Source: Phycisphaerae bacterium
GTDB taxonomy: Bacteria > Planctomycetota > Phycisphaerae > UBA1845
Length of the DNA: 58,144 bases
Reading direction: 5' to 3'
Assembly: GCA_028282665.1 (NCBI GenBank)
Contig: JANQHN010000321.1
Span: 1-58,144 of the forward strand
Position numbers and translations under genes: made by a program. Shown one piece after another: positions 1-58,144 of the stretch (its first letter is position 1; the number at the start of each line of letters is the position of its first letter). The notes beneath the pieces were generated by a model. That model did no database searches. It was not told the origin of the DNA and worked only from the letters and a program-made list of their open reading frames with translations.

Positions 1-195
1 CGAATAAGCTCGTTGACGACAATGGGCTAGAGCGAGCTCTAGCCAGGTGTAGCGTCCGACACCGTGTTTTGTACTGCGGGAAAGTCGACATTCAACGCTA
101 CGTTTGGATTGAAACTGCTATAGGTAGTGGCGCTAGCCCCGATCCTAAAGCGAGATCGGGCATGCCCGTCGGTAAGAGACTTTGTAAAGGCAATC

Positions 196-420
196 ATGGC
201 CAAAGCGGAAACAATCGAACTCGAAGGAACAGTCGTTCAATCTCTACCCAACGCCATGTTTCGCGTAGAGGTCGAAATCGGTGACGACAAGCACGAAATT
301 CTCGCTCACATTTCGGGAAAGATGCGTAAGTACTACATTCGTATTCTCCCCGGCGACCGCGTGCAGGTCGAAATCTCCCCCTACGATCTAACGCGCGGAC
401 GGATCACCTACCGCCGTTAA
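196..420 (+). CDS. infA: translation initiation factor IF-1
   Basis: 74-aa ORF from ATG 196. [26 protein letters not shown]...[33 protein letters not shown] matches the S1-fold IF-1 family end to end. The in-frame upstream extension (127-195) has no IF-1 counterpart. Confidence 0.92.
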
Positions 421-651
421 CCTAACGTTTACCCTAATTCAACAACAATTATACACGTCGCAGAGATTTCATGCCGTGTAAAATCCGCGCATACTCTGCG
501 GCGACGGCTTGACCTCAATGACCTACCGAGAGCAGATTTGAGCAGAAAATCGTAACTCTCGAAAAAAACTGTCCGGTCAAAATCACATCAATCACACGCC
601 ACGTCCAATACCATGAGGAAAAGCGTGTGAGCTGTCCATGTACCCGATCGA

Positions 652-1869
652 TTAATTCGCAACCGTCAGCGTCAACGAGTCAATCGCAACTGTCGTGCCC
701 GTCGGCGCAATGATTTGGATGCGCGAGATCGTCGCGTTTCCACCATCCACAGTGAAAAATGCCGCCGTATCGCCGGACAAAGCTGCCGTGTGGGAATCGA
801 TCGTGTCAATCTCGCTACCGAAACTGGATTCAACAATCATTTCGGCGCCGGGAGCCCCCAAATCCGCGAAATACACCTGGAACTTACGCACATCCATTCC
901 TGAGAAGGTAATCGTGGCGGTGCTGCCACTGCTTGCGAACCACGCGAAATTGTCACTGAATCCGGCTGTAAGGGAGGACTCCGCCGGCTGGGCCATTCGG
1001 GCGGAACCGCTCGATAACCGAATCGTCCCACCACCAATAGAATACGTAGCGGGATCTAAACCGGCAGGCACATCACCGGAAAAATCAATCGTGGTCAACG
1101 TCGTCAATTCGGGCTCCTGACCCGAATTGTTCACTTCCACGTCAACAGTATCGGTATCGCTTTCGCCAAATTCGTCGGTAACGATTACCTCAAACGAAAA
1201 CGAACCGGCCATGGTAGCGGTGAATCCGGCTATCGCGTTGTCGGCGTTCTCAAGAGAAATGTCTTCCCCAGCTACCTGACGCCACTCAAACGATATTTCG
1301 TCCCCATCGGCGTCTTCACTGCCGTTTGCGTCCAACTCAACGAACGCCCCCAGGCTCACGCTGATATCCTCACCGGCATCGGCGACCGGTGGTGTGTTAT
1401 CTTGATTGTCGTTCGTATTGCCATTGTCGTTGGCATTGCCGTTATCATTGGTGTTTCCATTATCGTTCTGGTTATCGGGCGTGTTGTCGTTGTTATTCTG
1501 ATTGTCGTTGGCGTTACCGTTACCACCCGTTCCGACCGTCACGGAGACCGTATCAGTATCACTCAGGCCGCTGGCATCGCGAACACTGACGCGGAAGATG
1601 TACGCCCCATCCTGACTGGCTACGAAAGTCGCTTGCGCTTGCAGGGGATTAATGATCGTCACCTCAGGTCCAGAGACCTGCGCCCAGGAATACGAAACCG
1701 CCCCTTCACTGCTTCCCGCGTCCAACGTAACCACCTCGCCCGAGTTCACAGTCTGGTTCGAGCCGGCATTAGCGGTCGGCCCGGCAGGCGTTGGGACAGG
1801 GCCTGGAGTGCAACCAAGAAAGCCAACCAGGATCAAACATGCAAAAGTATGGGCGATGAATTGTTTCAT
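652..1869 (-). CDS. PKD-domain lipoprotein with N/D-rich linker
   Basis: 405-aa ORF. The N-terminus MKQFIAHTFACLILVGFLGC is a signal peptide plus lipobox Cys. Two PKD-like segments (NAGSNQTVNSGEVVTLDAGSS..YSW and PVADAGEDISVSLGAFVELDANGSEDADGDEISFEW) flank a 48-aa N/D/G/T tract. Confidence 0.75.
   Translation of the reverse strand: MKQFIAHTFACLILVGFLGCTPGPVPTPAGPTANAGSNQTVNSGEVVTLDAGSSEGAVSYSWAQVSGPEVTIINPLQAQATFVASQDGAYIFRVSVRDASGLSDTDTVSVTVGTGGNGNANDNQNNNDNTPDNQNDNGNTNDNGNANDNGNTNDNQDNTPPVADAGEDISVSLGAFVELDANGSEDADGDEISFEWRQVAGEDISLENADNAIAGFTATMAGSFSFEVIVTDEFGESDTDTVDVEVNNSGQEPELTTLTTIDFSGDVPAGLDPATYSIGGGTIRLSSGSARMAQPAESSLTAGFSDNFAWFASSGSTATITFSGMDVRKFQVYFADLGAPGAEMIVESSFGSEIDTIDSHTAALSGDTAAFFTVDGGNATISRIQIIAPTGTTVAIDSLTLTVAN
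1387..1530 (-). repeat. coding low-complexity tandem repeat (GNxNDN units)
   Basis: Imperfect 9-18 nt tandem units (attgtcgtt / ggcattgcc / gttatcatt ...) encode GGNGNANDNQNNNDNTPDNQNDNGNTNDNGNANDNGNTNDNQDNTPP within the lipoprotein. Confidence 0.8.
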
Positions 1870-2121
1870 GGAGATTTCTCCTTGTTATTCGGATTCGTTC
1901 AGTCGGAAGGGGTCCGCATACTAACAGCTTGCGAACATCCCACTCCCCCCGCATGGCGACCGCTGTATGGTAGAGGAGCAAGGGTGTCTGGTACAGAGCA
2001 GGCGGGGGAAACAAAAATGAATCGCGGTGAAACAACTGCGTTTGTATGGTTTTGTCCGCGATTTCGACTTTGATCCGGACAGATAATTGCTTGATGCCCC
2101 CTGTCCTCAGGAACATGCGAA

Positions 2122-2931
2122 CTACGGCGCGGGCTTAGCGGCAATCTGAAGATGCGCAGCCCGCCCCAGCCCCGCTTCGCTGCGCCAAAGAGACTTTTCG
2201 ACTTTGGCCAGCTTGCGGCGGGCAACGGAGTCTTCGAGTAAAGCACGATGCTGCCTGACCGGAAGCACGAACTTTCCGATCATGTCAACTAGGCGCAGGT
2301 CCGCTCCCTCGAGTAAGCGCCTTAGGTCCTCTGGACTGACGGTTTTAATGGGGAACTGCTCATCCACTTCCTTGGTAAGCCAGTGCGTCCGTCCATCCCG
2401 CGCAAACCGCACCAACTCGTCCAAATTTCCTTGAGAAAGATAGTAATCGAACGCGGCGAGCTTGTTGTCGAATGTCGCCACAACCACCCCGCCAGGCCGT
2501 AAGATTCGACGAATTTCCCGCAGCGCCTTCGCGGGAGCAGAGGAACAGCAGATCGGCTCTCCGAAGGCAGTCACCACGGCAAAATGAGCTTCCGGCAGAT
2601 CCGACAAATCCGCCACGTCGCCTTGAACGAACATCGCCTTGGATTCTCCGCTCATCTTCTTCACCGCAAGGCGGGCCTGATCCAACATTTTGTGCGAAAT
2701 GTCCTGGAAAGTGACCTGATAACCGCTTTTAAGCAGCTTCAAGCCCCATTTTCCAGTGCCGCACCCAATATCTATGACAGGCAAAGTGAGGTCGTTTGGC
2801 AGAAAACCCTTGAGGTGATCCCAGGTCAGTTCGTCATGCCATCGCCAATAGGCGTCGTCATAGGAATGGTCGTACACACCCGCCACGCGATCGTGGTATC
2901 TTTTGACGGCATTCTTCCTTTTGCGAGGCAT
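2122..2931 (-). CDS. class I SAM-dependent methyltransferase
   Basis: Motif I VIDIGCGTGKWG, then acidic D after a beta strand (VTFQDIS) and FVQGDV, typical of the Rossmann methyltransferase fold. I prefer ATG 2931 (MPRKRKNAVKRYHDRVAGVYD). The ORF stays open to ATG 3072, so the start is uncertain. Confidence 0.8.
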   Translation of the reverse strand: MPRKRKNAVKRYHDRVAGVYDHSYDDAYWRWHDELTWDHLKGFLPNDLTLPVIDIGCGTGKWGLKLLKSGYQVTFQDISHKMLDQARLAVKKMSGESKAMFVQGDVADLSDLPEAHFAVVTAFGEPICCSSAPAKALREIRRILRPGGVVVATFDNKLAAFDYYLSQGNLDELVRFARDGRTHWLTKEVDEQFPIKTVSPEDLRRLLEGADLRLVDMIGKFVLPVRQHRALLEDSVARRKLAKVEKSLWRSEAGLGRAAHLQIAAKPAP

Positions 2932-3126
2932 AACGACGCATTGTAGGTCCGAGAATCCGCCACGCCAGCAATCGGTCCCGGCATTCTGCCCCAGCTCCAG
3001 CATCCCGCGCGTCTTGACCGCTGCTCCGCCCTGTGCAACCATAGATCGTGTTTTCCCAAGAGTAAGACGCATTCATGATGGCGCAGGCGTGTATCAGCCA
3101 GTTTCGCCAATCGGAGTACGCCCACG

Positions 3127-3687
3127 ATGATAAAAGCAATTGACCTTCGCAAAGGACGCACCGTGATCTGGGAAGGGGAACTCTTCATCGTTCACGATTC
3201 CGAACACGTCACGCGCGGCAAGGGGCGAAGCTTGATGCAAGTCAAACTAAAAAACTACAAAACCGGCGCGATCATTGATCAACGACTCAACGTCGACGAC
3301 AAGCTCGAAACGCCGTTCGTCGAAACCAAAGACTACGAATACCTTTACCAGGACGGCGAGCAGTACGTGGTCATGGATAACGAGACTTACGAGCAGATTC
3401 ACGTGTCGGGTGATTTGGTCGGTGAAGCGACGCAATGGCTTAAGCCCAATGAAAAGATCACCTGCGAAGTGTACGAGGGAAATGTCATCAGCTTCGAGGT
3501 ACCGCACGTAGTGGAACTCGAGGTAACGGATACCCCCCCCGCAATCAAAGGCGCCACCGCGACCAACCAACTCAAGGAAGCGATCCTTGAGACCGGTGTG
3601 AAGGTTCGCGTTCCGCCGTTCGTCGAGAATGGTACGGTTATCCGCGTGGACACCCGAACGGGCGATTACATCGAGCGCGCAAAGTAA
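3127..3687 (+). CDS. efp: elongation factor P
   Basis: 186 aa. MIKAIDLRKGRTVIWEGELFIVHDSEHVTRGKGRSLMQVKLKNYKTG...YEYLYQDGEQYVVMDNETYEQ matches the EF-P three-domain consensus, including the GKG loop. Confidence 0.95.
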   Translation: MIKAIDLRKGRTVIWEGELFIVHDSEHVTRGKGRSLMQVKLKNYKTGAIIDQRLNVDDKLETPFVETKDYEYLYQDGEQYVVMDNETYEQIHVSGDLVGEATQWLKPNEKITCEVYEGNVISFEVPHVVELEVTDTPPAIKGATATNQLKEAILETGVKVRVPPFVENGTVIRVDTRTGDYIERAK

Positions 3688-3721
3688 CGACGCCCGACAT
3701 CGGACAATCGCAGGACCATAA

Positions 3722-3762
3722 CCCGCGTCAATGCCTGTGCAAGGTGCTGATGCGGGCTTTTT
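3722..3762 (+). terminator. candidate intrinsic terminator after efp
   Basis: cccgcgtca (3722-3730) pairs with tgatgcggg (3748-3756), 9 bp with one G-U. A cttttt run follows at 3757-3762, 35 nt after the efp stop. Confidence 0.5.
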
Positions 3763-3991
3763 CATGATTGAAGCGGACTTATGGAACACCGGACTGACAG
3801 CGGTTATACTCAACGTTTGTGGCAGTTAGAAAGCATCTTGCAGCAATGGATCGAGGGGGGAGTATCATCCTCGCGACGATCCGAGAAAATTGCCCGGGAG
3901 GCCTACCCAGCCTCACAGGCATCGGCTTCGATCCGTTACACCAATCGAAGGCCTCATTTCTTTTCCCATTCACCATTGAAGGGAGTCCGCC

Positions 3992-4471
3992 ATGGAAAAT
4001 ATGGATAAGTGTGTGCAGTTTTCCATCTTCCTGGTCAATAAGCCAGGCGTTTTGACGCAGGTCTTTCAAGAACTCGGCAAAGCGAAGGTAAACATCCTCA
4101 ACGTTGCAATGATGGACACCATGGAGCATGGCGTACTACGCCTCGTCGCGAACGATCCTATGGAGGCACGTCAGGTACTCAAGACGCTCAATGTCCCCGT
4201 CACCGAGACGGATGTTCTGTCCGTGACCCTCTCCAATCATCCGGGAGCAGCGGCGGATCTTTGTGAAAAATTGTCCAATGCCCACATTAACATCGGCTAC
4301 ATGTATTGCACTAGCGGCGGGACGCGTGGCGGCAAGACCCGCGTCATTTTAAAAGTGCCCGACATTAAGAAAGCGGCGAAGGTATTGGAGAATATCGGCA
4401 AAAGTCGCGGGAAAGACATGAAGGTGAAGCTTCGGCGACCTGGCGGAAAGCGAAACACAGCCTCGAAGTAA
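3992..4471 (+). CDS. ACT domain-containing protein
   Basis: 159 aa. Two beta-alpha-beta-beta-alpha-beta-like halves (VQFSIFLVNKPGVLTQVFQELGKAKVNILNV and VLSVTLSNHPGAAADLCEKLSNAHINIGYMY) are typical of tandem ACT domains. GAAGGGAG lies upstream of the ATG. Confidence 0.75.
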   Translation: MENMDKCVQFSIFLVNKPGVLTQVFQELGKAKVNILNVAMMDTMEHGVLRLVANDPMEARQVLKTLNVPVTETDVLSVTLSNHPGAAADLCEKLSNAHINIGYMYCTSGGTRGGKTRVILKVPDIKKAAKVLENIGKSRGKDMKVKLRRPGGKRNTASK

Positions 4472-4832
4472 CCACGAATCCTGATGGCGACGAGTGCGGG
4501 GCATCCCCCTCGCTTTCATGCGATATGCTTCGATTTTCGATCAGCCAATCCATACACCTAGCGCAAATCGAGCAGCCTCCACGCTCGAGGCAGACTGAAG
4601 GTTCTGCAAGCTCGCACCCAAGTTTGGTAGTGTGCGGCATTCAACGAATAGGCGAAATTTCGAGTCCTTGAACGGAGAGCCTTCGGATTTTCAGCATGAA
4701 TTGAAGTTGTCAACGCGAATATCTGCAACGTTTGACCGAATTCATGGGTGACCCCGCTTGTGCGACCGATTGTCAGATCGGGGGGGTTGCTATGATGACA
4801 GTGGAGCGTTTGGCTGCTTTAAGGAGTGTCTC

Positions 4833-6437
4833 ATGTTCAACCAGCTACACTTCGTGCGACTGAAAACCGCGGAGAAGGCCCTAAAGGAAGGCCGGCTGGA
4901 TGAAGCCCATCGTCTTGCCACCGCTCCCGACCTGTGTCACCAGCGCCGTGCCAAGGATGTGGTCAACCAACTCGCCACACATTTCCTTGAAAGAGCAAGA
5001 GAACATTATCGGGCGGATCGTTTCGACGAAGCACTCTCCGACCTTACCAAAGCGGCAGCGGGTGAAGTTCATACGGATGAAATCGACCAACTCCGCAAAG
5101 ACGTCGAAACCGTACGATCGGAACTAAAACGGAACGAAGTTTCTCGTCGCGACCGTATCCACGCGGCTAAACGTCGTATGGAGCGTGGTTCGCTTGTGGC
5201 CGGCCAGCGTATTCTCGAACAGGCAAGCGACTACGACGTCGACGCTCGTAGACTGCGCCAACAGTTTGAGCAGCGAGTGGAGGAGGTCGGTGACATTGCA
5301 CAACAAATCGGCGAGTTGATCGCGGAGGGACAGTGGCGTCAGGCTGCGACGCGCATCCGTCAAGGCCGTACGATCGACGCTTACAACCAAGGCATCGCCA
5401 AAGTTGAAGCCGATTTGTGCAAAAAGGTGCTCGAAGCTGCCCGCAAGTCCATCGCTACCGGACGACTCTCCCGCGCGGGTGATGAGCTTGATTGTATTTC
5501 GAGCCTGGGCAGTCGAGCGCCGGAACTGCTGGAACTCGCCGATCTATTGCGAATTGCCATCAACGCTCGCGAGCACGCTCGCAATCGGCGTTATTCCGAG
5601 GCACGGCGTGAAGTCCTTAGCTTACAACGTCTTATCCCCGAAGCAAAGTGGACCAAGGAGGCAGCCCAAGTGCTGGATAAGATGGACGACTTCCAAACAC
5701 AGCTTTGCAGTGGCCCGCTGGGTGAGCAGATCGATGCGAATCTACCCGATCAAGAAGATACAACGCCAGCCAACGGCACGCTGGCGGAAACCGTCGCCAT
5801 TCCAGGCCGGCGTCCGACTGCCGGTCCGAGTGTCACCACCGGCAAGGGATACCTGATGTTGGTGGACGGCGGTGGTAGTTACTTGATCGTCAAGACGGAC
5901 AATGCCTCTATCGGAAGAGTGGCATCAGAGAAACTCGCAGACATTCCACTCTTTAGCGATATTGGTGAGCGACACGCACAGCTTAGTCGCGTAGAGGACG
6001 ACTACTTCTTCGTCGCGAGTCAGCCGGCGGAGATCGGCGGCAGGCAGGTCACACAGCACCTGTTGCGGGACGGCGATCGGGTCGTCATGGGCCGAAAAGC
6101 TAAACTCTCATTCCGCATTCCGAGCATGAAGAGTGGAACAGCGGTGCTGGACCTCAGCGATACAACCAAGATGCCCAACGACGTCCGTCGCGTCGTATTG
6201 TTTCGTCATCATGCAACAATTGGGGCGGGAAACAGCGCCCATATTCGTTGTCAGCACGCTCATCCGCCACTTGTGTTATTCGAGCGGAAGGGCAAGTTTT
6301 TCGTTCGTGCAAAAAGTGACGGACACGTCGATAACCAAGCTTTGGAGATACGACTAGGCGAACCGGTGGAGATGATGGGTGTAAGTTTCGTGCTTCAACC
6401 CTGGCAGGTTCGCTCGATGGGCACGGCGGCAATTTGA
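4833..6437 (+). CDS. FHA-domain protein (helical N-terminal region, two FHA-like C-terminal modules)
   Basis: ATG 4833 is preceded by AAGGAG (4821-4826). The C-terminal parts (YLMLVDGGGSYLIVKTDNASIGR...HAQLSRVEDDYFFV...LLRDGDRVVMG and VLFRHHATIGAGNSAHIRC...FFVRAKSDGHV) fit the FHA beta-sandwich pattern. It lies directly upstream of a Ser/Thr kinase. Confidence 0.7.
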   Translation: MFNQLHFVRLKTAEKALKEGRLDEAHRLATAPDLCHQRRAKDVVNQLATHFLERAREHYRADRFDEALSDLTKAAAGEVHTDEIDQLRKDVETVRSELKRNEVSRRDRIHAAKRRMERGSLVAGQRILEQASDYDVDARRLRQQFEQRVEEVGDIAQQIGELIAEGQWRQAATRIRQGRTIDAYNQGIAKVEADLCKKVLEAARKSIATGRLSRAGDELDCISSLGSRAPELLELADLLRIAINAREHARNRRYSEARREVLSLQRLIPEAKWTKEAAQVLDKMDDFQTQLCSGPLGEQIDANLPDQEDTTPANGTLAETVAIPGRRPTAGPSVTTGKGYLMLVDGGGSYLIVKTDNASIGRVASEKLADIPLFSDIGERHAQLSRVEDDYFFVASQPAEIGGRQVTQHLLRDGDRVVMGRKAKLSFRIPSMKSGTAVLDLSDTTKMPNDVRRVVLFRHHATIGAGNSAHIRCQHAHPPLVLFERKGKFFVRAKSDGHVDNQALEIRLGEPVEMMGVSFVLQPWQVRSMGTAAI

Positions 6438-6496
6438 CAGTAAGGCTATAGGGACATCGCACGTCCCTTTCGGTAACAAAACAGGCGGCAAGATCA

Positions 6497-8944
6497 ATGG
6501 CCTACACATTCAAACATGGCACCCGTCCCCTCGACGATTACACGATACAGCGTGCGGTTGGCAGCGGTGGATTCGGCGAGGTGTATTACGCCGTCAGCGA
6601 CGGCGGGCGCGAGGTTGCCCTCAAGTACCTGCGCGACAATCCGGAGATCGAACTTCGAGGCGTGGGTCACTGCATGAACCTAAAAAGCCCGCACCTGGTT
6701 TCCATCTTCGACATCAAAAAGAACAACGACGGTGACTACTTCATCATCATGGAGTACATCTCAGGCCCGTCGCTTCGTGACATTCTGATTGCCGAACCCA
6801 ATGGCCTAGGCCAGCAAAAGGCTGCTTTCTTCGTTCGCGAAATCGCGAAAGGGTTAAGTTACTTGCACGATCGAGGCATCGTCCACCGCGACCTCAAACC
6901 CGGCAACATCTTTTACGACGACGGCTACGTGAAGATCGGCGACTATGGACTGAGCAAATTCATCGCCGTTTCGAGGCACAGCGCGCAAACGGCGAGCGTC
7001 GGCACTGTGCATTACATGGCACCGGAAATCGGCTCGGGCAACTATTCACGCGGCGTGGACATTTACGCCCTCGGCGTGATGCTCTACGAAATGCTGCTGG
7101 GCAAAGTACCGTTTGAGGGGTCGAGCATGGCCGAGGTGTTGATGAAACACCTGACCAGCCAACCCGAAATCGACGAACTCCCCGCCCCATTCGGCAAAGT
7201 GATTCGCAAAGCACTGGAGAAAGACCCAGCGGATCGCTATCAGACCGTGGACGAAATGGTGGAGGATCTGCTCGAAGTGCAAGATGTTCGGGAGAGCCTC
7301 GCAGGCTTTTCACCGCAGAGTTTGCAAGGCGCGGTGTACCGGGGCTCATCAGAGCCGGCTCCGTCCCCAAATCCTTCGCCCAATCCGTATGAAAACTTGC
7401 AACAACCAAGGCCTCAAACACCGCATCGGGCTGGAGAACAGGAAAACCTCCCGCCCTTCGCGATTCCTTTGCCGGACCGCCTGGCCCGCAAGCAGACCGC
7501 GATTTCACGCAAAATAGATTCGAAACTTCGCAAATTGGAAAGACGGGACGGCGTACGGCGTGATAAAGACGATCGAAACGATCCGCCTCCATACATACCA
7601 AGTAGCGATGCCGAGGCAATGGGTGGTCCGCCGCCCCCAGCCGGACACCAACAACGTACTATTGCTCCGGGCGAACACGTTAAGCGCATCACACTCGCGA
7701 TCTTTACATGGGCATGCCTCAGCATCTTGGCCGGGTTCGCGAGTGGAGCAATCTACGGAGACGAAGAAGAGGCGTTGGGCGCCGGTATGGCGGTTGCGCT
7801 TGGCAGCGTTGGGCTTTTTCTTTCGCGTAAAGTGCTCAAATGGGTCAGCAGCGAAACACAACCACTGTGGGTAGAACGAATCGTCCAGTTCGCTTGTTGT
7901 GCTCCTTGGGTGTTAATAGGACTGCTGCCTGCACAAGACGGCATGTCGGATAACGAATGGGCAGGATTGGTTATCGGCATGCTCGCTGTGGTGCTTTTAA
8001 ATAATTGGGACGGTGTTTTCAGGCAAGGCGCTGCCGGGACGATCAGCATATGGTCTGCCGCATGGACGGGGCTTTTCGCTTTAATCAGCGCCGCCGTCGC
8101 AAGCGGCATCGCCGACGGCGATCCGGACGATGTCATCGGCTTGGCGTTTGTAGCGGGTACGGGTTTGTCGCTAGTCGCCCAGGTTACCGGCTGGTGGCTT
8201 CCAGGCGTAGCCAATCGTCATGGTGGTGGAGGCCGACCAACGTCGGGACGATCAACAGATCATCCGCCTGCCGCGCCGAACGGACACGGCGAAAGCATGG
8301 AGATGTCCCATCACAGCAGAACAGAACAGAATTTCGGCGCAGCCGCAGACGAATATACGGAAAGGGTGGACCAGGATCAACACCATACAGCTTACGCTAA
8401 AACTGCGGGTGAAACCCTGACCGCACAGGAACGGATGGCCAAATTGGATCGGCTCGGCGAGCACAATCGCGACGGCAGAACCCGCCGCTGGGACATTACC
8501 CGGATGTTCTGGGCGTTCACTACGTTCGTATTCTTCCTTCTTTCCTGTGTCGTCTTCGTCGCTCCGCGCGCCTGGGCACGGGCGGATTACGACACGCAAT
8601 TCACACTGTCAATTGTGGCGTTCGGACTCTTCTGCGTTTGCATGTTCTGCACGACGAAGATGACCGTTTTCCGTCGCGCCGGCTTTTGGCGTGAAAGCTT
8701 CAGACCTTTCCTGATCTGTGCAAGCACCTTTGGCATCGCCAGCTCGATTTTTGCACTCGCCTCACACACGCACGAAAATAAGCCGTTCATCGTGTTACTT
8801 TGCCTGTCGAGCGTGGTTTTCCTGCTATCATTGATCTTTGGAGGCAGGAAACATCGTCGCGCCCGCCACGTGGAATCATTCATTATCAGCGCCAAAACTC
8901 CCGATGCCCACGCTCCAACCACCGAACCGCAAACGGAAATCTAA
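6497..8944 (+). CDS. Hanks-type Ser/Thr protein kinase with large polytopic membrane C-terminal region
   Basis: Motifs GSGGFGEVY, VALK, HRDLKPGNIF, DYGLSK and GTVHYMAPE sit in the first ~270 aa. A Pro-rich linker follows, then many hydrophobic segments. Confidence 0.9.
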   Translation: MAYTFKHGTRPLDDYTIQRAVGSGGFGEVYYAVSDGGREVALKYLRDNPEIELRGVGHCMNLKSPHLVSIFDIKKNNDGDYFIIMEYISGPSLRDILIAEPNGLGQQKAAFFVREIAKGLSYLHDRGIVHRDLKPGNIFYDDGYVKIGDYGLSKFIAVSRHSAQTASVGTVHYMAPEIGSGNYSRGVDIYALGVMLYEMLLGKVPFEGSSMAEVLMKHLTSQPEIDELPAPFGKVIRKALEKDPADRYQTVDEMVEDLLEVQDVRESLAGFSPQSLQGAVYRGSSEPAPSPNPSPNPYENLQQPRPQTPHRAGEQENLPPFAIPLPDRLARKQTAISRKIDSKLRKLERRDGVRRDKDDRNDPPPYIPSSDAEAMGGPPPPAGHQQRTIAPGEHVKRITLAIFTWACLSILAGFASGAIYGDEEEALGAGMAVALGSVGLFLSRKVLKWVSSETQPLWVERIVQFACCAPWVLIGLLPAQDGMSDNEWAGLVIGMLAVVLLNNWDGVFRQGAAGTISIWSAAWTGLFALISAAVASGIADGDPDDVIGLAFVAGTGLSLVAQVTGWWLPGVANRHGGGGRPTSGRSTDHPPAAPNGHGESMEMSHHSRTEQNFGAAADEYTERVDQDQHHTAYAKTAGETLTAQERMAKLDRLGEHNRDGRTRRWDITRMFWAFTTFVFFLLSCVVFVAPRAWARADYDTQFTLSIVAFGLFCVCMFCTTKMTVFRRAGFWRESFRPFLICASTFGIASSIFALASHTHENKPFIVLLCLSSVVFLLSLIFGGRKHRRARHVESFIISAKTPDAHAPTTEPQTEI

Positions 8945-9001
8945 GATTCGGCTTCCGGCCACTATTCACGCACCGGCTTCATCTGCCAACTACCTACCGG
9001 G

Positions 9002-9460
9002 TTAATCTTCTCCACCGACCTCGATTCGCCTGCCCTGACAGCTTGCCGCTTTGGGAAGCGTGATTTCGAGCACTCCTGCCGCACAATGTGCGGAAATCGC
9101 ATCCTCATCCACTTCACCAGGCAATTCTACCTGTCGCATGAATGAACCATAACGCCGCTCGCTACTGATTCGCCTTTCCGAATCGTCCTTGGGAGCGGGA
9201 AGAGGCTTATGTCCTTTTACGAAGACAATGCCGTCCCTGTAAGTAAGGTCAATTTCATCAGCGACTACACCAGGAACCTCGATGCGAAGCGCGTAAGCAT
9301 CCGCGCGTTCCAGCACTTCGACCGAAGGTGACCATTGCTGGCCATCAAAAGGTCCGGCGGTCACGCCGCTGTGGTAAACGCGATCAAACATTTTGTTCAC
9401 TTCGTCCTGTAACCCCTGAAGCGTCAGAGGCAAATCGCCTTTGAGTGGGTTAAATGGCAT
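9002..9460 (-). CDS. Hsp20/alpha-crystallin family small heat-shock protein
   Basis: 152 aa from ATG 9460, with AGGAGA 7 nt upstream. WSPSVEVLERADAYALRIEVPGVVADEIDLTYRDGIVFVKGHK...RRYGSFMRQVELPGEVDEDAISAHCAAGVLEITLPK is a textbook alpha-crystallin domain. Confidence 0.9.
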   Translation of the reverse strand: MPFNPLKGDLPLTLQGLQDEVNKMFDRVYHSGVTAGPFDGQQWSPSVEVLERADAYALRIEVPGVVADEIDLTYRDGIVFVKGHKPLPAPKDDSERRISSERRYGSFMRQVELPGEVDEDAISAHCAAGVLEITLPKAASCQGRRIEVGGED

Positions 9461-9503
9461 GATCTTTCTCCTGGTAAAAGGCGTATCAGGTATCTCGTTG
9501 TTG

Positions 9504-9524
9504 CTTTCATCTTCTCGATGAAAG
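9504..9524 (-). promoter_or_regulatory. 8-bp hairpin in the hsp20 5' leader
   Basis: On the minus strand, CTTTCATC-gagaa-GATGAAAG is a perfect 8-bp stem about 45 nt upstream of the hsp20 ATG. Its function is unknown. Confidence 0.3.
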
Positions 9525-9622
9525 TACCATGCGGTCTTGCAACAAGCCAACGCAAACCTGCATGATTCCAAATGCCATCGTTCCACCGGCCTTCATCCGA
9601 ATCCGACAAGTGAAAAAAGCGC

Positions 9623-11344
9623 TTACTCTTCCAACGGCAGACCGCCGCCCGGCGAGAGAGCCTTAGCCGTCATCGACATGATGACCGCCTTGATCGGTTC
9701 GAAGTTCTCTTTGGGCAGGAATACAATGTGCTCGTTCACGCCGGGTTTGATTTGTCGTCCACTGATGAGCATCGGAACCTTGGCGAGTGGAAATTCCGGC
9801 AGTGGCCTTTGGTTCATGGCAATCTGAATACGACGTATCATGCCGAACAACTGATCGATATCGAGGTACATCTCCATCGCGCGGGAACTTGAAAGGCGAG
9901 GTTGTAATTGGCTATATCCCGGCTGGGCAACAATCGCCGCATTGCCGGACCTCACGGCACCCATGCACCGGTCGAAAAACTCTCTGCCTCCGCCCAGCGT
10001 AATTAACACATTGCGTTGATCCACTGCTGCCATCCTGAAGAGAATACCTTCAGAACCTAACAACTGTTTCAACGAGGCCATCCACTCAATCTGCTGTTTC
10101 TTAGTCGGCGAGCCACCTTCCCCGTCCTCCAATTCCGCTTTTAGATCCAAACGCATGTGATGAATCGAAACCTGCTCCGCATTCTCCGCATTTTCCTCAT
10201 ACACCAGCATTTTCACCATCTGCTTTATCTGCGGATCCATGAAGAAGTCATCCTTGATCAACTCCATCACAGCGCGGTGCGCCTGGACCATTTCCCGCGC
10301 ATCTTCTTTAGCTTCAATGACCTTCACAAGACCGATAAAGCCATCCGCCGATTCAGGCAGATTGCACAGACCAAACGATCCACGTACCACACCTCCGAGT
10401 ACGGGCTCAAGCTTCTGCATCAGCACGCCGCGTTTGTCGATCGCGTACATGGTGCTTAGTTGCGGATTCGAAATGAGCGTTTCTACCGAACGCCGCACGC
10501 TGAAATCGCCGGGGCCGTTCGCGGCTCCACCAACCAACACGTAATCACCTTCGGCCAAACCACACAGAAGTGACTTTGATGTTTTCAATGTTTCGGCTGC
10601 ATCAGTGTCCCCGGCACGCGCGTACACGGTTTCCAAAGTAAATCCCTGAACATCGAGCTTCGCGCCGATTTGGAGATACTTGTAGGTAGCAAGATTGTTG
10701 GGACCTACGAGGCCAGCCAAACCCATGCTGATCATCGGAAACATTGGGCTCTTCCTGAGCGCCTCAATGTCTGCATAAATCGTGATGTCATTTGCCTTGA
10801 ACCGGTCGATCTGCATGCTGGACACGCGTCCACCAATGCCTTTGGTCGCACCCACTACCGCTTTCACCGTTTCCAGATCCTTGCCGATAATCGAGAAACC
10901 GTTTTTCGAACCAACAAAAGCCTCCTCATTTTTTATGGTCACCCTTGTGTAGCCGGGCTCTTTTTCAAGGGGGCGAGGGTTGATGTAGGCAAGAAGCTTC
11001 ATTTCTTCCGTCGTAGGAATAATCAGAAGCAGATTGATCGCCATGCCGGATTGGGGGTTAGGCGGCATAACCACGAGGGCTGTGGTGCCGGATTCATCCA
11101 GGCCTTCAACAATCTCAACCTCAGCCTTGGCCAGCAATAATGGGCTTACCGCCTTGAAACCCAGTTCCTTTTGCAGGCTCACGATTTTCCCGTCGATACC
11201 GGCTAAATCATTGAGCGTAATCACCGCCCACGCATTTTCAGGAATCACAGCCAGCGTATCAACGGGTCCAACAGCCCCAAGAGGCGTTGTATATGCGAAC
11301 AAAGTAAGCGCGATGATAAACAATCGACGATAAGCGTTCATCAT
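9623..11344 (-). CDS. hypothetical secreted protein
   Basis: 573-aa ORF with the signal-like N-terminus MMNAYRRLFIIALTLFAYTTPLGA. No family recognised. Confidence 0.65.
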   Translation of the reverse strand: MMNAYRRLFIIALTLFAYTTPLGAVGPVDTLAVIPENAWAVITLNDLAGIDGKIVSLQKELGFKAVSPLLLAKAEVEIVEGLDESGTTALVVMPPNPQSGMAINLLLIIPTTEEMKLLAYINPRPLEKEPGYTRVTIKNEEAFVGSKNGFSIIGKDLETVKAVVGATKGIGGRVSSMQIDRFKANDITIYADIEALRKSPMFPMISMGLAGLVGPNNLATYKYLQIGAKLDVQGFTLETVYARAGDTDAAETLKTSKSLLCGLAEGDYVLVGGAANGPGDFSVRRSVETLISNPQLSTMYAIDKRGVLMQKLEPVLGGVVRGSFGLCNLPESADGFIGLVKVIEAKEDAREMVQAHRAVMELIKDDFFMDPQIKQMVKMLVYEENAENAEQVSIHHMRLDLKAELEDGEGGSPTKKQQIEWMASLKQLLGSEGILFRMAAVDQRNVLITLGGGREFFDRCMGAVRSGNAAIVAQPGYSQLQPRLSSSRAMEMYLDIDQLFGMIRRIQIAMNQRPLPEFPLAKVPMLISGRQIKPGVNEHIVFLPKENFEPIKAVIMSMTAKALSPGGGLPLEE

Positions 11345-11549
11345 TCTTCTCCAATGGACGGGTCACGATGGCGACCGAGGTGTTGTTTCAAATCAACGGT
11401 GGATGGAGCTATTCCCCGCGCACTCCACCCGGACAGGGCGCAAACTACCGCGCGGGCGCCGCAGGTCAACGCCCAATACCTATTGCCGTGTTTGAACTTG
11501 CAAAACCCCATGCGGCGGGCCATAACACATTCCGCTGTACGCAGAACCG

Positions 11550-14078
11550 ATGCCACATTACCTAAGTAATTCGAGCGAACAAGTGGCGAACAAACACCAA
11601 AAGAAATCAAGCGCCCACAAGGTGGACAAACATCAAAATGCTCAAAAACACGAACCACATGAGGCGCTTCCCTCGAATGAGAAAGTAGTGCAAAGTCCAT
11701 TGGCGGTATGGCTTGTGCTGGCTGCGATTGTTCTGTTTGGGCTGGTCCTCCGGCTTGTTTATCTCAGTCAAATACGGCCAATGGGCTTCTGGAATGTCAC
11801 CCTTTCAGATGCGCAAATATACGAAGATCGGGCGGCGGGTATCGTAGCGGGCGATTGGCTCGGTCCGGAGGACTTCGTACATGCTCCGCTTTATGCTTAT
11901 TTCATGGGCGCGATCCGTACCGTCGTAGGCGAGAGCCTGGCAAATGTGCGCATAGCGCAAGTGCTGCTCAGCGGCGCATCGCTCATTATTCTTTTTCTCA
12001 CAGGAAGACGCTTTTTCAACGAGCGTGTCGGGTTACTCGCCGCCCTGTTTCTCGCTATCTTCGCACCGGCTATCTTCTTTGACGGCATTATCCAAAAAAC
12101 TTCACTATCGCTATTCCTATCATGCCTTTTTCTTTGGCAACTCGCGCGATGTATGAACAATCCGGGGTACGTGGACTGGATCTTCGCAGGCGTCATCCTG
12201 GGCCTGCTCGGGTTAACTCGGCAAAACGCGCTGAGTTTGGGACTCATTCTCTTGGCATGCACGTTCTGGTATGGCAAGGACAAAACGCTGAAACTCAAGC
12301 TCGCGTGGTGCGGAGCGTGGTTACTCGCTTTGGTGTTGACACTTTCCCCTTGGGTTATCCGCAACAAAATGGTCACAGGTGAATTCGTCCTCACCACGCC
12401 CAACCTCGGACAAAACTTCGCGATGGGCAATCACCCCGACGCGACGGGCACCTACCTCCCCGCCAAGCGCGGCCGCGCATCCGCGGAGTTCGAACAAGAA
12501 GAATGGGTGCGCGAAGCCGAGCGCCAACAGGGAGCCCCTCCCGGATCACTCAGCGCAAACGAGGTATCTTCTTTCTACCTTTCGAGCGCCTTGGATTACA
12601 TTAAAGGAAACCCCGGTCATTTTCTAAAACTCACTGGTAAGAAAATCGCTTTATGCTGGAACATCTACGAAACACCGGACACTGAAGATTACTATGTCTA
12701 CGCGGAACACGCCCCACTGCTAAGTACGCTTGATCAAGTGCTGCATTTTGGCGGCCTGGCTTCGTTCGCGCTGCTTGGGATATTTCTCACGCGATCCAAT
12801 CACCGACGATACCGGCCTTTGTACCTCTGGCTTATCGTAACAACCCTGTCGGTAGCAGTCTTCGTGGTGTTCGCGAGGTATCGATTCCCGATGGTGCCGG
12901 TGCTCGCGCTCTTCGCAGCGGCGGGATTGATCGAGCTTGTAAAATTGTCATGCCGCAAAGATACTGGCAAGCTGATCACCGCAGCGATCATACTGGTGGT
13001 CACGTATGTCCTCACTAGTATCCCTATCCTCCACCCACCGGCACCATCCGTGCGTGGCTACCTCAATCACGGAGTTGCGCTGGCTCGTCAGCATCGCTAC
13101 GAGGAAGACTTTGAGCAAACCCACAAAGCACTGTCCCTCGACCCCGACAACGTCGATGCTCATCTTGCGATCGGTAACACGCTGCTCCAGTTGGAGCAAA
13201 ATGACGAAGCGCTAACTCACTACAGACAAGCCCTTAAAGGCGCGCCCAACGACCCCGTCGCGCTGCGAGGTGTGGCGAACGGCCTCCTGAAAAAGGGCGA
13301 AATCGAGAACGCGCGACTTTACTTCGAGCGAGCCTACCAATACGAATCGGACAACCCTCGAACCCTCAGCGGGCTGGCCACCTGCCTTGCGCAATCTGAT
13401 GAAATCGAAAAAGCTATCGAACTATTCCAACAAGCGATCGCATTGAATCCGAAGCTTGCCGATGCCCACGTGAATCTCGCCAATTGCTACCAACTTACTG
13501 ATCGAGCTGACGAGGCGTTGTTACATTACAAGAAAGCCGTTCGTTTGGATCCTAGAAGCCTCCCTGGCTGGCATGGTATGGTTGGCATCTACATGCAGTG
13601 CGAAGACTTCAACCGCGCAATCGAAGCGGGTCAGCGCGTGCGTGAACTCGACCCACAAAACGTTCAGATGCAGCAGTTCCTTTTAGGCCTGTGCCTAAAA
13701 CACGAAGATTTCAAGTGTCTCCTCGACCAGGTCGAATCGATGCTGGATGGCCCCAGTTTCGTCGCCGATCACACGGTACCCGGCATTGTGTCCGCACTAC
13801 TCAAAAAGATTGCGCACCGTGAGAATGTCGCAACTCTGTTGCGCGAACGGGCGTTGGCTGTAGCCGAACGATTATACAAATCGCACGACGAACCTTTGCC
13901 TGATGTTGTTCATGCTTATGTGCTGAGCTTGGCGGCGCTGGGAAATACCGAACTCGCAATAAAGGTCGCCCAACAAGCCGCGTCCACCACATCTGCCGAT
14001 TCCTCTGCATTTAAGCAGCTGATGCAGAAACTCGTAGAGCAATGCCGTCAAGGTCACAGACCTTGGGAGTTTGATTGA
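11550..14078 (+). CDS. GT-C type (ArnT/PMT-like) membrane glycosyltransferase fused to TPR repeats
   Basis: 842 aa. The N-terminal ~480 aa are polytopic and hydrophobic, with a first-loop acidic/aromatic motif (DAQIYEDRA..GDWLGPEDFVHAPLYAY). The C-terminal ~330 aa are TPR units (ALSLDPDNVDAHLAIGNTLLQLEQNDEALTHYRQALKGAPND...). Confidence 0.75.
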   Translation: MPHYLSNSSEQVANKHQKKSSAHKVDKHQNAQKHEPHEALPSNEKVVQSPLAVWLVLAAIVLFGLVLRLVYLSQIRPMGFWNVTLSDAQIYEDRAAGIVAGDWLGPEDFVHAPLYAYFMGAIRTVVGESLANVRIAQVLLSGASLIILFLTGRRFFNERVGLLAALFLAIFAPAIFFDGIIQKTSLSLFLSCLFLWQLARCMNNPGYVDWIFAGVILGLLGLTRQNALSLGLILLACTFWYGKDKTLKLKLAWCGAWLLALVLTLSPWVIRNKMVTGEFVLTTPNLGQNFAMGNHPDATGTYLPAKRGRASAEFEQEEWVREAERQQGAPPGSLSANEVSSFYLSSALDYIKGNPGHFLKLTGKKIALCWNIYETPDTEDYYVYAEHAPLLSTLDQVLHFGGLASFALLGIFLTRSNHRRYRPLYLWLIVTTLSVAVFVVFARYRFPMVPVLALFAAAGLIELVKLSCRKDTGKLITAAIILVVTYVLTSIPILHPPAPSVRGYLNHGVALARQHRYEEDFEQTHKALSLDPDNVDAHLAIGNTLLQLEQNDEALTHYRQALKGAPNDPVALRGVANGLLKKGEIENARLYFERAYQYESDNPRTLSGLATCLAQSDEIEKAIELFQQAIALNPKLADAHVNLANCYQLTDRADEALLHYKKAVRLDPRSLPGWHGMVGIYMQCEDFNRAIEAGQRVRELDPQNVQMQQFLLGLCLKHEDFKCLLDQVESMLDGPSFVADHTVPGIVSALLKKIAHRENVATLLRERALAVAERLYKSHDEPLPDVVHAYVLSLAALGNTELAIKVAQQAASTTSADSSAFKQLMQKLVEQCRQGHRPWEFD

Positions 14079-14156
14079 TCCTCAAGGATCAATCGGATAA
14101 CGTGAAAACAGCCGGATCATGAACCCATCGAGTCGCCGACGAACCAAGGAGCAAAC

Positions 14157-14930
14157 ATGCGAGCCACAAGCATGAGTTGGGTAAATCTGACGCTCGCCAT
14201 CATCACGATGGCGTGGCTGACCGCTTGCAACCCCGTCGTAGATGCCCCAGTCAACGATAACACGCCAGACGTGAATCCGAACAACAACACCAACGATAAC
14301 TTGTCCCCCGATGATGAGCTTGACGACAATGCCAACGACAATGACGCTGACGACGAGCCAAACGATGGCGGAATGCCCGACGACAATCCCGATGACGGCA
14401 GTGATCAGCCGGATGACGGCGTCGATGAGGACCCGGACAGCGGAGGCGATAACGATACCTCGGGCGACGAGGCGATGCCAGATTTTGCCGTGTTGGACGT
14501 AAACCCCACATCACCACGATACAACGAGGAAGTGTCGCCCCGCGACTACATAGGGCAGATTTCCGCGTGGTATTTCGGGCACTCGACGTGAGGTTACTGC
14601 CGAAGCCAGTTTGGCTTCCTCAACACCTTACAGGCTGAGTTCGACACAATTGAAACCGACCTGGACATTCAAATCCTTGGCGTCAACGACGTCTCCTACG
14701 AAAATGGCAATGTGACGATCGTGGCCGATAATGACATCCCCTGGCTTCAGCCCGTCGGTCGCGATGCGATATGGACCGACTGGCAGGTCATTTATCGCGA
14801 TGTCATCATCATAGGTCCAGGCAATGAGTACTTGGCTACATTCAATCTGTCGGAATTCGATCTTTCCAACACCGAAAGCTACGAGGCATTGAAGCAACTG
14901 CTGATTGAGGCCGCGACACAGTTTGATTGA
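14157..14930 (+). CDS. thioredoxin-fold (redoxin/TlpA-like) lipoprotein, candidate selenoprotein (Sec at codon 145, TGA 14589-14591)
   Basis: ORFs 14157-14591 and 14712-14930 share a frame. The 120 nt between them has no other stop. The joined product reads ...FAVLDVNPTSPRYNEEVSPRDYIGQISAWYFGHST-U-GYCRSQFGFLNTLQAEF..DIQILGVND...VIIIGPGNEY, which is a redoxin fold with UxxC in place of CxxC. AAGGAG lies before ATG 14157, and the lipobox is WLTAC. The downstream half has no SD or ATG of its own. Confidence 0.7.
14589..14618 (+). promoter_or_regulatory. candidate bacterial SECIS element (UGA plus downstream hairpin)
   Basis: GAAGCCA (14602-14608) pairs with TGGCTTC (14612-14618). The stem starts 11 nt after the UGA. 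The apical loop GUU (or AGUUU with a 6-bp stem) starts with G, about 18 nt after the UGA. Confidence 0.55.
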
Positions 14931-15211
14931 TATTTACCACTGGCACGGCAAAACCATATCGAAGAACGTCCGATCCGGCGATAATACGACGTACGAACCG
15001 TCAAAACTTGTCGCCCATCGGCGTATTCGGATGGCATAAAGGTCTGCGTATACATTCGCAAAATCGCGCATAAATCCCCTCAAGTCGCGAATTATAGGTT
15101 CAGGTGGGCATTGTAATCGCCCAAGTAGGCAGGGGCCGGTAGACTATTATGCAGGTTCATGCTTCCCCTTGGCCTGGGGGTGGGTGCGCCCGCAGCCCGG
15201 AGAATGTCGTC

Positions 15212-15613
15212 ATGTTACAAACCGTCGCAGCCCATATCGGATCGAAAGTGTTGACCGCGTTGCTCGTGCTCGGGTGCTTGGGTGCGGGAATCTACTTTTG
15301 GCGCAACCCGGACGATCTAAGAGCGATCTGGCAGGTCATTAAATACGTACTGAGTTGGTTGGCTTTTGTGGCGGTCCTGCCTTGGGCGACCTTCTTCGTC
15401 ACCCGTTGGGTGATGAACATGGACTCGAACTGGGCGGAGGCACTCATGCTCATAGGCTACCTTGCGCTCGACATCGCGATGGCGATGTTTCTTGCGGGTT
15501 TCAGCGGACACGGATTCCTGGCCTGGAGCATCATGATCGTTGGATTTCTGACTGCCGCCGTTTATAATTTCCTTGTTTGCAATTACTTATCTGACCGATT
15601 CGAGGAAGCTTGA
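15212..15613 (+). CDS. small polytopic membrane protein
   Basis: 133 aa from ATG 15212, with four hydrophobic helices (VLTALLVLGCLGAGIYF, LSWLAFVAVLPWATFFV, LMLIGYLALDIAMAMFLAGF, SIMIVGFLTAAVYNFLV). It ends 30 nt before the kinase gene. Confidence 0.6.
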   Translation: MLQTVAAHIGSKVLTALLVLGCLGAGIYFWRNPDDLRAIWQVIKYVLSWLAFVAVLPWATFFVTRWVMNMDSNWAEALMLIGYLALDIAMAMFLAGFSGHGFLAWSIMIVGFLTAAVYNFLVCNYLSDRFEEA

Positions 15614-15643
15614 TCGGGTGCGGTCGCGGAAAGAACACAAGCC

Positions 15644-16723
15644 ATGTACACGCTGAGCAAAGGAGAACGAATTAGCAACTACTTGCTCGAAGCGCCCCTT
15701 GGACAGGGCAGCTTCGGCGAGGTGTGGCGGGCGCGGCATCACGTCTTTGACGATGTCGTGGCAATCAAAATTCCGACCGATCCGCAGTACGTACGTAACT
15801 TGCAGCGGGAAGGTCTTGTCGTACATGGCCTAAAACACCCCAACGTGGTTCGCGCGATCGATCTCGATCCGTACGCCACGCCGCCCTACCTGGTGATGGA
15901 ATTCATTGACGGGCCGACGTTGCGAGAGGCGATTGACAAGCTCAAAGACCGTTTCCCTCTGAAATCAGCCATCGCAATCGAGGAAGGCATCCTGCGCGCA
16001 CTCGATGCGGCGCACAAGACCGGACTTTTGCATCGCGACATCAAGCCGGCCAACATCATGCTGGCTCATCCATTGGATCAGATCGAAACGATTACGCCGG
16101 GCGGCGTAAAAGTCACTGACTTCGGTCTGGGGCGTGTCGGCGGCGATGTAGCGCAGTCCATCCTCATTAGCGGCCAATCTGAAACTGAGGGCGGTCGAAA
16201 CATCTCGGGAACGTTGGCATACATGTCCCCCGAGCAGCGTGAAGGTCGCGACCTCGACGGACGGTCTGATCTCTACGCTTGCGGTGTAGTGCTCTTCGAA
16301 ATGCTGACAGGCGAAAGACCTCAAGGACACGACCTGCCGACCATGTTACGGCGCCAGCTTCCCAAGCAGGTCGATGAATTCTTCAAAAAAGCGTACGCGA
16401 GGCAGGAAAAGCGGTACAAAGATGCCCAGGAAATGATCGACGACCTACTTCGCATCCCCACGGAATTGGTTGTTGCGGATCAGGGAAGCGTTAAATCGCC
16501 TCCTCCCCCGCCACAGACTTGGCCTCCCGGTCATGCTCATAAAAAAGAGGGCATTTGCTCATCTTGCAACACGCCGGTTCTACCTGAGGATCAATTCTGC
16601 ATCGCCTGTGGGCGATGTTTGGTCGAGGTCGTTCCTCGCTGTCCTCAGTGTAATGGATTCGTGGGGCGAAATGATTTGTTCTGCATCTTTTGCGGGCAGG
16701 ACCTGCGCAGGGAAACCGCGTAA
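15644..16723 (+). CDS. Ser/Thr protein kinase with C-terminal double zinc ribbon
   Basis: Kinase motifs GQGSFGEVW, VAIK, HRDIKPANIM, DFGL and GTLAYMSPEQ. The C-terminal CSSCNTPVLPEDQFCIACG...CPQCNGFVGRNDLFCIFCG gives two CxxC-N-CxxC ribbons. Confidence 0.9.
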   Translation: MYTLSKGERISNYLLEAPLGQGSFGEVWRARHHVFDDVVAIKIPTDPQYVRNLQREGLVVHGLKHPNVVRAIDLDPYATPPYLVMEFIDGPTLREAIDKLKDRFPLKSAIAIEEGILRALDAAHKTGLLHRDIKPANIMLAHPLDQIETITPGGVKVTDFGLGRVGGDVAQSILISGQSETEGGRNISGTLAYMSPEQREGRDLDGRSDLYACGVVLFEMLTGERPQGHDLPTMLRRQLPKQVDEFFKKAYARQEKRYKDAQEMIDDLLRIPTELVVADQGSVKSPPPPPQTWPPGHAHKKEGICSSCNTPVLPEDQFCIACGRCLVEVVPRCPQCNGFVGRNDLFCIFCGQDLRRETA

Positions 16724-16729
16724 GGGAGC

Positions 16730-17029
16730 ATGCCGATGAATACTTTAGGTCCAGTACTGCTGATCGCACTGCTGCTTCTTTGTGGAACTGTTATCTTCGG
16801 TGGGATCGCAGTCATTTGGAAACTGTCATCCTGGGTGGGCAGTGGATTTCAGCGAATGTTCGGTGATGACCCCACGCCCCCCATCGGCCATCCGCGTCGC
16901 GGCGGGCCGGTAATGTGCGGCAACCCGCGCTGCGGCAAAGTGGAATACAGACAGGCGAATTATTGCAGCCAGTGCGGGCAAAAACTCCTGCGCGGCTCGA
17001 GACGACACCTGGAGCACGAATACGCATGA
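16730..17029 (+). CDS. single-pass membrane protein with zinc ribbon
   Basis: 99 aa with a TM helix (VLLIALLLLCGTVIFGGIAVIW) followed by CGNPRCGKVEYRQANYCSQCG. The stop overlaps the next start (ATGA at 17026-17029). Confidence 0.65.
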   Translation: MPMNTLGPVLLIALLLLCGTVIFGGIAVIWKLSSWVGSGFQRMFGDDPTPPIGHPRRGGPVMCGNPRCGKVEYRQANYCSQCGQKLLRGSRRHLEHEYA

Positions 17030-18492
17030 CCCTATCCGCCTCCAAAGCCCTTCAACTCGAGACGGAGTTTCTATCCGGCGTCGACAACAAGCTCGAAGGC
17101 GCCAAAGGCAAGCTGCTACGCGGCTCGGTCTGGCAACGCGCCCGCACGGATGAAACTGACCACTTACGCGCTTTGATGGCGAAAAGCCAACTCTTCGACC
17201 GCAATCTGCTCAAGAATCTACCCGCCAACCGCCGTGTCGCCGTCCATGGTTTCGATCGCGTGTTGTTCTTTTGGAAACGGCGCACAGGTATCGCTATTGC
17301 GTCCACGCTTTCACCTCTTTCCCATTACGTCGAGAATCCGGACGAAACGCCGCCTCCAATTGGCTTAGGAGACCTCGCGGACCATGTCCGTAAGCTTGTG
17401 GGCGACCAAAATACACCACACATCATCGGCGTGTGCAGTCCCAGCGGTTTTACGGAGGAAGCTCGTGAAGCAGGCCTAGACTACACAAACGTCCAGCTCG
17501 TGCTAATCGAGCCGGATGGCGCAGGCGGATGGAAAATCACTCCCACAGCGGAGGATGTCGATCCAAGAATTGCCCAGATGTTCGATCCGGAGGGCAGTTC
17601 CGACAAGACGGAACGGATCAAAGCAGCGATTGATGCGAGCAGTTCCGACCTGCTGACAAGCGCAATCGACACGGAGTCGATTGCGAAAATGGTAAAATTG
17701 CCCGAACATCTGGTGGAGCAGGTGTTCGAACAAGTCGCGCAAGCTGATCCGGAACTTCGATTGAGCAAGAAAGATGGCGAGTGTTTGCTATATCGCGGGG
17801 CCCCGGTCGAAACGGTGGAGAAGAAATCGATGAGTATGATCGACCGCATCAAACAACTGTTTTCCCGCGAGGGCGACGAAAACGAGAAGATCAACGTCCT
17901 CTCGGAGCGTCGGGCGGCACTGGCGAAACGTCGGGATCGAATTTACGAGGACATCGGACAACTCGAGAGCAAAGAAGCCTCGTTGCTCGAAGAAGGCAAG
18001 GCCGCGAAGTCGCAGGTACCCAGGCGTCGGATTGCGGCACAGCTCGCACAGGTCCGTAAGGATATCGGTCGGCAGAATACCGTCGCTGCGATGTTGAACC
18101 AGCAGATCAACATCATCAGCACCGACATCCACAACCTCACGCTCATCAAACAGGGTGAGGCCGCCAGCTTGCCCGATACGCAGGAATTGACTGAGAACGC
18201 AGTGAAGGCGGAGGAGATGCTCGAGACGCTGCAGACGGACGCCGAGTTGGTTTCATCACTGGAAACGGGCATGGCAGAGATGAGCACGAGCGAAGAAGAA
18301 CTGGCGATTCTGCGTGAATTCGAGGAGGCGGATAAACCGGATCAAGCGCAGACCACTTCTGCTGCCACCCAATCGATTGCCCCTTCCGCCGCAGCGATCG
18401 ACGACGAATTTGCCGAGTTCGAGCCACCCGCAGACCCCACGCCGCCCTCCTCGGCTCGCAAGGAAAAAACGGGAGATGCGGAGGCGAGTTGA
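17026..18492 (+). CDS. Snf7/ESCRT-III-like protein with large N-terminal extension (Mrr-like region plus winged-helix-like segment)
   Basis: 488 aa from the ATG translationally coupled to the upstream gene. The C-terminal ~170 aa (INVLSERRAALAKRRDRIYEDIGQLESKEASLLEEGK...AAQLAQVRKDIGRQNTVAAMLNQQINIISTDIHNLTLIKQGEAA...EEMLETLQTDAELVSSLE...SEEELAILREFEE) follow the Snf7/CHMP4 helical hairpin and acidic tail pattern. Confidence 0.65.
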   Translation: MTLSASKALQLETEFLSGVDNKLEGAKGKLLRGSVWQRARTDETDHLRALMAKSQLFDRNLLKNLPANRRVAVHGFDRVLFFWKRRTGIAIASTLSPLSHYVENPDETPPPIGLGDLADHVRKLVGDQNTPHIIGVCSPSGFTEEAREAGLDYTNVQLVLIEPDGAGGWKITPTAEDVDPRIAQMFDPEGSSDKTERIKAAIDASSSDLLTSAIDTESIAKMVKLPEHLVEQVFEQVAQADPELRLSKKDGECLLYRGAPVETVEKKSMSMIDRIKQLFSREGDENEKINVLSERRAALAKRRDRIYEDIGQLESKEASLLEEGKAAKSQVPRRRIAAQLAQVRKDIGRQNTVAAMLNQQINIISTDIHNLTLIKQGEAASLPDTQELTENAVKAEEMLETLQTDAELVSSLETGMAEMSTSEEELAILREFEEADKPDQAQTTSAATQSIAPSAAAIDDEFAEFEPPADPTPPSSARKEKTGDAEAS

Positions 18493-18553
18493 AATCGACC
18501 ACATAGGGTAATCACTGCTAGTAGCAGTAACACAGGGAAGGATTGAATCGCCA

Positions 18554-19159
18554 ATGGCGCTTCTGGACTGGTTGACCAAACGAAACAAACCGCTCTCCAG
18601 GATGACGCGGTCCGAATTGCGCCGCCAAGAACTCCTCCTCGAAAAAGACCGCAATCAGCTTCTGAACAAAATCACCAAAATCGCCAAACAGAAGCAGGAG
18701 CTATTCGCCCGCGGCAAGGAAGAGAAAATTCCTGAAGTGCGTCGCGAACTAGCTCGCGAATTTGAGCTCAAGACAACCGAACAGCTCATGCTCTCTCGCC
18801 AGCTCAACATCCGCAGCAAGGAGATGATCACCGTCTCACGCCTGCGCATGATGCGAGAAAACGCCGACCGGGCAGGCACTAACAAACAGTTAGGCCTGAT
18901 CAGCGAGGCGGACATGTTGCGGCTCGGCAAAATGATCGAGTCCGACGCGATTCGAAGCGAGGTCTACCAGGAACGACTGGACGAAATCCTGCGCATGGGC
19001 CAGGAAGTCGACGAAGGCGGAGCTTCGCTCAGCGACGCCGGCCAGGACGTCATGAATATCTGGGAACGCATGGACACCGGCGCTATCACTGACGAAAACG
19101 AAGCCTTCGAAGAGGCGGACCGCACCGTACGCCAGCGACACGCAGCGCCGGAAGAGTAA
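18554..19159 (+). CDS. ESCRT-III/Snf7-like coiled-coil protein (Vps20/CHMP6-like pattern)
   Basis: 201 aa, basic N-terminal half and acidic C-terminal half. MTRSELRRQELLLEKDRNQLLNKITKIAKQKQELFARGKEEK..VRRELAREFELKTTEQLMLSRQLNIRSKEMITVSRLRMM aligns by eye to the ESCRT-III alpha1-alpha3 core. Confidence 0.6.
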   Translation: MALLDWLTKRNKPLSRMTRSELRRQELLLEKDRNQLLNKITKIAKQKQELFARGKEEKIPEVRRELAREFELKTTEQLMLSRQLNIRSKEMITVSRLRMMRENADRAGTNKQLGLISEADMLRLGKMIESDAIRSEVYQERLDEILRMGQEVDEGGASLSDAGQDVMNIWERMDTGAITDENEAFEEADRTVRQRHAAPEE

Positions 19160-19371
19160 CGGGTGCCGCAATTGGCGAATTTCGGTTGGCGATTGGGAGC
19201 GTCTGAGTTCGTTGTATAACGCGATCTGTCCGTCATTCCCTAGAAAGCGAGAACCCAGGGCGGCTTGGTTGAGTACCTAAACGGCACCCCGGCAAGACTG
19301 ACCGATCGACATATCAGGTGCGACCAAGGCGATTCGGTCGAGATTGTGCCGCCTAGGATTAAGAGGAAACT

Positions 19372-19572
19372 ATGCCACACAAAAAGCTAAGACGCAGCGC
19401 TCGCAGTCGCATAGTCGCCGGCGTGTGCGGCGGACTCGCGGAGTACTTTGATATCGATCCAGTCGCAATACGCGTGGGCTACGTGTTACTCAGTGTACTT
19501 TCGAACGGCTTTCCAGGCGTGTTAATTTATATACTGATCTGGATTCTCGTGCCCGAACGCGAATACGTATAG
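19372..19572 (+). CDS. pspC: PspC domain-containing membrane protein
   Basis: 66 aa. KLRRSARSRIVAGVCGGLAEYFDIDPVAIRVGYVLLSVL is the PspC signature, followed by a TM helix. Confidence 0.8.
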   Translation: MPHKKLRRSARSRIVAGVCGGLAEYFDIDPVAIRVGYVLLSVLSNGFPGVLIYILIWILVPEREYV

Positions 19573-19699
19573 GTTAGGTAGGCATCGTCGATTTGTGGCC
19601 GTCGAATGTTGACGGAAAAACGTTTAAACGCTCGCAAAAGGTCAAAACACAACCGCGATTTCATCGAAAATCGGTCATCAATAATACCGAGAGGTAAAT

Positions 19700-20308
19700 A
19701 TGGGACTGTTTAAATCAGCCGAAGAACGACGAATCGAGCGCGACATCAAGATTCGTCAGGGTATTCGTCGCATCGAGAAATCCATTCGTGAGCAAGCGAA
19801 GTTTCAGGATGAATTCATCAAGAACGCCCAACGCGCGAAGCAGATCGGCGACACCGCGCAGTACAACTTCATCCGCAATTCGCTCAAGAAGACCGCGGCA
19901 ATCCGCAAGATGCTCGAGCGGCAATTGCTCTCCGTAAAGAACGCCTTGCTCATCAAGCGGCAGGCGGAGGCAAGTGCCGACTTCGCACAGAGCATGGGCA
20001 TGATGGCCAGCGAAATCGGCAAACTTTTCGGCGAAACGGACCTCGTAAAAACGCAGGCGGACTGGGAGAAGGCGATGGTCCAGTCGCAGACGATGGAGGA
20101 ACGGATGAGCATGTTCCTCGACTCCGTGGAAGACATGGCCAGCCAGGATGTCGAAATGAGCGGCGCGACCGACGTGCTCAGCGACGAAGAAATCGATCGC
20201 ATGATCGAAGCGGAGACCGAGGCGGAACATCAAAAAGAATTGGACAAACTCGCGGGATTGCGGGCGGAACTGGACCAGCTCAAGGGCAAGAGCGAGAAGC
20301 AGAAGTAG
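19700..20308 (+). CDS. ESCRT-III-like protein (Vps2/Vps24/CHMP1-like; PspA superfamily) with C-terminal MIM-like helix
   Basis: 202 aa, starting MGLFKSAEER. It has a basic helical hairpin, a central segment FAQSMGMMASEIGKLFGETDLVKTQADWEKAMVQSQTMEERMSMFLDSVEDM (CHMP-like alpha3-alpha5), an acidic tail and a terminal LAGLRAELDQLKGK. Confidence 0.7.
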   Translation: MGLFKSAEERRIERDIKIRQGIRRIEKSIREQAKFQDEFIKNAQRAKQIGDTAQYNFIRNSLKKTAAIRKMLERQLLSVKNALLIKRQAEASADFAQSMGMMASEIGKLFGETDLVKTQADWEKAMVQSQTMEERMSMFLDSVEDMASQDVEMSGATDVLSDEEIDRMIEAETEAEHQKELDKLAGLRAELDQLKGKSEKQK

Positions 20309-20394
20309 GCTATCGGTCCAAATGACTCGCAATTAGTGGAATACCGATACGCAACCTGGCATTCGCACAAAATACGACACCGGAACCTATACCC

Positions 20395-21513
20395 ATGTCC
20401 GTATCCTTCGCCACATTTGAACGTCTGAAAAACAAGGGCGTATCCTCGTACCAGAAGGGCGACTACCTTGCCGCGAAGAGTTACCTCGTCGACGCGGCCG
20501 AGTGCCTGATCGAACTTGCAGAGAAGGCGAAGACCGACGAAGCACGCCGCCAACACGAAGAACTCGCCGCCGAACTCATCGAACTCGCCAAGGAGGCGGA
20601 CCAAAACCACAAAACCGGCGGAAAAAAGAAGCGTCGCCAGTCCGTCTCCGAAGACGAAAGCGAATCGGACGCCTCCGAGTGGATCGTTAAGGAGAAACCG
20701 GACATCGGCTTCGACGACATCGCCGGTTTGGACGACGTCAAACAGGACATTCGCCTCAAGATGCTCTACCCGTTCAAGCACCCCGAACTCGCTAAAAAAT
20801 ACGGTATTTCGACGGGCGGTGGGGTACTGCTCTACGGCCCGCCGGGCACCGGAAAAACCATGATGGCAAAAGCGATTGCGCACGAGGTCGAGGCGACATT
20901 CTTCGTGATCTCCCCGGCACAAATGCTTAGCAAATGGGTTGGTGAGGCGGAGCAGAACATCAAAAAGCTCTTCGATGCCGCCAAACAGGAAGAAATCGCC
21001 GTCATCTTCATCGACGAAATCGAAGCCCTCGTGCCGCGTCGCAAAAGCGACTCGTCAACGGTGATGCAACGCGTCGTGCCGCAAATTCTCCAGGAACTCG
21101 AAGGCTTCGACCGCAAGTCGGACCGGGCGCTCTTGTTCATCGGAGCGACGAATAAGCCGTGGATGCTGGATGAAGCGATGATGAGACCCGGTCGAATGGA
21201 TGCGCGAATTTACGTTGGCCTACCCGATGGTCCAGCCCGCTTCAAGCTGCTCGAAATCTACCTCGCGCGCAGACCTTTGGATGGCGATGTGAACTTCGGC
21301 ATTTTATGCGACAAACTTGACGGCTATACTGGAGCGGACATCAAGAACATCGCCCAACAGGCAGCCCAGATCCCCTTCATGGAAGCGATCGGCGGCGGCG
21401 AACCCAGGCCGATCTCGATGGCGGATGTCGTCGCGGTCATCGACCAAACTCCACCTTCCGTCCACCCCTCGGATCTTGTGCGATTTGACAAGTTCCGAGC
21501 GGATGGGAAATAA
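20395..21513 (+). CDS. Vps4/CdvC-like AAA+ ATPase with N-terminal MIT-like domain
   Basis: 372 aa. The N-terminal three-helix segment is YQKGDYLAAKSYLVDAAECLIELAEKAKTDEARRQHEELAAELIELAKEA. It then has VKEKPDIGFDDIAGLDDVKQDIRLKMLYPFKHPELA, Walker A GPPGTGKT, the pore loop SKWVGEAEQNIKKLF, Walker B VIFIDEIE and a C-terminal DLVRFDKFRADG. These all parallel archaeal CdvC and eukaryotic Vps4. Confidence 0.85.
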   Translation: MSVSFATFERLKNKGVSSYQKGDYLAAKSYLVDAAECLIELAEKAKTDEARRQHEELAAELIELAKEADQNHKTGGKKKRRQSVSEDESESDASEWIVKEKPDIGFDDIAGLDDVKQDIRLKMLYPFKHPELAKKYGISTGGGVLLYGPPGTGKTMMAKAIAHEVEATFFVISPAQMLSKWVGEAEQNIKKLFDAAKQEEIAVIFIDEIEALVPRRKSDSSTVMQRVVPQILQELEGFDRKSDRALLFIGATNKPWMLDEAMMRPGRMDARIYVGLPDGPARFKLLEIYLARRPLDGDVNFGILCDKLDGYTGADIKNIAQQAAQIPFMEAIGGGEPRPISMADVVAVIDQTPPSVHPSDLVRFDKFRADGK

Positions 21514-21667
21514 AAATCGCTGGGAAGTCGAAATGTCAAGATCCGGAACTTTAGGTAGTGCCATTGCCAACACCGAGTTCGAATCCAGCAACGAATCGTG
21601 CTCCGTGCGACTTATTGAGGGTTCGTCCGTATTGCATTTGTCACGCCTGAGTTGATCCGTTGGTCAG

Positions 21668-22183
21668 CTACACGTCGTTTCTTACGATCTGCCGAATTCG
21701 CGCCAGGTGATAGTCGTCGTGCTCGCAAGTAAAGTGCACGAGATCGACAAGACGCATCTGTTTCTCCAGGCGAGGATGTACGGCAGAGCGGAACCACATG
21801 TCCTCGGATTGCGTTTCCAGCCGGCTCGTGAATTCGTACCGTCCTTCACAAAACGAAGCGAGAAGATCGTCGATGCTGCGGTTATTGTGATCAGCGGCGT
21901 TGGTGGCCGCGTTGGTCAGGTCCGCCGCGACGAGATTCGATTCGCCTGCGACCAATTGCTCGAATCGTCGCACCCACAACGTTTCCACATCAATCAAGTG
22001 TCCGATGTTCTGCTGAATTGTCCAACCTTGACCGTCATCAGCAGTCAACAACTGCGGGCGGACACCGGCTATCAGCGCTTCGACTCGTAAGGGCGTACCG
22101 CGCAGGCGCTCGAGCAAATCAGGGAATTTCTCGGGCGGATAGTCGAAATTGAAGTGTCGTTCGAACCAAGGCCAGCGTTTCAT
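21668..22183 (-). CDS. DinB family protein
   Basis: 171 aa from ATG 22183, with GGGAG upstream. Four-helix-bundle pattern with conserved His (IGHLIDVE, FTCEHDDYHLARI). Confidence 0.75.
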   Translation of the reverse strand: MKRWPWFERHFNFDYPPEKFPDLLERLRGTPLRVEALIAGVRPQLLTADDGQGWTIQQNIGHLIDVETLWVRRFEQLVAGESNLVAADLTNAATNAADHNNRSIDDLLASFCEGRYEFTSRLETQSEDMWFRSAVHPRLEKQMRLVDLVHFTCEHDDYHLARIRQIVRNDV

Positions 22184-22264
22184 GATTAGGCTCCCTTCTG
22201 ATTCTGCGAACATGAGTGCTGTGATACCCACTCGTCGATACCAACGACATCATAAAGCATGCAG

Positions 22265-23095
22265 CTATAAACCGCTTTTGCGCAGGAACGAAGCAAGTCC
22301 TGCGAGATCGTCTGTGTTGATGTAGTCCACCCCTTCGCGATGAAGCAACCACCACACGGATTGACGATCGGGGGTTGCCCAGAATCGCACTTTTCGGCCG
22401 CGCGCGTGAGCTTTTTTGACAACGTCGCGCAGTCTGGTGAGTTCATCCGCGGGCATTGGCTTACTGCCACGCCAAGTGAACAGCTTCTTGGCGTTATCAC
22501 TGATAAGCGGCATAAGGTGAACGGTGGCATCACTATCGAGATCGCCGAGCCGGCCATCGTATCCGGCGAATCTTAGCGACTGCGCTCGCATCTTTTCAAT
22601 GGGGCGGCTTCCTGAGATGACGACCTGGATCGGCCCCGTTTTCAATTCATTTTCTCGCACGACGTGCAACATGGCGGCGTATTCGGAAAGCTGCTTGTGC
22701 AACACATCGTACGTTTTCTTCGCGTCAGACTTGATATCGACGAGAAGGAGGAACGGTCGAGATTGGCCGTGGTAAACGACGCCATCGTTTGCTTCAACAC
22801 GCTGACGAAGCGGTTCAAGGTAGAGTGATCGGAGCGTGCGATTTGGATTGGTAAGTAATCGATGGTGGGCGACGAGCAGTTCGCCTTCAACAAGATTGAT
22901 GTCCGCTTCAACGCTCATGAAACCATGATCAAGCGCATCTAAGAGTGGGCGGGAATGCTCGTAGTCGTTGTGTGCGTGGGCACGGTTGAGCACTTGAACG
23001 ATAGCGGGCTTATTGCGCGAGGCGCAACCGAGGAGCACGAAGCAAGAAATCATAATCAGACACGCCTCAACGAACCGGTCGCTTTTAGAATTCAT
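22265..23095 (-). CDS. Ca-dependent PI-PLC-like / GDPD-superfamily phosphodiesterase lipoprotein
   Basis: 276 aa from ATG 23095, with the lipoprotein signal LIMISCFVLLGC. Has AHAHNDYEHSRPLLDALDHGFMSVEADINL and a C-terminal FWATPD...GVDYINTDD. The start is uncertain, since the ORF stays open to 23254. Confidence 0.7.
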   Translation of the reverse strand: MNSKSDRFVEACLIMISCFVLLGCASRNKPAIVQVLNRAHAHNDYEHSRPLLDALDHGFMSVEADINLVEGELLVAHHRLLTNPNRTLRSLYLEPLRQRVEANDGVVYHGQSRPFLLLVDIKSDAKKTYDVLHKQLSEYAAMLHVVRENELKTGPIQVVISGSRPIEKMRAQSLRFAGYDGRLGDLDSDATVHLMPLISDNAKKLFTWRGSKPMPADELTRLRDVVKKAHARGRKVRFWATPDRQSVWWLLHREGVDYINTDDLAGLASFLRKSGL

Positions 23096-23326
23096 CCGTC
23101 TCAACCCTATCTGGAATTTGTTGTGAAGACGAATCATCAAAACCCAACCGTTCGAGCACGTCAAACCATCGGGCATGTTTTGAGCCTGGCAGACGAATTC
23201 CACAGTATGCTGCGGGCATGATGACTGAATGCTCGTGGCATGTTTGGACAACAATGGAATTTTGGTTCAGGTGTCATTAAAGTGGCTACCGGAGACTGGG
23301 ATTCACGATTTCGCATACACATTGCC

Positions 23327-23815
23327 TCAGCCATCCTGGAGCCCTGCATATTGATTGATCAGTTCGTCCAGCACAGCTTTGGTAACGGATTCTGTTCGTT
23401 CACCACTTGCGCTGGTAACCGCGAGGAAGGCGAAATTCTACTCCCGGAGCGATCATGATGATGGCGTACCACATGCGTTACCGGCGTGGGTGAGACCAAA
23501 ACAAATTCCTTTCGTTTGGAAGTGACACAATCTATTATGCAATGCAGCCCTTGAGTCGGGGTATGCAGTTTCTTGATTGTCTCCGGCTTGAGTATATACC
23601 CATCGAGGCTATTGATCCTCCGCGGGCAGCCATTAAATGAAACGGCGCATGCTTTGCCCAGTACGCCAGTGTCAGGCGAACACATTCCGCCGAGCTGTAG
23701 ACGGAGAGATTGTCCGTAGCGACTTTTGCCAGATCAAAGGTCGGTTCACTCGCGATGGCCAATGCGGAGGTCAGAACGAAGCCGAGGGCGATACATACAA
23801 ACGCATGATGTCTCG
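23327..23815 (-). pseudogene. decayed remnant of a beta-lactamase-related serine hydrolase gene
   Basis: The minus strand has a signal-peptide-like AFVCIALGFVLTSALA with no in-frame ATG. Family-like pieces then appear in three frames (FDLAKVA; FNG..ILKPETIKKLHTPTQGL; FGLTHAGNACGT...NFAFLAVTS..AVLDELINQY), broken by frameshifts and by an in-frame TGA and TAG. Confidence 0.35.
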
Positions 23816-23875
23816 CTTACGTGGCGTAGGTTCGTGGATTGCGCAGGTAAATCGCCAGTCTGATGGCACCCCAGA

Positions 23876-24730
23876 TCATACACGCTCGCCCGAGTCGGAA
23901 AGTACCCACCCGGCATTTCCATCGGGCAGTTCGATACGCCACCACGCGCCTCGTTCTTCCAACACGGTGAACTCGACGCCCGCCTGGAGAGGTTGGGCGA
24001 ACTGCTTTTGGTACCCCTCACCCGGTCCTTTCCGCACGGTGACGTCGGTGCCGAGAAGGACCGCAGGAGGTGTGCGCTCGTTGCTTTGACGTTCATAAAT
24101 CACGGAACCAATCGACATCGCACAAAACAAGCCCGCAGCTAGAGCGCACCAAGCCACTGCCTGCGAGCGCACGAAATTGCGTATGAGAAGGAGAATCCAA
24201 AGGGCTGCAAACAGCGCGATCGCGGCACGGATTCTACCTCCCATTGTGGTGTCGAAGTGCCAGAACAGCAACGAACGCAACAGTTTGTCCCGGCCTGCAG
24301 TCGCGATTTGATTCACCCGTCGTTCGCGCGCGAGATTCAAGTTGTGTGCGAGGTAGGGGTCGCGCGGGATGAGGCGCTGCGCTCGGCGGTAGTGGAGAAT
24401 GGCCTCACCGATGTCGCCGGCTTGCAAGTAGGCGTTGCCAAGGTTGTATTCGAGTTTCCCGTTTGACACGCCGCGTGCGATGATGGTTTCCAGTTGGGTC
24501 GCGACGTTGCGAAAGATGCGCCTGGCTTCGTCGGGATTTGCTTCAAGCAGAGCTTGCGCTCGGTCAAACTCCTCCAATGCTGCCGCGATGCGTTCCTCGT
24601 CGGCGGGCGCGGCAGCCATCTCCGCCCAAACCGGTGCCGACGTCATCGACAAGACAACAAGCCCAAGAATACGGATGAGCATTGCCTTTAGCGCGGCTGG
24701 TCGCGAATTGGGCGAAAAGACACCAGTCAT
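23876..24730 (-). CDS. batE: BatE-like protein (signal peptide, TPR, TM segments, C-terminal SH3b)
   Basis: 284 aa. Has the TPR LEYNLGNAYLQAGDIGEAILHYRRAQRLIPRD and a C-terminal SH3-like VTVRKGPGEGYQKQFAQPLQAGVEFTVLEERGAWWRIELPDGNAGWV. ATGA overlap with batD. Confidence 0.75.
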   Translation of the reverse strand: MTGVFSPNSRPAALKAMLIRILGLVVLSMTSAPVWAEMAAAPADEERIAAALEEFDRAQALLEANPDEARRIFRNVATQLETIIARGVSNGKLEYNLGNAYLQAGDIGEAILHYRRAQRLIPRDPYLAHNLNLARERRVNQIATAGRDKLLRSLLFWHFDTTMGGRIRAAIALFAALWILLLIRNFVRSQAVAWCALAAGLFCAMSIGSVIYERQSNERTPPAVLLGTDVTVRKGPGEGYQKQFAQPLQAGVEFTVLEERGAWWRIELPDGNAGWVLSDSGERV

Positions 24731-26520
24731 GATTTCGCCACCTCCTTGATAATCGATTCTGCCCGGTCAATAAGGCGATTGGCTTCTTCTTCCGCCCCCC
24801 CCATACCCGCGTAGCTCGCCTGCTCACATTCTCGAATGAAATCCACAACCATCGTTCGTGTTTTGTCTTTTATCCCAAATTCCATAAATCGGGCGTTGAG
24901 TTCTTCACAAGCAAGGTGACCTGTCGGAAGATTTAACCAGTCAGCCACGAAGCGCCCTACCGCCTGACCCGTCTTGTGGATTTTGTCGGCACTCACGGAA
25001 GATCGCCTGGCCTCCTGAAGCATTTCCTTCGCTACCCCGTGCGCTTGACGTCGCCGCGCGTACGCCGGATCGGTGGACAGGCGTTTTCGTCGTAGCGTGA
25101 TAAACGTGACCAGCAAATAAACAGCAGGAGGGAAGCAGAGGGTCGCAGCCCACACCGGTGTCAACAAAAACTGCTGCGACGCGACAAGTCTACTTGCATT
25201 TGCATAGTTGGGCATGATCCCTCCGCTGAGCACCGTGAGTGTCTCGCTCTCGGGTTTAGCCTCTGTCCCATCGGTTAGTTGTATTGCGCCTAGCTGTTTG
25301 GACGGCGGATCGACTACGATGTCCAGTGCGTCGCTACGCAACGTTACGTACGCCTCTTCGACGGGGTCGAAGTAAGACATAGAGAGCGGAGGAATGGTTT
25401 GCTCGCCCTCACGCTTGGGAAACACCGCCTTGCGAAACACTTTCGCATCGTCCTGGAGTTCGCCTACGAGTTCTTCACGCGTGAAGTCAAACCGACTGAC
25501 GAGTTCGGGTTGCAAACTCAGGTCCGGTCCGGGGGCGCCTGCGATCGGATCGCCTTGAAGCTCGATTGTAATGGTGACGGGTTCGCCCAGTTCGATGCGC
25601 TGCGGCTTGGCGCTAACATTCATATCGTACCGGCCAATCGCGCCTACGTAGTCGGCAGGTTTGCCATTCTCCGGCGGCGCTTTGACGACGACAATAATCG
25701 CATCGGCCCGAGCAGTAGCACGCTCAGCATCCACCACGGTCAGTTCGCCCCAAATGTTTCGTCGCACTGCGGTTGGATAGTTGACCCGTGCGAAGATCGG
25801 ACCGATTTGCGCTTGACCGGGATCGGCTGCTACGAAGTCAACGGTAAAATGGAAGACTTTGTACGCGTGCCGTTCACCATCCGAATCAGTCAGCCAAGTT
25901 TGTCTGTAAGTGCCTTGCCTCTGTCGAATCACATCCAAAAAAATGCCAAACTTTGATCGCTCAAGATCCAGAACATTGCGTATCAGATCGATATCCACAA
26001 CCTGGCCGCGCTGGGTGAATTCGCGAATGTAGAGTTTCAGTGTGGCACGATAGGTTTGTGTCACATAAACAGCATCCGGAAAGACCTCCAACTCCACGAA
26101 GACGAGGCTTTCGGATTTGGGCTTGATAGTCGGCTCGCGTACGAAAACGTTGGTCGTATCCGTGGTGTATTCCCGCCCATCGGCCGTAACAGTGAACGGA
26201 CCTACCTCGTAGCTGCCCGCTTTGGATGCGGTGAGGCTGAGGAAATAGGTGTAGGTAGCCCGTTCGGTGCGGCGTCCGTTGACGATGCTGACCATCGACC
26301 GCTGCGAAGGATTGGGGTTCAAAAGCTGAATTTCCAAATTTTCCCGCGCAACAACCTGAGGAGCAGACGGCACACCGGTGTTGGTGCAAACCAACTGCAC
26401 CAGCACGGGTTCGCCAACCTCAATCGACTTCGATTGAATGTTCACCGTTACGCCAGGCGACTGTGCGAAAACCGCCGAGGCGATGCATAACGATACGAAA
26501 AAAAACGCGTATTTGGACAT
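24727..26520 (-). CDS. batD: BatD-like (oxygen tolerance family) protein
   Basis: 597 aa with a signal peptide, repeated beta-rich segments, one late TM helix and a cytoplasmic tail. Its position between BatC and BatE is as in the Bacteroides Bat operon. Confidence 0.75.
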   Translation of the reverse strand: MSKYAFFFVSLCIASAVFAQSPGVTVNIQSKSIEVGEPVLVQLVCTNTGVPSAPQVVARENLEIQLLNPNPSQRSMVSIVNGRRTERATYTYFLSLTASKAGSYEVGPFTVTADGREYTTDTTNVFVREPTIKPKSESLVFVELEVFPDAVYVTQTYRATLKLYIREFTQRGQVVDIDLIRNVLDLERSKFGIFLDVIRQRQGTYRQTWLTDSDGERHAYKVFHFTVDFVAADPGQAQIGPIFARVNYPTAVRRNIWGELTVVDAERATARADAIIVVVKAPPENGKPADYVGAIGRYDMNVSAKPQRIELGEPVTITIELQGDPIAGAPGPDLSLQPELVSRFDFTREELVGELQDDAKVFRKAVFPKREGEQTIPPLSMSYFDPVEEAYVTLRSDALDIVVDPPSKQLGAIQLTDGTEAKPESETLTVLSGGIMPNYANASRLVASQQFLLTPVWAATLCFPPAVYLLVTFITLRRKRLSTDPAYARRRQAHGVAKEMLQEARRSSVSADKIHKTGQAVGRFVADWLNLPTGHLACEELNARFMEFGIKDKTRTMVVDFIRECEQASYAGMGGAEEEANRLIDRAESIIKEVAKS

Positions 26521-27516
26521 TTACCAATCCTTCTTCTCATTACGCGGCGCCGGCTGGGCGGGCACGTACTCGACACGGTCCTGTTTACGGCGGCGCATCT
26601 CGTCGATCAGTTGACGCAATTGACGCAAGGCCTGCTCCAGCGACTCCTCATTGGGCTCGGCCTGCTGCGGCGTGGCTTGTGGTTGTTGTTCATCCTCACC
26701 TTGTGGCGCCTGCTGCCGCTCAGTCTCCTGCGCTTGATCCCGTTGCTGTTGATCTTGATTTTGCTGCGATTCCTGTCGCTCGCTGGATTGGTCCTGCTGT
26801 TGTTGATTCTGCTGGCTTTGTTGCTGATCCTGTTGTGGGTCCTGTTGCTCTTGATTGTCGTTTTGTTGTTGATCCTGCTGTTGTTGCTGCTGGATCTCCT
26901 TGAGTTGTCTCCAGACAGTGCCAGCCTTGTAATTGGCTTCCCGGGCGGCAGCGTGACCAGGGTTGGCCCCCAATACATCCTGGTAACCACGCATGGCGCG
27001 TTCGAACGAACTGATCGCTGCCTGCGGGTCGTCGCCCTGTTCGAGCGCTTGCAAGTGATCCGCCGCAGCCCGAGCGAACATCGCGTCATCCGCCAGCTTG
27101 CGATCTTCACCATAAGCAGCCTTCTCAAACGCGGCGCGCGCTTTGTCGTATTCTTTTAGGCGTAAATGACCAAGGCCCGTGTTGAAATCGATCTCCTTAG
27201 CGTCCGGCAGCTTTTCACGAGCAGCCAAGTATGCATCCAACGCTTCACGAAGTTTTTCCGCCTCAAATAGCGCGTTTCCTTCACTCACAAGTTTACGCGC
27301 GTTCGCCCGTTCGGAACGCGAAGCAGGTGCCTCTCGATCCACTTCTGATGCAGTTGCCGGATCGGCAGATTGTGTTTCTTCCGTCCTTCCCGGTTCATTA
27401 GCGATGGGCAAATTGCTCGAACTCGATGTAGCTTGCGCGTAACCGAGATCCGGCGACATCAACAATCCGCCTGCGACGCAAAAAGCGAACAAGGCGTATC
27501 GGCTGCATTCGCTCAT
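26521..27516 (-). CDS. batC: BatC-like TPR protein with Q-rich C-terminal tract
   Basis: 331 aa from ATG 27516 (ATGA overlap with the batB stop, GGAGGGAG upstream). Has a signal peptide, TPR units (LVSEGNALFEAEKLREALDAYLAAREKLPDA...), then ~80 aa dominated by Q/D/E. Confidence 0.75.
   Translation of the reverse strand: MSECSRYALFAFCVAGGLLMSPDLGYAQATSSSSNLPIANEPGRTEETQSADPATASEVDREAPASRSERANARKLVSEGNALFEAEKLREALDAYLAAREKLPDAKEIDFNTGLGHLRLKEYDKARAAFEKAAYGEDRKLADDAMFARAAADHLQALEQGDDPQAAISSFERAMRGYQDVLGANPGHAAAREANYKAGTVWRQLKEIQQQQQQDQQQNDNQEQQDPQQDQQQSQQNQQQQDQSSERQESQQNQDQQQRDQAQETERQQAPQGEDEQQPQATPQQAEPNEESLEQALRQLRQLIDEMRRRKQDRVEYVPAQPAPRNEKKDW
26661..26895 (-). repeat. coding low-complexity CAG/CAA (Gln)-rich tract
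   Basis: The plus strand is ctg/ttg-rich (ctgctgttgttgattctgctggctttgttgctgatcctgttg...). It encodes QQQQQQDQQQNDNQEQQDPQQDQQQSQQNQQQQDQ... Confidence 0.8.
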
Positions 27517-28679
27517 GATTCTCCCTCCTGCTGCCACGTTCGCGTTGGCAGGTCTGCAGTCGATCTGCGCCGCTCGCTAATAAACGGCTCAACGCACAGC
27601 AGTGCAATGCAGGCTGCAAGAAACCATTGATAGCGTGGCCTGGTTCGCTCGCGACGTTCGGTCGTCAACAACTCCCGGTGCATATCCGCGATCCCCTCGA
27701 CCACCCAGGACAGGTGCTCCAAGGGGGTATAACGTCCTTCACCCACTTCCGCGATGCGAGACAAACCCTGCGGGTCGATTTTGGAAAAGACGATTTTACC
27801 TTCGTACACGAGCGGCTTGGCTTTAGGTGTGTCATCGCTAGGCACTTCCGCGCCGGCGGCCAGCGTCGGATCCCCCGCTCCAACAGTGAAGGTTCGCACA
27901 CCGTCTTCCTGATAGACGGTCTGGGCGGCGGCAATGGGGTCGCCCTCGTGATCCTCGCCGTCTGTAACGATCAAGATAATTTTTGTCGCCTTTTCCGGCG
28001 AGGAAGCGAAAAACTCGGCGGCGGCGTAGATCGCTTCCGCGATCGCGGTTCCACCTTGAGGCGCGCTGCGAATGTCAACCTTATCCAACGTATCACGGAA
28101 AAAAGCGTGGTCGAGACTTAAAGGCACCTTCATCGAAGTGGCTCCCGCGAACACGAGCAATCCCAGCCGGTTCGATCGGTTGAACAGATTCCGCTCGGTC
28201 AATTGCCTTCGAAGTTCTTCTTTGGCGCGGGTAAGGCGGTTGGGCGAAAGGTCGCGGGCGAGCATCGAACGTGACACATCCAGGGCAACCACGACATCCA
28301 CGCCATACGCCTCTTCCTCCTCGATGTACACTCCCCATCGCGGCCCGACAATTGCGGCAATGAGCAGCACAAATGCCGTCATCACCAAGCAGGCGCGAAC
28401 GACCTGCCTGCTGGAAATAAATCGTGTACCCAACAGCGGCGCGAGCGCAGCAGAAGTGAATCGAGTAAGTGCCCTCCGTTTGCGATACAGCCCCCACACA
28501 TAGAGCAAGCTGGCTATCGGAACTACGCATATCAGCCACAAAAGATCGAAATTGTCGAAAGGCCAATCTCCAATCTCTGTGAGCAAAATTGCGCAAAGAC
28601 CCGCAAACGCCAACGCGACGGGCCAAATCAGCACCCACACAACCCAGGCTGCTTTTGCGTATATCTTTTCTGGCGTCAC
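27513..28679 (-). CDS. batB: VWA domain protein BatB
   Basis: 388 aa with N-terminal TM helices and a VWA MIDAS motif (VVVALDVSRSM ... IILIVTDGEDHEG). Four-nt overlaps on both sides. Confidence 0.85.
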   Translation of the reverse strand: MTPEKIYAKAAWVVWVLIWPVALAFAGLCAILLTEIGDWPFDNFDLLWLICVVPIASLLYVWGLYRKRRALTRFTSAALAPLLGTRFISSRQVVRACLVMTAFVLLIAAIVGPRWGVYIEEEEAYGVDVVVALDVSRSMLARDLSPNRLTRAKEELRRQLTERNLFNRSNRLGLLVFAGATSMKVPLSLDHAFFRDTLDKVDIRSAPQGGTAIAEAIYAAAEFFASSPEKATKIILIVTDGEDHEGDPIAAAQTVYQEDGVRTFTVGAGDPTLAAGAEVPSDDTPKAKPLVYEGKIVFSKIDPQGLSRIAEVGEGRYTPLEHLSWVVEGIADMHRELLTTERRERTRPRYQWFLAACIALLCVEPFISERRRSTADLPTRTWQQEGES

Positions 28680-29773
28680 GGCACCGTCCTAAATCGCGTA
28701 TTGATCAACAGCACCTCAAAAAACAGTAAACCCAATCCAATGAGCATCGCGTATCGCGCTGCCTGCGTGTCATCGCGATACGCACGATCGCCGGTAGCCT
28801 GCCGTTCAAGCTTGTCGATCTGCTCGTAAATTTGCGTGAGTGAACGAGTATCCATCGCTCGGAAATACGCGCCGCCGGTAGTGCTGGCGATACGCTTGAG
28901 CGTGGGTTCATCCACACGGTCAGTTCGACCAAATCCGGGTAACATCCTTGTCTGCCCAATGGCACCGATTGTGTAAATCTTGATGTCAAATTTTGCCGCA
29001 AGCTTGGCTGCCTCGACCGGATTGGGTACGGATTCCCGGAATTCCCTAGGTGGATTGTCAGACCCATCCGTGAGCAGGATCATCACTTTGCTCTTCGCGG
29101 CCTCTGCGCCGGGCAATCCCAAACGTGCTTGCTCACCCGCTCGACGCAGTTCGTGCGTTGCGAGAGTGATGGCGCTCCCCAACGACGTGTGCATGGATTC
29201 AGGATGTTCCCATCGCTGTTGTCCGTTGATCCACCCGGGGATTTCCGTCGCTCTTAACAACTCGGCAAGGTTGGCATGATCGAGAGTTAGCGGGCATCGC
29301 GTATCGGCGTAGTAAGCAAACGTCGTCATACCAATAAGATCGTTAGGCCTGCCCGGGAGCCTGTCGGTCCCGAGCACAAAATCGCGAAACACCTTCTTCA
29401 CCGCGTCAATGCGGCGGACCCGCTTGCCGTCGATGACAAAGTCCTGATCGGACATGCTGCCCGATACGTCGAGAACCATCTGAATCGCAATACCTTCCCG
29501 CGATTCCGCAACCTCTCCACCCATCTTCGGTCGCGCGAGGGCAAAAACCAGAGCAAGGATCGCACAGATGCGGATAAAAGGTACAATCCAACGAATACGT
29601 GTGACAAAGCTGGGTGAGACGCGCTTTACGAAGGCCAATGATGAGAACCTTATCGTTGGTGGCTTAGTCGCAAGATAACGAACCCATATAAGCGGTGCGA
29701 ATAACAAAAACACTACACAAAGCACACCGAAGATAAATCCCGGTTGAAAACGTTCGAACAATTGATCGATCAT
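28676..29773 (-). CDS. batA: VWA domain protein BatA
   Basis: 365 aa from ATG 29773 (ATGA overlap with the upstream stop). Has TM helices, VWA motifs (IQMVLDVSGSM ... VMILLTDGSDN) and a C-terminal TM. Confidence 0.85.
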   Translation of the reverse strand: MIDQLFERFQPGFIFGVLCVVFLLFAPLIWVRYLATKPPTIRFSSLAFVKRVSPSFVTRIRWIVPFIRICAILALVFALARPKMGGEVAESREGIAIQMVLDVSGSMSDQDFVIDGKRVRRIDAVKKVFRDFVLGTDRLPGRPNDLIGMTTFAYYADTRCPLTLDHANLAELLRATEIPGWINGQQRWEHPESMHTSLGSAITLATHELRRAGEQARLGLPGAEAAKSKVMILLTDGSDNPPREFRESVPNPVEAAKLAAKFDIKIYTIGAIGQTRMLPGFGRTDRVDEPTLKRIASTTGGAYFRAMDTRSLTQIYEQIDKLERQATGDRAYRDDTQAARYAMLIGLGLLFFEVLLINTRFRTVP

Positions 29774-31032
29774 CGCCGCGCCTCCTCCAAAGTGGATGCA
29801 GGCACTTCCGCCGGAGACGATGTCGCGTCCAAACACTCAGCCTCGCCCGGAGACGGTTTCGTTTCGTGAACGAAACGGGCGGCAGCCGTAACGCCATTGT
29901 CGCACTCCTCGACGGCCGGTTCGTGCAACGCGTACTTCGCAAGCTCTGCCGCAGTCAAAAATGCACTCAGGTAATCCCGTTGAAGACCGGTGAACCGGGT
30001 CGTACGTGAAACTTCGACGAGAAATTCCTCGGTTGTCATCTCAGGAGCGAGCAGCATGAAACGGCGTTCGATGTACTCGCGTACGATCGCGGAGAGGCGA
30101 TAATAGTACTCCTGAATCATGCCCTTCGCAGGCAGGTTTTGTTCCTTCAATTTCTCGAGTTGTTGCAAAGCGTATTTGTGTGGCGCGATCGGAGTCGCCA
30201 TGCGAATCTTTCGGTACGTGAGCCAATAAACGATAGCCCAAATTAATACCCCCATCACCAAACACCCACCTGCGAAGATCGCCGGCAACAACCACCAGTG
30301 CCTTTGCAAAATGCTCGGTTCAGCGGTCAATTCGACCGGCATTGGCAGGGGCACATCGTTCACGTCCTCACTAATGAGCGTTTCCTTTTCCGGTTCTTTA
30401 ACGGTGATAAGAAACTCGTCAAGATGCAATTCGCACGTCACCGCTGATGGCATGCCCGTTTCAGGCTGCGATTGCTTATCGCCAGAAGCTTTGTCACTCG
30501 TTTCACCTTCGTCTTTTGGCGAGGCAGTTCTCGGCGTGTAGTTCGCTCGCATGTCCAGCGGCCCAATTTCGTATTCCCCCGGGAGGAAGAAATCGACCGC
30601 GATGGTTCGTCGCTTGGCGAGCCGACCATCGTCGAGAACGATGTCGGGCGACTTGAGTGTCGAGTTGATTTTATATTCAAACGGCTTGTCGGCAAACAAC
30701 TTTTCTACCGGATCGAACGAAAAGGTCGAGCCCACCGGCATGATCGCTTCCACTTCGACTTGAAGCAACTCACCGAAGGTCAGCGCATCTTGACGAACGC
30801 GAAAACTCAACTCGAACGGATCAGCCACAGCCTGACGTTTGATGGCGTGGTCGACTTTCTCAGCCACAGAATTCGCAGACGGACCACATCCCGCAACCAC
30901 CAGAAGAAACGCGAAAGCGGCACAGTCGAGACGCAAAGCGCACAGCCTCCACACTCGCCGATCAAATCGGCGCGAATCCTTCGCTCGACAACGGACGATA
31001 CATCCTACGATGAGGCTCGTCGGATTTCGCAA
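29770..31032 (-). CDS. membrane/lipoprotein of the Bat operon (DUF4381-like position)
   Basis: 420 aa from TTG 31032, with AAGGAG 9 nt upstream. Has the lipobox LLVVAGC, a mid-protein TM (WWLLPAIFAGGCLVMGVLIWAIVYWL) and a helical cytoplasmic tail. The start is uncertain (alternative GTG 30954). Confidence 0.6.
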   Translation of the reverse strand: MRNPTSLIVGCIVRCRAKDSRRFDRRVWRLCALRLDCAAFAFLLVVAGCGPSANSVAEKVDHAIKRQAVADPFELSFRVRQDALTFGELLQVEVEAIMPVGSTFSFDPVEKLFADKPFEYKINSTLKSPDIVLDDGRLAKRRTIAVDFFLPGEYEIGPLDMRANYTPRTASPKDEGETSDKASGDKQSQPETGMPSAVTCELHLDEFLITVKEPEKETLISEDVNDVPLPMPVELTAEPSILQRHWWLLPAIFAGGCLVMGVLIWAIVYWLTYRKIRMATPIAPHKYALQQLEKLKEQNLPAKGMIQEYYYRLSAIVREYIERRFMLLAPEMTTEEFLVEVSRTTRFTGLQRDYLSAFLTAAELAKYALHEPAVEECDNGVTAAARFVHETKPSPGEAECLDATSSPAEVPASTLEEARR

Positions 31033-31086
31033 TGCTCAACACTCCTTGCGATTATCTCTTTGTTTGCGGATGCTCAATGTCGCCGC

Positions 31087-31965
31087 CTAAATTCGCGCCT
31101 CTCGCCTTCGAAAAAAACGAACAATCGGCTCCACATAGGATTGATCCGTACGAATGTCGATGCGGTCGGTATCCATTTTCCGGAACATCTCGTCGAGCCG
31201 TCGCGCGTGCTCCGCCGCTTGCAGCGCGAAACCACGGCGAATGAATCGGCTTTGAGTGTCCACGATCATCGCCTCGCCAGTCTCCGCGTCGTGCAGTTCC
31301 ATCAGGCCTACCCCGGGCAATTCCATCTCTCGCGGATCGGTAATCGTAATCGGAATCAGGTCGTGCCGACGGCGCGCGATGCGCAGTTGTCCCTCATAAG
31401 CGCCCGCGTCTACAAAGTCGCTGACCAGAAAACAGACTGATTTGCGAATGGTCACGCAGTTAAGAAACGTCAACGCCTCGCCTATATTCGTGCCTCTGCC
31501 CTCCGGCGTATGGTAGAGCAGTTCACGCACGATGCGTAACACGTGTTTCGTACCCTTCTTGGCAGGAACGTACTTTTCAACGGTATCCGTGAAGAGAATC
31601 AAGCCAACCTTATCGTTGCTGCGAATGGCGGAGAAGGCGAGCACCGCACAAAGCTCCGCCGCTAAATCGAGCTTGAATTGCTGCACACTCCCGAATAGGC
31701 CCGAACGACTTACGTCGACGACGAGCATCACCGTCAGTTCCCGCTCCTCGCGGAACTTCTTGACGTATGGATCACCGAACCGCGCCGAAACATTCCAATC
31801 AATAAGCCGTACGTCATCGCCAATCTGATAGGGCGTAACTTCCTCGAACTCCATACCCCGCCCGCGAAACGCAGAATGATACTGTCCCGCCAACACATCG
31901 TTGACGGTTTTTGATGTTCGTATCTGGATCTGGCGGACTTTGCGAAGTAACTCCTTGCTAATCAT
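31087..31965 (-). CDS. DUF58 domain protein (MoxR-associated)
   Basis: 292 aa. MISKELLRKVRQIQIRTSKTVNDVLAGQYHSAFRGRGMEFEEVTPYQIGDDVRLIDWNVSAR is the DUF58 signature. Confidence 0.85.
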   Translation of the reverse strand: MISKELLRKVRQIQIRTSKTVNDVLAGQYHSAFRGRGMEFEEVTPYQIGDDVRLIDWNVSARFGDPYVKKFREERELTVMLVVDVSRSGLFGSVQQFKLDLAAELCAVLAFSAIRSNDKVGLILFTDTVEKYVPAKKGTKHVLRIVRELLYHTPEGRGTNIGEALTFLNCVTIRKSVCFLVSDFVDAGAYEGQLRIARRRHDLIPITITDPREMELPGVGLMELHDAETGEAMIVDTQSRFIRRGFALQAAEHARRLDEMFRKMDTDRIDIRTDQSYVEPIVRFFRRREARI

Positions 31966-31995
31966 TGCAAATCCTCGGCAATCGCAAATTCACAA

Positions 31996-32994
31996 TCAGG
32001 GAACGGGAACATGGTCGAGAATTGCGCGAACGACATCTTCGCTGGTCTTCTCTTCAGCCTCAGCTTCATACGTAATGATAATACGATGCCGTAGCACGTC
32101 TTTGGCGATGTCTTTGACGTCCTGCGGCGTGGCGTAACCGCGACCGGCGAGGAACGCACACGCCTTCGCGCCGACCGTGAGGGCTAAAGTAGCGCGGGGC
32201 GATGCGCCGTACTGGACCCAATCCGCGATGGGCAGGTTAAACGCGCTCGGCTCGCGCGTCGCCATCACAAGGTCTACGATGTAGTCCTTGATCTTATCGT
32301 CGATGTAAATCTCGTCGACAATCGCGCGAGCGGCGACGATTTCTTCAGGCGAGAGAACCGCATCAATCTCGAACTGCGGTGAGGTCGAACCCATACGGTC
32401 CAGAATCGCCCGCTCGTCCGCCTTGGATGGGTAACCGACCACCAGTTTCATCATGAAGCGGTCAATCTGCGCCTCAGGCAGCGGGTACGTGCCTTCCTGC
32501 TCGATTGGGTTTTGCGTCGCCATCACCAAGAACGGTTCGTCGAGCTTAAAGGTCTCCTTGCCGACAGTAACCTGCCGTTCCTGCATCGCCTCGAGAAGTG
32601 CGGACTGCACTTTGGCGGGAGCACGGTTGATCTCGTCTGCAAGGATGATATTCGCAAAAATGGGCCCCTTCTGAACGACAAACTCACCATCACTTTGCCG
32701 GTAGATAAGGGTTCCGATTAAGTCCGCAGGCAACAGGTCCGGGGTGAACTGCAAACGTTGAAAGCTTGTCCGGATACCCTTCGCGAGACAGGTAATGGCT
32801 GTGGTCTTCGCCAAACCCGGTACGCCTTCCACCAAAAGATGCCCGTTGGACAACAAACCAATCAACATACGATTAAGCAGATGGTCTTGCCCGACAATCA
32901 CGCGGTGCATCTGTTGGAGCAATTGGGCGAAAGGCTCGCTCCTTGTTTTGACTTCTTCACCAATCCGCTTGATGTCGAGTTCACTTGTCACCAT
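31996..32994 (-). CDS. MoxR-family AAA+ ATPase
   Basis: 332 aa from ATG 32994, with AAGGAG 9 nt upstream. Has GHLLVEGVPGLAKT (Walker A), ILADEINRAP (Walker B) and LEAMQERQVTV. Confidence 0.9.
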   Translation of the reverse strand: MVTSELDIKRIGEEVKTRSEPFAQLLQQMHRVIVGQDHLLNRMLIGLLSNGHLLVEGVPGLAKTTAITCLAKGIRTSFQRLQFTPDLLPADLIGTLIYRQSDGEFVVQKGPIFANIILADEINRAPAKVQSALLEAMQERQVTVGKETFKLDEPFLVMATQNPIEQEGTYPLPEAQIDRFMMKLVVGYPSKADERAILDRMGSTSPQFEIDAVLSPEEIVAARAIVDEIYIDDKIKDYIVDLVMATREPSAFNLPIADWVQYGASPRATLALTVGAKACAFLAGRGYATPQDVKDIAKDVLRHRIIITYEAEAEEKTSEDVVRAILDHVPVP

Positions 32995-33909
32995 GAAAGG
33001 GGACTCCTTCAAATCGTTCTTCTCTTGAAAAATTCACCCTGGATTGGGCACTGGTTTGCGGGTCGTGCTCCGCCCGCGGATAGAGACGCAATGTAACGAA
33101 GATACCTGTCAATGGGGCAGTTGAAACGTCGGCGCGGTACAATCTTGTGACACTTTCCAATTGACACACCGCCCCGCAGAAAGTGACACTGCAATATGCG
33201 CGTGATTAATCGCTCTTCCAGACAACAGCGGGCTGACAAGCGGTTCAACTTCAACCACATCCCCAATGCGCAAATAGCGATTTGTCAAAGAGACCGGCAG
33301 GTAAGTATTTGAGAGTATTTTACGAACTATTAACTGTATCTCAACGGACTACCTTGAGCAAGCCAATCTGGATTTGATATAGTGTCCCTTTAGCTTAGGG
33401 CGTTCTTCAACGAATTTAATATCACCATCATGATGTCTATTTTAACGGTGTATGGTGAGTTGAATTAAGGAGTGATCTTGAACAGCAATGGCAAGGTATC
33501 CCGCTGATGCCTTTAGTAAGTGATCCATTCGTTCAACATAGATCATTCATGCGGTGATAGACACGCTCGCAGCCGACAAAAGGACGACAGGGAATGGGCA
33601 ACTGTAAGGAAGCCTCGGGTCGGGCTTCCGAAACGGACTCACCGGTTTCAATTCTGATTCTGCGTGTATGGACGAAATCGCCATCCTAGCGCAAGAAGAA
33701 ACAGTCGTCTACAAAAGTATGCGGTCTCGCGCGGTCTCTTCGCGCACATGACTTATGGCTATGGAAGGATTCGTGAGCACAAGTGCAATTTGTGGTTCTA
33801 GGGTCGTGTGGCGGATTGTACTGGTAGAAACGAAGTCCCACGAATGAACTGGGGCTCATGGATGAAACACAGCGTCCCCTTCGCTTGGGACTGGAGGTGG
33901 AGGAAAATT

Positions 33910-36900
33910 ATGACAAACCGAGTCATTTGGGCAGTCGGCGTGCCTATGGTTTTTGCGTTTTTAGGTATTCTCTCGACGCAGATTAACGTTTTCGATTTTG
34001 AACAAACGGCGAACGCGCAGCTAGCTCCAGGGGCTTCTAACGAAATAGGTGATCCTCCCTCGACACCAAGCCATTCTCCGACTCAAAGCGAAGAAGTGAA
34101 AGAACCAACCGAACCTGCCCATAACCAAAACACTGACAACTTCGCACCGCGCGCGCTGCCGGTGGCAGATGCGAGCGGTCCATACGTTTGTCTTCCGGAA
34201 AATCGTGACGACGCCGGTTGGACGTTTACGTTCGACGGCAGCGGTTCCTCAGCTGACGGTTTTATCGAAAACTGGCTTTGGGAATTTCCAGTTCAGACAT
34301 TTGATGGGCATTGGCTGAACACTTACGAATGGATCACCCTTAGCGCGTACAACGATGATGCACTACATTTGCGTGGCACCAACGCTTGGAGTTCCGCTTA
34401 CGCTGTAACCAGAGAAAAAATCGTTCGCCAAGAGGGCGCCTCATTTCGCGCTCGCGTGACGTATCACGGCACTGACACCGTATGGGGATTCAAAAACACC
34501 ACTAACATCTACCATCACAACGCATTTGACTACGGCATCTATTTGCACTCGGACGGTAACCTCTACGTTTACGAGAATGGTGCAAATCGCGGGTTGCGAG
34601 GCAATTTCACCATTGGCGAGCCGATCGATCTGCGTGTTGATTTAAAGCAGGATGGTGGAGCGATTTATTACGCGAAGTATCCGGAGGAAGATTGGGAAGG
34701 ACACATTATCTACGATTCGACTCATTCGACCTTGAATCTTCTCCGTGCAGGTGCCACGGTCCACAACGGCCTGCTTATGATTGACGACGTACAACTCTTC
34801 CTCGGTGGCGAGACTGTTTCGCACAAAGTATACGAGCCCGGCACCGTCACACTGACGGTGACCGACGATATCGGTCAAAAAGCCAGCGACATCGCGGAGA
34901 TCGTTGTCGAAAATCCGGAATTGACTCCCGACGCGGGCGGTCCCTATATGGGAACGGAAGCCACGCAGGTCGACGCAGGATGGATCTTCGACTTTGACGC
35001 AAGCGCCACATTGACGCCATTCGAAATTATTGAGACTCACTGGGATCTTGGCTACGACACCTTCCCAGGGCAGTGGCTCAATCCTTACAAGTGGAACTCC
35101 GCTGGTGTCTACGCAAACGACGGCGCCATCCTGAATGGCCCGAACAACTGGAATCACACCCACCTTGTCCGTCAAGACGCCATTCCTCGAACAACGGGCG
35201 CGTTCGTGGAAATTCGGGCAACATTGAACAATACCTACGCGGTATTCGGCCTGAAAGCAGACACGACGATCTACCATTACAACCAGTACCATTACTGCAT
35301 CATGTCCTCCACGGACAACCAGATATACATTTACGAAGGTGGTACTCATCGAGCAACGCCAGCCAGTTACATTCCGGGCGAAGTTTACGATCTTCGAATT
35401 GAGGTGAAACAAGATCGGGGAGCCCGCTACTTCATGAAACTCGCAAGCGAGGAGGAGTGGGCCACGATTTATGATTCGCCTCACGACAATGCCATGTCGT
35501 TTCACCCGGCGGTCACGGTCCACACCGGTCAGTATGTAATCCACAGCTGGCAGGAATCGTTCTGGGGTAGCCCTGCCAACTACAAAATCTATGCCGAGAC
35601 CGCAGGCATGCTGACGGTGACAGATTCCAATCGTCAATCAGCCTCCGTTCCGTTCGATGTCGAAGTCGATCCTCCAACACCAACGGCCGATGCGGGCGGT
35701 CCCTACGCCATTTCCGAGGCTGATTTCGATACAGTTGTCAACGGTTACTTAGTAGATCTCGACGCAACCAATTCAACAGGCGGCCATGAGATTGTGCGGT
35801 ACGAGTGGGATTTCGGCCCGGATACCTTCGACGGCATGTTTTTCGATTTCGGCGCTTACTACGGCTCGGGTGCGTGGCAAAGTGACGGCGCGTACATCGC
35901 CGGTGTCAATGGGTGGAACAATCGCTACCTGTTTAGCAAACACCCTGTCGAGCGTGCTGGCGGCGCTTACGTGGAGGCCAGCATCGTCTCGGACGGCGGG
36001 CACGCCATGTGGGGCTTGAAGACGAATAACACGAACTTTCACTACAACCAGCTCGCTTACGCATTCTACTTCGTGAGTGGAGGACAAGTCCACATCTACG
36101 AAAACGGTACCTCCCGTGGGTACTTTGCCGACATCACGCCGGGCGAAACCTACCAGGTAGCCATCGTACTCAAGAATGTGTCCGGCGCTTCGTACTACCT
36201 CAAGCACGCAGACGATACGGATTGGACACTGGTCTACGACTCGGCCCACAGTTCGGTAAGCGGCTTGCTGCCAGGCGTTACAGTGAACAGCGGCGTGTTC
36301 AACATCGCCAGCCTATCCCAGACTTATTATGGCCCAACAACCCAGCACAGGATCAGCGAGCCGACAAGCGTTACACTAAATGTTGCCGACATTTTGAACC
36401 AGACTTCGACCGAGACCGTAGCCATCGACATCGTTGGCTCGGGTCCAATTGCCGACTCTGGCGGTCCACTCATGCTCAGTGAAGCGGAACTTTTGGGCTC
36501 AGGTTACGCTTCCTTGGCGCTGGACGCTTCCGGCTCGAGCGACGACTTCGAAATTGCCAAGTACCAGTGGGATCTGGGCACATTGACGTTCGATGGACAA
36601 CTCCACAGTCAAGTATGGCTTTTTGCCGGAGCAAACGTCAGTGGAGGCGAACTGCAACTTACGGGTACAGGAGGATGGGGCGGCCATCACTTCTTTAGTC
36701 GAGTGCCGGCCGTCCGCGCAGATGGCACGATCTTCGAATGCAAGGTCAGACCGGGCAATGGCGTGGCGATGTTCGGATTCAAGAACACCTCGACCAACTA
36801 CAGCTACACGCAATTGCCTTACGCAATCTACTTCAACAATTCAACTGCATATATCTACGAGGACGGCGCATCGCGAGGCGCGGTAACCGGTTACGATCCA

Positions 36901-39900
36901 GCAGGCGAGTATGAGCTGCGAATCGAGTTGAAACCCACGCAAGGAGCGAGGTATTTCCTCAGACCTGTAGGTGGCCAGTGGCGCATGCTGTACAACTCGA
37001 ATCATAGCGCCGCGACGAATCTGCTTCGTGGTGTGACCATGTTGTCGGGCACGATGTACTTCGACGATTTCCGCCACCTCTATGGTTCGCCTACGCAAGA
37101 ACACCGCATCACCGGCGAAATCAGTGGTTCTTTAACCGTGTGGGACCGTGCAGGGCGCACGGATTCCGATCCGTACGAGGTAATCATTACCGGCGGTGAA
37201 CCCGTTGCGGACGCCGGCGGCCCCTACACCTCTCCCATGACTTCCTATGCGATTTTTGACGCACTCAACAGCTTTGATGACATTGGAATTCAAACGTATC
37301 TGTGGAACTTTGGAGACGGCACGGCCGGTTTCGGCGGTCAGGCGTATCACCGCTACGATCAACCGGGCATTTACGATGTGACGCTGACGGTGTTCGACGC
37401 GGCTGGGCATAGCGATACGGCAACGACAACGGTTGAAGTCATACCCGCGGTTGTGTGTGTACCGTGGGACTACGACAACACGAGTGGCCTCGAAGTGCCA
37501 CACAATACCTGGAGTGGCCGCGATGCAACCTTAAAAGCACGCGTGTTTACGGATACGCCGGCCGACCAGCTTACTTACACATGGATTTTCGGCGATGGTA
37601 GCCCCGCTGAGATGGGAAATGTTACTAACAAGCGGTCAATCGAAACAACACACACGTACGAGGGAGCGGCCGGTGCGGTCTTTGTTGCTTCGCTGACGAT
37701 TCACGACCCGGTGTATGGCGATCTTACCGATACGTATCCGATCCAAATTCATCAGCGGGACCTGACCATCGAAGTCAATGTTTCAATCGACCGGGGAATT
37801 TGGTGGCTGCACAAAGAACAAGCCGACAATGGCACGTGGAATCAGAGCGGTTACTTTGCCGGAGCAACCGCATCCGCAGTTCACGCGATGGAAATCAACG
37901 GCCATTTGCCGACGCGTTCAGTGCTTCTAGACCCGTTGGTCGATGATGTAATTCGAGGTCTGGAGGCAACGCTGACACGACTTAACGCAGTGCCCATCAC
38001 CGTTCAGCCCGCAGGCGATCCTGATACGAACGCCAACGGTATTGGCATTCAGGTCAACAGCAACCGGCCTATTTACGAAGGCGGCATGGTGATGGACGCA
38101 CTGGCTGCGACAGGCGCACCGGACATGGCTGCGAACAACGGTGGAAATTTCATCAACGGACGGGCTTTCCGAGACATTCTGTACGACATGGGCGACATGT
38201 ACGCCTGGGGCCAAGTTGACTCCGGCAATGCGAGAGGTGGGTGGCGATACAGTTGGAACAGCGGTTCGGACAATTCCGCGGCGCAGTGGGCAGCGATCGG
38301 CTTCGAAGGAGCTCGTTCTGCTTTCGGATTGGTTTGGCCCGATTGGGTGCGCACCGAGAACGACATTTGGCTCAGCTATAGCTACGACGGAACGGGATTC
38401 GGTTATGCCGGACCCGGCAACGGCGAAGCGACCACACCTTCCGGTATGGTGCAACTCGCTTACGACGGCTTCACCCGTAACGACTCACGGTGGCAAACAT
38501 CGGAAGCGTGGATCGCCAATAATTGGGAGTGGTGGAAGGCACGCAACAACACTTACGCGTACTATGCCTTCGCCAAAGCAATGCGACTGGCGTTGCCTGA
38601 ACCGATTGCGGAACTGAGTCCGACGGGGTTGGATTGGTACAACGACGACGCAGGTCTGGTTCGTCGGATTTTGGATCTGCAATCGGCTGACGGCGGTTGG
38701 CCCAATCCCGTGAATTGGATTCACCGACAAATGACAACCGCTTGGCACGTAATCATCTTAACGCCGACGTTGTTCACCAGACCTCCGGTGGCGGTGGCAG
38801 GCGATGATATCGTGTGGGCATTCGATCTCGCACTCGACTTCGATGGTAGCGCTTCCTACCACACCGACCCGGTTCGCGTACTCGTCGAATACGAATGGGA
38901 TTTCGACGGCGACGGCACGTACGACTACATCGGATCCGATCCGGTAGCAACATACACCTTCGTGTACGATGACAATATCAATTATCCGATTACCTACGAG
39001 GCAAGACTTCGCGTAACGGATGACATTGGGCAAACGGATACGGACACGCGAGGCGTCACCATCGCCGAACCACCGCATCCACCTATCGCAAATATCGGTG
39101 GACCCTATGAGGCTCGCACGAACCTGCCGTTTACCATCGATCCCAGCGGTTCGGTAGACATCGATCCGACCGACTACATTACCAAACTGCAATTCGACTT
39201 TGACGGCAGCAACGGTTACGACTTTGATCAACCCGACCTGGAAATAGAATGCAGCGAACCTGCTCCCGGTGAGCCGCAGACCGGCGGATGCACTGCGGTC
39301 ACTTGGACATACAACACGTCGGGCACCTACAACATCGGTATGCGAGTCTGGGACAACGGCGTGCTGAACGCGCCCGACGACGAGCCGTTGCCTTCCAATC
39401 CTAACTTCACGACGGTGACCGTCTCAGTGAATCAAGCTCCAATCGCCGACGCGGGCGGGCCGTACGAGGGCGATGAATGCTCGCCGATCCAGTTGGATGG
39501 CTCGGGCTCGCACGACCCGGACCAAGATGGACTCACGTTCGCGTGGGATTTGAATGACGACGGTGTATACGATGATTCCACTGATCCTGCACCGAACTAC
39601 ACGTGGAACGCGGACGGTGTGTATACGGCTTGGCTCATCGTCTCGGACGGCGCGCTGGACAGTGAACCCGCCCAAGCGGAGGTAATCGTCTTCGATGGCG
39701 CGCCTTCAATCTCGGTGGGTGGACCGACGAATCTGGATATCGACGCGATTGGGCAGTTTTTCGCAACGGTTTCATCGGAATGTGATGCCGTAGCACTCAT
39801 TGAATGGGACTGGGACTACGACGGTATCGCATTCAATGCATCAGGCGATATCGGTGAAAACGCCTCGCACAGTTACACGGCGCAAGGTACTTACACCGTT

Positions 39901-42900
39901 GCTGCTCGCGTGATCGACATTGATGATTCGACGGCGATGGCGACCCATGTGGTGGTGGTTGGCCCCCCTGAAGGTCCACGAATTCCCGCTGATAATAAGA
40001 TCACCTACACCATCGGTCGGCGCGATTACGATCCTGTTAACCAGATCCACCGCGCAGAATTCACGCTTATCAGTGAACACGATGAGCCAATGTACGGTCC
40101 GATCGGTCTCGCCTTCGCGGATGTCTATCCATCCACGGTTGAGCTGATTACGGTCGCCGGTTACGTGCCTCATCCGGATAACGAAACCGAGTTGATCCCG
40201 TACGCGGACTTTACACCGTTGCTCACTGACAACGTTCTGTTGCCGGACGAGACGGTGGGGCCGATGTGGATTGCATTTTCCGATCCGGACAACGTTTCGT
40301 TCACGTTCGAAGCAATCGGATTTTTGTTCAACACTGCGCCACGCTTCACGTCCACGCCGATCCTGACCGGATCGGAGGGAACGCGCTACCGCTACGACGC
40401 AAACGCCGTGGACGATGACGAGGATGCCTTCGATTACTCACTGGAAGAAGGCCCGGCCGGTATGACCATCAACCCGACAACGGGCTTGGTGGACTGGATA
40501 CCGGATCAGCAATCCAGCGGCGTGCACGATGTAACGATCGTTGCCAACGACGGTCGCACCGGTGGTGCCGTGTATCAGACCTACCAATTGACGATCGATG
40601 CGGTAAACGTCAGCCCGATCATCACCTCCGTGCCGATCACCGCTGCTTCGGCGGTGGATGGTTATACTTATCAGATTCAAGCGTACGATCCGGATAGCGA
40701 TCCAATCGATTACGATTTGTTGGTCGCCCCGGCAGAGATGATAGTGGACGCGGACGGTTTGGTTGATTGGCCCACACCGAGCGTGGGCTATCATCAGGTG
40801 AAGGTCGTGGTGTTTGACGATCACGACAACGAGGCGTCGCAGGAGTTCACGCTGAATGTCTCTGCCTGCAATCAGCCAAGCTTCACAACCACGCCGATTA
40901 CCGCCGCCACGGAAGGCGAGTTTTACACTTATCAGGTTGCGGTTGATGGCCCCAATCCGCCGTATGTGTTCGACTTACCAATCGCGCCGCAAGGTATGAC
41001 GATCGTTGCGGCCAATGGGCAAATCGAATGGACTCCATCCTACACGCAGGCAGGTGGCCACGTAGTTAAAGTACTCGCGAAAGAAAATGGGAATAACCCC
41101 TGTTCCGCCGAGCAGATCTTCCAGGTCATTGTAGCGGGCGTGAACGCCGCACCCCAAATCACTTCCGTACCGCCGGTCGACATCACCGAGGGCGAAGCCT
41201 ATGTTTACAATGTTGAAGCGAACGATCCAGACGAGGAAGAGGTAACCTTCACATTGGTCGAAGGACCGGAAGGCATGAGCATCCTGCCGAGTGTGGGTCG
41301 CGTTTCGTGGTTCGTACCGCAAACCGCCGCGATGGACTGCAACCACCCGTGCCACGTCCACATTCGTGCGTGCGATCCGGCCCTCGAGTGCGACGAACAA
41401 TTGTTCACGCTCAACATCACCGAGGTCAACGTAGCACCGCAGTTCACAGGATTGCCCCTGTTCAGCGCGGCCGAGGAAGAACTCTACACCTTCACGCCGA
41501 TAGTCGAAGATCCGGACGATGATGCACTCAGTTTCGAATTGCTCGATGGTCCTGTCGGAATGACGATCGATCCACTGAACGGCACAGTCGAATGGACGCC
41601 CAACCAAACCGATGCCTCCCGCAATCCGCATTTCACACAAATCAAGGCGACCGACGAGTGGGATGCATTCGACGTGTTGACCTATCAGATCATGGTGCAA
41701 TCGGTCAACGTCGCACCGACGATCAATTCCTCCGCGCCGACCACAGCGACCGAAGGCGTGTTATACAACTACCCGGTGCAGGCAAACGACATCGATGAGG
41801 ACGAACTGCGCTTCCGCCTGCTGGAAAGTCCCAGCGGAATGAGCGTCCATCCCAACAATGGTCTGATCACTTGGGTGCCTTCACAGGTAGCGGCGATGGC
41901 CAACCCGCATACGGTGACCGTCGAGGTCTACGATCCGGACAACGATATGGATCAACAGACGTTCGCGATTACGGTTGCTGAAGTCAACGTAGCACCGGAA
42001 TTCTTCTCCACGCCTGTCGTGCAAGGTGTAGCGGGATTCGCCTATGAGTATGACGTCGAAGCCTTCGACCCGGATCAGGATACGATCGAATTCGGATTGG
42101 ATCAGTTCCCCGATGGCATGACCATTAATGCGAACACAGGCTTAATTGCCTGGAATCCCGGACCGCCGAATGTCGGACTGCACGATATCATCGTGACCGC
42201 GGATGATCTCCAAGGGCATGTGTCTACACAATCCTACACGCTCGAGATTCTCGAGTGCGGTACAGCACCGGAATTCATCTCCAACCCGATCACCCGCGCC
42301 GAAGTCGACGAACTGTATCAATACCAAGTCGTGGTCGAAGCCGATGCGCCGGTCCTCTTCTCATTGGGTAATGCACCTGCAAGCATGACCATTGATGAGA
42401 ACACAGGCCTGGTTCAGTGGACGCCAACAACCGATGACGAAGGCACGTACAATGTGCGCATCATCGCCGCCAGCAATGAAGGCTGTGAGGCGTATCAGGA
42501 ATTCACCCTCGAGGCAAAGCTCTGCGTGCTGACCGTCGAGTACCTCTTTGGCGAAGGCGAAAACGCCGAACCGGATGCCGGCCGATTCTGGACAGCGACA
42601 CCAACCGTGGACGCGACCTGCGGACCGCTCGAATTCATGCTGCTGCAAAATCCGTCGACGATGTCCATCAATCCGAACACGGGCGTCTTGAGTTGGGTAC
42701 CCGCGTCGGGTGACTGGGATATCATCGTGTACGTCGTAGATGATTGGGGCAACACGCTCCAGATCAACGTACCGCTCACCGTAGCTCCGCAGCATTCGCC
42801 ACAAATCACCTCGACACCGACCTTCACGGCCGCTGTCGACGCGCTGTATACATACGATGTAGAAGCAAACGATCCGGATGATGATCCGATCGAGTTCTCG

Positions 42901-45900
42901 TTGGACGAAGCACCGGCGGGTATGACAATCGATGCGGATACGGGCATGATCGAATGGACGCCGACTATCGGACACATCGGCGTACACAACGTACGTGTCC
43001 GCGCTAGCGATGATCGTGGCGCGTGGGCAGCCCAGATCTACACGTTGATGGTTTCACAATTCGGCGACAACGTTTCACCGCAGATCGTCACTACGCCAAC
43101 CTACAGCTCAGCAGTCGATGACGAATACACCTACGACGTCGATGCTACGGACGGCGATCAGGACACAGTGCAGTTCGGGCTCGACGAGGCGCCGGCCGGT
43201 ATGACGATCGACGCAGCCTCCGGCGTGATCACCTGGACGCCAACCGTCGAACAAATCGGTGTTCACTCGGTGACCGTGCGGGCGACTGACGGACGGGGCG
43301 GATGGGCGACGCAAACCTACTCGGTTACCGTTTCGCTGTTTGGCGACAACCTCGCCCCATCGATTCTTTCCACGCCAAATTTCTCTGCTGCTGTAGGTGC
43401 ACTGTACGTCTACGCGGTGGAAGCGGAGGATCCGGACGTGGATGACGAGTTGACCTTCCTGCTCCTTCCACACGAGAGTGTCGCTCCGCCAGCCGGTATG
43501 GCCATCAATGAAGAAACCGGCTGGATCGAGTGGCTGCCTGCCGAAGAGGACCTCGGCACCTACACCATCCACGTGCGCGTGGAAGACGGCAGGGGCGGAT
43601 GGGCTTCGCAGGTGTACTCGCTGACCGCTTCCCTGGACGGCACGAACACACCGCCGCGCATCACCTCCACACCGGACTACAGCGCCGCAGCCAACACCCT
43701 CTACACCTACGATGTTAACGCGACGGATGACGAGGACGATGCGCTCGCCTTCGACCTGGCGGACGCGCCGCAGACTATGACGATTGACGGAAACAACGGT
43801 CTGATCGAATGGACACCGGCATCGGACGATACGGGCGTGCATGACGTACACGTACAGGTGACGGATGGTCGCGGTGGATGGGCCGAGCAAGTTTACACGC
43901 TAACCGTATCAATAGACGGCACCAACGTGGCACCGCGATTCACCAGCACGCCGCTAACGGCCGTCCTGGTCAACACCGCCTACAGCTACGACGCCAACGC
44001 GGTAGACGACAACGAAGGTGACGTCACAACGTACTCCCTCGACAACGCGCCCCCCACTATGAGCATCGACGAAAACTCGGGACTGGTCACTTGGACACCG
44101 GGCGAGGACGACTTCGGCTCCCACGCTGTGACGATTCGCGCGATCGATAACGAACTCGCCTACGCGACGCAAGAATACGAACTGCTCGTGAAGGCGAACA
44201 CTACGCCGGTGTTCGAGAGCCAGCCCCTCGTGACGGCAGTGGTAGACTATCAGTACGATTATCCCGCCTACGCGACTGATGTGGATAATCACGCGATTAC
44301 CTACCAGTTAGTGCCTGCCGAGGTGGGCGATCCTGTGGTCGAACATCCGGTACCGGAAGGCATGACGGTCGTTCAGCCGACGACCGCGACCGGACCTGGC
44401 CACGTACTGTGGACGCCAACCATGGATCAGGCAGGTGAACATTACGTTTCAATCCTCGCAGCCGACGGAAACGGCGGCGAGGTCACACAGACCTATCTTG
44501 TAACGGTGTACGAGGATGACTCGATCGACTTCCGCGCTCCGGATGTTGATATCACGATTGAGCCTGCGTTTGTGTCACCAGGTGGCTCGGTGACGATTAC
44601 CGTGTTTGCGGACGATGATACCGGATTATCCACGGTGATGGCGACGCTGGATGGTGAAAATCTACCGCTCACTATGGACTCAGCCACGACATGGGTCGCC
44701 ACCGCCAACGCGCCTCAGCCTGGACGGTACGACATCACCGCTACCGCGACGGATGCCTTCAACAAATCTCGCACCGACAACGCCTACTTTATGGCGATCG
44801 ACGATACTGATGACGCGCCGCCGATCGTGGAAATCTTGACGCCGGAAGATGACGTCGAAACGGCTGAGCCAATCTCCATCGTTGGCACGGTAATGGACGA
44901 TCAACTCGTTGCGTGGACGCTTTCGTACGCTCCCGCACACACCGACGATTTCGTCGAGTTCGACAGCGGATCTACCAGCGTAGACGACGCTGAAATCGGC
45001 GTGTTCGACGTAAGCATGGTCCCTAACGGACTCTACGAAGTGAAGCTCACCGCTATGGACGAAGGAGGATGGGAGATTTCGACCTCCGTCCGCGTGCTCG
45101 TTGAGAGCGACGCCCAGGTAGGCAACTTCACGATGACCTTCCCCGACCTGAACGTCCCAACGGTCGGCATTCCCGTGAATGTAATGCGCCGTTACGACAG
45201 TCGCATCAAGCGGAAAGGCGACTTCGGCATCGGCTGGGATCTGGAAATCGCCTCTGCCGAGGTGATTGAAAACGACGACATGCATGAAGGCTGGGAGACT
45301 GGCTCGGGCGGCGGTTGGTTGCCGACGTATTACATTGCACCCGATCGCCTGCACAGCGTCACCATCGATTTGGGCGACGGTCGAACAGACACGTTTGACA
45401 TGCAACTCGACCCGATGCAGATGCTGATTTACTCCTACTGGGATGTGAATGTAACGTGGCGCCGCCGAGGGCAGGGTCTGTCGAAGTTGACTTCCAACCC
45501 AAGCAGCGGACTGGCGATGACAGGCGCGCCGCTCCTGAATTGGGAGTTCGACGATTGGGCGGCAACCTCGTTTACCTATACCGATCATAACGGTGTCGAA
45601 TACACATTCGCAGGAGATGAAAACCGCAAGCAAGTCGTCCAAATCAAGGATACTAACGGCAACACCGTAAGCATCACCGAAAACGGTATCTTTCACTCAA
45701 CCGGTCCGAGCGTGGTGTTCGAACGCGATAACCAAAAGCGCATTACGAAAATCACCGACCCTGCGGGTGGAGAAATCCTCTACGCTTACGATGATCGCGG
45801 CGATCTTATCTCTGTGACCGATCAGGAGGGACACACGACCTGGTATGACTACAATCGAAGTCACGGCCTGTATGAAATCGAGGATCCGACGGGCAACACG

Positions 45901-48900
45901 CCGGTTCGCAACGAATATGACGATGACAACCGCCTGATTGCGACGGTCGATGGTGATGGCAACCGGATCGAATTCAACCACGACATCGATAACCAGCAGG
46001 AACTGGTGTACGATCGACTGGGCAACTTGTCGATCTACTATTACGACGACGATGGAAACGTCACGCAAATCACCGATCCGGGCAACCATGACACGACGTA
46101 CACCTTCGATGAGCATGGCAACCTGCTCACCAAAGTCGATTACTTGGGCAACGTAACCGAAAACACGTACACGGATGATGGTCAGATAGAATCGCGCAGG
46201 CAGTTCTATCAGCAGTCACCGACGGTCTTCACGTACGATGCGGATGGCCGAATGCTGACGCAGGCTTTACCCAATGGCCTGGTGAAAACACGCGCGTACG
46301 AAGGTGAGGATCGCCTACCGATAACCGTGTCCGACAACATGGGCCGGTCGACGACGTACACGCGCAAACCCGATGGCCAGCAGGATTCCAAAACCGTTTT
46401 GCTAACGGAAGGTGCCAGCGCGACGTGGATTTATGAATACGACGAACAAGGCCGGATGACCGCGGAGATCGGTCCGCTGGGCAATCGCACCGAGTACGTC
46501 TACAACGAACTCGGCCAGCGCACCGGCATGAAGAAGTGGCGGACCAACCCGGAAGGCGAGACCGAACTGCTCGAATGGACCTTCGAATACGACGCTTTGG
46601 GGCAGCTTGTTACAGAAACCAATCCGATGGGCTATACCCGATCGTACACATACGACGCAGTGGGCAATCGCGCCACGGTGACGAATTGGCGTGGATTCAC
46701 CACTTCATACGAATACAACGGCCGGGGCGATCGAATTGCAAAGCATTACCCGGATGATTCGAGTGAATTCTTCGAGTACGACGCCGAACAAAACCGTACC
46801 GCCGTGATCAATCGCGGCGGGCACCGCACAGACTACGAATACAACTATTCGAACAAGCTCGTCAAAACTCTGCACGAAGACGGATCGTACAGCGACGTGG
46901 CCTACGACGGCCTAGGCCGCATGACCTCGCAGCGCGATGAAAATGGAAGCGTGACGACGTACGAATACATCACCGACGCCGCTAACGGGATTCATCGTCA
47001 GATCGTGACCGACCCGTTCGACAAAGTTACCGTTTATGATTTCGACGACATGAACCGCCGCACCCAAACGACCGATGCGAACGAGCACGTCACTGAGTTC
47101 GAATACGATCTTGCCGGCCGACACATTAAAACGACCTTCCACGACGGTACATTCGTGTCCTACGAGTACGACTGGGGTGATCGCAAGATCGCCGAAGTCG
47201 ATCAAGCGGGCCGACGAACCGAGTTCGAGTACGACCTGCTCGACCGGCTCGTGAAGGTAACCAACGCGGCGGATGAGGTAACGCTGTACGAGTATGACGA
47301 ACTGGGCAACCTTCGCTCCTCGACGGATGCGGAAGGCCGCACCACCGAGTATGAATACGACAAGTTGGGTCGCATGCTGAAACGCATCCTGCCCAACGGC
47401 CTGTTCGAGTCGATGACGTACGACGAAAACGGCAATCTGCTGACGCACACCGATTTCGAGGGGCGCACCGCGACGAGCGCGTACGACAACATGGATCGTC
47501 GCACGAGCCGCAGCTACGAAGATGGCACGAGCGAGGTGTTCACCTACGCGTCTTGCTGCAACTCGATCGAGACGGTCACCGACCAGCATGGCTTGACCAC
47601 GTACACCTACGATGACCGAAGCCGGCTTGAAAGCGTGACCTGTCCTTCGGGCGAGTCGCTCGAGTATGGCTACGATTCGAGCAACAACCGAACTTCGATC
47701 ACGAGTTCGCTGGGCACAACGGGATACACGTATGACGCGTTAAACCGGGTCGAGACGGTCACCGATTCGCAAGGCCTGGTGACAACCTATGTCTATAATG
47801 ATGTCGGCAACCTCGCGTCCGTGCATCATGCCAATGGCACGATCATCACCTACATGTACGACGATCTAAATCGCCTGGTGCATGTCTCGCACACGTTGGA
47901 TGATACGGGCGACCTGCTCGCCGGCTTCGAGTACACGCTGGAGGCAGCGGGCAATCGCACGCAAGTGGTCGAATTCGATGCGAACGGTGTGGTTCGTACG
48001 GTCAACTACGACTACGACGATGTCTATCGCCTTACACGGGAAGAGATGACTCCCGCGATCGGCGACACGGTCGTGATGGAGTATCTCTACGACAGCGTGG
48101 GCAACCGCCTCTTTAAGAATGTCGCCGCCGGTTCCATTTTCGAATCGACCGCATATACCTACGACGTGAACGATCGATTGATGCAGGAAGTGCGCGATAC
48201 GTTCGACGGTGGCAACCCGAGCGACAGCGAAACGATCATTTACGGCTACGACCTGATCGGCCACCTGACATCGAAATCCAACGGTACTTGGGCGGACACG
48301 TACACGTACAACCAAGCGGGCAGGCTTGTGAACGCTCACGTCGAATCCGGCGGTAGCACGGAAGACATTGCCTATACGTACAACTATAGGGGCATTCGAA
48401 CGAGCAAAACGATTGGTGGTGTGACGACCGAATATGTCGTTGATCACAACCGTCGCCACGCTCAGGTCCTGGCGGAAATCACGCCCAGCGGTTCAACCGG
48501 TTATGTTCACGGCTTGGACCTGATAAGTATGAAACTACCGGGCGGAGCGAAACGCTTCTACCACGGCGATGGCCAGCTCTCGACGCGACTGCTGACCGAC
48601 GGCGCAGGTGCGGTCACGGATACGTACATCTACGACGCGTTCGGGAATACGCTGGCGTCGACCGGCAACACGCCGAACCGGTACAAATACACCGGCGAAC
48701 AGTACGATCCCAATCTGGGTTACTACTACCTGCGTCAACGATACCTGGATACCGGCACAGGCCGATTTGTGGCGGCGGACAAGTTCCCGGCAGATCGATT
48801 CGATCCGAAAACTCTGCATCGTTACCTGTACGTGCAATCGAATCCGGTAAACATGGTCGACCCGTCGGGCGAGTTTGGAAGCTTGGTCGAAGTGAACGTG

Positions 48901-49398
48901 AGCCTGGCGATCCAAAACACGCTCATCAGTTCGTACCACAGTCACCTGCTTCAGTTTTTCTTCAAGGCGATGAAGATTGCGTTCTGCGTGCTCGAACCGG
49001 CTTTCCAACAACGGAATATCGCACTTGACGCCATAGCGCAAGGCGCCGGCGATTGGGCCATCACAATGGAAGCGCAGGCGCGACAGCAGATTTCCATCGG
49101 CTTCAACGATCTGCGCAAGGCGCTGATGGATGAAATGGAAGGGTTCGCGGAGGATATCCTGCCCCAACTTGAATGGGAAGTAACCATCGATATCGTGGAC
49201 AAAGGCCTGCAAGACCACATTGACGCGCTGGAAGCCGCTCACCAGGACATCACAGGCGCAGTCGACTTCGCCAGCGATATGGTCGACTTCCTCAATAAAA
49301 TGATGGAAATGTGGAACGCACCAAGCGAGGCGTGTGCAGTGTCCATCTTCCTGGAAGCGTACGGCGTATCAATTCTAGAGAAGGTCGGCGTGCTGTAA
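33910..49398 (+). CDS. giant (5162 aa) Sec-anchored teneurin-like surface protein: PKD/lectin modules, toroid domain, 15 cadherin-like repeats, Ig-like domains, RHS/YD shell, unknown C-terminal domain
   Basis: Uninterrupted ORF. I prefer ATG 33910 (GGAGG 6 nt upstream), which gives the signal/anchor MTNRVIWAVGVPMVFAFLGILST. The ORF is open from 33808. Domains were read directly from the translation; see sub-features. Confidence 0.9.
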   Translation: MTNRVIWAVGVPMVFAFLGILSTQINVFDFEQTANAQLAPGASNEIGDPPSTPSHSPTQSEEVKEPTEPAHNQNTDNFAPRALPVADASGPYVCLPENRDDAGWTFTFDGSGSSADGFIENWLWEFPVQTFDGHWLNTYEWITLSAYNDDALHLRGTNAWSSAYAVTREKIVRQEGASFRARVTYHGTDTVWGFKNTTNIYHHNAFDYGIYLHSDGNLYVYENGANRGLRGNFTIGEPIDLRVDLKQDGGAIYYAKYPEEDWEGHIIYDSTHSTLNLLRAGATVHNGLLMIDDVQLFLGGETVSHKVYEPGTVTLTVTDDIGQKASDIAEIVVENPELTPDAGGPYMGTEATQVDAGWIFDFDASATLTPFEIIETHWDLGYDTFPGQWLNPYKWNSAGVYANDGAILNGPNNWNHTHLVRQDAIPRTTGAFVEIRATLNNTYAVFGLKADTTIYHYNQYHYCIMSSTDNQIYIYEGGTHRATPASYIPGEVYDLRIEVKQDRGARYFMKLASEEEWATIYDSPHDNAMSFHPAVTVHTGQYVIHSWQESFWGSPANYKIYAETAGMLTVTDSNRQSASVPFDVEVDPPTPTADAGGPYAISEADFDTVVNGYLVDLDATNSTGGHEIVRYEWDFGPDTFDGMFFDFGAYYGSGAWQSDGAYIAGVNGWNNRYLFSKHPVERAGGAYVEASIVSDGGHAMWGLKTNNTNFHYNQLAYAFYFVSGGQVHIYENGTSRGYFADITPGETYQVAIVLKNVSGASYYLKHADDTDWTLVYDSAHSSVSGLLPGVTVNSGVFNIASLSQTYYGPTTQHRISEPTSVTLNVADILNQTSTETVAIDIVGSGPIADSGGPLMLSEAELLGSGYASLALDASGSSDDFEIAKYQWDLGTLTFDGQLHSQVWLFAGANVSGGELQLTGTGGWGGHHFFSRVPAVRADGTIFECKVRPGNGVAMFGFKNTSTNYSYTQLPYAIYFNNSTAYIYEDGASRGAVTGYDPAGEYELRIELKPTQGARYFLRPVGGQWRMLYNSNHSAATNLLRGVTMLSGTMYFDDFRHLYGSPTQEHRITGEISGSLTVWDRAGRTDSDPYEVIITGGEPVADAGGPYTSPMTSYAIFDALNSFDDIGIQTYLWNFGDGTAGFGGQAYHRYDQPGIYDVTLTVFDAAGHSDTATTTVEVIPAVVCVPWDYDNTSGLEVPHNTWSGRDATLKARVFTDTPADQLTYTWIFGDGSPAEMGNVTNKRSIETTHTYEGAAGAVFVASLTIHDPVYGDLTDTYPIQIHQRDLTIEVNVSIDRGIWWLHKEQADNGTWNQSGYFAGATASAVHAMEINGHLPTRSVLLDPLVDDVIRGLEATLTRLNAVPITVQPAGDPDTNANGIGIQVNSNRPIYEGGMVMDALAATGAPDMAANNGGNFINGRAFRDILYDMGDMYAWGQVDSGNARGGWRYSWNSGSDNSAAQWAAIGFEGARSAFGLVWPDWVRTENDIWLSYSYDGTGFGYAGPGNGEATTPSGMVQLAYDGFTRNDSRWQTSEAWIANNWEWWKARNNTYAYYAFAKAMRLALPEPIAELSPTGLDWYNDDAGLVRRILDLQSADGGWPNPVNWIHRQMTTAWHVIILTPTLFTRPPVAVAGDDIVWAFDLALDFDGSASYHTDPVRVLVEYEWDFDGDGTYDYIGSDPVATYTFVYDDNINYPITYEARLRVTDDIGQTDTDTRGVTIAEPPHPPIANIGGPYEARTNLPFTIDPSGSVDIDPTDYITKLQFDFDGSNGYDFDQPDLEIECSEPAPGEPQTGGCTAVTWTYNTSGTYNIGMRVWDNGVLNAPDDEPLPSNPNFTTVTVSVNQAPIADAGGPYEGDECSPIQLDGSGSHDPDQDGLTFAWDLNDDGVYDDSTDPAPNYTWNADGVYTAWLIVSDGALDSEPAQAEVIVFDGAPSISVGGPTNLDIDAIGQFFATVSSECDAVALIEWDWDYDGIAFNASGDIGENASHSYTAQGTYTVAARVIDIDDSTAMATHVVVVGPPEGPRIPADNKITYTIGRRDYDPVNQIHRAEFTLISEHDEPMYGPIGLAFADVYPSTVELITVAGYVPHPDNETELIPYADFTPLLTDNVLLPDETVGPMWIAFSDPDNVSFTFEAIGFLFNTAPRFTSTPILTGSEGTRYRYDANAVDDDEDAFDYSLEEGPAGMTINPTTGLVDWIPDQQSSGVHDVTIVANDGRTGGAVYQTYQLTIDAVNVSPIITSVPITAASAVDGYTYQIQAYDPDSDPIDYDLLVAPAEMIVDADGLVDWPTPSVGYHQVKVVVFDDHDNEASQEFTLNVSACNQPSFTTTPITAATEGEFYTYQVAVDGPNPPYVFDLPIAPQGMTIVAANGQIEWTPSYTQAGGHVVKVLAKENGNNPCSAEQIFQVIVAGVNAAPQITSVPPVDITEGEAYVYNVEANDPDEEEVTFTLVEGPEGMSILPSVGRVSWFVPQTAAMDCNHPCHVHIRACDPALECDEQLFTLNITEVNVAPQFTGLPLFSAAEEELYTFTPIVEDPDDDALSFELLDGPVGMTIDPLNGTVEWTPNQTDASRNPHFTQIKATDEWDAFDVLTYQIMVQSVNVAPTINSSAPTTATEGVLYNYPVQANDIDEDELRFRLLESPSGMSVHPNNGLITWVPSQVAAMANPHTVTVEVYDPDNDMDQQTFAITVAEVNVAPEFFSTPVVQGVAGFAYEYDVEAFDPDQDTIEFGLDQFPDGMTINANTGLIAWNPGPPNVGLHDIIVTADDLQGHVSTQSYTLEILECGTAPEFISNPITRAEVDELYQYQVVVEADAPVLFSLGNAPASMTIDENTGLVQWTPTTDDEGTYNVRIIAASNEGCEAYQEFTLEAKLCVLTVEYLFGEGENAEPDAGRFWTATPTVDATCGPLEFMLLQNPSTMSINPNTGVLSWVPASGDWDIIVYVVDDWGNTLQINVPLTVAPQHSPQITSTPTFTAAVDALYTYDVEANDPDDDPIEFSLDEAPAGMTIDADTGMIEWTPTIGHIGVHNVRVRASDDRGAWAAQIYTLMVSQFGDNVSPQIVTTPTYSSAVDDEYTYDVDATDGDQDTVQFGLDEAPAGMTIDAASGVITWTPTVEQIGVHSVTVRATDGRGGWATQTYSVTVSLFGDNLAPSILSTPNFSAAVGALYVYAVEAEDPDVDDELTFLLLPHESVAPPAGMAINEETGWIEWLPAEEDLGTYTIHVRVEDGRGGWASQVYSLTASLDGTNTPPRITSTPDYSAAANTLYTYDVNATDDEDDALAFDLADAPQTMTIDGNNGLIEWTPASDDTGVHDVHVQVTDGRGGWAEQVYTLTVSIDGTNVAPRFTSTPLTAVLVNTAYSYDANAVDDNEGDVTTYSLDNAPPTMSIDENSGLVTWTPGEDDFGSHAVTIRAIDNELAYATQEYELLVKANTTPVFESQPLVTAVVDYQYDYPAYATDVDNHAITYQLVPAEVGDPVVEHPVPEGMTVVQPTTATGPGHVLWTPTMDQAGEHYVSILAADGNGGEVTQTYLVTVYEDDSIDFRAPDVDITIEPAFVSPGGSVTITVFADDDTGLSTVMATLDGENLPLTMDSATTWVATANAPQPGRYDITATATDAFNKSRTDNAYFMAIDDTDDAPPIVEILTPEDDVETAEPISIVGTVMDDQLVAWTLSYAPAHTDDFVEFDSGSTSVDDAEIGVFDVSMVPNGLYEVKLTAMDEGGWEISTSVRVLVESDAQVGNFTMTFPDLNVPTVGIPVNVMRRYDSRIKRKGDFGIGWDLEIASAEVIENDDMHEGWETGSGGGWLPTYYIAPDRLHSVTIDLGDGRTDTFDMQLDPMQMLIYSYWDVNVTWRRRGQGLSKLTSNPSSGLAMTGAPLLNWEFDDWAATSFTYTDHNGVEYTFAGDENRKQVVQIKDTNGNTVSITENGIFHSTGPSVVFERDNQKRITKITDPAGGEILYAYDDRGDLISVTDQEGHTTWYDYNRSHGLYEIEDPTGNTPVRNEYDDDNRLIATVDGDGNRIEFNHDIDNQQELVYDRLGNLSIYYYDDDGNVTQITDPGNHDTTYTFDEHGNLLTKVDYLGNVTENTYTDDGQIESRRQFYQQSPTVFTYDADGRMLTQALPNGLVKTRAYEGEDRLPITVSDNMGRSTTYTRKPDGQQDSKTVLLTEGASATWIYEYDEQGRMTAEIGPLGNRTEYVYNELGQRTGMKKWRTNPEGETELLEWTFEYDALGQLVTETNPMGYTRSYTYDAVGNRATVTNWRGFTTSYEYNGRGDRIAKHYPDDSSEFFEYDAEQNRTAVINRGGHRTDYEYNYSNKLVKTLHEDGSYSDVAYDGLGRMTSQRDENGSVTTYEYITDAANGIHRQIVTDPFDKVTVYDFDDMNRRTQTTDANEHVTEFEYDLAGRHIKTTFHDGTFVSYEYDWGDRKIAEVDQAGRRTEFEYDLLDRLVKVTNAADEVTLYEYDELGNLRSSTDAEGRTTEYEYDKLGRMLKRILPNGLFESMTYDENGNLLTHTDFEGRTATSAYDNMDRRTSRSYEDGTSEVFTYASCCNSIETVTDQHGLTTYTYDDRSRLESVTCPSGESLEYGYDSSNNRTSITSSLGTTGYTYDALNRVETVTDSQGLVTTYVYNDVGNLASVHHANGTIITYMYDDLNRLVHVSHTLDDTGDLLAGFEYTLEAAGNRTQVVEFDANGVVRTVNYDYDDVYRLTREEMTPAIGDTVVMEYLYDSVGNRLFKNVAAGSIFESTAYTYDVNDRLMQEVRDTFDGGNPSDSETIIYGYDLIGHLTSKSNGTWADTYTYNQAGRLVNAHVESGGSTEDIAYTYNYRGIRTSKTIGGVTTEYVVDHNRRHAQVLAEITPSGSTGYVHGLDLISMKLPGGAKRFYHGDGQLSTRLLTDGAGAVTDTYIYDAFGNTLASTGNTPNRYKYTGEQYDPNLGYYYLRQRYLDTGTGRFVAADKFPADRFDPKTLHRYLYVQSNPVNMVDPSGEFGSLVEVNVSLAIQNTLISSYHSHLLQFFFKAMKIAFCVLEPAFQQRNIALDAIAQGAGDWAITMEAQARQQISIGFNDLRKALMDEMEGFAEDILPQLEWEVTIDIVDKGLQDHIDALEAAHQDITGAVDFASDMVDFLNKMMEMWNAPSEACAVSIFLEAYGVSILEKVGVL
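34165..37194 (+). repeat. four tandem ~250-aa modules: PKD domain with an inserted ~170-aa lectin/LamG-like jelly-roll
   Basis: Each module starts DAGGPY...LDASGS...Y(E/Q)WD(F/L)G. It continues TFDGxW...WG(F/L)KNT.N.(Y/F)HYN...IY.YENG..RG...GE.Y.L.I.LK...GA.Y. It ends with the PKD C-terminal half (H.I..P..V.LTV.D..G). Confidence 0.7.
40330..44523 (+). repeat. 15 tandem ~93-aa cadherin-like (dystroglycan-type/He_PIG-like) Ig repeats
   Basis: The recurrent pattern is N(V/T)AP.(F/I)TSTP...A..G..Y.Y.V.A.D.D.D...F.L...P.GMTID...G.I.WTP.....G.H.V.V...D..G....Q.Y.LTV. I counted 15 times by eye. Confidence 0.8.
45121..48876 (+). other. RHS/YD-repeat shell region
   Basis: It starts with the plug-like GNFTMTFPDLNVPTVGIPVNVMRRYDSR..GDFGIGW. 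It has dozens of YD repeats (Y.YD..GNL....D..G..T.Y.YD). The core end is YTGEQYDPNLGYYYLRQRYLDTGTGRFVAADKF...LHRYLYVQSNPVNMVDPSGEF. Confidence 0.85.
48877..49398 (+). other. C-terminal ~173-aa domain downstream of the RHS DPxG motif (putative cargo/toxin, unrecognised)
   Basis: GSLVEVNVSLAIQNTLISSYHSHLLQFFFKAMKIAFCVLEPAF...EACAVSIFLEAYGVSILEKVGVL looks all-helical with hydrophobic termini. No nuclease, deaminase or ADP-ribosyltransferase motif recognised. Confidence 0.5.
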
Positions 49399-49618
49399 CG
49401 GCGGAATAAAAAGGATAGGATATTTATCGGTCAACATAGTCCGTTTTTTTCAAAAAGAGATTCTTGGTCAGCAATGCCGACCCCTGCTACAATGATTCTG
49501 GGTTGGGCGATTCAGACGCTTTGTGTACGGACCGATGCATTCCAATCACAACGAAACGAGAGGAATTTTGATCGACATTGACCCGCGCGTGGTGCGCGGG
49601 AATGGTGGAGGAAGAATC

Positions 49619-50296
49619 ATGAGCGAGAAAAAGACATTCGTGCTAGCGGGGATAGTAGCCCTTATGGCGACGGGCTTCGCACGCGCAGATTTGTCAAACG
49701 TAGGATTTGAAACCGGTGATTTGACTGACTGGTCGGTCAATCCCGGCGGGATTGTCAGTATTCAAAATGACGCAACGGGGCATTTCGCGGTCTTGTCCGA
49801 GGCCCAGCCATTCGAAGAGGCGACGAGTTCGCTGTTTCAAGACTTTGTGATTACTTCGCAACTCACTTCGATTTCGTTCGAATACCGCATGGATTCGATC
49901 GGCAATTATTTCGACGAAAACGCGTTCCCCGATGCGTTCACCGCGCGTTTGATCACTCCGGATACCCATTTTCCGATTCTGCACACGCCCGGTGTGAGTG
50001 ATCTTTTCTACCATGATAACAGCGAAGCCACACCGTTTGTCGACTTCGATTCGAATTTCGTTTCGGTCAGTCCCGCCGCACAGCGGACGAACTGGACCAC
50101 CGTTACAATCGATCTGACCAGCATCCCGAATCCCACAAACGCGCGGATTCAATTCGATCTGTTGGGCACGGGCATGATCGACGGCCAAACGAGCGTAGTG
50201 GGCATCGACAACATCACGGCCGTCGTGATTCCCGCCCCGTCGGCCGTGTTGCTGGGTGCGATTGGATTGGGAATCGTACGACGCTTCCACAGCTAA
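49619..50296 (+). CDS. PEP-CTERM sorting-domain protein
   Basis: 225 aa from ATG 49619, with GGTGGAGGAAG upstream. Has the signal peptide KKTFVLAGIVALMATGFARA, the jelly-roll start motif NVGFETGDLTDWS, and the C-terminal VIPAPSAVLLGAIGLGIVRRF (PEP-like motif, TM and basic tail). Confidence 0.8.
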   Translation: MSEKKTFVLAGIVALMATGFARADLSNVGFETGDLTDWSVNPGGIVSIQNDATGHFAVLSEAQPFEEATSSLFQDFVITSQLTSISFEYRMDSIGNYFDENAFPDAFTARLITPDTHFPILHTPGVSDLFYHDNSEATPFVDFDSNFVSVSPAAQRTNWTTVTIDLTSIPNPTNARIQFDLLGTGMIDGQTSVVGIDNITAVVIPAPSAVLLGAIGLGIVRRFHS

Positions 50297-50714
50297 TGCA
50301 GCGTCTTTGCTGCAGGCAAATCATCCATTTCCTGGAGGATACCGTCGCTCTGACTGCACCCGCCGTTATAGCTTAACGCGTTGTCGGCAGGCTTTTGGGG
50401 CACCGCATCCTCGGTCGATGCAGGGCTGCATGCCGCTCTTGTGACGACGCGCGACACGGGCATCAAGGGCGCCCGTCCCGCCGTACTAACAAAGAAACCC
50501 TTCTCAAAGACCGGCGAGACGATGCCTCTTCCATTTTCGCTTCTTCACCAACGACCAATCCTTTTCTCACACGACAGGACGTGACACGACTCGATTTCTC
50601 CTCAACAATGAGTAAGACGATAAACGACCCGACTCGTACGTACACAACCAAACGCGCAAACGGAAGTTCGTGACAAAGGCGCATAGTCACTAATCCGGGG
50701 AGGTAAAATCGCAC

Positions 50715-51746
50715 ATGTTGTCGCTCGTGCTATTCGCGGCGCTCGCCTTAGGGGTGTCGTTTTTGTGCTCTCTTCTGGAAGCGAGCCTGCTGAGCATGCC
50801 GCGCAGTCACGTCGAGTTGCTGGTTCGTCACGGATCACCGGCAGGACTCGCCATGAAACACCTCAAAGATAATATCGACCGCCCGCTCGCGGCGATTCTA
50901 ACCCTCAATACGATCGCGCATACCGTGGGAGCAGCCGGAGTCGGCGCCCAGGCGGCGGTCCTCTTCGGCGATGCGGCCGTGGGTATCGCTAGCGGTGTGA
51001 TGACCTTTGCCATTCTCGTCTTCAGTGAAATCATTCCCAAGACACTCGGAGCTGTACACACCAAATCACTCACCGGTTTCACTGCAAACTTGACGCGCGG
51101 AATGATCGCACTTTGCTACCCGATTATCTTAGTATTGGAATGGACCAACCGCCTCCTTGCGTTCGAGCGACACGGTACGCGAATGACGCGCATGGAATTG
51201 CTCGCGACGATCCGATTGGGGCAAGAAGCGGGCTCGCTGGCGGACCGGGAATACCGCATCATCGCCAATCTCATGGGCCTGTCCGAAACGCGCATATCGG
51301 ACATCCTCACTCCACGTACCGTCATGTTCGCACTCCCCGCTCAGCAAACCATTCGAGAAGCCCTTTCCGAACATATCTCGCTGCACTTCGCCCGCATTCC
51401 ACTCTTTAAGGATTCGCCCGACGAAATCGTCGGGTACGTCCCCCGCCATGAAATTCACCGGGCCGCCGTGGAAGGAGTGGATCATCAACCACTATCATCC
51501 TTGGCCAAACCGATCTTTGCCCTACCCGAACAGGCAACTGTCTCCGCCGCTCTCGAACAATTCCTCGCCGAAAGTGAACACCTCGCAATCGTGGTAGATG
51601 AGTTCGGTGGTGTTGAAGGACTGGTGACGCTGGAAGATGTCATCGAAACGCTGCTCGGCCAGCAAATCGTAGACGAAACCGACCCCGTACCCGACATGCG
51701 GGCAGAGGCAAAGCGCCGAGCCGAGGACAAACGAAAACCGCACTAG
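50715..51746 (+). CDS. CNNM/CorC-family transporter (DUF21 TM domain plus CBS pair)
   Basis: 343 aa with an N-terminal DUF21 pattern (FLCSLLEASLLSM...LLTLNTIAHTVGAAG..., EIIPKTLG) and a CBS pair (ISDILTPRTVMFAL...VGYV; HLAIVVDEFGGVEGLVTLEDVIETLLG). Confidence 0.85.
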   Translation: MLSLVLFAALALGVSFLCSLLEASLLSMPRSHVELLVRHGSPAGLAMKHLKDNIDRPLAAILTLNTIAHTVGAAGVGAQAAVLFGDAAVGIASGVMTFAILVFSEIIPKTLGAVHTKSLTGFTANLTRGMIALCYPIILVLEWTNRLLAFERHGTRMTRMELLATIRLGQEAGSLADREYRIIANLMGLSETRISDILTPRTVMFALPAQQTIREALSEHISLHFARIPLFKDSPDEIVGYVPRHEIHRAAVEGVDHQPLSSLAKPIFALPEQATVSAALEQFLAESEHLAIVVDEFGGVEGLVTLEDVIETLLGQQIVDETDPVPDMRAEAKRRAEDKRKPH

Positions 51747-53200
51747 GAAACACGCCGCGACGTTTCCCGCATCCACGACCACAACTCGCATGCGAGTAGC
51801 CCGAGCATGACCAACATGACGGGCATCACGATATAGGAATTATGACTCCACTCCCCGGTACTCAATTCGGTGTACTTCGCTTCGTGCCATACCACCGCCA
51901 GACCAACACATGCAATCCATGTCAACCCTCTTCGATAGGCCAATCCCGGCACGAGCCAGACCAGGTACCAGGGAAATACCGCCGGCGAAAACAAAATGCC
52001 CATTCCCAACGCCAGTTGCACCTCACGCCAGCGCGGCGTGCGCGATCGCGAAGCAACGTAACAAGCCAGCAAAAAACAACAAACCATCACTAAACCAACC
52101 AACGCCCACCAAGGTCCAGGCCAAATGTACTCAATGACAGCAAACGGACTCCCCGTACGCCAACGCGATAAGTACCGTGTCGCCACAACCTGCAATCCGC
52201 CGAGTCCCCCCCGATAGGGCACGAAAAGCGCAACCGGCAGGGCGATTGAAATCAGTACGTAGGCGAATTTGCGGTAAGGACTGTGCAGATGCTTCAACAG
52301 CAGCGGTAAGACCAGCACAGGCCAATAGTATTTCACCCCGATCGAACAACCCAACGCCAAAGCTGACGCCCACCAAAGCCGTCCCTGCAAACACCACGCT
52401 ATCACAAGAAAACCTACGCCGAGCAGATCGAGATGACCTGCTTCATACGTTTCAAACACCAACAGGGGACACCACAAGTATGCAAGCAACATAAACGTAA
52501 AATGACCGCTGTTTTCGGTTTGTATGGTAGCTTCATCAGCGCTTAAAACAGGTTCTTCTTCACGAAGGCTTACTTCGCACGAAATTGTCCCACATACCTT
52601 GGTGACGACTGAATCTGTACGCCCCCACAGCAGCATGACCATCACGACCAGGGCTTCGAACGAAAGCAACAATACTTTCCACGCAATGACCGATTGCGGC
52701 GCAACGGTACCTGCCAGCGCGAACGCACCCTGTGCGACCGGACCGTAGATCGTCGCGGAGTATTGATGGTTCATCCGCGAGAACGCAATCGGATATTGTT
52801 CGCGAAGCGGCTCAAGTAGAGGGTCGATCGGCGTAATAGAGAAAGGGTTGTATCCATGCAATTGGACAAGCCCTTCCCACAAGTAACGATAGATGTCGTC
52901 CGAGCTTGTGGGAGTCGCGGGAATGAGCAGCACACGCGCGACAAAGGCAACCACGATCACCCATAACCAATCATTTGGCCTTGGTCGAACGCGAGACATC
53001 ACGTACATCGCGCCGAGATAGACGAAAAACGCCAACGTACTTGCAACCATGATCGCTGCGACTCGTTGCGATCCGGCAGAGGTGAGATAGAGGCTTGCGA
53101 TCGCAAGAAGGTACGAAACACCAAACGCCCAAAAGATCCGGCACCGGCCGCACCCTTCTTCGAACGATTCGCGATCGTTATTCGATTCGCGTGAATCCAT
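51743..53200 (-). CDS. GT-C fold polytopic membrane glycosyltransferase (DUF2029/GT87-like)
   Basis: 485 aa with more than 10 hydrophobic helices. The first-loop motif is SSDDIYRYLWEGLVQLHGYNPF. It overlaps the stop of the upstream GT gene by 23 nt. Confidence 0.65.
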   Translation of the reverse strand: MDSRESNNDRESFEEGCGRCRIFWAFGVSYLLAIASLYLTSAGSQRVAAIMVASTLAFFVYLGAMYVMSRVRPRPNDWLWVIVVAFVARVLLIPATPTSSDDIYRYLWEGLVQLHGYNPFSITPIDPLLEPLREQYPIAFSRMNHQYSATIYGPVAQGAFALAGTVAPQSVIAWKVLLLSFEALVVMVMLLWGRTDSVVTKVCGTISCEVSLREEEPVLSADEATIQTENSGHFTFMLLAYLWCPLLVFETYEAGHLDLLGVGFLVIAWCLQGRLWWASALALGCSIGVKYYWPVLVLPLLLKHLHSPYRKFAYVLISIALPVALFVPYRGGLGGLQVVATRYLSRWRTGSPFAVIEYIWPGPWWALVGLVMVCCFLLACYVASRSRTPRWREVQLALGMGILFSPAVFPWYLVWLVPGLAYRRGLTWIACVGLAVVWHEAKYTELSTGEWSHNSYIVMPVMLVMLGLLACELWSWMRETSRRVS

Positions 53201-54605
53201 AGCGTAGAATCGTCGCGATGATCACATAACCCGCCTGGAGTGAGCCGATCAGGTTACCGCTCACCTTTGAACGTCCGGTCCGTCGACAACGGTAGGGTAC
53301 GGGCACTTCGCGGAATCGCAATCCCATCCGAGCCGCCTTGATCTGCGACTCGACGGTCCAACCAAAGTTGCGATCACGCATCCCCATCTGCTCAAACGCC
53401 TCGCGATCGAACGCGCGGTATGGCCCCAGGTCGGTGTAGCGTACACGATAGATCAAACGCATTAGAAAACAGGCAAGCCAATTACCGAATCGCTGCTGCG
53501 GTGCAAGCGAACCCCGTTCCGCCTCACCCATCGTACGCGAACCGATCACCATGTCGTACTCACCGCACAAAATCGGATCGACAAGCTCACCGAGCACCGT
53601 AGGATCATCACTGTTGTCGGCGTCGATAAACGCAATCACGCTTACACTAGGGGCGATCTGTTCGACGGCAGCCAAACAGGCAGCGCCATACCCCCGCTCT
53701 CGTTCAAAAACGACTTCCGCCCCAGCTCTCCGTGCAACGCTAGCAGTGCCGTCAATGCTGCCGTTATCTCCAACGATAACCTGAAGTTCGTATTTCGCGG
53801 GCAATGAGCGAATCACCTCGCCGATACTCGCTTCCTCGTTGAGCGCCGGAATGATGACAGCCACACGCGGATCAGTGCTCCCCTCGCCCGCAGTTAACCC
53901 GAGCGTCGCGAGGACTTCCATCGTCAAGTCATCGACCGTGTCAATATCATTCAGCACCGTAACGGTCGAAAACGTGACTCCCAAATCCTCACATCGGGCA
54001 ATGGTCTGCTGGCAAACCCTGTCCGTTCCCCATTCGATTCCACTAAATAACGAGGACAGTGGTACCGTCGTGCCAACAAGGTAATATCCGCCGTCGCGCG
54101 ACGGACCGAGAACGACATGGTCTGTGCCCTCGCCCCTTCCTCGCAATTCGTCAAAGGACCGCTCAATCTGTTCGAATGACAACTCCGGAACGTCGCAACC
54201 CACCAACACCACACGCTTGGCGCCGCGCTGGTGGGCAAGTTCCATTGCGTTTGACATGCGCCGTCCCAAATCTTCGCCACGTTGAGGAATGATCAACGGT
54301 GCGGGCGCTTTGTCCTCAGCCCGCATCAGTTCACACAATCCTCTAACAGCTTCCATGCACGATGCCTGCTCGACCGCCACGATCAAATTGCGGTGTGCGC
54401 GGGTAGCTTCGAGAGTGGTTTTTAACGTCTTATCAAACAGGGCCTGGTAAATCTCGTGTGCGCGATCAACCCCGACATCCGCGATGAGCCTGCGCTTGCA
54501 TTGACCCTTTTTAGGATAACGGGCAAAGAGGATCAGACATTCGTCTGCATAAGATCCGCTATTACGTGGCGCAGGTTCTTGGGAATCGACATCCGCAAAG
54601 TGCAT
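53178..54605 (-). CDS. fusion of a DUF2064 (TIGR04282-like) domain and a GT2 (TIGR04283-like) glycosyltransferase
   Basis: 475 aa. The N-terminal half has LILFARYPKKGQCKRRL...VVLVGCDVPEL...GPSRDGGYYLVG (DUF2064 pattern). The C-terminal half has VAVIIPALNEEASIGEV...VIVGDNGSIDGT...GYGAAC..FIDADNSD (GT-A fold). Confidence 0.8.
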   Translation of the reverse strand: MHFADVDSQEPAPRNSGSYADECLILFARYPKKGQCKRRLIADVGVDRAHEIYQALFDKTLKTTLEATRAHRNLIVAVEQASCMEAVRGLCELMRAEDKAPAPLIIPQRGEDLGRRMSNAMELAHQRGAKRVVLVGCDVPELSFEQIERSFDELRGRGEGTDHVVLGPSRDGGYYLVGTTVPLSSLFSGIEWGTDRVCQQTIARCEDLGVTFSTVTVLNDIDTVDDLTMEVLATLGLTAGEGSTDPRVAVIIPALNEEASIGEVIRSLPAKYELQVIVGDNGSIDGTASVARRAGAEVVFERERGYGAACLAAVEQIAPSVSVIAFIDADNSDDPTVLGELVDPILCGEYDMVIGSRTMGEAERGSLAPQQRFGNWLACFLMRLIYRVRYTDLGPYRAFDREAFEQMGMRDRNFGWTVESQIKAARMGLRFREVPVPYRCRRTGRSKVSGNLIGSLQAGYVIIATILRYGFTRIE

Positions 54606-54615
54606 GACTGAATCG

Positions 54616-54903
54616 TTAACCTACCGTAACGGCGGATCCTGGTTCGGCTGGCCGAGCGCCGTTCGGATCGGCTGCACCGCCACTCGAATCCTCCTTGCCG
54701 CCATCACGCAGGTAATCAGGCCTGGAAAGCCAACCCGTTGTCAGGAAGCCTATGGAATACAGAAGCAAAAACACACCGAAAATATGACGTTGGAAAGTCA
54801 CAACATAAAAAACCAGACTGGAAAGTGCATAGACACCGAGCAGCAGTTCGATCACCCACAGATTGTCACACGCCGGCCGGTAACTGCTTCGGCGGCGTTT
54901 CAC
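54616..54903 (-). CDS. small two-TM membrane protein
   Basis: 95 aa with two hydrophobic helices (LWVIELLLGVYALSSLVFYVV, IFGVFLLLYSIGFLTTGWL). It is tightly packed between two GT genes on the same strand (gaps of 45 and 10 nt). Confidence 0.5.
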   Translation of the reverse strand: MKRRRSSYRPACDNLWVIELLLGVYALSSLVFYVVTFQRHIFGVFLLLYSIGFLTTGWLSRPDYLRDGGKEDSSGGAADPNGARPAEPGSAVTVG

Positions 54904-54948
54904 ACTACTACCGGATTTGGGCGTACGAATGAACTCTCCGCCACGCAG

Positions 54949-56199
54949 CTATAAGCCGCGCAGCGCAGCCAACCCATTGTTCACGGACAAACCAAGACCA
55001 ACCGCCAGCATGATGGGAATCGTCCTGAATCCCGAGAATCCGCCGCCCACCGTCCACCGCGCGTACCCGTACACAGCCAGAGGTAAAATCGTCGCACAAA
55101 TGATCGCCGTCCAAATGATGGGAAGCCATCCGGTAAGTAACGGATGACCGTATGCGATGTAGACAAACACAGGCCAAGCAACCAACGCCACCAACAAAAC
55201 AAACACCGAGGTGAAATGGTTCGACAAATGAAACGCCGCTTCAAGCTTCTGGCCAAAAGACGTACGACTGGAAGGGCGCCAAATGGTAGGCAACAGCTTC
55301 ACGCCAACCTGCACAGCGCCCGTCGCCCAACGCCTCTGTTGACTCTTGAGCGCCTGAATCGTATTGGGCAACTCAGCCGGACATTCCAGATCGAAACAAT
55401 AATCCATCCGCCAACCCGCAAGCTGCGCCCGGTAGGACAGGTCCATATCCTCCACCAGCGTGTCGCCGCTCCATCCGCCTACTTTCGGGTCTTCAATCGC
55501 CTTGCGACGCCATAATCCCGCAGTACCGTTGAAATTCATAAACAAATTATTCCAAGCCCGCGCGCCCTGCTCGATCGCAAAGTGCACGTCAAGCCCGAGC
55601 GCCTGAGCGCGAGTAAGCAGCGTTTCGTGCTCGTTGAGGTGAGTCCACCTGCCCTGGACGCAAGCGAGGTTCTCCTCACTCAGCGCAATGGGAACACTCT
55701 TCAAAAGAAAGTCGGTCGGCGGCACGAAATCCGCGTCAAACATGGCGATGAATTCGCCGCGACAGCGAGCCACGCCATAAGCGAGCGCACCCGCCTTGTA
55801 TCCTTCGCGCGACGGGCGACGCACAACTTGGATGTCGAATCCGCTTGCCCGCAGTCGAGCCACCACCTGATCGACAACGACAACGCAATCATCCGTGCTG
55901 TCATCAAGCACTTGAATTTCGTGCTTATCTTTGGGGTAATCCATCGCCGCCACCGCTTCGATCAAACGACGGGCTACGTCTTTTTCGTTGTAAATCGGCA
56001 ATTGAGTCGTAACCGCAGGCCAATCTGCCCGAGGCGTTCGGGCGAATAAATCTATAGAGTCTTGCTGCCTGCGAGCAGCGTGCCGACGCTTGCGGCGAAA
56101 AAGATAAACCAGCACGTACAGATGACACCCGTAAACGCTTAACACCGCCATCGAAGAAGCAAACAGGATAAAAACAAACCATGCGGCGAATGAATACAC
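54949..56199 (-). CDS. processive-type family 2 glycosyltransferase (cellulose/chitin-synthase-like)
   Basis: 416 aa with an N-terminal TM, LPIYNE, VLDDSTD, MFDADF, VEDMDLS, QQRRWATG (QxxRW) and C-terminal TM helices. Confidence 0.85.
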   Translation of the reverse strand: MYSFAAWFVFILFASSMAVLSVYGCHLYVLVYLFRRKRRHAARRQQDSIDLFARTPRADWPAVTTQLPIYNEKDVARRLIEAVAAMDYPKDKHEIQVLDDSTDDCVVVVDQVVARLRASGFDIQVVRRPSREGYKAGALAYGVARCRGEFIAMFDADFVPPTDFLLKSVPIALSEENLACVQGRWTHLNEHETLLTRAQALGLDVHFAIEQGARAWNNLFMNFNGTAGLWRRKAIEDPKVGGWSGDTLVEDMDLSYRAQLAGWRMDYCFDLECPAELPNTIQALKSQQRRWATGAVQVGVKLLPTIWRPSSRTSFGQKLEAAFHLSNHFTSVFVLLVALVAWPVFVYIAYGHPLLTGWLPIIWTAIICATILPLAVYGYARWTVGGGFSGFRTIPIMLAVGLGLSVNNGLAALRGL

Positions 56200-56733
56200 G
56201 GTGTAAGTGCTCGCTTGAAGTGAGGCCTGCCGCGCCGAAACTCAGACCTGGATACGCTTCGTACGGCGCCGGCGTGACGCTTTGGGGCCCACCTAGCGCC
56301 CCGATTCAACTCATCCCCTAATCCCGGAACCTCGAAGTTCTATTCGTGGCTTGAGAAATGTTATTGAAGCTGATGCTCCAGGCACCTCGAAAAACCTGTG
56401 CCGCTGGATCGAATCCATTCACACATGATTTATTGCCCGAATTCACAACATCTAAACTATAGATGGGGCAAGAGACAGCGTCAACAAAACGAGACAATTG
56501 CACGGTTTCTTACGGCCTAATCATAAGCATCGCATTTCTGCGAAATCGAGCACCGAACCAGATGAATCCCAACTTGCATTACTGATAATAGTAAAGTGCA
56601 CATCGTACCGGTCATACTCGGCTACTCCGGACTTGCAATGTCGCATTGAGTTTCTCTGGCCTCAATTTTGTCAAACCGCGAGTGCTTCCTAAAATCCACT
56701 ACGGTCCGCAGCGAAACTGCACAGAGAAACAAT

Positions 56734-57756
56734 ATGACCACATGCAACGATGCCAGTGAACTTGCCAACTCCCCCCCTACCAACGTCATCAAGAACGACG
56801 ACTTTGACCCCCGAATTCTAGAAAAAGGCATCGACGCAGGCCTGGGTGCTTTGTCACTTGACGCCGTCCAAGTCAACATCGGCTTGAAGTGCGACCTTGA
56901 GTGCGAACATTGTCACGTGGCGTCTTCACCCCGGCGTACGGAGACCATGGATTGGCCGACGATGGCAGCGGTAATCGACGCAGCAAAGCGCGCCGGAACC
57001 CGTTGTGTGGACATCACCGGCGGCGCGCCGGAATTAAACCCAAACTTCAAACGATTCGTCGCAGCGCTGTGCGAACTCAACATCGACGTGATGGTTCGAA
57101 CAAACCTTACCGCCTTTCTCGAGCCCGGCATGGAAAATATGCCCGAATTTTATCGAGATCATCAAGTGCATCTTGTCGCATCATTACCCTGCTATACGGA
57201 AGAAAACGTCGATAAGCAACGTGGTCATCGCGTGTTCGAGCGAAACGTTAAAGCGTTACAGTTGCTGAACAAACTTGGGTACGGGCAAAAGCCGCAATTA
57301 GCTTTGGACTTGGTATACAATCCGGGCGGGCCTTCCCTACCACCGGACCAGGAAAACTTGGAAAAAGACTATCGACGAATGCTGGACAAGCAATTCAACC
57401 TGTCGTTCACTCGACTCTTGACTATCACGAACATGCCAATAGGTCGATTTCGCGCAGATCTTAAGCGCGACGGTCGATTGGAAGCCTACGAAACTCTCTT
57501 GCGTGACGCATTCAACCCTGCAACCTTGGAAGGCCTGATGTGCCGTCACCAAATAAGCGTCCGGTGGGACGGAGTGCTGTTCGATTGCGATTTCAACCTT
57601 GCGCTGAAGATGCCGGCATGCAACGAGCAAGGACAGTCATTGCACATTCGCGACTTCAACCCCACCACCCTGCTAGCACGCCACATTCAAACAGGGACGC
57701 ATTGTTTTGGATGCACCGCCGGTTGCGGCTCATCCTGTGGCGGTGCGTTGGCTTGA
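56734..57756 (+). CDS. arsS: ArsS-type radical SAM / Cys-rich domain protein (TIGR04167-like)
   Basis: 340 aa from ATG 56734. Has LKCDLECEHCHV (CxxxCxxC), DITGGAPELNP, ASLPCY..NVDKQRG, LVYNPGG.SLPP.Q..LE.DY, TNMPIGRF, DCDFN and the terminal HCFGCTAGCGSSCGGAL. Confidence 0.85.
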   Translation: MTTCNDASELANSPPTNVIKNDDFDPRILEKGIDAGLGALSLDAVQVNIGLKCDLECEHCHVASSPRRTETMDWPTMAAVIDAAKRAGTRCVDITGGAPELNPNFKRFVAALCELNIDVMVRTNLTAFLEPGMENMPEFYRDHQVHLVASLPCYTEENVDKQRGHRVFERNVKALQLLNKLGYGQKPQLALDLVYNPGGPSLPPDQENLEKDYRRMLDKQFNLSFTRLLTITNMPIGRFRADLKRDGRLEAYETLLRDAFNPATLEGLMCRHQISVRWDGVLFDCDFNLALKMPACNEQGQSLHIRDFNPTTLLARHIQTGTHCFGCTAGCGSSCGGALA

Positions 57757-57802
57757 CGAAGGCGACAAAAATAATCGGTACCGTCACCGAAGCAGCATTT
57801 CT

Positions 57803-58144
57803 TCATTTCTTGCCCTTGGCACGCTGCTCTGCAAAAAAACCTCGCAGCAGTGACGCGCATGACTCTTCCAAAACACCGCCCTTAACGGCAAGGCGATGGT
57901 TGAGACGCTCGTCCGAAGTGATTTGATAGAGTGTTTCACACGCTCCCGCTTTAGGATCCCACGCACCGAAAACCACCCGATCCATCCTCGACAACACAAG
58001 TGCTCCTGCACACATGGGGCAGGGTTCGAGTGTGACATACATCGTACAGCCTTCCAGGTGCCAGCTACCCATGCCATTCGCCGCTGCGGTGATCGCCAGG
58101 ATCTCGGCGTGCGCTGTCGGGTCCTGCAATCGCTGCCGCTGATT
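57803..58144 (-). CDS. tadA: tRNA adenosine(34) deaminase TadA (N-terminus beyond window end)
   Basis: [11 protein letters not shown]...[32 protein letters not shown] carries the HAE and PCxxC zinc motifs. The reading frame continues to the window edge. Confidence 0.85.

Follow-up and report, generated by a model that had tools for sequence, protein, structure and literature searches.

A candidate lipid-anchored selenoprotein of the TUGYCR thioredoxin-fold family and its SECIS hairpin in a Phycisphaerae bacterium

The window analyzed here is the whole 58,144-nucleotide stretch of contig JANQHN010000321.1 from a Phycisphaerae bacterium (assembly GCA_028282665.1). On its forward strand, a reading frame that begins at ATG 14157 closes at TGA 14928–14930 and is interrupted by a single internal stop, which is also a TGA (14589–14591, codon 145 of the translation). 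The internal TGA stands in the context ISAWYFGHST-TGA-GYCRSQFGFL, with HST-TGA-GYCR at 14580–14603. The features of the locus are as follows.

14145..14150, + strand: Shine-Dalgarno sequence AAGGAG, 6 nt before ATG 14157 (sequence reading).
14157..14930, + strand: predicted complete selenoprotein gene of 257 codons including Sec145 (translation; match to NCBIfam NF053656 with E 5.1e-61).
14157..14228, + strand: lipoprotein signal peptide MRATSMSWVNLTLAIITMAWLTAC with the lipobox L-T-A-C24 (translation).
14229..14474, + strand: acidic, Asp/Asn/Pro-rich low-complexity tether, residues 25–106, linking the lipid anchor to the domain (translation; outside the NF053656 match).
14475..14912, + strand: redoxin_TUGYCR thioredoxin-fold domain, residues 107–252 (positions 1–146 of 146 of NF053656).
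14589..14591, + strand: UGA, probable selenocysteine codon (Sec145) that opens the U-G-Y-C motif (TGA in 83 of 83 family genes; Cys codons in the same column of CxxC relatives).
14598..14600, + strand: TGC for Cys148, presumably the cysteine that resolves the UxxC center (invariant column C42 of alignment A3).
14602..14618, + strand: candidate SECIS hairpin made of GAAGCC (14602–14607), the loop AGUUU (14608–14612) and GGCUUC (14613–14618) (covariation, RNAalifold, minimum free energy).
14712..14930, + strand: spurious 72-amino-acid "ORF" from an internal GTG, the gene callers' version of the C-terminal half (ORF listing; P0028).
14739..14741, + strand: CCC, Pro195 of the invariant P-W-L-Q, a candidate cis-proline (invariant column P89 of A3; placement before β3 in the model of the homolog P0004).

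A table-11 ORF listing cuts this gene into a 144-amino-acid frame (14157–14591) and a same-frame piece of 72 amino acids that starts at GTG (14712–14930). Large protein libraries contain the two pieces as separate entries, P0008 for the 144-residue half and P0028 for the other, the latter being 99% identical and aligning to residues 41–112 of the query that follows the U position. Reading of the sequence right after the internal TGA found neither an ATG nor a Shine-Dalgarno sequence. An earlier, sequence-only reading had described two same-frame ORFs split solely by this TGA, the second having no Shine-Dalgarno sequence or ATG of its own, and had predicted that gene callers would truncate or split the gene; the translation, the ORF listing and the two library entries bear this out. 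The correct annotation would be one selenoprotein of 257 codons, as opposed to a 144-residue hypothetical protein and a 72-residue fragment. The protein collections examined contain many such truncated halves of the family, plus a few sequences with a false Trp. The unannotated space of the 58-kb window holds no other credible in-frame-TGA candidate, and a promoter and terminator scan gave no signal exceeding that of shuffled sequences.

The N-terminus, MRATSMSWVNLTLAIITMAWLTA followed by C24, is a lipoprotein signal, in line with the sequence-only reading, which had called the protein a lipoprotein; it is followed by the tether of about 80 residues rich in Asp, Asn and Pro, and then by the domain. 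The length of the tether differs between homologs, and that of the window protein is unusually long and acidic for the family. A strict lipobox pattern is matched by 49 of the 83 family members compared here. In the remaining ones a lipobox can be made out by eye, or the N-terminus has either the planctomycete motif "LEERLML" or what looks like a type I signal peptide. Most homologs thus carry a lipobox.

The read-through protein, with U entered as C, matches NCBIfam NF053656.1 (redoxin_TUGYCR, "TUGYCR motif thioredoxin fold (seleno)protein") over the full model, positions 1–146 of 146, with an E value of 5.1e-61. The score of 204.8 bits is twice the curated cut-off of 100 bits, and the protein carries the T-U-G-Y-C-R signature with a TGA-encoded U; it is therefore a member of a family whose selenoprotein nature is already curated. 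This agrees with the proposal, made before any database was consulted, that reading through the TGA yields a complete thioredoxin-fold protein. The window protein is the same in kind as the curated family, while being at most 62% identical to its nearest relative in the genome collection. A Pfam scan of the read-through protein, with Cys in place of the stop, gave nothing significant, the only hit being Glutaredoxin at an E value of 0.24, below threshold; Redoxin (PF08534), AhpC-TSA (PF00578) and Thioredoxin_8 showed no significant match. In a PDB profile search, the closest entry by sequence was DsbE (3gl3), also at E 0.24. A literature search found no publication mentioning the TUGYCR or UGYC motif, and NF053656 does not appear in Table 1 of a May 2026 review (PMC13188914), where 119 families and subfamilies are listed. 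The family thus seems to be curated yet unpublished. The product of 14157–14930 is a new member of it, and a UxxC thioredoxin-fold selenoprotein with a canonical SECIS inside its reading frame is an entirely familiar arrangement.

Relatives were collected by a scan of one genome per species, which gave 211. The analysis of 80 of these loci, together with two reached through exact-protein look-ups and the window itself, provides 83 genes. The codon at the U position is TGA in all 83, within the motif T-U-[G/S/P/A/T]-Y-C, across at least seven phylum-level groups. The carriers include Phycisphaerae (the closest, at 62% identity), Planctomycetaceae/Pirellulales, Polyangiaceae and other Myxococcota, Eisenbacteria, Krumholzibacteriota, Gemmatimonadota and Latescibacterota. 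Matches in tblastn span the stop (query residues 1–149), and the frame after the TGA is 107–119 codons long in 65 loci. A word-indexed protein search returned almost exclusively matches that end at WYFG(H/A)(S/A)T, the same truncation point. Over the three codon positions, pairwise divergence amounts to 0.38/0.32/0.52 downstream of the TGA and 0.29/0.21/0.50 upstream, and past the UGA this pattern reads as the signature of translated sequence. The invariant residues in alignment A3 include U/C39, C42, the QFG that follows, ILGVN, P-W-L-Q with the candidate cis-proline, and YRDV.

The hairpin at 14602–14618 begins at the 11th nucleotide after the UGA and places the loop G 18 nt after it. Alone it folds with –8.3 kcal/mol, and its 81-nt context has a z score of –2.06 against shuffled sequences. 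The position of this hairpin and both distances had been given correctly in the sequence-only reading, which described a stem of 7 bp. Comparison of the family members narrows the conserved stem to 6 bp, with the loop AGUUY, and the seventh pair, A14608–U14612, is possible solely in the AGUUU variants, which account for 50 of 81 sequences; AGUUC occurs in 30 and AAGUU in one. An ungapped alignment of these 81 distinct sequences (9 nt upstream, the TGA and 57 nt downstream) shows pairing in 99.4% of the cells of stem columns 23–28 with 34–39, and double compensatory changes in five of the six pairs. There are 23 combinations of arms, such as GAAGCC/GGCUUC, GUAGCC/GGCUAC, GUGGCC/GGCCAC, GUAUCC/GGAUAC, GCGUCC/GGACGC and GAAGUC/GACUUC. 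For covariation the stem scores 0.463 as compared with 0.153 ± 0.015 for shuffled alignments, none of 500 reaching the observed value, and the score does not exceed 0.076 when the partner columns are slid. RNAalifold independently found the same hairpin and no other, with no conserved lower stem. A search of Rfam, which contains few bacterial SECIS models, gave no match at the gathering score over the window, and around the hairpin merely chance-level, unrelated matches at E ≤ 10.

The published bacterial SECIS model calls for a loop of 3–9 nt in which position 1 or 2 is a G and the next nucleotide a U, a stem of 4–16 bp, a spacing of 16–37 nt and a minimum free energy of –7.5 kcal/mol or lower (PMC13188914). 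The window hairpin falls within all of these limits, with a loop of AGUUU or GUU, a stem of 6–7 bp, a spacing of 16–17 nt and –8.3 kcal/mol. Within the family, 64 of the 81 hairpins reach the energy limit (median –8.3, range –5.2 to –10.5 kcal/mol). The agreement with bacterial SECIS geometry that had been noted from the sequence therefore holds against the published model, and it is joined by the compensatory changes and by the absence of the hairpin from Cys forms described below. Like the fdhF-type SECIS of E. coli and the general bacterial model of Zhang and Gladyshev (via PMC13188914), the hairpin lies in the coding sequence directly 3′ of the UGA and presents G then U in a small apical loop. 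It differs from the general model in being very compact, with a conserved stem of only 6 bp and a spacing at the lower limit, and in lying wholly inside a conserved peptide. Because the stem sits within the codons for C-x-x-Q-F-G-x, amino acids co-vary with it, and the peptide pairs observed are RS..GF, SS..GY, SG..GH, SI..GY, VG..GR and one RS..DF.

Relatives with cysteine at the U position provide a control for the role of the hairpin. A phmmer search with the 112 residues after U against 1.84 billion representatives gave 617 matches at E ≤ 0.001, most of which start right after the U position and are further C-terminal fragments. Among the 34 representatives that span the site, 29 have CxxC there, as in FYFAHAD-C-SYC and WYFGHST-C-GYCRSQF, two carry a false W and one combines several domains with degenerate motifs. 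The TGA thus occupies the first position of a UxxC motif that is CxxC in these relatives, as the sequence-only reading had it. The check for TGC or TGT that it proposed for this place in homologs comes out positive in the DNA of four Cys forms (L085, L087, L088 and L089), all of which use one of these two codons at the position of the UGA. The 17-mer in the same register gives only a weak hairpin or none in these four, with –1.2 to –3.9 kcal/mol. L085 has the peptide of the window protein, TCGYCRSQF, with Cys in place of U, yet the codons CGT TCG CAA TTC GTG GTA break the stem. The same peptide therefore occurs without the stem, which shows that the hairpin tracks the UGA and not the protein motif, within the small sample of four Cys forms. 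Loss of the hairpin alongside a Cys codon is as would be expected of a SECIS and of Sec/Cys switching. These comparative data, namely a TGA shared by all 83 genes, a 6-bp SECIS with covarying pairs and gone in Cys forms, and an amino-acid covariation imposed by the RNA, go beyond the evidence carried by the name of the family model alone.

We consider it likely, at a probability of about 0.9, that 14157–14930 is one genuine selenoprotein gene, encoding a lipid-anchored, extracytoplasmic thioredoxin-fold oxidoreductase of the NF053656 family. The UGA at 14589–14591 would be recoded to selenocysteine during translation, with the 17-nt hairpin, its G-U exposed in the loop AGUUY, acting as a bacterial SECIS through which SelB-GTP-Sec-tRNA(Sec) is recruited to a ribosome whose A site is occupied by the UGA. 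Dependence on SelB and insertion of selenium are inferred. The Sec trait is plausible for the lineage, because complete sets of Sec-insertion genes, together with candidates for Sec-containing thiol-disulfide oxidoreductases, are documented in some Planctomycetes (PMC4807772). The gene marks the source genome as that of a probable selenocysteine user.

The alternative that survives best, albeit an improbable one, is read-through independent of SelB, in which the hairpin would aid near-cognate decoding of the UGA, for example as Cys or Trp, in a genome devoid of Sec machinery, or would regulate expression by pausing or attenuation, so that a short and a long product arise. In some systems, read-through is indeed favored by a hairpin that follows directly on the stop codon. 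Genes for SelA, SelB, SelD and tRNA-Sec were absent from both the 58-kb window and the sequences flanking the 82 related loci, about 1.3 Mb in all; when the window and all loci were searched by tblastn for the E. coli proteins SelA, SelB and SelD, there was one match, which is CysN beside CysD in L048 and not SelB. Against this alternative, the geometry and the G-U loop fit the consensus of SelB-type bacterial SECIS elements, the UGA falls exactly at the position of the catalytic Cys of the relatives, and conversion to a Cys codon is accompanied by loss of the hairpin. The family is, in addition, classed as a selenoprotein family by the NCBI curators.

The view that the TGA arose in this strain through a nonsense mutation, decay into a pseudogene or an error of sequencing, leaving the gene dead or yielding only the 144-residue N-terminal fragment, is refuted by conservation across phyla. 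Table-11 calling does give this truncated product, and the window itself yielded no Sec machinery, but a private lesion cannot account for a TGA that 83 of 83 independent genes, drawn from several phyla, have in common. The downstream frame is intact, conserved in length and evolves as coding sequence, the hairpin covaries, and identities of 44–62% exclude that the related loci are assembly artifacts of a single sequence. The possibility raised with the sequence-only reading, that homologs might end at this position or that the stop might be specific to one strain, is thus contradicted by the shared TGA and by the continuation of the frame beyond it.

Reassignment of UGA to Trp (code 4) or Gly (code 25), which would make residue 145 an ordinary amino acid, is likewise given very little credence. 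It could draw on the JGI gene calls P0004, P0033 and P0160, which print W at the U position; in the DNA of P0033, however, the codon is TGA, and the hairpin is identical to that of the window. TGA ends 12 of the 33 long ORFs of the window, 14157–14930 included, and the TGA at 14589 is the sole one in frame among the approximately 17,245 codons of the window. Trp or Gly at the first position of a CxxC-type center that holds Cys in relatives would make no catalytic sense. Reassignment of UGA is not known in Planctomycetota, Myxococcota and similar carriers. Finally, two genes, a 144-residue N-terminal lipoprotein and an independent small protein from GTG 14712, hardly come into consideration, for although both pieces are separate database entries (P0008 and P0028), the 120 nt from the TGA to the GTG encode in frame the most conserved part of the family (GYCRSQFGFL to ILGVN), no Shine-Dalgarno sequence precedes 14712, the Cys forms are continuous single proteins and the NF053656 model crosses the junction end to end.

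The fold of the selenoprotein proposed here is approached through an AF2 model of the homolog P0004, which is 47% identical to the window protein and has W in place of U. The model has a pLDDT of 62 and a pTM of 0.58; the modest pLDDT is explained by the only 7 aligned sequences. It shows the thioredoxin-fold order β-α-β...β-β-α, with the residue in the U position opening a long helix (residues 74–90). The best 50 Foldseek PDB matches listed for this model all have the thioredoxin fold. Most of these proteins are extracytoplasmic with a membrane or lipid anchor, and the set includes ResA, TlpA, DsbE, Etrx1/2, StoA, DsbF and Sco1, with E values of about 1e-5 and target-normalized TM scores of 0.55–0.72.

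The best structural matches, TlpA, ResA, DsbE (CcmG), StoA and Etrx of the cd02966 type, are anchored and face the periplasm or the cell surface. They share with the modeled fold an N-terminal β-hairpin extension and an XxxC redox center at the start of helix 1, and Etrx1/2 of S. pneumoniae are lipoproteins, as the window protein is predicted to be. TlpA/ResA/DsbE-type proteins possess a W-C-x-x-C motif, in contrast to F-G-H-S/A-T-U-G-Y-C in the window protein, which has no significant sequence match to them. Sec-containing "thiol-disulfide isomerase-like" and "UGC-containing TlpA family" selenoproteins have already been catalogued (PMC13188914); the window protein can be likened to these, while it lies below their Pfam thresholds.

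Sco1/SenC proteins are also found among the fold matches (2b7k, 6n5u and 4wbj) and are membrane-anchored and periplasmic. The local Y-F-G-x-T-x-C resembles the Sco motif "YFGFTHCPDxCP", a similarity that we take as a lead only. Sco proteins, however, contain CxxxC and a distal His ligand. Membership of the window protein in this family is ruled out, because its spacing is UxxC and there is no match to Pfam SCO1-SenC (PF02630).

The fold matches of P0004, the invariant residues and the lipobox or signal peptides together lead us to infer an exported selenol/thiol oxidoreductase acting through a U145–C148 selenenylsulfide. The window protein is probably a TlpA/ResA/DsbE-like lipoprotein with this activity outside the cytoplasm. 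Following export through the signal peptide and lipidation on Cys24, the domain would be held on the acidic tether of about 80 residues, and the U145-G-Y-C148 center would be placed at the N-terminus of helix α1 of a TlpA/ResA-like fold. There, U145 and C148 may cycle between the selenol/thiol and the selenenylsulfide forms, reducing, or exchanging with, an extracytoplasmic substrate. A selenoenzyme exposed at the surface or in the periplasm would join the redox repertoire of the source genome.

A broader reading, which is conceivable though rather doubtful, would have the TUGYCR clade as an essentially Sec-obligate family of exported redoxins, mostly lipoproteins, that was missed by the published catalogs of prokaryotic selenoproteomes. 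Such a family would act on a new extracytoplasmic substrate, and its 17-nt hairpin would be a near-minimal natural bacterial SECIS, the RNA pairing of which dictates the residues after the redox center. The current understanding of Sec decoding is left unchanged by the findings reported here.

The neighborhood of the gene offers little to the question of function. The window neighbors are an 842-residue PMT_2/TPR protein, Ser/Thr kinases, HSP20, a BatA-D/MoxR operon and an ORF of 5196 amino acids, and none of them gives a clue to the substrate or the redox partner. No CcdA/DsbD or cytochrome-maturation genes are linked to the window gene. An analysis of conserved neighbors in the 83 loci found no widely shared one and no functional clue; 14 loci, the window among them, have one upstream ORF cluster in common.

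The amino-acid residues at U+4/U+5 co-vary with those at U+8/U+9 (window 14601-14621; columns 22-42 of the ungapped alignment of 81 distinct sequences), where U is the residue encoded by the in-frame TGA, and the combinations RS..GF, SS..GY, SG..GH, SI..GY and VG..GR are found. This covariation lies in the active-site helix and is imposed by the stem of the SECIS hairpin. In one gene, the conserved Gly is even replaced by Asp (AGU/GAC), which preserves a base pair.

Two tandem TUGYCR-like domains are present in the proteins P0001-P0007 and in that of the related locus L002 (L002:6001-7020). The redox center has been lost from the first of these domains, in which the motif is T-T-A-Y-A-R and contains no U or C; the T-U-G-Y-C motif is present in the second. 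The 612-residue protein P0029 is a string of several degenerate domains with the C-terminal end “...CWFFGLSS”, which is probably the position of another UGA.

Relatives with a CxxC motif in place of the U-containing one also occur within larger proteins. The Cys-form domain is the C-terminal module of giant proteins of 944-1609 amino acids, P0042, P0077 (locus L085) and P0102 (locus L089), of which P0102 has recorded matches to Cadherin and Big_9 and P0077 a faint match to Beta_helix. In P0031, P0045 and similar proteins of ~310 residues, the domain is followed by a conserved C-terminal extension of ~140 residues. The domain therefore seems to be broadly used outside the cell.

Three public metagenome gene calls, P0004, P0033 (L086:218-757) and P0160, show Trp at the U position, and inspection of the DNA for P0033 revealed a TGA codon there. 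An alternative genetic code was apparently picked for these short contigs and, since UGA was translated as Trp, the proteins are full-length but carry a wrong “W”.

Genes around the selenoprotein gene in the window include the following:

6497-8944, + strand: Ser/Thr protein kinase, flanking the locus
11550-14078, + strand: PMT_2 (glycosyltransferase family 39-like) and TPR protein, 842 residues, upstream of the selenoprotein gene
15644-16723, + strand: Ser/Thr protein kinase with C-terminal double zinc-ribbons, the second of the two flanking the locus
24727-33012, - strand: co-directional run of MoxR-type AAA ATPase, DUF58, unassigned 420-aa ORF, BatA/VWA, VWA, TPR and BatD
33808-49398, + strand: one unbroken ORF of 5196 codons

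The selenoprotein gene of L002 is adjoined by a TPR protein of 846 residues (L002:3348-5888, - strand), similar in size to the 842-residue protein of the window, although it is encoded on the strand opposite to the L002 selenoprotein gene. One cluster of upstream ORFs (median 554 residues, ~3.3 kb upstream) is common to 14 of the 83 loci, including the window, and is assumed to reflect local synteny. The run at 24727-33012 is an aerotolerance (Bat)-type operon.

Follow-up and report, generated by a model that had tools for sequence, protein, structure and literature searches.

Does a bacterium encode an ESCRT-III/Vps4-type membrane-remodelling machine? According to recent reviews, bacteria lack the pairing of a Snf7-type ESCRT-III protein with a CdvC/Vps4-like ATPase, and Psp systems have no dedicated Vps4-like ATPase (PMC7619361, PMC7615534). 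In archaeal ESCRT loci, the ESCRT-III gene is followed by the ATPase gene (PMC10936438). Ravi et al. 2024 found AAA+ ATPases resembling VPS4 in a number of bacterial lineages (e.g. ACB74714.1), reported that bacterial Snf7 or PspA genes occasionally adjoin AAA+ ATPases and proposed ATP-dependent membrane remodelling for such neighbourhoods (PMC11237479). In their examples of VPS4 transfer a TPR-6TM protein stands in for snf7; the other cases involve double-AAA proteins, or a Snf7 with a TM segment that occurs alongside genes for an ABC transporter and OmpA (PMC11237479). The word 'Planctomycetes' is absent from the text of that paper (PMC11237479).

The question is raised by a locus on a contig of 58,144 nucleotides from a Phycisphaerae bacterium, the whole of which is called the window here. 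A first-pass annotation read the locus as a hybrid Psp/ESCRT system with three Snf7-type paralogs, in a planctomycete lineage known for complex endomembranes and FtsZ-less division. Planctomycetota origin was confirmed. FtsZ-less division agrees with the absence of ftsZ from all planctomycetes (PMC12673574), but complex endomembranes appear to be absent in Phycisphaerae according to the same 2025 review (PMC12673574). In this study, we present evidence that the locus is probably a bacterial ESCRT-III/Vps4-type membrane-remodelling machine, encoded in one operon conserved in Phycisphaerae.

Results

Gene layout

An ORF check returned all eight closely spaced, co-directional ORFs of the earlier annotation at unchanged coordinates (15212-21513, plus strand):

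g1, 15212-15613 (alternative start 15149), plus strand, 133 aa: membrane protein with four hydrophobic segments
g2, 15644-16723, plus strand, 359 aa: Hanks-type Ser/Thr kinase with C-terminal double zinc ribbon
g3, 16730-17029, plus strand, 99 aa: N-terminal TM helix and Cys4 zinc ribbon
g4, 17026-18492, plus strand, 488 aa: globular N-half without family match, helical C-half
g5, 18554-19159, plus strand, 201 aa: all-helical protein
g6, 19372-19572, plus strand, 66 aa: PspC-domain membrane protein
g7, 19700-20308, plus strand, 202 aa: predicted Snf7/CHMP-family protein
g8, 20395-21513, plus strand, 372 aa: predicted CdvC/Vps4-like AAA ATPase

The spacers from g1 to g8 measure 30, 6, -4, 61, 212, 127 and 86 bp. 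The g3 stop and g4 start overlap as ATGA (gcATGAcc at 17026), as had been noted for a translational coupling of the two genes. g8 follows g7 directly, after 86 bp, an arrangement also described for archaeal ESCRT loci (PMC10936438).

Conservation and distribution

A species-level scan (one genome per species) found g7 relatives in 329 genomes, the best 80 of which are nearly all labelled Phycisphaerae or Planctomycetota MAGs. The neighbourhood survey covered 65 related Phycisphaerae loci whose sequence reaches 5.2 kb or more upstream of g7. In 56 of them g7 is preceded by g1, g2, g4 and g5 in the order and on the strand seen in the window. The flanks of the window (glycosyltransferase-TPR, DinB, GDPD) are not conserved in related loci. 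Since the upstream genes are kept while the flanks vary, clustering is far above chance, and the gene association is conserved in related genomes. Median identities among Phycisphaerae loci amount to 83% for g7 versus 49-57% for g1, g2 and g4; by this measure no gene of the cluster is better conserved than g7, which is under strong constraint.

Outside Phycisphaerae, a g7-family gene adjoins an AAA ATPase gene, usually together with g5/g4-type genes, in other Planctomycetota (L082-L084, L089, L090), in Clostridia (L085, L088) and in L086. A Vps4_C match is on record for most of these ATPases, and some bear the CdvC-type motif 'S--RFEKK'. Kinases also adjoin the relatives in L082 and L083. The Brocadiae-type clusters L089 and L090 lie beside a sigma54 two-component pair (HisKA and sigma54-activator), which suggests inducible, Psp-like expression and speaks against a division role. 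A division role is also disfavoured by the presence of related modules in Clostridia, which contain FtsZ, and in the defence-island-like context of L086, whose neighbours are TIR, BrxL and trypsin-like genes.

The Snf7-family protein g7

The Snf7 assignment of g7 was made at family level, from the profile and relatives; the single sequence gave no match to Pfam Snf7 at E<1. Searched against the PDB, the family profile (A3) matched CHMP2A (1e-4), CHMP3 (4e-4 to 3e-3), Snf7 (0.08) and CdvB (0.085), which along with CHMP1B were its only natural matches. Pfam Snf7 was matched by 12 of 51 g7 relatives (best 1.1e-7). An AF2 model comprises helices 7-49, 52-110, 115-153 and 162-201, and its top six Foldseek matches are all ESCRT-III, with weak E-values (0.06-0.2) and similar scores for BAR-like bundles. 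Judged by sequence, g7 is a Snf7/CHMP-family, CHMP/Vps2-like ESCRT-III protein, as first annotated.

The profile aligns over alpha1-alpha4 with the A-type proteins CHMP2A and CHMP3 of the eukaryotic/Asgard systems. Like them, g7 starts with 'MGLF...', and its linker is acidic and its terminal helix amphipathic. Among close relatives both the N-terminal 'MGLFKS' motif and the C-terminal amphipathic helix (residues ~180-195) are invariant. The latter is a MIM1-like candidate: distant relatives show the terminal pattern 'D..I...L..IE.EL' with MIM1-like 3/7/10 hydrophobic spacing, but the g7 helix departs from the MIM1 consensus at position 6 (E, not R). We take the segment 'EIDR(L/M)I' to be alpha5-like; both it and the MIM-like helix have counterparts in CHMP2 and CHMP3. 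The C-terminal winged-helix domain of crenarchaeal CdvB is missing from g7, whose profile is closer to CHMP2A/CHMP3 than to CdvB.

The AAA ATPase g8

g8 begins with a MIT-like three-helix N-domain (~1-70), which a charged linker joins to a single AAA domain (Pfam AAA 4e-41); at the C-terminus is a Vps4_C helix (24.0 bits, gathering threshold 21.3). The N-domain profile matches the CdvC MIT profile (hhalign 94.6%, E 6.6e-8), and the MIT structures of VPS4A and VPS4B are matched at ~1e-3. For the C-terminal 94 aa the closest structures are archaeal Vps4 (4d81, 4lgm). The pore loop 'SKWVGEAEQN' carries the CdvC-type 'SKW-GEAE' signature (CdvC 'SKWLGEAEKN'), and the 'GATNKPW-LDEA' block is nearly identical to its CdvC counterpart. 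Domain order, length (372 vs 370-382 aa), a colinear C-terminal helix and the absence of a beta-domain are further features shared with crenarchaeal CdvC. NCBIfam CdvC is the best full-length match, although its 243 bits lie below the equivalog cutoff of 650.

The reading of g8 as Vps4/CdvC-like, made from the start, was supported, with some reservations. In an NJ tree with few reference sequences and moderate support only, g8-type proteins grouped weakly with crenarchaeal CdvC (65% bootstrap), all ESCRT-III-linked bacterial ATPases and CdvC grouped to the exclusion of Cdc48 D1/D2 (71%), and g8 never joined Cdc48-D2 (0%). On the other hand, the AAA core alone scores slightly higher with NCBIfam CDC48 (231 bits) and PAN (225) than with CdvC (211), Cdc48/p97 domains match best in a PDB sequence search, and the arginine-finger region reads 'RPGR' ('RPGRMD'), of Cdc48/FtsH type, where CdvC has 'R--RF'. 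Taken together, g8 is classified by sequence as a CdvC/Vps4-like MIT and AAA protein whose N-domain shares ancestry with the MIT domain of CdvC.

The helical pair g4 and g5

Of the three Snf7-type paralogs proposed earlier, only g7 is demonstrable. g5 and the C-half of g4 had been taken as ESCRT-III-like and Snf7-like. Placement in ESCRT-III or PspA is not supported for either: neither matches Snf7, PspA_IM30 or any ESCRT-III structure. For g4 (N-half ~1-255, C-half ~256-488) no sequence match was found in Pfam or PDB. Profiles A2 and A9 (g5) found no ESCRT-III in the PDB, and Foldseek returned only generic helical bundles and no ESCRT-III structure for the g5 model (AF2, pLDDT 82, pTM 0.78; helices 2-8, 19-56, 60-107, 118-154, 161-175, 181-196). 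The g4 C-half does match g5 (hhalign 70.6%, E 3.9e-5; reversed control 0.58), and this comparison identifies the two as mutual paralogs. In L084, L089 and L090 the halves of g4 are encoded as separate genes, and distant clusters hold one or two g5-type copies. Among the best 80 of the 329 genomes, g4 is kept in 67 loci and g5 in 69 (median identity 71%). g5 thus stands for a family without a name, whose helices are laid out much as in ESCRT-III and which is at most a candidate member of ESCRT-III.

The kinase and the small membrane proteins

The remaining genes were largely as described. The four hydrophobic segments of the 4-TM protein g1 were counted by reading the sequence; neither Pfam nor NCBIfam gave a match, and g1 may be a membrane anchor. 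Of the 80 Phycisphaerae loci compared (best 80 of 329), 60 have it ahead of g2 (median identity 49%). The same sample keeps g2 in 63 loci and g6 in 56; g3, which is short and fast-evolving, was detected in only 30 (~35% identity). g2 matches Pkinase (4e-37), has HRD, DFG and VAIK motifs and matches DZR at residues 305-351 (2.5e-5), below the gathering threshold as are its other zinc-ribbon matches. In g3 the N-terminal TM helix and Cys4 ribbon were confirmed; its Pfam zinc-ribbon matches are weak. g6 is a clear PspC-domain protein (2.2e-24, 85 bits vs gathering threshold 25), a domain that points to envelope stress rather than division.

Discussion

The locus resembles three known systems in part. 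Crenarchaeal Cdv likewise has an ESCRT-III gene directly upstream of a MIT-AAA ATPase gene, in hosts without FtsZ; here, however, the host is bacterial, and g1, g3, PspC, g4, g5 and a Hanks kinase are found instead of a CdvA homolog. Compared with eukaryotic/Asgard ESCRT, genes for ESCRT-I and ESCRT-II, a ubiquitin link, a second demonstrable Snf7-type gene and the beta-domain of the ATPase are lacking, and regulation would be via a bacterial Hanks kinase. As in bacterial Psp/Vipp1 systems (PspA-PspB-PspC, LiaIH), the operon encodes a small membrane protein with a PspC domain as well as small multi-TM partners (g1, by analogy with LiaI). In contrast to these systems it has no PspA_IM30-type protein, no PspF or PspB within the window, and it does have a Vps4-like ATPase.

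In the proposed machine g7 would, as its family membership suggests, bind the cytoplasmic membrane via the 'MGLFKS' segment and polymerise through an alpha1-alpha5 core. The MIT-like domain of g8 may bind the C-terminal amphipathic helix of g7, and g8, as a single-ring AAA ATPase, would thread and extract g7 subunits through its pore loop, leading to polymer turnover, constriction and scission. g5 and g4, which accompany g7-family and ATPase genes in different lineages, could be co-polymer or nucleator subunits. g1, g3 and g6 may position or recruit the polymer, and phosphorylation by g2 might gate assembly. As to the cellular role, cytokinesis in FtsZ-less hosts is about as likely as Psp-like envelope repair, each being a tentative suggestion; vesicle formation is less likely.

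Envelope-stress repair, in place of a division or scission machine, is a possible though doubtful account of the whole locus. Recruited by the PspC-domain protein, g7 together with g5 and g4 would form a stabilising coat on damaged membrane; g8 would merely recycle the polymer, and the kinase would sense damage. The strong PspC match, the sigma54 pair beside Brocadiae-type clusters, reminiscent of PspF control, and the related modules in FtsZ-possessing bacteria fit this account. Yet PspC is limited to the Phycisphaerae version of the cluster (no PspC-domain gene was called in L082-L084, L089 and L090), no PspA_IM30 protein accompanies it and g7 is Snf7-type rather than PspA-type. The 'hybrid Psp/ESCRT' label, which has the PspC domain as its sole basis, is not supported. 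Furthermore, for an accessory stress system it would be unusual, though possible, to include a gene as very highly conserved as g7, with relatives in 329 species-level genomes.

That g8 is a general Cdc48/PAN-like unfoldase, with the helical proteins as adaptors or substrates in protein quality control or membrane-protein extraction without polymer-driven remodelling, we consider unlikely. The CDC48 and PAN scores of the AAA core, the best PDB matches and 'RPGR' lean that way, but g8 has a MIT-like N-domain, a Vps4_C tail and a CdvC-type pore loop, lacks a Cdc48-type N-domain and a protease partner within the window and stays apart from Cdc48-D2 in the bootstraps, and a Snf7-family gene persistently adjoins the ATPase across phyla. 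Very improbable is an anti-phage or abortive-infection system of kinase, IetA-like ATPase and membrane effectors: PADLOC models (PD-T4-6 kinase for g2, IetA for g8) and NCBIfam IteA (g8) do match, and L086 sits among defence-type genes, but the PADLOC matches concern generic domains and none involves the helical and membrane proteins, no nuclease, protease or toxin effector lies within the window, and a gene order fixed in 56 of 65 Phycisphaerae genomes, together with the very strong purifying selection that acts on g7, is unlike patchy, fast-evolving defence islands.

The ESCRT-III/Vps4-type reading thus remains our preferred one. The first-pass annotation held such loci to be at most sparsely described. 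We found no paper describing the eight-gene operon, which Ravi et al. 2024 anticipate in part (PMC11237479); judged by their descriptions only, the neighbourhoods reported there do not include the eight-gene architecture with kinase, g4/g5 family and PspC. Contrary to recent reviews on bacteria, the Phycisphaerae operon would pair a Snf7-type ESCRT-III protein with a CdvC/Vps4-like ATPase. In planctomycetes, which are without ftsZ (PMC12673574), such an operon could bear on how Phycisphaerae divide.

Results

Gene content and conservation of the cluster

ORF reading of the window places eight genes, g1 to g8 from 5' to 3', on the + strand between 15212 and 21513, in agreement with the first-pass annotation. 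The successive intergenic spacers are 30, 6, -4, 61, 212, 127 and 86 bp, the -4 being the ATGA overlap of g3 and g4 that the annotation had described as translational coupling.

Genes of the cluster (strand; length; features; median identity at related loci)
g1; +; 133 aa; four hydrophobic segments; 49%
g2; +; 359 aa; kinase, Pkinase 4e-37 (Pfam), double-zinc-ribbon matches sub-threshold; 55%
g3; +; 99 aa; TM helix and Cys4 ribbon; 35%
g4; +; 488 aa; 56%
g5; +; 201 aa; 71%
g6; +; 66 aa; PspC 2.2e-24 (PF04024); 60%
g7; +; 202 aa; Snf7/CHMP-family protein; 83%
g8; +; 372 aa; AAA 4e-41, Vps4_C 24.0 bits against a gathering threshold of 21.3 (Pfam); 71%

The kinase and PspC assignments proposed for g2 and g6 are borne out by these matches, the double zinc ribbon claimed for the kinase resting on the sub-threshold ones; against TIGR02978, g6 scores 55.8 bits, below the cutoff of 104. 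Of the proposed hybrid Psp/ESCRT system, only the PspC domain is borne out, and no protein of the cluster matches PspA_IM30 (PF04012) at E<1. No Rfam family was found in the cluster region, and promoter and terminator scans of it gave nothing informative. The genes flanking the cluster in the window are unrelated to it (PMT_2/TPR glycosyltransferase, DinB, GDPD and a Bat/vWA operon). Other features of the window are as follows.

6497-8944, +: another Hanks-type Ser/Thr kinase of 815 aa (Pkinase 5e-50), located 6 kb upstream of the cluster
23876-33012, -: Bat/vWA-type operon (TPR+SH3 protein, BatD, TPR protein, VWA protein and further ORFs), which has no bearing on the ESCRT-like cluster
33808-49398, +: one ORF of 5196 aa

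Database searches returned 2820 relatives of g7. The best 120 of them show identities of 83% or more, and those carrying an organism name all belong to Phycisphaerae or Planctomycetota. A scan using one genome per species found a g7 relative in 329 genomes, the best 80 of which are nearly all Phycisphaerae or Planctomycetota MAGs. According to tblastn of the window proteins, these loci carry the same genes with order and strand kept, whereas conservation does not extend to the genes that flank the cluster in the window. Where at least 5.2 kb of sequence lies upstream of g7 (65 loci), g1, g2, g4 and g5 are all present in 56, which upholds the expectation that the gene association is conserved in related genomes. 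One complete Phycisphaerae-type cluster (g7 82% identical) lies on a 558-kb contig labelled as an Alphaproteobacteria MAG (JANQQE010000024.1, locus L040); this contig is probably mis-binned or mislabelled.

The g8 gene starts at most 110 bp after g7 in 20 of 60 loci, and in 40 of 60 Phycisphaerae loci, taken within the best Phycisphaerae-type set (L001-L080), 0.2-3.7 kb of variable genes separate the two. These inserts include MNT/HEPN-like pairs (nucleotidyltransferase/HEPN-like toxin-antitoxin), and the g7-g8 spacer looks like a hotspot for insertions. The inserted genes vary among genomes and do not belong to the system.

g7 is a predicted Snf7-type ESCRT-III protein

Single-sequence searches of g4, g5 and g7 against Pfam, NCBIfam and PDB gave nothing, g7 alone having no Pfam Snf7 match at E<1, and pairwise BLASTP among the three gave no matches. 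When close homologs of g7 and g5 were sought, no relative below 73% identity came back, and profiles built from them are too shallow for that reason. An exhaustive search of cluster representatives related 315 clusters to g7 at E<=1e-3, including full-length proteins of about 200 aa with 24-48% identity, and 51 diverse members were aligned as profile A3. Twelve of the 51 individually match Snf7 (PF03357), the best at 1.1e-7, and no other family recurs; a protein 41% identical to g7 (P0253) matches Snf7 at 5.5e-5 over positions 4-163 of 171. None of the 51 matches PspA_IM30. Against all PDB sequences, A3 finds CHMP2A (1e-4) and CHMP3 (4e-4 to 3e-3), followed more weakly by Snf7 (0.08), CdvB (0.085), CHMP1B (0.14) and CdvB2 (0.24); unrelated natural proteins are absent from this search, the other matches being a few designed peptides. 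The CHMP/Vps2-like character first proposed for the 202-aa protein is thus seen again in the Snf7 matches and in the CHMP2A and CHMP3 hits.

The AF2 model of g7 (pLDDT 70) has helices at residues 7-49, 52-110, 115-153 and 162-201, and shows the alpha1-alpha2 hairpin followed by alpha3-alpha5 helices of the ESCRT-III fold. The top six Foldseek matches are CdvB, CHMP2A/CHMP3 (probability 1.0, TM 0.67 target-normalised) and Loki (Asgard) CHMP4-7, at weak E-values (0.06-0.2) and with BAR-type bundles close behind. On profile and model together, we assign g7 to the Snf7-type ESCRT-III proteins. An N-terminal 'MGLFKS' motif is conserved in g7, and the terminal helix 'ELDKLAGLRAELDQLK' is invariant among 25 close relatives. 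Distant relatives retain 'D..I...L..IE.EL', in which MIM1 positions 3, 7 and 10 are hydrophobic, although the match to the consensus is inexact. Read by inspection, the C-terminal helix of g7 is a candidate MIM.

g8 resembles CdvC and carries a MIT-like N-domain

The best full-length NCBIfam model for g8 is CdvC, with 243 bits over residues 15-365 (model positions 18-362 of 370), far below the equivalog cutoff of 650 bits. Over the AAA core the NCBIfam scores are 231 bits for CDC48, 225 for PAN and 211 for CdvC, and the PDB sequence matches of g8 are headed by Cdc48/p97. The protein contains just one AAA domain, whose Walker A and B motifs are intact (GPPGTGKT and FIDEIE). Pore loop 1, of the Vps4 type (K-W-x-G), reads 'SKWVGEAEQN' in g8 and 'SKWLGEAEKN' in CdvC, the Cdc48 loops being 'SKMAGESESN' and 'SMWFGESESN' and that of FtsH 'EMFVGVGASR', and an 'IGATNKPW-LDEA' block is common to g8 and CdvC. 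The C-terminal 94 aa are closest to the archaeal Vps4 structures 4d81, 4d82 and 4lgm, in an alignment that spans the terminal helix; the colinearity of g8 with CdvC extends to the final residue, and both are devoid of the beta-domain. In the second region of homology, g8 ('MRPGRMDARIY') resembles Cdc48-D2 ('CRPGRLDQLIY') and FtsH ('LRPGRFDRQVV'), whereas CdvC has 'LR--RFQKRIY'; the CdvC-type 'R--RF.KR', which is without the 'PG' of the classic clade, is not found in g8. The type-B ATPases of related Planctomycetota clusters have 'S--RFEKKILIPLPD' and a lid insertion.

On their own, the N-terminal 70 residues of g8 match neither Pfam MIT nor NCBIfam CdvC, and their TPR_2 matches are weak; a profile of Phycisphaerae N-domains alone retrieved a single MIT domain, at E 0.11. 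Since the standard models are blind to this domain, real crenarchaeal cdvB-cdvC loci were gathered from metagenomes for comparison, in a scan seeded with a Metallosphaera sedula Vps4 fragment. A profile of diverse ESCRT-III-linked ATPase N-domains from bacteria (A10) aligned with the resulting CdvC MIT profile at 94.6% (hhalign, E 6.6e-8; reversed control 0.025), and the Phycisphaerae-only profile at 38% (E 3.3e-4). Against PDB, A10 matched over the full domain the MIT of Sulfolobus Vps4 (2w2u, 1.1e-3) and of human VPS4A/B (1.6e-3). The link to MIT emerged only once the N-domains of distant systems were added, and it agrees with the MIT+AAA architecture originally proposed for g8.

A neighbour-joining tree of 233 core columns, rooted on Escherichia coli FtsH, groups g8-type ATPases with CdvC at 65% bootstrap and separates the bacterial ESCRT-III-linked ATPases plus CdvC from Cdc48 D1/D2 at 71%; g8 joins Cdc48-D2 in 0% of bootstraps. 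This is in line with the Vps4-type placement made at first pass, but it is indicative only, because the reference set is small and holds no PAN, archaeal Cdc48, katanin/spastin or eukaryotic Vps4. From its sequence, g8 is judged to be a CdvC/Vps4-like ATPase with a MIT-like N-domain.

g5 and the C-half of g4 are paralogs

In a non-circular hhalign comparison, the C-half of g4 aligned with g5 at 70.6% over 128 columns (E 3.9e-5; reversed control 0.58). The two families merge in iterative searches, and the halves of g4 are separate genes at three distant loci (L084, L089 and L090). The g5 protein and the g4 C-half are paralogs. The first-pass annotation had counted both proteins, together with g7, as three Snf7-type paralogs, of which one, g7, stands. 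No Pfam Snf7 or PspA match was found for g4, g5 and eight distant relatives (10 members), and no ESCRT-III or PspA chain was retrieved from PDB with the shallow g5 profile (A2), its broadened version of 34 members (A9) or the g4 profile (A7), the last two giving designed coiled coils or nothing. Comparison of the g4C/g5 families with the g7 family gave hhalign E-values of 0.003-0.075. Because a true pair, the g7 family and real CdvB, reaches no better than E 0.026 under the same approach, the hhalign negatives are uninformative and do not exclude very divergent kinship.

The AF2 model of g5 (pLDDT 82, pTM 0.78) has an alpha0-alpha6-like helix pattern: a short helix at the N-terminus precedes a hairpin of 38 and 48 residues, and three more helices follow. 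Its Foldseek matches are led by de novo four-helix bundles, with CdvB2 ranking 29th (E 1.8) and Vipp1 41st. The modelled layout is compatible with ESCRT-III without proving membership. No fold could be assigned to the N-half of g4 (17026-17790). By eye alone, its residues ~205-250 have a winged-helix look; alignment of this segment with the C-terminal winged-helix region of CdvB was non-significant (hhalign E 0.13). At L083, the domain homologous to the g4 N-half (g4N) comes after a MerR HTH.

Distant loci share a core module

At all readable distant loci (L082-L090) except L087, a g7-family gene adjoins an AAA ATPase, for most of which Vps4_C matches.

Gene content of distant loci
L082: g4N, two unassigned proteins, ATPase, g7-like, Pkinase
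L083 (Planctomycetota): MerR-g4N, two unassigned proteins, type-B ATPase, g7-like, g8 ortholog, then Pkinase-TPR
L084: g4N, g4C-like, two g5-like, ATPase, g7-like, ATPase
L085:9360-11640 and L088:3414-6584 (Clostridia-type contigs, between der/plsY and spoIVA): two g7-like genes and a 353-aa ATPase
L086:5884-12183: weak g5-like, g7-like, 493-aa AAA+Vps4_C ATPase, beside Band_7+DZR, a trypsin-like protease, BrxL and a 1347-aa TIR protein
L089:2234-10501 (Brocadiae-labelled MAG) and L090:2681-12751 (other Planctomycetota MAG): g4N, g4C-like, two g5-like, a 161-aa protein, type-B ATPase, g7-like

From this survey it follows that the recurrent core consists of the g7 (Snf7) family and the MIT-AAA ATPase, joined in most cases by the g5/g4 family. 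Which regulators and membrane partners accompany this core depends on the lineage: PspC, g1 and g3 are confined to the Phycisphaerae version, and L089 and L090 have a divergently transcribed pair of HisKA kinase and sigma54-dependent response regulator alongside in place of the Hanks kinase. The first g7-like gene of L088 encodes a 511-aa fusion in which an FtsK/SpoIIIE ATPase domain forms the C-terminal part, and the two Clostridia loci possibly represent an ESCRT-III-like module tied to sporulation membrane events. L086 looks like the same core module in a defence-island context.

Discussion

The cluster is best read as an ESCRT-III/Vps4-type machine. Family membership, motifs and conserved gene linkage are what the data show, and every interaction in the scheme that follows is inferred. 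In such a machine, g7 would polymerise on the membrane, the MIT-like domain of g8 would recognise the C-terminal helix of g7, and the g8 pore would pull subunits out of the polymer. The g5 and g4 proteins may act as co-polymer or nucleator subunits, g1, g3 and PspC as membrane adaptors, and the kinase g2 as a phospho-switch.

As to its cellular role, envelope repair is one candidate, about as likely as division; the PspC domain, the sigma54-type regulators adjoining the Brocadiae-type clusters and the finding of relatives in Clostridia, which do have FtsZ, speak for it. Division is the other candidate role, supported by the absence of ftsZ from all planctomycetes (PMC12673574), the unusual conservation of g7 and the parallel of the system to Cdv. 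In that case g7 polymers would constrict and cut the membrane at mid-cell, with the CdvC-like g8 remodelling them and the Hanks kinase setting the timing, and the operon would carry out cytokinesis in Phycisphaerae independently of FtsZ, as the counterpart of archaeal Cdv in bacteria, with variants in other Planctomycetota; in this full form we consider the proposal rather unlikely. The complex endomembranes invoked in the first-pass annotation do not apply to Phycisphaerae. A defence role is unlikely and was rejected, as PADLOC gave generic matches only (kinase, IetA) and synteny is stable across the class.

For the locus, prior art is partial and lies at the level of gene-neighbourhood surveys. 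Reviews of 2023-2025 describe bacteria as having no clear Vps4 homolog (PMC7615534, PMC7619361), and Liu et al. (2021) found Snf7-type proteins in archaea and eukaryotes only (PMC8281802). Ravi et al. (2024) reported VPS4-like ATPases transferred to some bacteria, with a TPR-6TM gene replacing snf7, as well as occasional neighbourhoods of Snf7 or PspA with AAA+, and mention neither planctomycetes nor the present eight-gene architecture (PMC11237479). ESCRT does not appear anywhere in a 2025 review covering a century of work on planctomycetes, and our literature search found no paper joining Planctomycetota, ESCRT and Vps4.

At this locus a CdvC-like MIT-AAA ATPase is paired with a Snf7-type protein, within an operon whose conservation spans a whole bacterial class. 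The g5 protein and the g4 C-half define a new helical protein family accompanying bacterial ESCRT-III. The ESCRT-III/Vps4 pairing may pre-date the split of archaea and bacteria, or may reflect an early transfer into bacteria. If the cytokinesis reading is true, this pairing would not be confined to archaea and eukaryotes. All planctomycetes are without FtsZ, and the way they divide is recognised as an unsolved problem (PMC12673574, PMC5147048); the operon is a concrete candidate for how these bacteria divide.

Follow-up and report, generated by a model that had tools for sequence, protein, structure and literature searches.

Can a bacterial chromosome encode both a polymer protein of the Snf7/ESCRT-III family and an AAA ATPase dedicated to it? 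Bacteria have been described as apparently lacking a Vps4-like ATPase, which leaves the regulation of their ESCRT-III-like polymers unexplained (PMC7619361). The question is raised by a gene cluster on the 58,144-nt contig JANQHN010000321.1 (assembly GCA_028282665.1) of a Phycisphaerae bacterium (Planctomycetota; UBA1845); this whole stretch of DNA was analyzed and is referred to here as the window. A first-pass annotation of this DNA had singled out a 202-aa ESCRT-III-like protein with a MIM1-like C-terminal helix and, encoded by the next gene, a Vps4/CdvC-like ATPase with an MIT-like N terminus. Our preferred reading, to which we assign a probability of about 0.55, is that the cluster encodes a bacterial ESCRT-III/Vps4-like membrane-remodeling module. 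The features concerned are the following:

15644..16723, + strand: Ser/Thr protein kinase with C-terminal zinc ribbons, the first gene of the cluster (Pfam Pkinase 4e-37; weak DZR and Zn_Ribbon matches)
16730..17029, + strand: small predicted membrane protein with a zinc ribbon, an uncertain gene (weak DZR/Zn_ribbon_3 matches)
17026..18492, + strand: 488-aa protein (start and stop overlap as ATGA at 17026; the ORF list gives it 525 aa, from GTG 16915)
18554..19159, + strand: conserved 201-aa helical protein (syntenic in 69 of 80 loci, 60-78% identity)
19372..19572, + strand: 66-aa PspC-domain membrane protein (Pfam PspC 2.2e-24; NCBIfam PspC 3.9e-15, below cut-off)
19700..20308, + strand: 202-aa Snf7/ESCRT-III-family protein (family-level Pfam Snf7 matches, profile against PDB, AF2 and Foldseek)
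19700..19717, + strand: conserved N-terminal MGLFKS motif of the 202-aa protein, a candidate membrane-insertion or H0-like element
20240..20290, + strand: C-terminal amphipathic helix, aa 181-197 of the 202-aa protein (MIM1-like hydrophobic spacing, without the MIM1 arginine)
20395..20622, + strand: N-terminal three-helix domain of the ATPase, aa 1-76, TPR/MIT-like (AF2 helices)
20623..20685, + strand: ATPase linker, about aa 77-97, disordered, charged and variable in length (pLDDT, ortholog alignment)
20686..21513, + strand: single AAA cassette, lid and C-terminal helix of the ATPase (Pfam AAA 3.7e-41; Vps4_C)

Related loci were found with a 10-sequence alignment of the 202-aa family, and 80 Phycisphaerae loci were compared. 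The order of kinase, 488-aa protein, 201-aa protein, PspC protein, Snf7-like protein and ATPase was found to be syntenic across the Phycisphaerae, with the kinase gene retained in 62 of the 80 loci, the 488-aa gene in 66 and the PspC gene in 53; a kinase also lies near the cluster in the distant loci L083 and L084. The small zinc-ribbon product gave a tblastn match in 29 of the 80 loci (29-56% identity), and the TGA stop of its gene overlaps the ATG of the 488-aa gene. The 488-aa protein is composed of a globular N-terminal half, a C-terminal coiled coil, a conserved EELAILxEFE helix and a variable Pro/Ala tail; its N-terminal half is homologous to the C-terminal half of a 493-aa protein in L083 (E 2e-12), and a Pfam search with it returned no family. 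When its coiled coil was compared with ESCRT-III by profile against PDB, Pfam and hhalign, no significant match was obtained (CdvB, E 0.27). The 201-aa protein had no significant PDB or Pfam match and only a weak collinear match to the 202-aa family by hhalign (pairwise E 0.003, probability 9%); a homolog of it adjoins the Snf7-like gene in the distant locus L081 (E 8e-5). The idea that the 201-aa and 488-aa proteins are additional ESCRT-III paralogs was set aside after hhalign against the family, profile comparison with PDB and Pfam had given nothing significant. Around the cluster the window is ordinary chromosome, carrying a Bat operon, a methyltransferase and kinases. A promoter and terminator scan gave no useful signal on operon boundaries.

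As judged from sequence and predicted fold, the 202-aa protein is a genuine Snf7/ESCRT-III family member at the family level. The Pfam Snf7 model (PF03357) was matched by 30 of 50 diverse relatives (best 1.1e-7), and precomputed PF03357 matches exist on several relatives; the window's own protein gave no match to this model at E<=1. Membership is thus a case of transitive homology, in which the relatives and the family profile reach Snf7 and CHMP and the window protein itself does not. The family profile, when searched against PDB, placed CHMP2A first (1e-4) and CHMP3 next (4e-4), with three CagA rows and then Snf7, CdvB and CHMP1B at lower ranks. The AF2 models of the 202-aa protein and of the ATPase are of moderate confidence (pLDDT 72-73). 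For the 202-aa protein, helices were predicted at residues 7-49, 52-110, 115-151 and 162-201, with the hairpin at pLDDT 84-92, and the model was found to have the elements of the ESCRT-III fold, i.e., a long alpha1-alpha2 hairpin, alpha3/4, a linker, alpha5 and a C-terminal helix. Foldseek with this model returned CHMP2A as the top match (probability 1.00, TM 0.69 on the target) and the ESCRT-III superfamily as 19 of the top 20 matches, at the weak E-values typical of all-helical folds. Within the N-terminal MGLFKS motif, M1, F4, K5 and S6 show little or no variation in two family alignments, and the motif is retained by the distant homologs in L081, L083 and L085. An identity as PspA was also considered and rejected: there was no PspA_IM30 match, and PspA/Vipp1 was absent from the profile matches and low among those of Foldseek.

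The tail of the 202-aa protein was compared with MIM1, which it had been said to parallel closely. The segment LAGLRAELDQLKGK lies near the end of the product exactly at nt 20249-20290 (residues 184-197). The parallel proved to be overstated, in that L187, L191, L194 and K195 align with the motif but E190 stands at the arginine position and L184 at position 1. The published consensus is [DE]xxLxxRLxxL[KR], with a central Arg (PMC12057046). Among 161 family members this strict form was matched by none, a relaxed form by one and a minimal LxxR-hydrophobic-xxL form by eight, and the window tail matches none of the three. A hydrophobic i/i+4/i+7 triad was nevertheless present in the last 35 residues of 152 of the 161 members, compared with about 32 of 161 shuffled tails (an approximately five-fold enrichment). 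Whatever the identity band, 74-100% of members have a hydrophobic residue at positions 181, 187, 191 and 194 (88-100% at those of L187, L191 and L194), and D182 is retained in 68-84%. The hydrophobic positions are kept down to <40% identity; the linker before them varies. Conservation of the terminal helix (AF2, pLDDT ~66-73), which the first-pass annotation had made a test of its proposal, was borne out in orthologs as well as in distant homologs. In Vps2/24/46-class subunits, MIM1 follows an acidic linker and alpha-5 (PMC7240154), and the tail helix of the 202-aa protein is located exactly where MIM1 stands in that class. By the defining arginine, then, the tail is not a MIM1 at the level of sequence but a Leu-rich amphipathic helix with MIM1 spacing.

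The ATPase gene (20395-21513) starts 86 bp downstream of the 202-aa gene and encodes a single-cassette AAA protein, with Walker A at 20836-20859, the SKWVGE pore loop at 20929-20946, Walker B at 21004-21018, RPGRMD at 21184-21201 and a terminal helix at about 21466-21504. It had been described as following CdvC/Vps4 almost motif for motif. The motifs were located as reported (GPPGTGKT, aa 148-155; SKWVGEAE, aa 179-186; DLVRFDKF, aa 360-367), and VKEKPDIGFDDIAGLDDVK is present at aa 98-116, though with a KEKP-to-F spacing of three residues rather than the two claimed. They are not Vps4-specific, however, since alignments show that Cdc48 D2 and other classic-clade AAA proteins carry them too. 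CdvC was the best NCBIfam model for the ATPase (4.6e-72) and aligned with it nearly throughout (residues 15-365 with positions 18-362 of the 370 in the model), at 243 bits against the cut-off of 650 for the curated CdvC equivalog NF041006, which was thus not reached. The distant homologs scored 212-243 bits with CdvC, and the CDC48 model scored higher in three of the four. Pfam Vps4_C was matched at 24.0 bits (cut-off 21.3) over model positions 27-58 only, which correspond to the terminal helix, and the AAA_lid_3 match was weak (24.2, below the 27.2 cut-off). By sequence the highest PDB scores were to Cdc48/p97, whereas Foldseek with the whole model, in which the AAA domain dominates, placed Metallosphaera sedula Vps4 (4d82) at the top with 39% identity, closely followed by p97 D2 (35%) and PAN (37%).

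Individual features of the cassette point in both directions. A K-W pore loop is characteristic of Vps4, and SKWVGEAE is invariant in 28 orthologs of the ATPase, recurs in L083 and L085 and takes the form SKYVGESE in L081. Vps4 has a second-region-of-homology motif of the RRRF type, and that of the ATPase is of the RPGR type, as in Cdc48 and PAN; the ATPase is also without the beta-domain insertion. In public annotations its orthologs are called "transitional endoplasmic reticulum ATPase" or "ATP-binding protein." Together, AF2 and Pfam reveal the elements of a Vps4-type plan: a linker joins the N-domain to one AAA cassette, the pore loop is of the KW type, and the terminal helix matches Vps4_C. 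We regard the ATPase as Vps4-like in plan, and its orthology to Vps4/CdvC as putative because Cdc48 models score equally well.

The proposed three-helix MIT-like N terminus stood in its helices, predicted at residues 5-20, 24-43 and 48-73 (pLDDT 79-90), but MIT was not detected by Pfam or profile comparison. No match to Pfam MIT (PF04212) was obtained for 10 N-domains at E<=10; the single sequence gave no significant MIT match in PDB; and hhalign against verified VPS4A/B MIT sequences was non-significant (E 0.08-0.1). The N-domain profile instead matched consensus TPR proteins best in PDB (1.8e-4), the sole MIT domain being that of chitin synthase (2mpk, E 0.92). A TPR fold had been named in advance as evidence against MIT, and the N-domain does resemble a TPR unit by sequence; authentic VPS4A MIT likewise matches TPR proteins, however (PP5 at 0.005), so the TPR-likeness is compatible with an MIT-like fold. 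Residues 76-96, which follow, are predicted at pLDDT <50 and show large insertions and deletions in orthologs, and this layout of three helices over ~75 residues and then a disordered stretch fits an MIT-linker-cassette arrangement.

The relationship of the two genes was examined in genomes near and far. Within the Phycisphaerae the 202-aa protein is conserved at 74-91% identity, and a relative of it is encoded in 319 species genomes. The ATPase gene was found within 8 kb of the Snf7-like gene in 58 of the 80 loci, with other genes inserted between the two in about a third of the loci. The same Snf7-like-to-AAA order is seen in a second Planctomycetota clade, on a contig of 35% GC and in L085; in L081, L083 and L085 the ATPase lies 1-4 bp downstream; and overall the two genes are found paired in four or more divergent contexts spanning 34-58% GC. 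A cognate MIM-MIT pair encoded by adjacent genes had been held to speak against a generic AAA protein. The linkage of the genes across very distant bacteria does favor a dedicated pair over a generic AAA protein; the MIM-MIT pairing itself is partly supported and putative.

The results above establish the family to which the 202-aa protein belongs, the domain plan of the ATPase, and the conservation of both the tail and the gene pairing. For the module that we favor, we infer polymerization, membrane binding, docking of the N-domain on the tail, disassembly and a cellular role along the following lines. The 202-aa protein would be expected to polymerize on the cytoplasmic face of the inner membrane via its N-terminal MGLFKS element, with the mini-PspC encoded nearby as its possible recruiter or sensor. 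The single-ring ATPase encoded downstream would be its dedicated remodeler: (i) the three-helix N-domain would dock the amphipathic helix conserved at the C terminus of the Snf7-like subunit, a putative MIM1-MIT "handshake" that we consider plausible; (ii) the flexible linker would pass the subunit to the hexamer pore with its SKWVGE loop; and (iii) the pore would use ATP to pull the subunit from the polymer. The 201-aa and 488-aa proteins may serve as conserved accessory or co-polymer components, and the Ser/Thr kinase is a likely regulator.

The main competitor, possible though clearly the less probable, keeps the functional pair and replaces the recognition step by one that is not MIT-MIM-like. 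The C-terminal helix would then serve, as alpha-6, in autoinhibition or in packing between subunits, the ATPase would reach the polymer via the 201-aa or the 488-aa protein or by direct pore capture of a disordered segment, and the TPR-like N-domain would bind something else. The misfit of the window tail to even the minimal MIM1 pattern and the TPR consensus proteins as best N-domain matches, with Pfam MIT unmatched, are in keeping with this, as are the 201-aa partner, which is conserved with the pair as widely as the ATPase, and the acidic amphipathic EELAILxEFE helix that the 488-aa protein has of its own. The TPR argument is blunted by the behavior of VPS4A MIT itself, and the tail helix occupies the very place of MIM1 in Vps2/24/46-class subunits (PMC7240154). 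A more radical departure would have the ATPase be a generic Cdc48-like protein-quality-control unfoldase whose adjacency to a Snf7-like gene is incidental. Its PDB sequence scores, the CDC48 model at the top of NCBIfam in three of four distant homologs and the public annotations of its orthologs all lean that way, yet the pairing recurs across divergent contexts at gaps of 1-4 bp, and a single cassette behind a small three-helix N-domain contrasts with the double-psi-barrel N-domain, D1 and D2 of Cdc48; we hold this reading to be highly improbable.

Scarcely more credence is given to an anti-phage or abortive-infection system, in which a Snf7-like membrane effector would act under an IetA/IteA-like AAA ATPase. 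The ATPase does match PADLOC IetA (1.2e-36) and NCBIfam IteA (1.8e-32) moderately, and the L081 homolog is surrounded by a TIR protein, a trypsin-like protease and a BrxL-like gene. These scores are far below cut-off (113 bits against 510 for IteA), however, and reflect general AAA similarity. PADLOC matched no other protein of the cluster, and with PHROGs it revealed generic AAA and kinase similarity only. In the Phycisphaerae the locus is syntenic and part of the strongly conserved core, in contrast to patchy defense islands, and the 202-aa family was absent from the viral contigs searched, the window itself being ordinary chromosome.

The ESCRT-III/Vps4-like module, as we read it, would challenge recent reviews by bringing together a Snf7-proper protein and a Vps4-like ATPase, a pairing said to be missing from bacteria, in a cluster that is chromosomal and conserved across a whole bacterial class, with related pairs in unrelated bacteria. 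Should the pair function in this way, it would provide a bacterial model for ATP-driven ESCRT-III turnover and would bear on whether the pairing of ESCRT-III with an AAA protein predates archaea or was spread by gene transfer. Planctomycetes are without ftsZ, and what drives the binary fission of Phycisphaerae is not known (PMC6952346). For membrane remodeling or division in these FtsZ-less bacteria, the cluster is a concrete candidate. That it supplies the machinery still missing for FtsZ-independent cytokinesis or membrane scission in the Phycisphaerae, as a bacterial counterpart of crenarchaeal Cdv either acquired from archaea or ancestral, is a speculative and rather doubtful extension. 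Two observations touch on the same subject: the locus belongs to the conserved core in this class, and in a sister architecture the same Snf7-like domain is fused to an FtsK/SpoIIIE motor.

Among known systems, bacterial associations of Snf7/PspA with AAA+ proteins were noted by Ravi et al. 2024 (PMC11237479), in whose cases a TPR+6TM gene takes the place of snf7, the ATPase carries a second AAA domain, or components of ABC transporters occur. The kinase-PspC-Snf7-ATPase cluster is not described there, and Planctomycetes are unmentioned in the main text (PMC11237479); our literature search for an ESCRT-III/Vps4 system of Planctomycetota found none described. The archaeal Cdv/ESCRT-III-Vps4 system (CdvB and CdvC; Asgard) resembles the cluster in having a Snf7-family gene directly upstream of a single-cassette classic-clade AAA gene and further helical partner genes in the operon. 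In the ATPases of both, a flexible linker follows a small helical N-domain, the pore loop is aromatic and the terminal helix is of the Vps4_C type, and archaeal Vps4 and CdvC are the best structural match and the best NCBIfam model, respectively. The cluster differs in its bacterial host, its N-domain undetectable as MIT, the absence of a beta-domain and the missed CdvC cut-off; it has a PspC protein and a Ser/Thr kinase as partners, and CdvA/ESCRT-II genes were not recognized in it. Crenarchaeal CdvB uses a proline-rich MIM2 (PMC7240154), unlike the Leu-rich helix of the 202-aa tail.

On the polymer side, the eukaryotic/Asgard Vps2/Vps24/CHMP2-3 class is closest, with CHMP2A and CHMP3 as the best profile and fold matches of the 202-aa family. 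CHMP3 starts with MGLF, as does the 202-aa protein, and when the family profile is aligned with CHMP3 (3frv), profile position 1 falls on residue 3. The order of elements is also shared, namely the hairpin, alpha-3/4, an acidic linker, alpha-5 and a Leu-rich terminal helix (i, i+4, i+7) followed by Lys; the difference is that the arginine and leading acidic residue of MIM1 are out of register, with E190 at the R position. The third likeness is to the Psp system (PspA/Vipp1, PspB/PspC, PspF), in which, as here, an ESCRT-III-superfamily gene stands beside a PspC-domain gene and an AAA+ protein belongs to the locus. The polymer protein of the cluster is of the Snf7 type and not PspA_IM30 (Pfam found the PspC domain and no PspA_IM30 match among the cluster proteins), and its ATPase is of the classic-clade unfoldase type, not a sigma-54 activator such as PspF. 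By analogy with Psp, a role in envelope stress or membrane maintenance is plausible, and the PspC link would join Psp-type stress sensing to a polymer of archaeal/eukaryotic type.

A gene for a Snf7-like protein of 202 aa and one for an AAA ATPase were found side by side in a cluster of the following order (coordinates, strand, product):

15644-16723, + strand, Ser/Thr kinase with zinc ribbons
16730-17029, + strand, small zinc-ribbon ORF
17026-18492, + strand, 488-aa protein, likely ATG start at 17026 (525 aa in the ORF listing)
18554-19159, + strand, 201-aa protein
19372-19572, + strand, 66-aa PspC-domain protein (Pfam PspC 2.2e-24)
19700-20308, + strand, 202-aa protein
20395-21513, + strand, 372-aa AAA ATPase, starting 86 bp past the 202-aa gene

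The mechanical ORF list begins the 488-aa gene at a GTG 111 nt 5′ of the ATG; the ATG itself shares an ATGA (17026-17029) with the TGA stop of the small zinc-ribbon ORF, an overlap that suggests translational coupling. Around the cluster, the window is ordinary chromosome that encodes kinases, TPR proteins, a Bat operon, and one giant ORF of 5196 aa (33808-49398, + strand). The Bat-like operon (23876-29836, - strand), which encodes BatD, a VWA protein, TPR proteins, and a TPR+SH3 protein, is separated from the 3′ end of the cluster by about 2.4 kb and runs on the other strand. The DinB and GDPD genes directly 3′ of the ATPase were not kept beside the cluster in the other genomes compared.

The 202-aa protein is a member of the Snf7/ESCRT-III family. 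Searched alone, the window sequence had no match in Pfam or the PDB. Its relatives number about 2,800 at 90% clustering (315 clusters at 50%), and 319 species genomes encode one; homologues carry the label Phycisphaerae or Planctomycetota. Pfam Snf7 was matched individually by 30 of 50 diverse members (alignment A1; best 1.1e-7). When the family profile was compared with the PDB, CHMP2A (1e-4) and CHMP3 (4e-4) were the top matches, followed by three Helicobacter pylori CagA rows (0.001-0.002) and then by Snf7, CdvB, and CHMP1B, with PspA and Vipp1 absent among the matches. The first position of the profile aligned with residue 3 of CHMP3, and the N-terminus of the protein, MGLFKS, is conserved. 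In the AlphaFold2 model (43-sequence alignment, pLDDT 73) helices were placed at residues 7-49, 52-110, 115-151, and 162-201, a predicted arrangement that is the open ESCRT-III layout; in Foldseek, CHMP2A was the leading match (probability 1.00), and ESCRT-III-superfamily structures made up 19 of the first 20.

The first-pass annotation had likened the C-terminal tail of this protein to the MIT-interacting motif MIM1, quoting LAGLRAELDQLKGK at 20249-20290; the string is present there as residues 184-197. Set against the published consensus, [DE]xxLxxRLxxL[KR], in which the arginine is called central (PMC12057046), the tail has L187, L191, L194, and K195 in register, but glutamate (E190) where the arginine is expected and L184 as the first residue. 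The strict consensus was found in none of 161 family members, a relaxed form in one, and the minimal LxxR-hydrophobic-xxL form in eight. Conservation of the terminal helix, by comparison, was borne out: (i) in each identity band, that <40% included, 74-100% of members have a hydrophobic residue at positions 181, 187, 191, and 194; (ii) D182 is retained in 68-84%, while residues 171-180 are variable; and (iii) 152 of 161 tails, versus about 32 of the shuffled tails, contain an i/i+4/i+7 triad. Distant tails keep the register unchanged (...ELDDAIDQGLADVRKELGKE, ...DDLANIDKELENLRKK..., and ...FDAEIEEGLKEIEKLKGKG). The terminal helix is under clear constraint. Because E190 stands at the arginine site and the hydrophobic register is conserved, the tail is a conserved terminal amphipathic helix located where a CHMP2/3-like subunit has its MIM1, in an arginine-less variant. 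Leu/Ile-rich MIM1-like helices have been described in Asgard and eukaryotic Vps2/24/46 subunits, and crenarchaeal CdvB is without MIM1 (PMC7240154).

The ATPase had been proposed to follow CdvC/Vps4. The motifs named in support, GPPGTGKT, SKWVGEAE, and DLVRFDKF, were all found in its product, as was KEKP...F, although with a spacing of three residues instead of two. Pfam AAA was matched at 3.7e-41. The Vps4_C match, at 24.0 bits, exceeded the 21.3 cut-off and was confined to the terminal-helix portion of its model; the AAA_lid_3 match was weaker (24.2 bits, under the 27.2 cut-off). CdvC was the top NCBIfam model (4.6e-72) and aligned end-to-end (residues 15-365), but its 243 bits fall well short of the 650-bit equivalog cut-off, the CDC48 and PAN models scored nearly as high, and CDC48 ranked above CdvC in three of four distant homologues. 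The AlphaFold2 model (28 orthologues, pLDDT 72) had three N-terminal helices (5-20, 24-43, and 48-73; pLDDT 79-90) that a disordered linker (76-96) joins to the AAA cassette; a terminal helix (358-370) follows the cassette, and there is no beta-domain. The first Foldseek match of the model was Metallosphaera sedula Vps4 (4d82, 39% identity, E 1.2e-20), with p97 D2 and PAN next, a few per cent identity behind. Thus, given the Vps4_C, CdvC, AlphaFold2, and Foldseek results and the near-equal standing of CDC48, PAN, and p97 D2, the ATPase is Vps4-like in architecture, a likeness that does not extend to settled orthology. At one distant locus (L085:1003-3923), two different AAA ATPases (399 and 377 aa), both end-to-end with the CdvC model, flank a Snf7-like gene.

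The N-domain of the ATPase (residues 1-76), which had been read as MIT-like, is not detectable as an MIT domain by sequence: Pfam MIT matched none of 10 N-domains, hhalign against the VPS4A/B MIT gave no significance, and a profile search reached MIT only at E 0.92 and consensus TPR proteins at 1.8e-4 via a GxxxYxxGDYxxAxxYLxxA motif. However, authentic VPS4A MIT, searched likewise as a control, also matched TPR proteins, among them PP5 (0.005) and CTPR designs, and for this reason the TPR-like matches leave an MIT-like fold unrefuted. In helix number, helix lengths, and the following linker, the modeled N-domain has a predicted MIT-like layout.

Gene linkage was examined in the best 80 genome loci, all from Phycisphaerae or Planctomycetota MAGs, in which the 202-aa gene shares 74-89% identity with the window copy. 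Neighbors at ≤8 kb were the 201-aa gene (69 of 80 loci), the 488-aa gene (66), the kinase (62), the ATPase (58), and PspC (53). Gene order was constant throughout, with the ATPase directly downstream or 0.5-4 kb off with genes inserted between. The pairing recurs elsewhere. In a second Planctomycetota clade (45% identity), genes for 493-aa, 226-aa, 203-aa, Snf7-like, and AAA products occur together, and a kinase is close by. A 35% GC metagenome contig (L081) carries a remote form of the module, made up of genes for Band7/SPFH+Zn-ribbon, 114-aa, 197-aa, Snf7-like, and AAA+Vps4_C products, the 197-aa one being a homologue of the 201-aa protein. In the second clade, the 35% GC contig, and L085, the gap from the Snf7-like gene to the ATPase is 1-4 bp. 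The case for an ATPase dedicated to the Snf7-like protein rests most strongly on this recurrence of tight pairing across divergent loci; that a generic Cdc48-like unfoldase sits beside the Snf7-like gene by chance is scarcely credible.

Overall, we favor, at a probability of roughly 0.55, a model in which the cluster encodes an ESCRT-III/Vps4-like module. The Snf7-type subunit, perhaps recruited by PspC, would polymerize at the membrane; the AAA hexamer would bind the C-terminal helix of the subunit via its three-helix N-domain and pull subunits out through the SKWVGE pore; and the kinase may act as regulator. It is possible, if doubtful, that the two proteins are a functional pair with another mode of recognition. 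A defense module is highly improbable: the 35% GC contig module (L081:1788-12183; Snf7-like protein of 199 aa, AAA+Vps4_C ATPase of 493 aa with a C-terminal extension) has a gene for a 1347-aa TIR protein on one side and trypsin-like and BrxL-like genes on the other, surroundings that look like a defense island, yet in Phycisphaerae the cluster behaves as syntenic core genome, its non-ATPase parts had no PADLOC matches, and viral copies were not found.

Both the 201-aa and the 488-aa protein are conserved and helical; hhalign, profile comparison with the PDB, and Pfam gave no significant support for ESCRT-III paralogy of either. A globular domain of about 200 aa (24% identity, E 2e-12), with a winged-helix-like stretch at its end, is common to the 488-aa protein and the C-terminal half of the 493-aa protein of the second clade (L083:4068-5549). 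The 493-aa protein starts with a MerR-type HTH, and the two clades differ in domain order. Seven of eight long homologues tested carry an FtsK/SpoIIIE ATPase domain (Pfam 1.6e-26 to 2.9e-5) behind an N-terminal domain of some 180 aa that is homologous to the 202-aa Snf7-like family, as in L087:1338-2873 (P0218) and in P0231, P0237, P0240, P0242, P0253, and P0260. These fusions point toward division- or segregation-type motors; no published description of an ESCRT-III-like domain covalently linked to an FtsK-type motor was found.

Planctomycetes are missing ftsZ, and Phycisphaerae undergo a binary fission whose driver is unknown (PMC6952346); a Cdv-like role of the cluster in division or scission is possible, though unlikely. 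Literature searches found no described planctomycete ESCRT-III/Vps4 system. According to a 2025 review, a Vps4-like ATPase appears absent from bacteria (PMC7619361). Ravi et al. (2024) noted VPS4-like transfers into bacteria in which snf7 is displaced, as well as some Snf7/PspA-AAA+ associations in bacteria, with no mention of Planctomycetes or the kinase-to-ATPase cluster (PMC11237479). Among known systems, archaeal ESCRT neighborhoods (PMC11188069) provide a parallel to the SPFH+Zn-ribbon partner in the module of the 35% GC contig.
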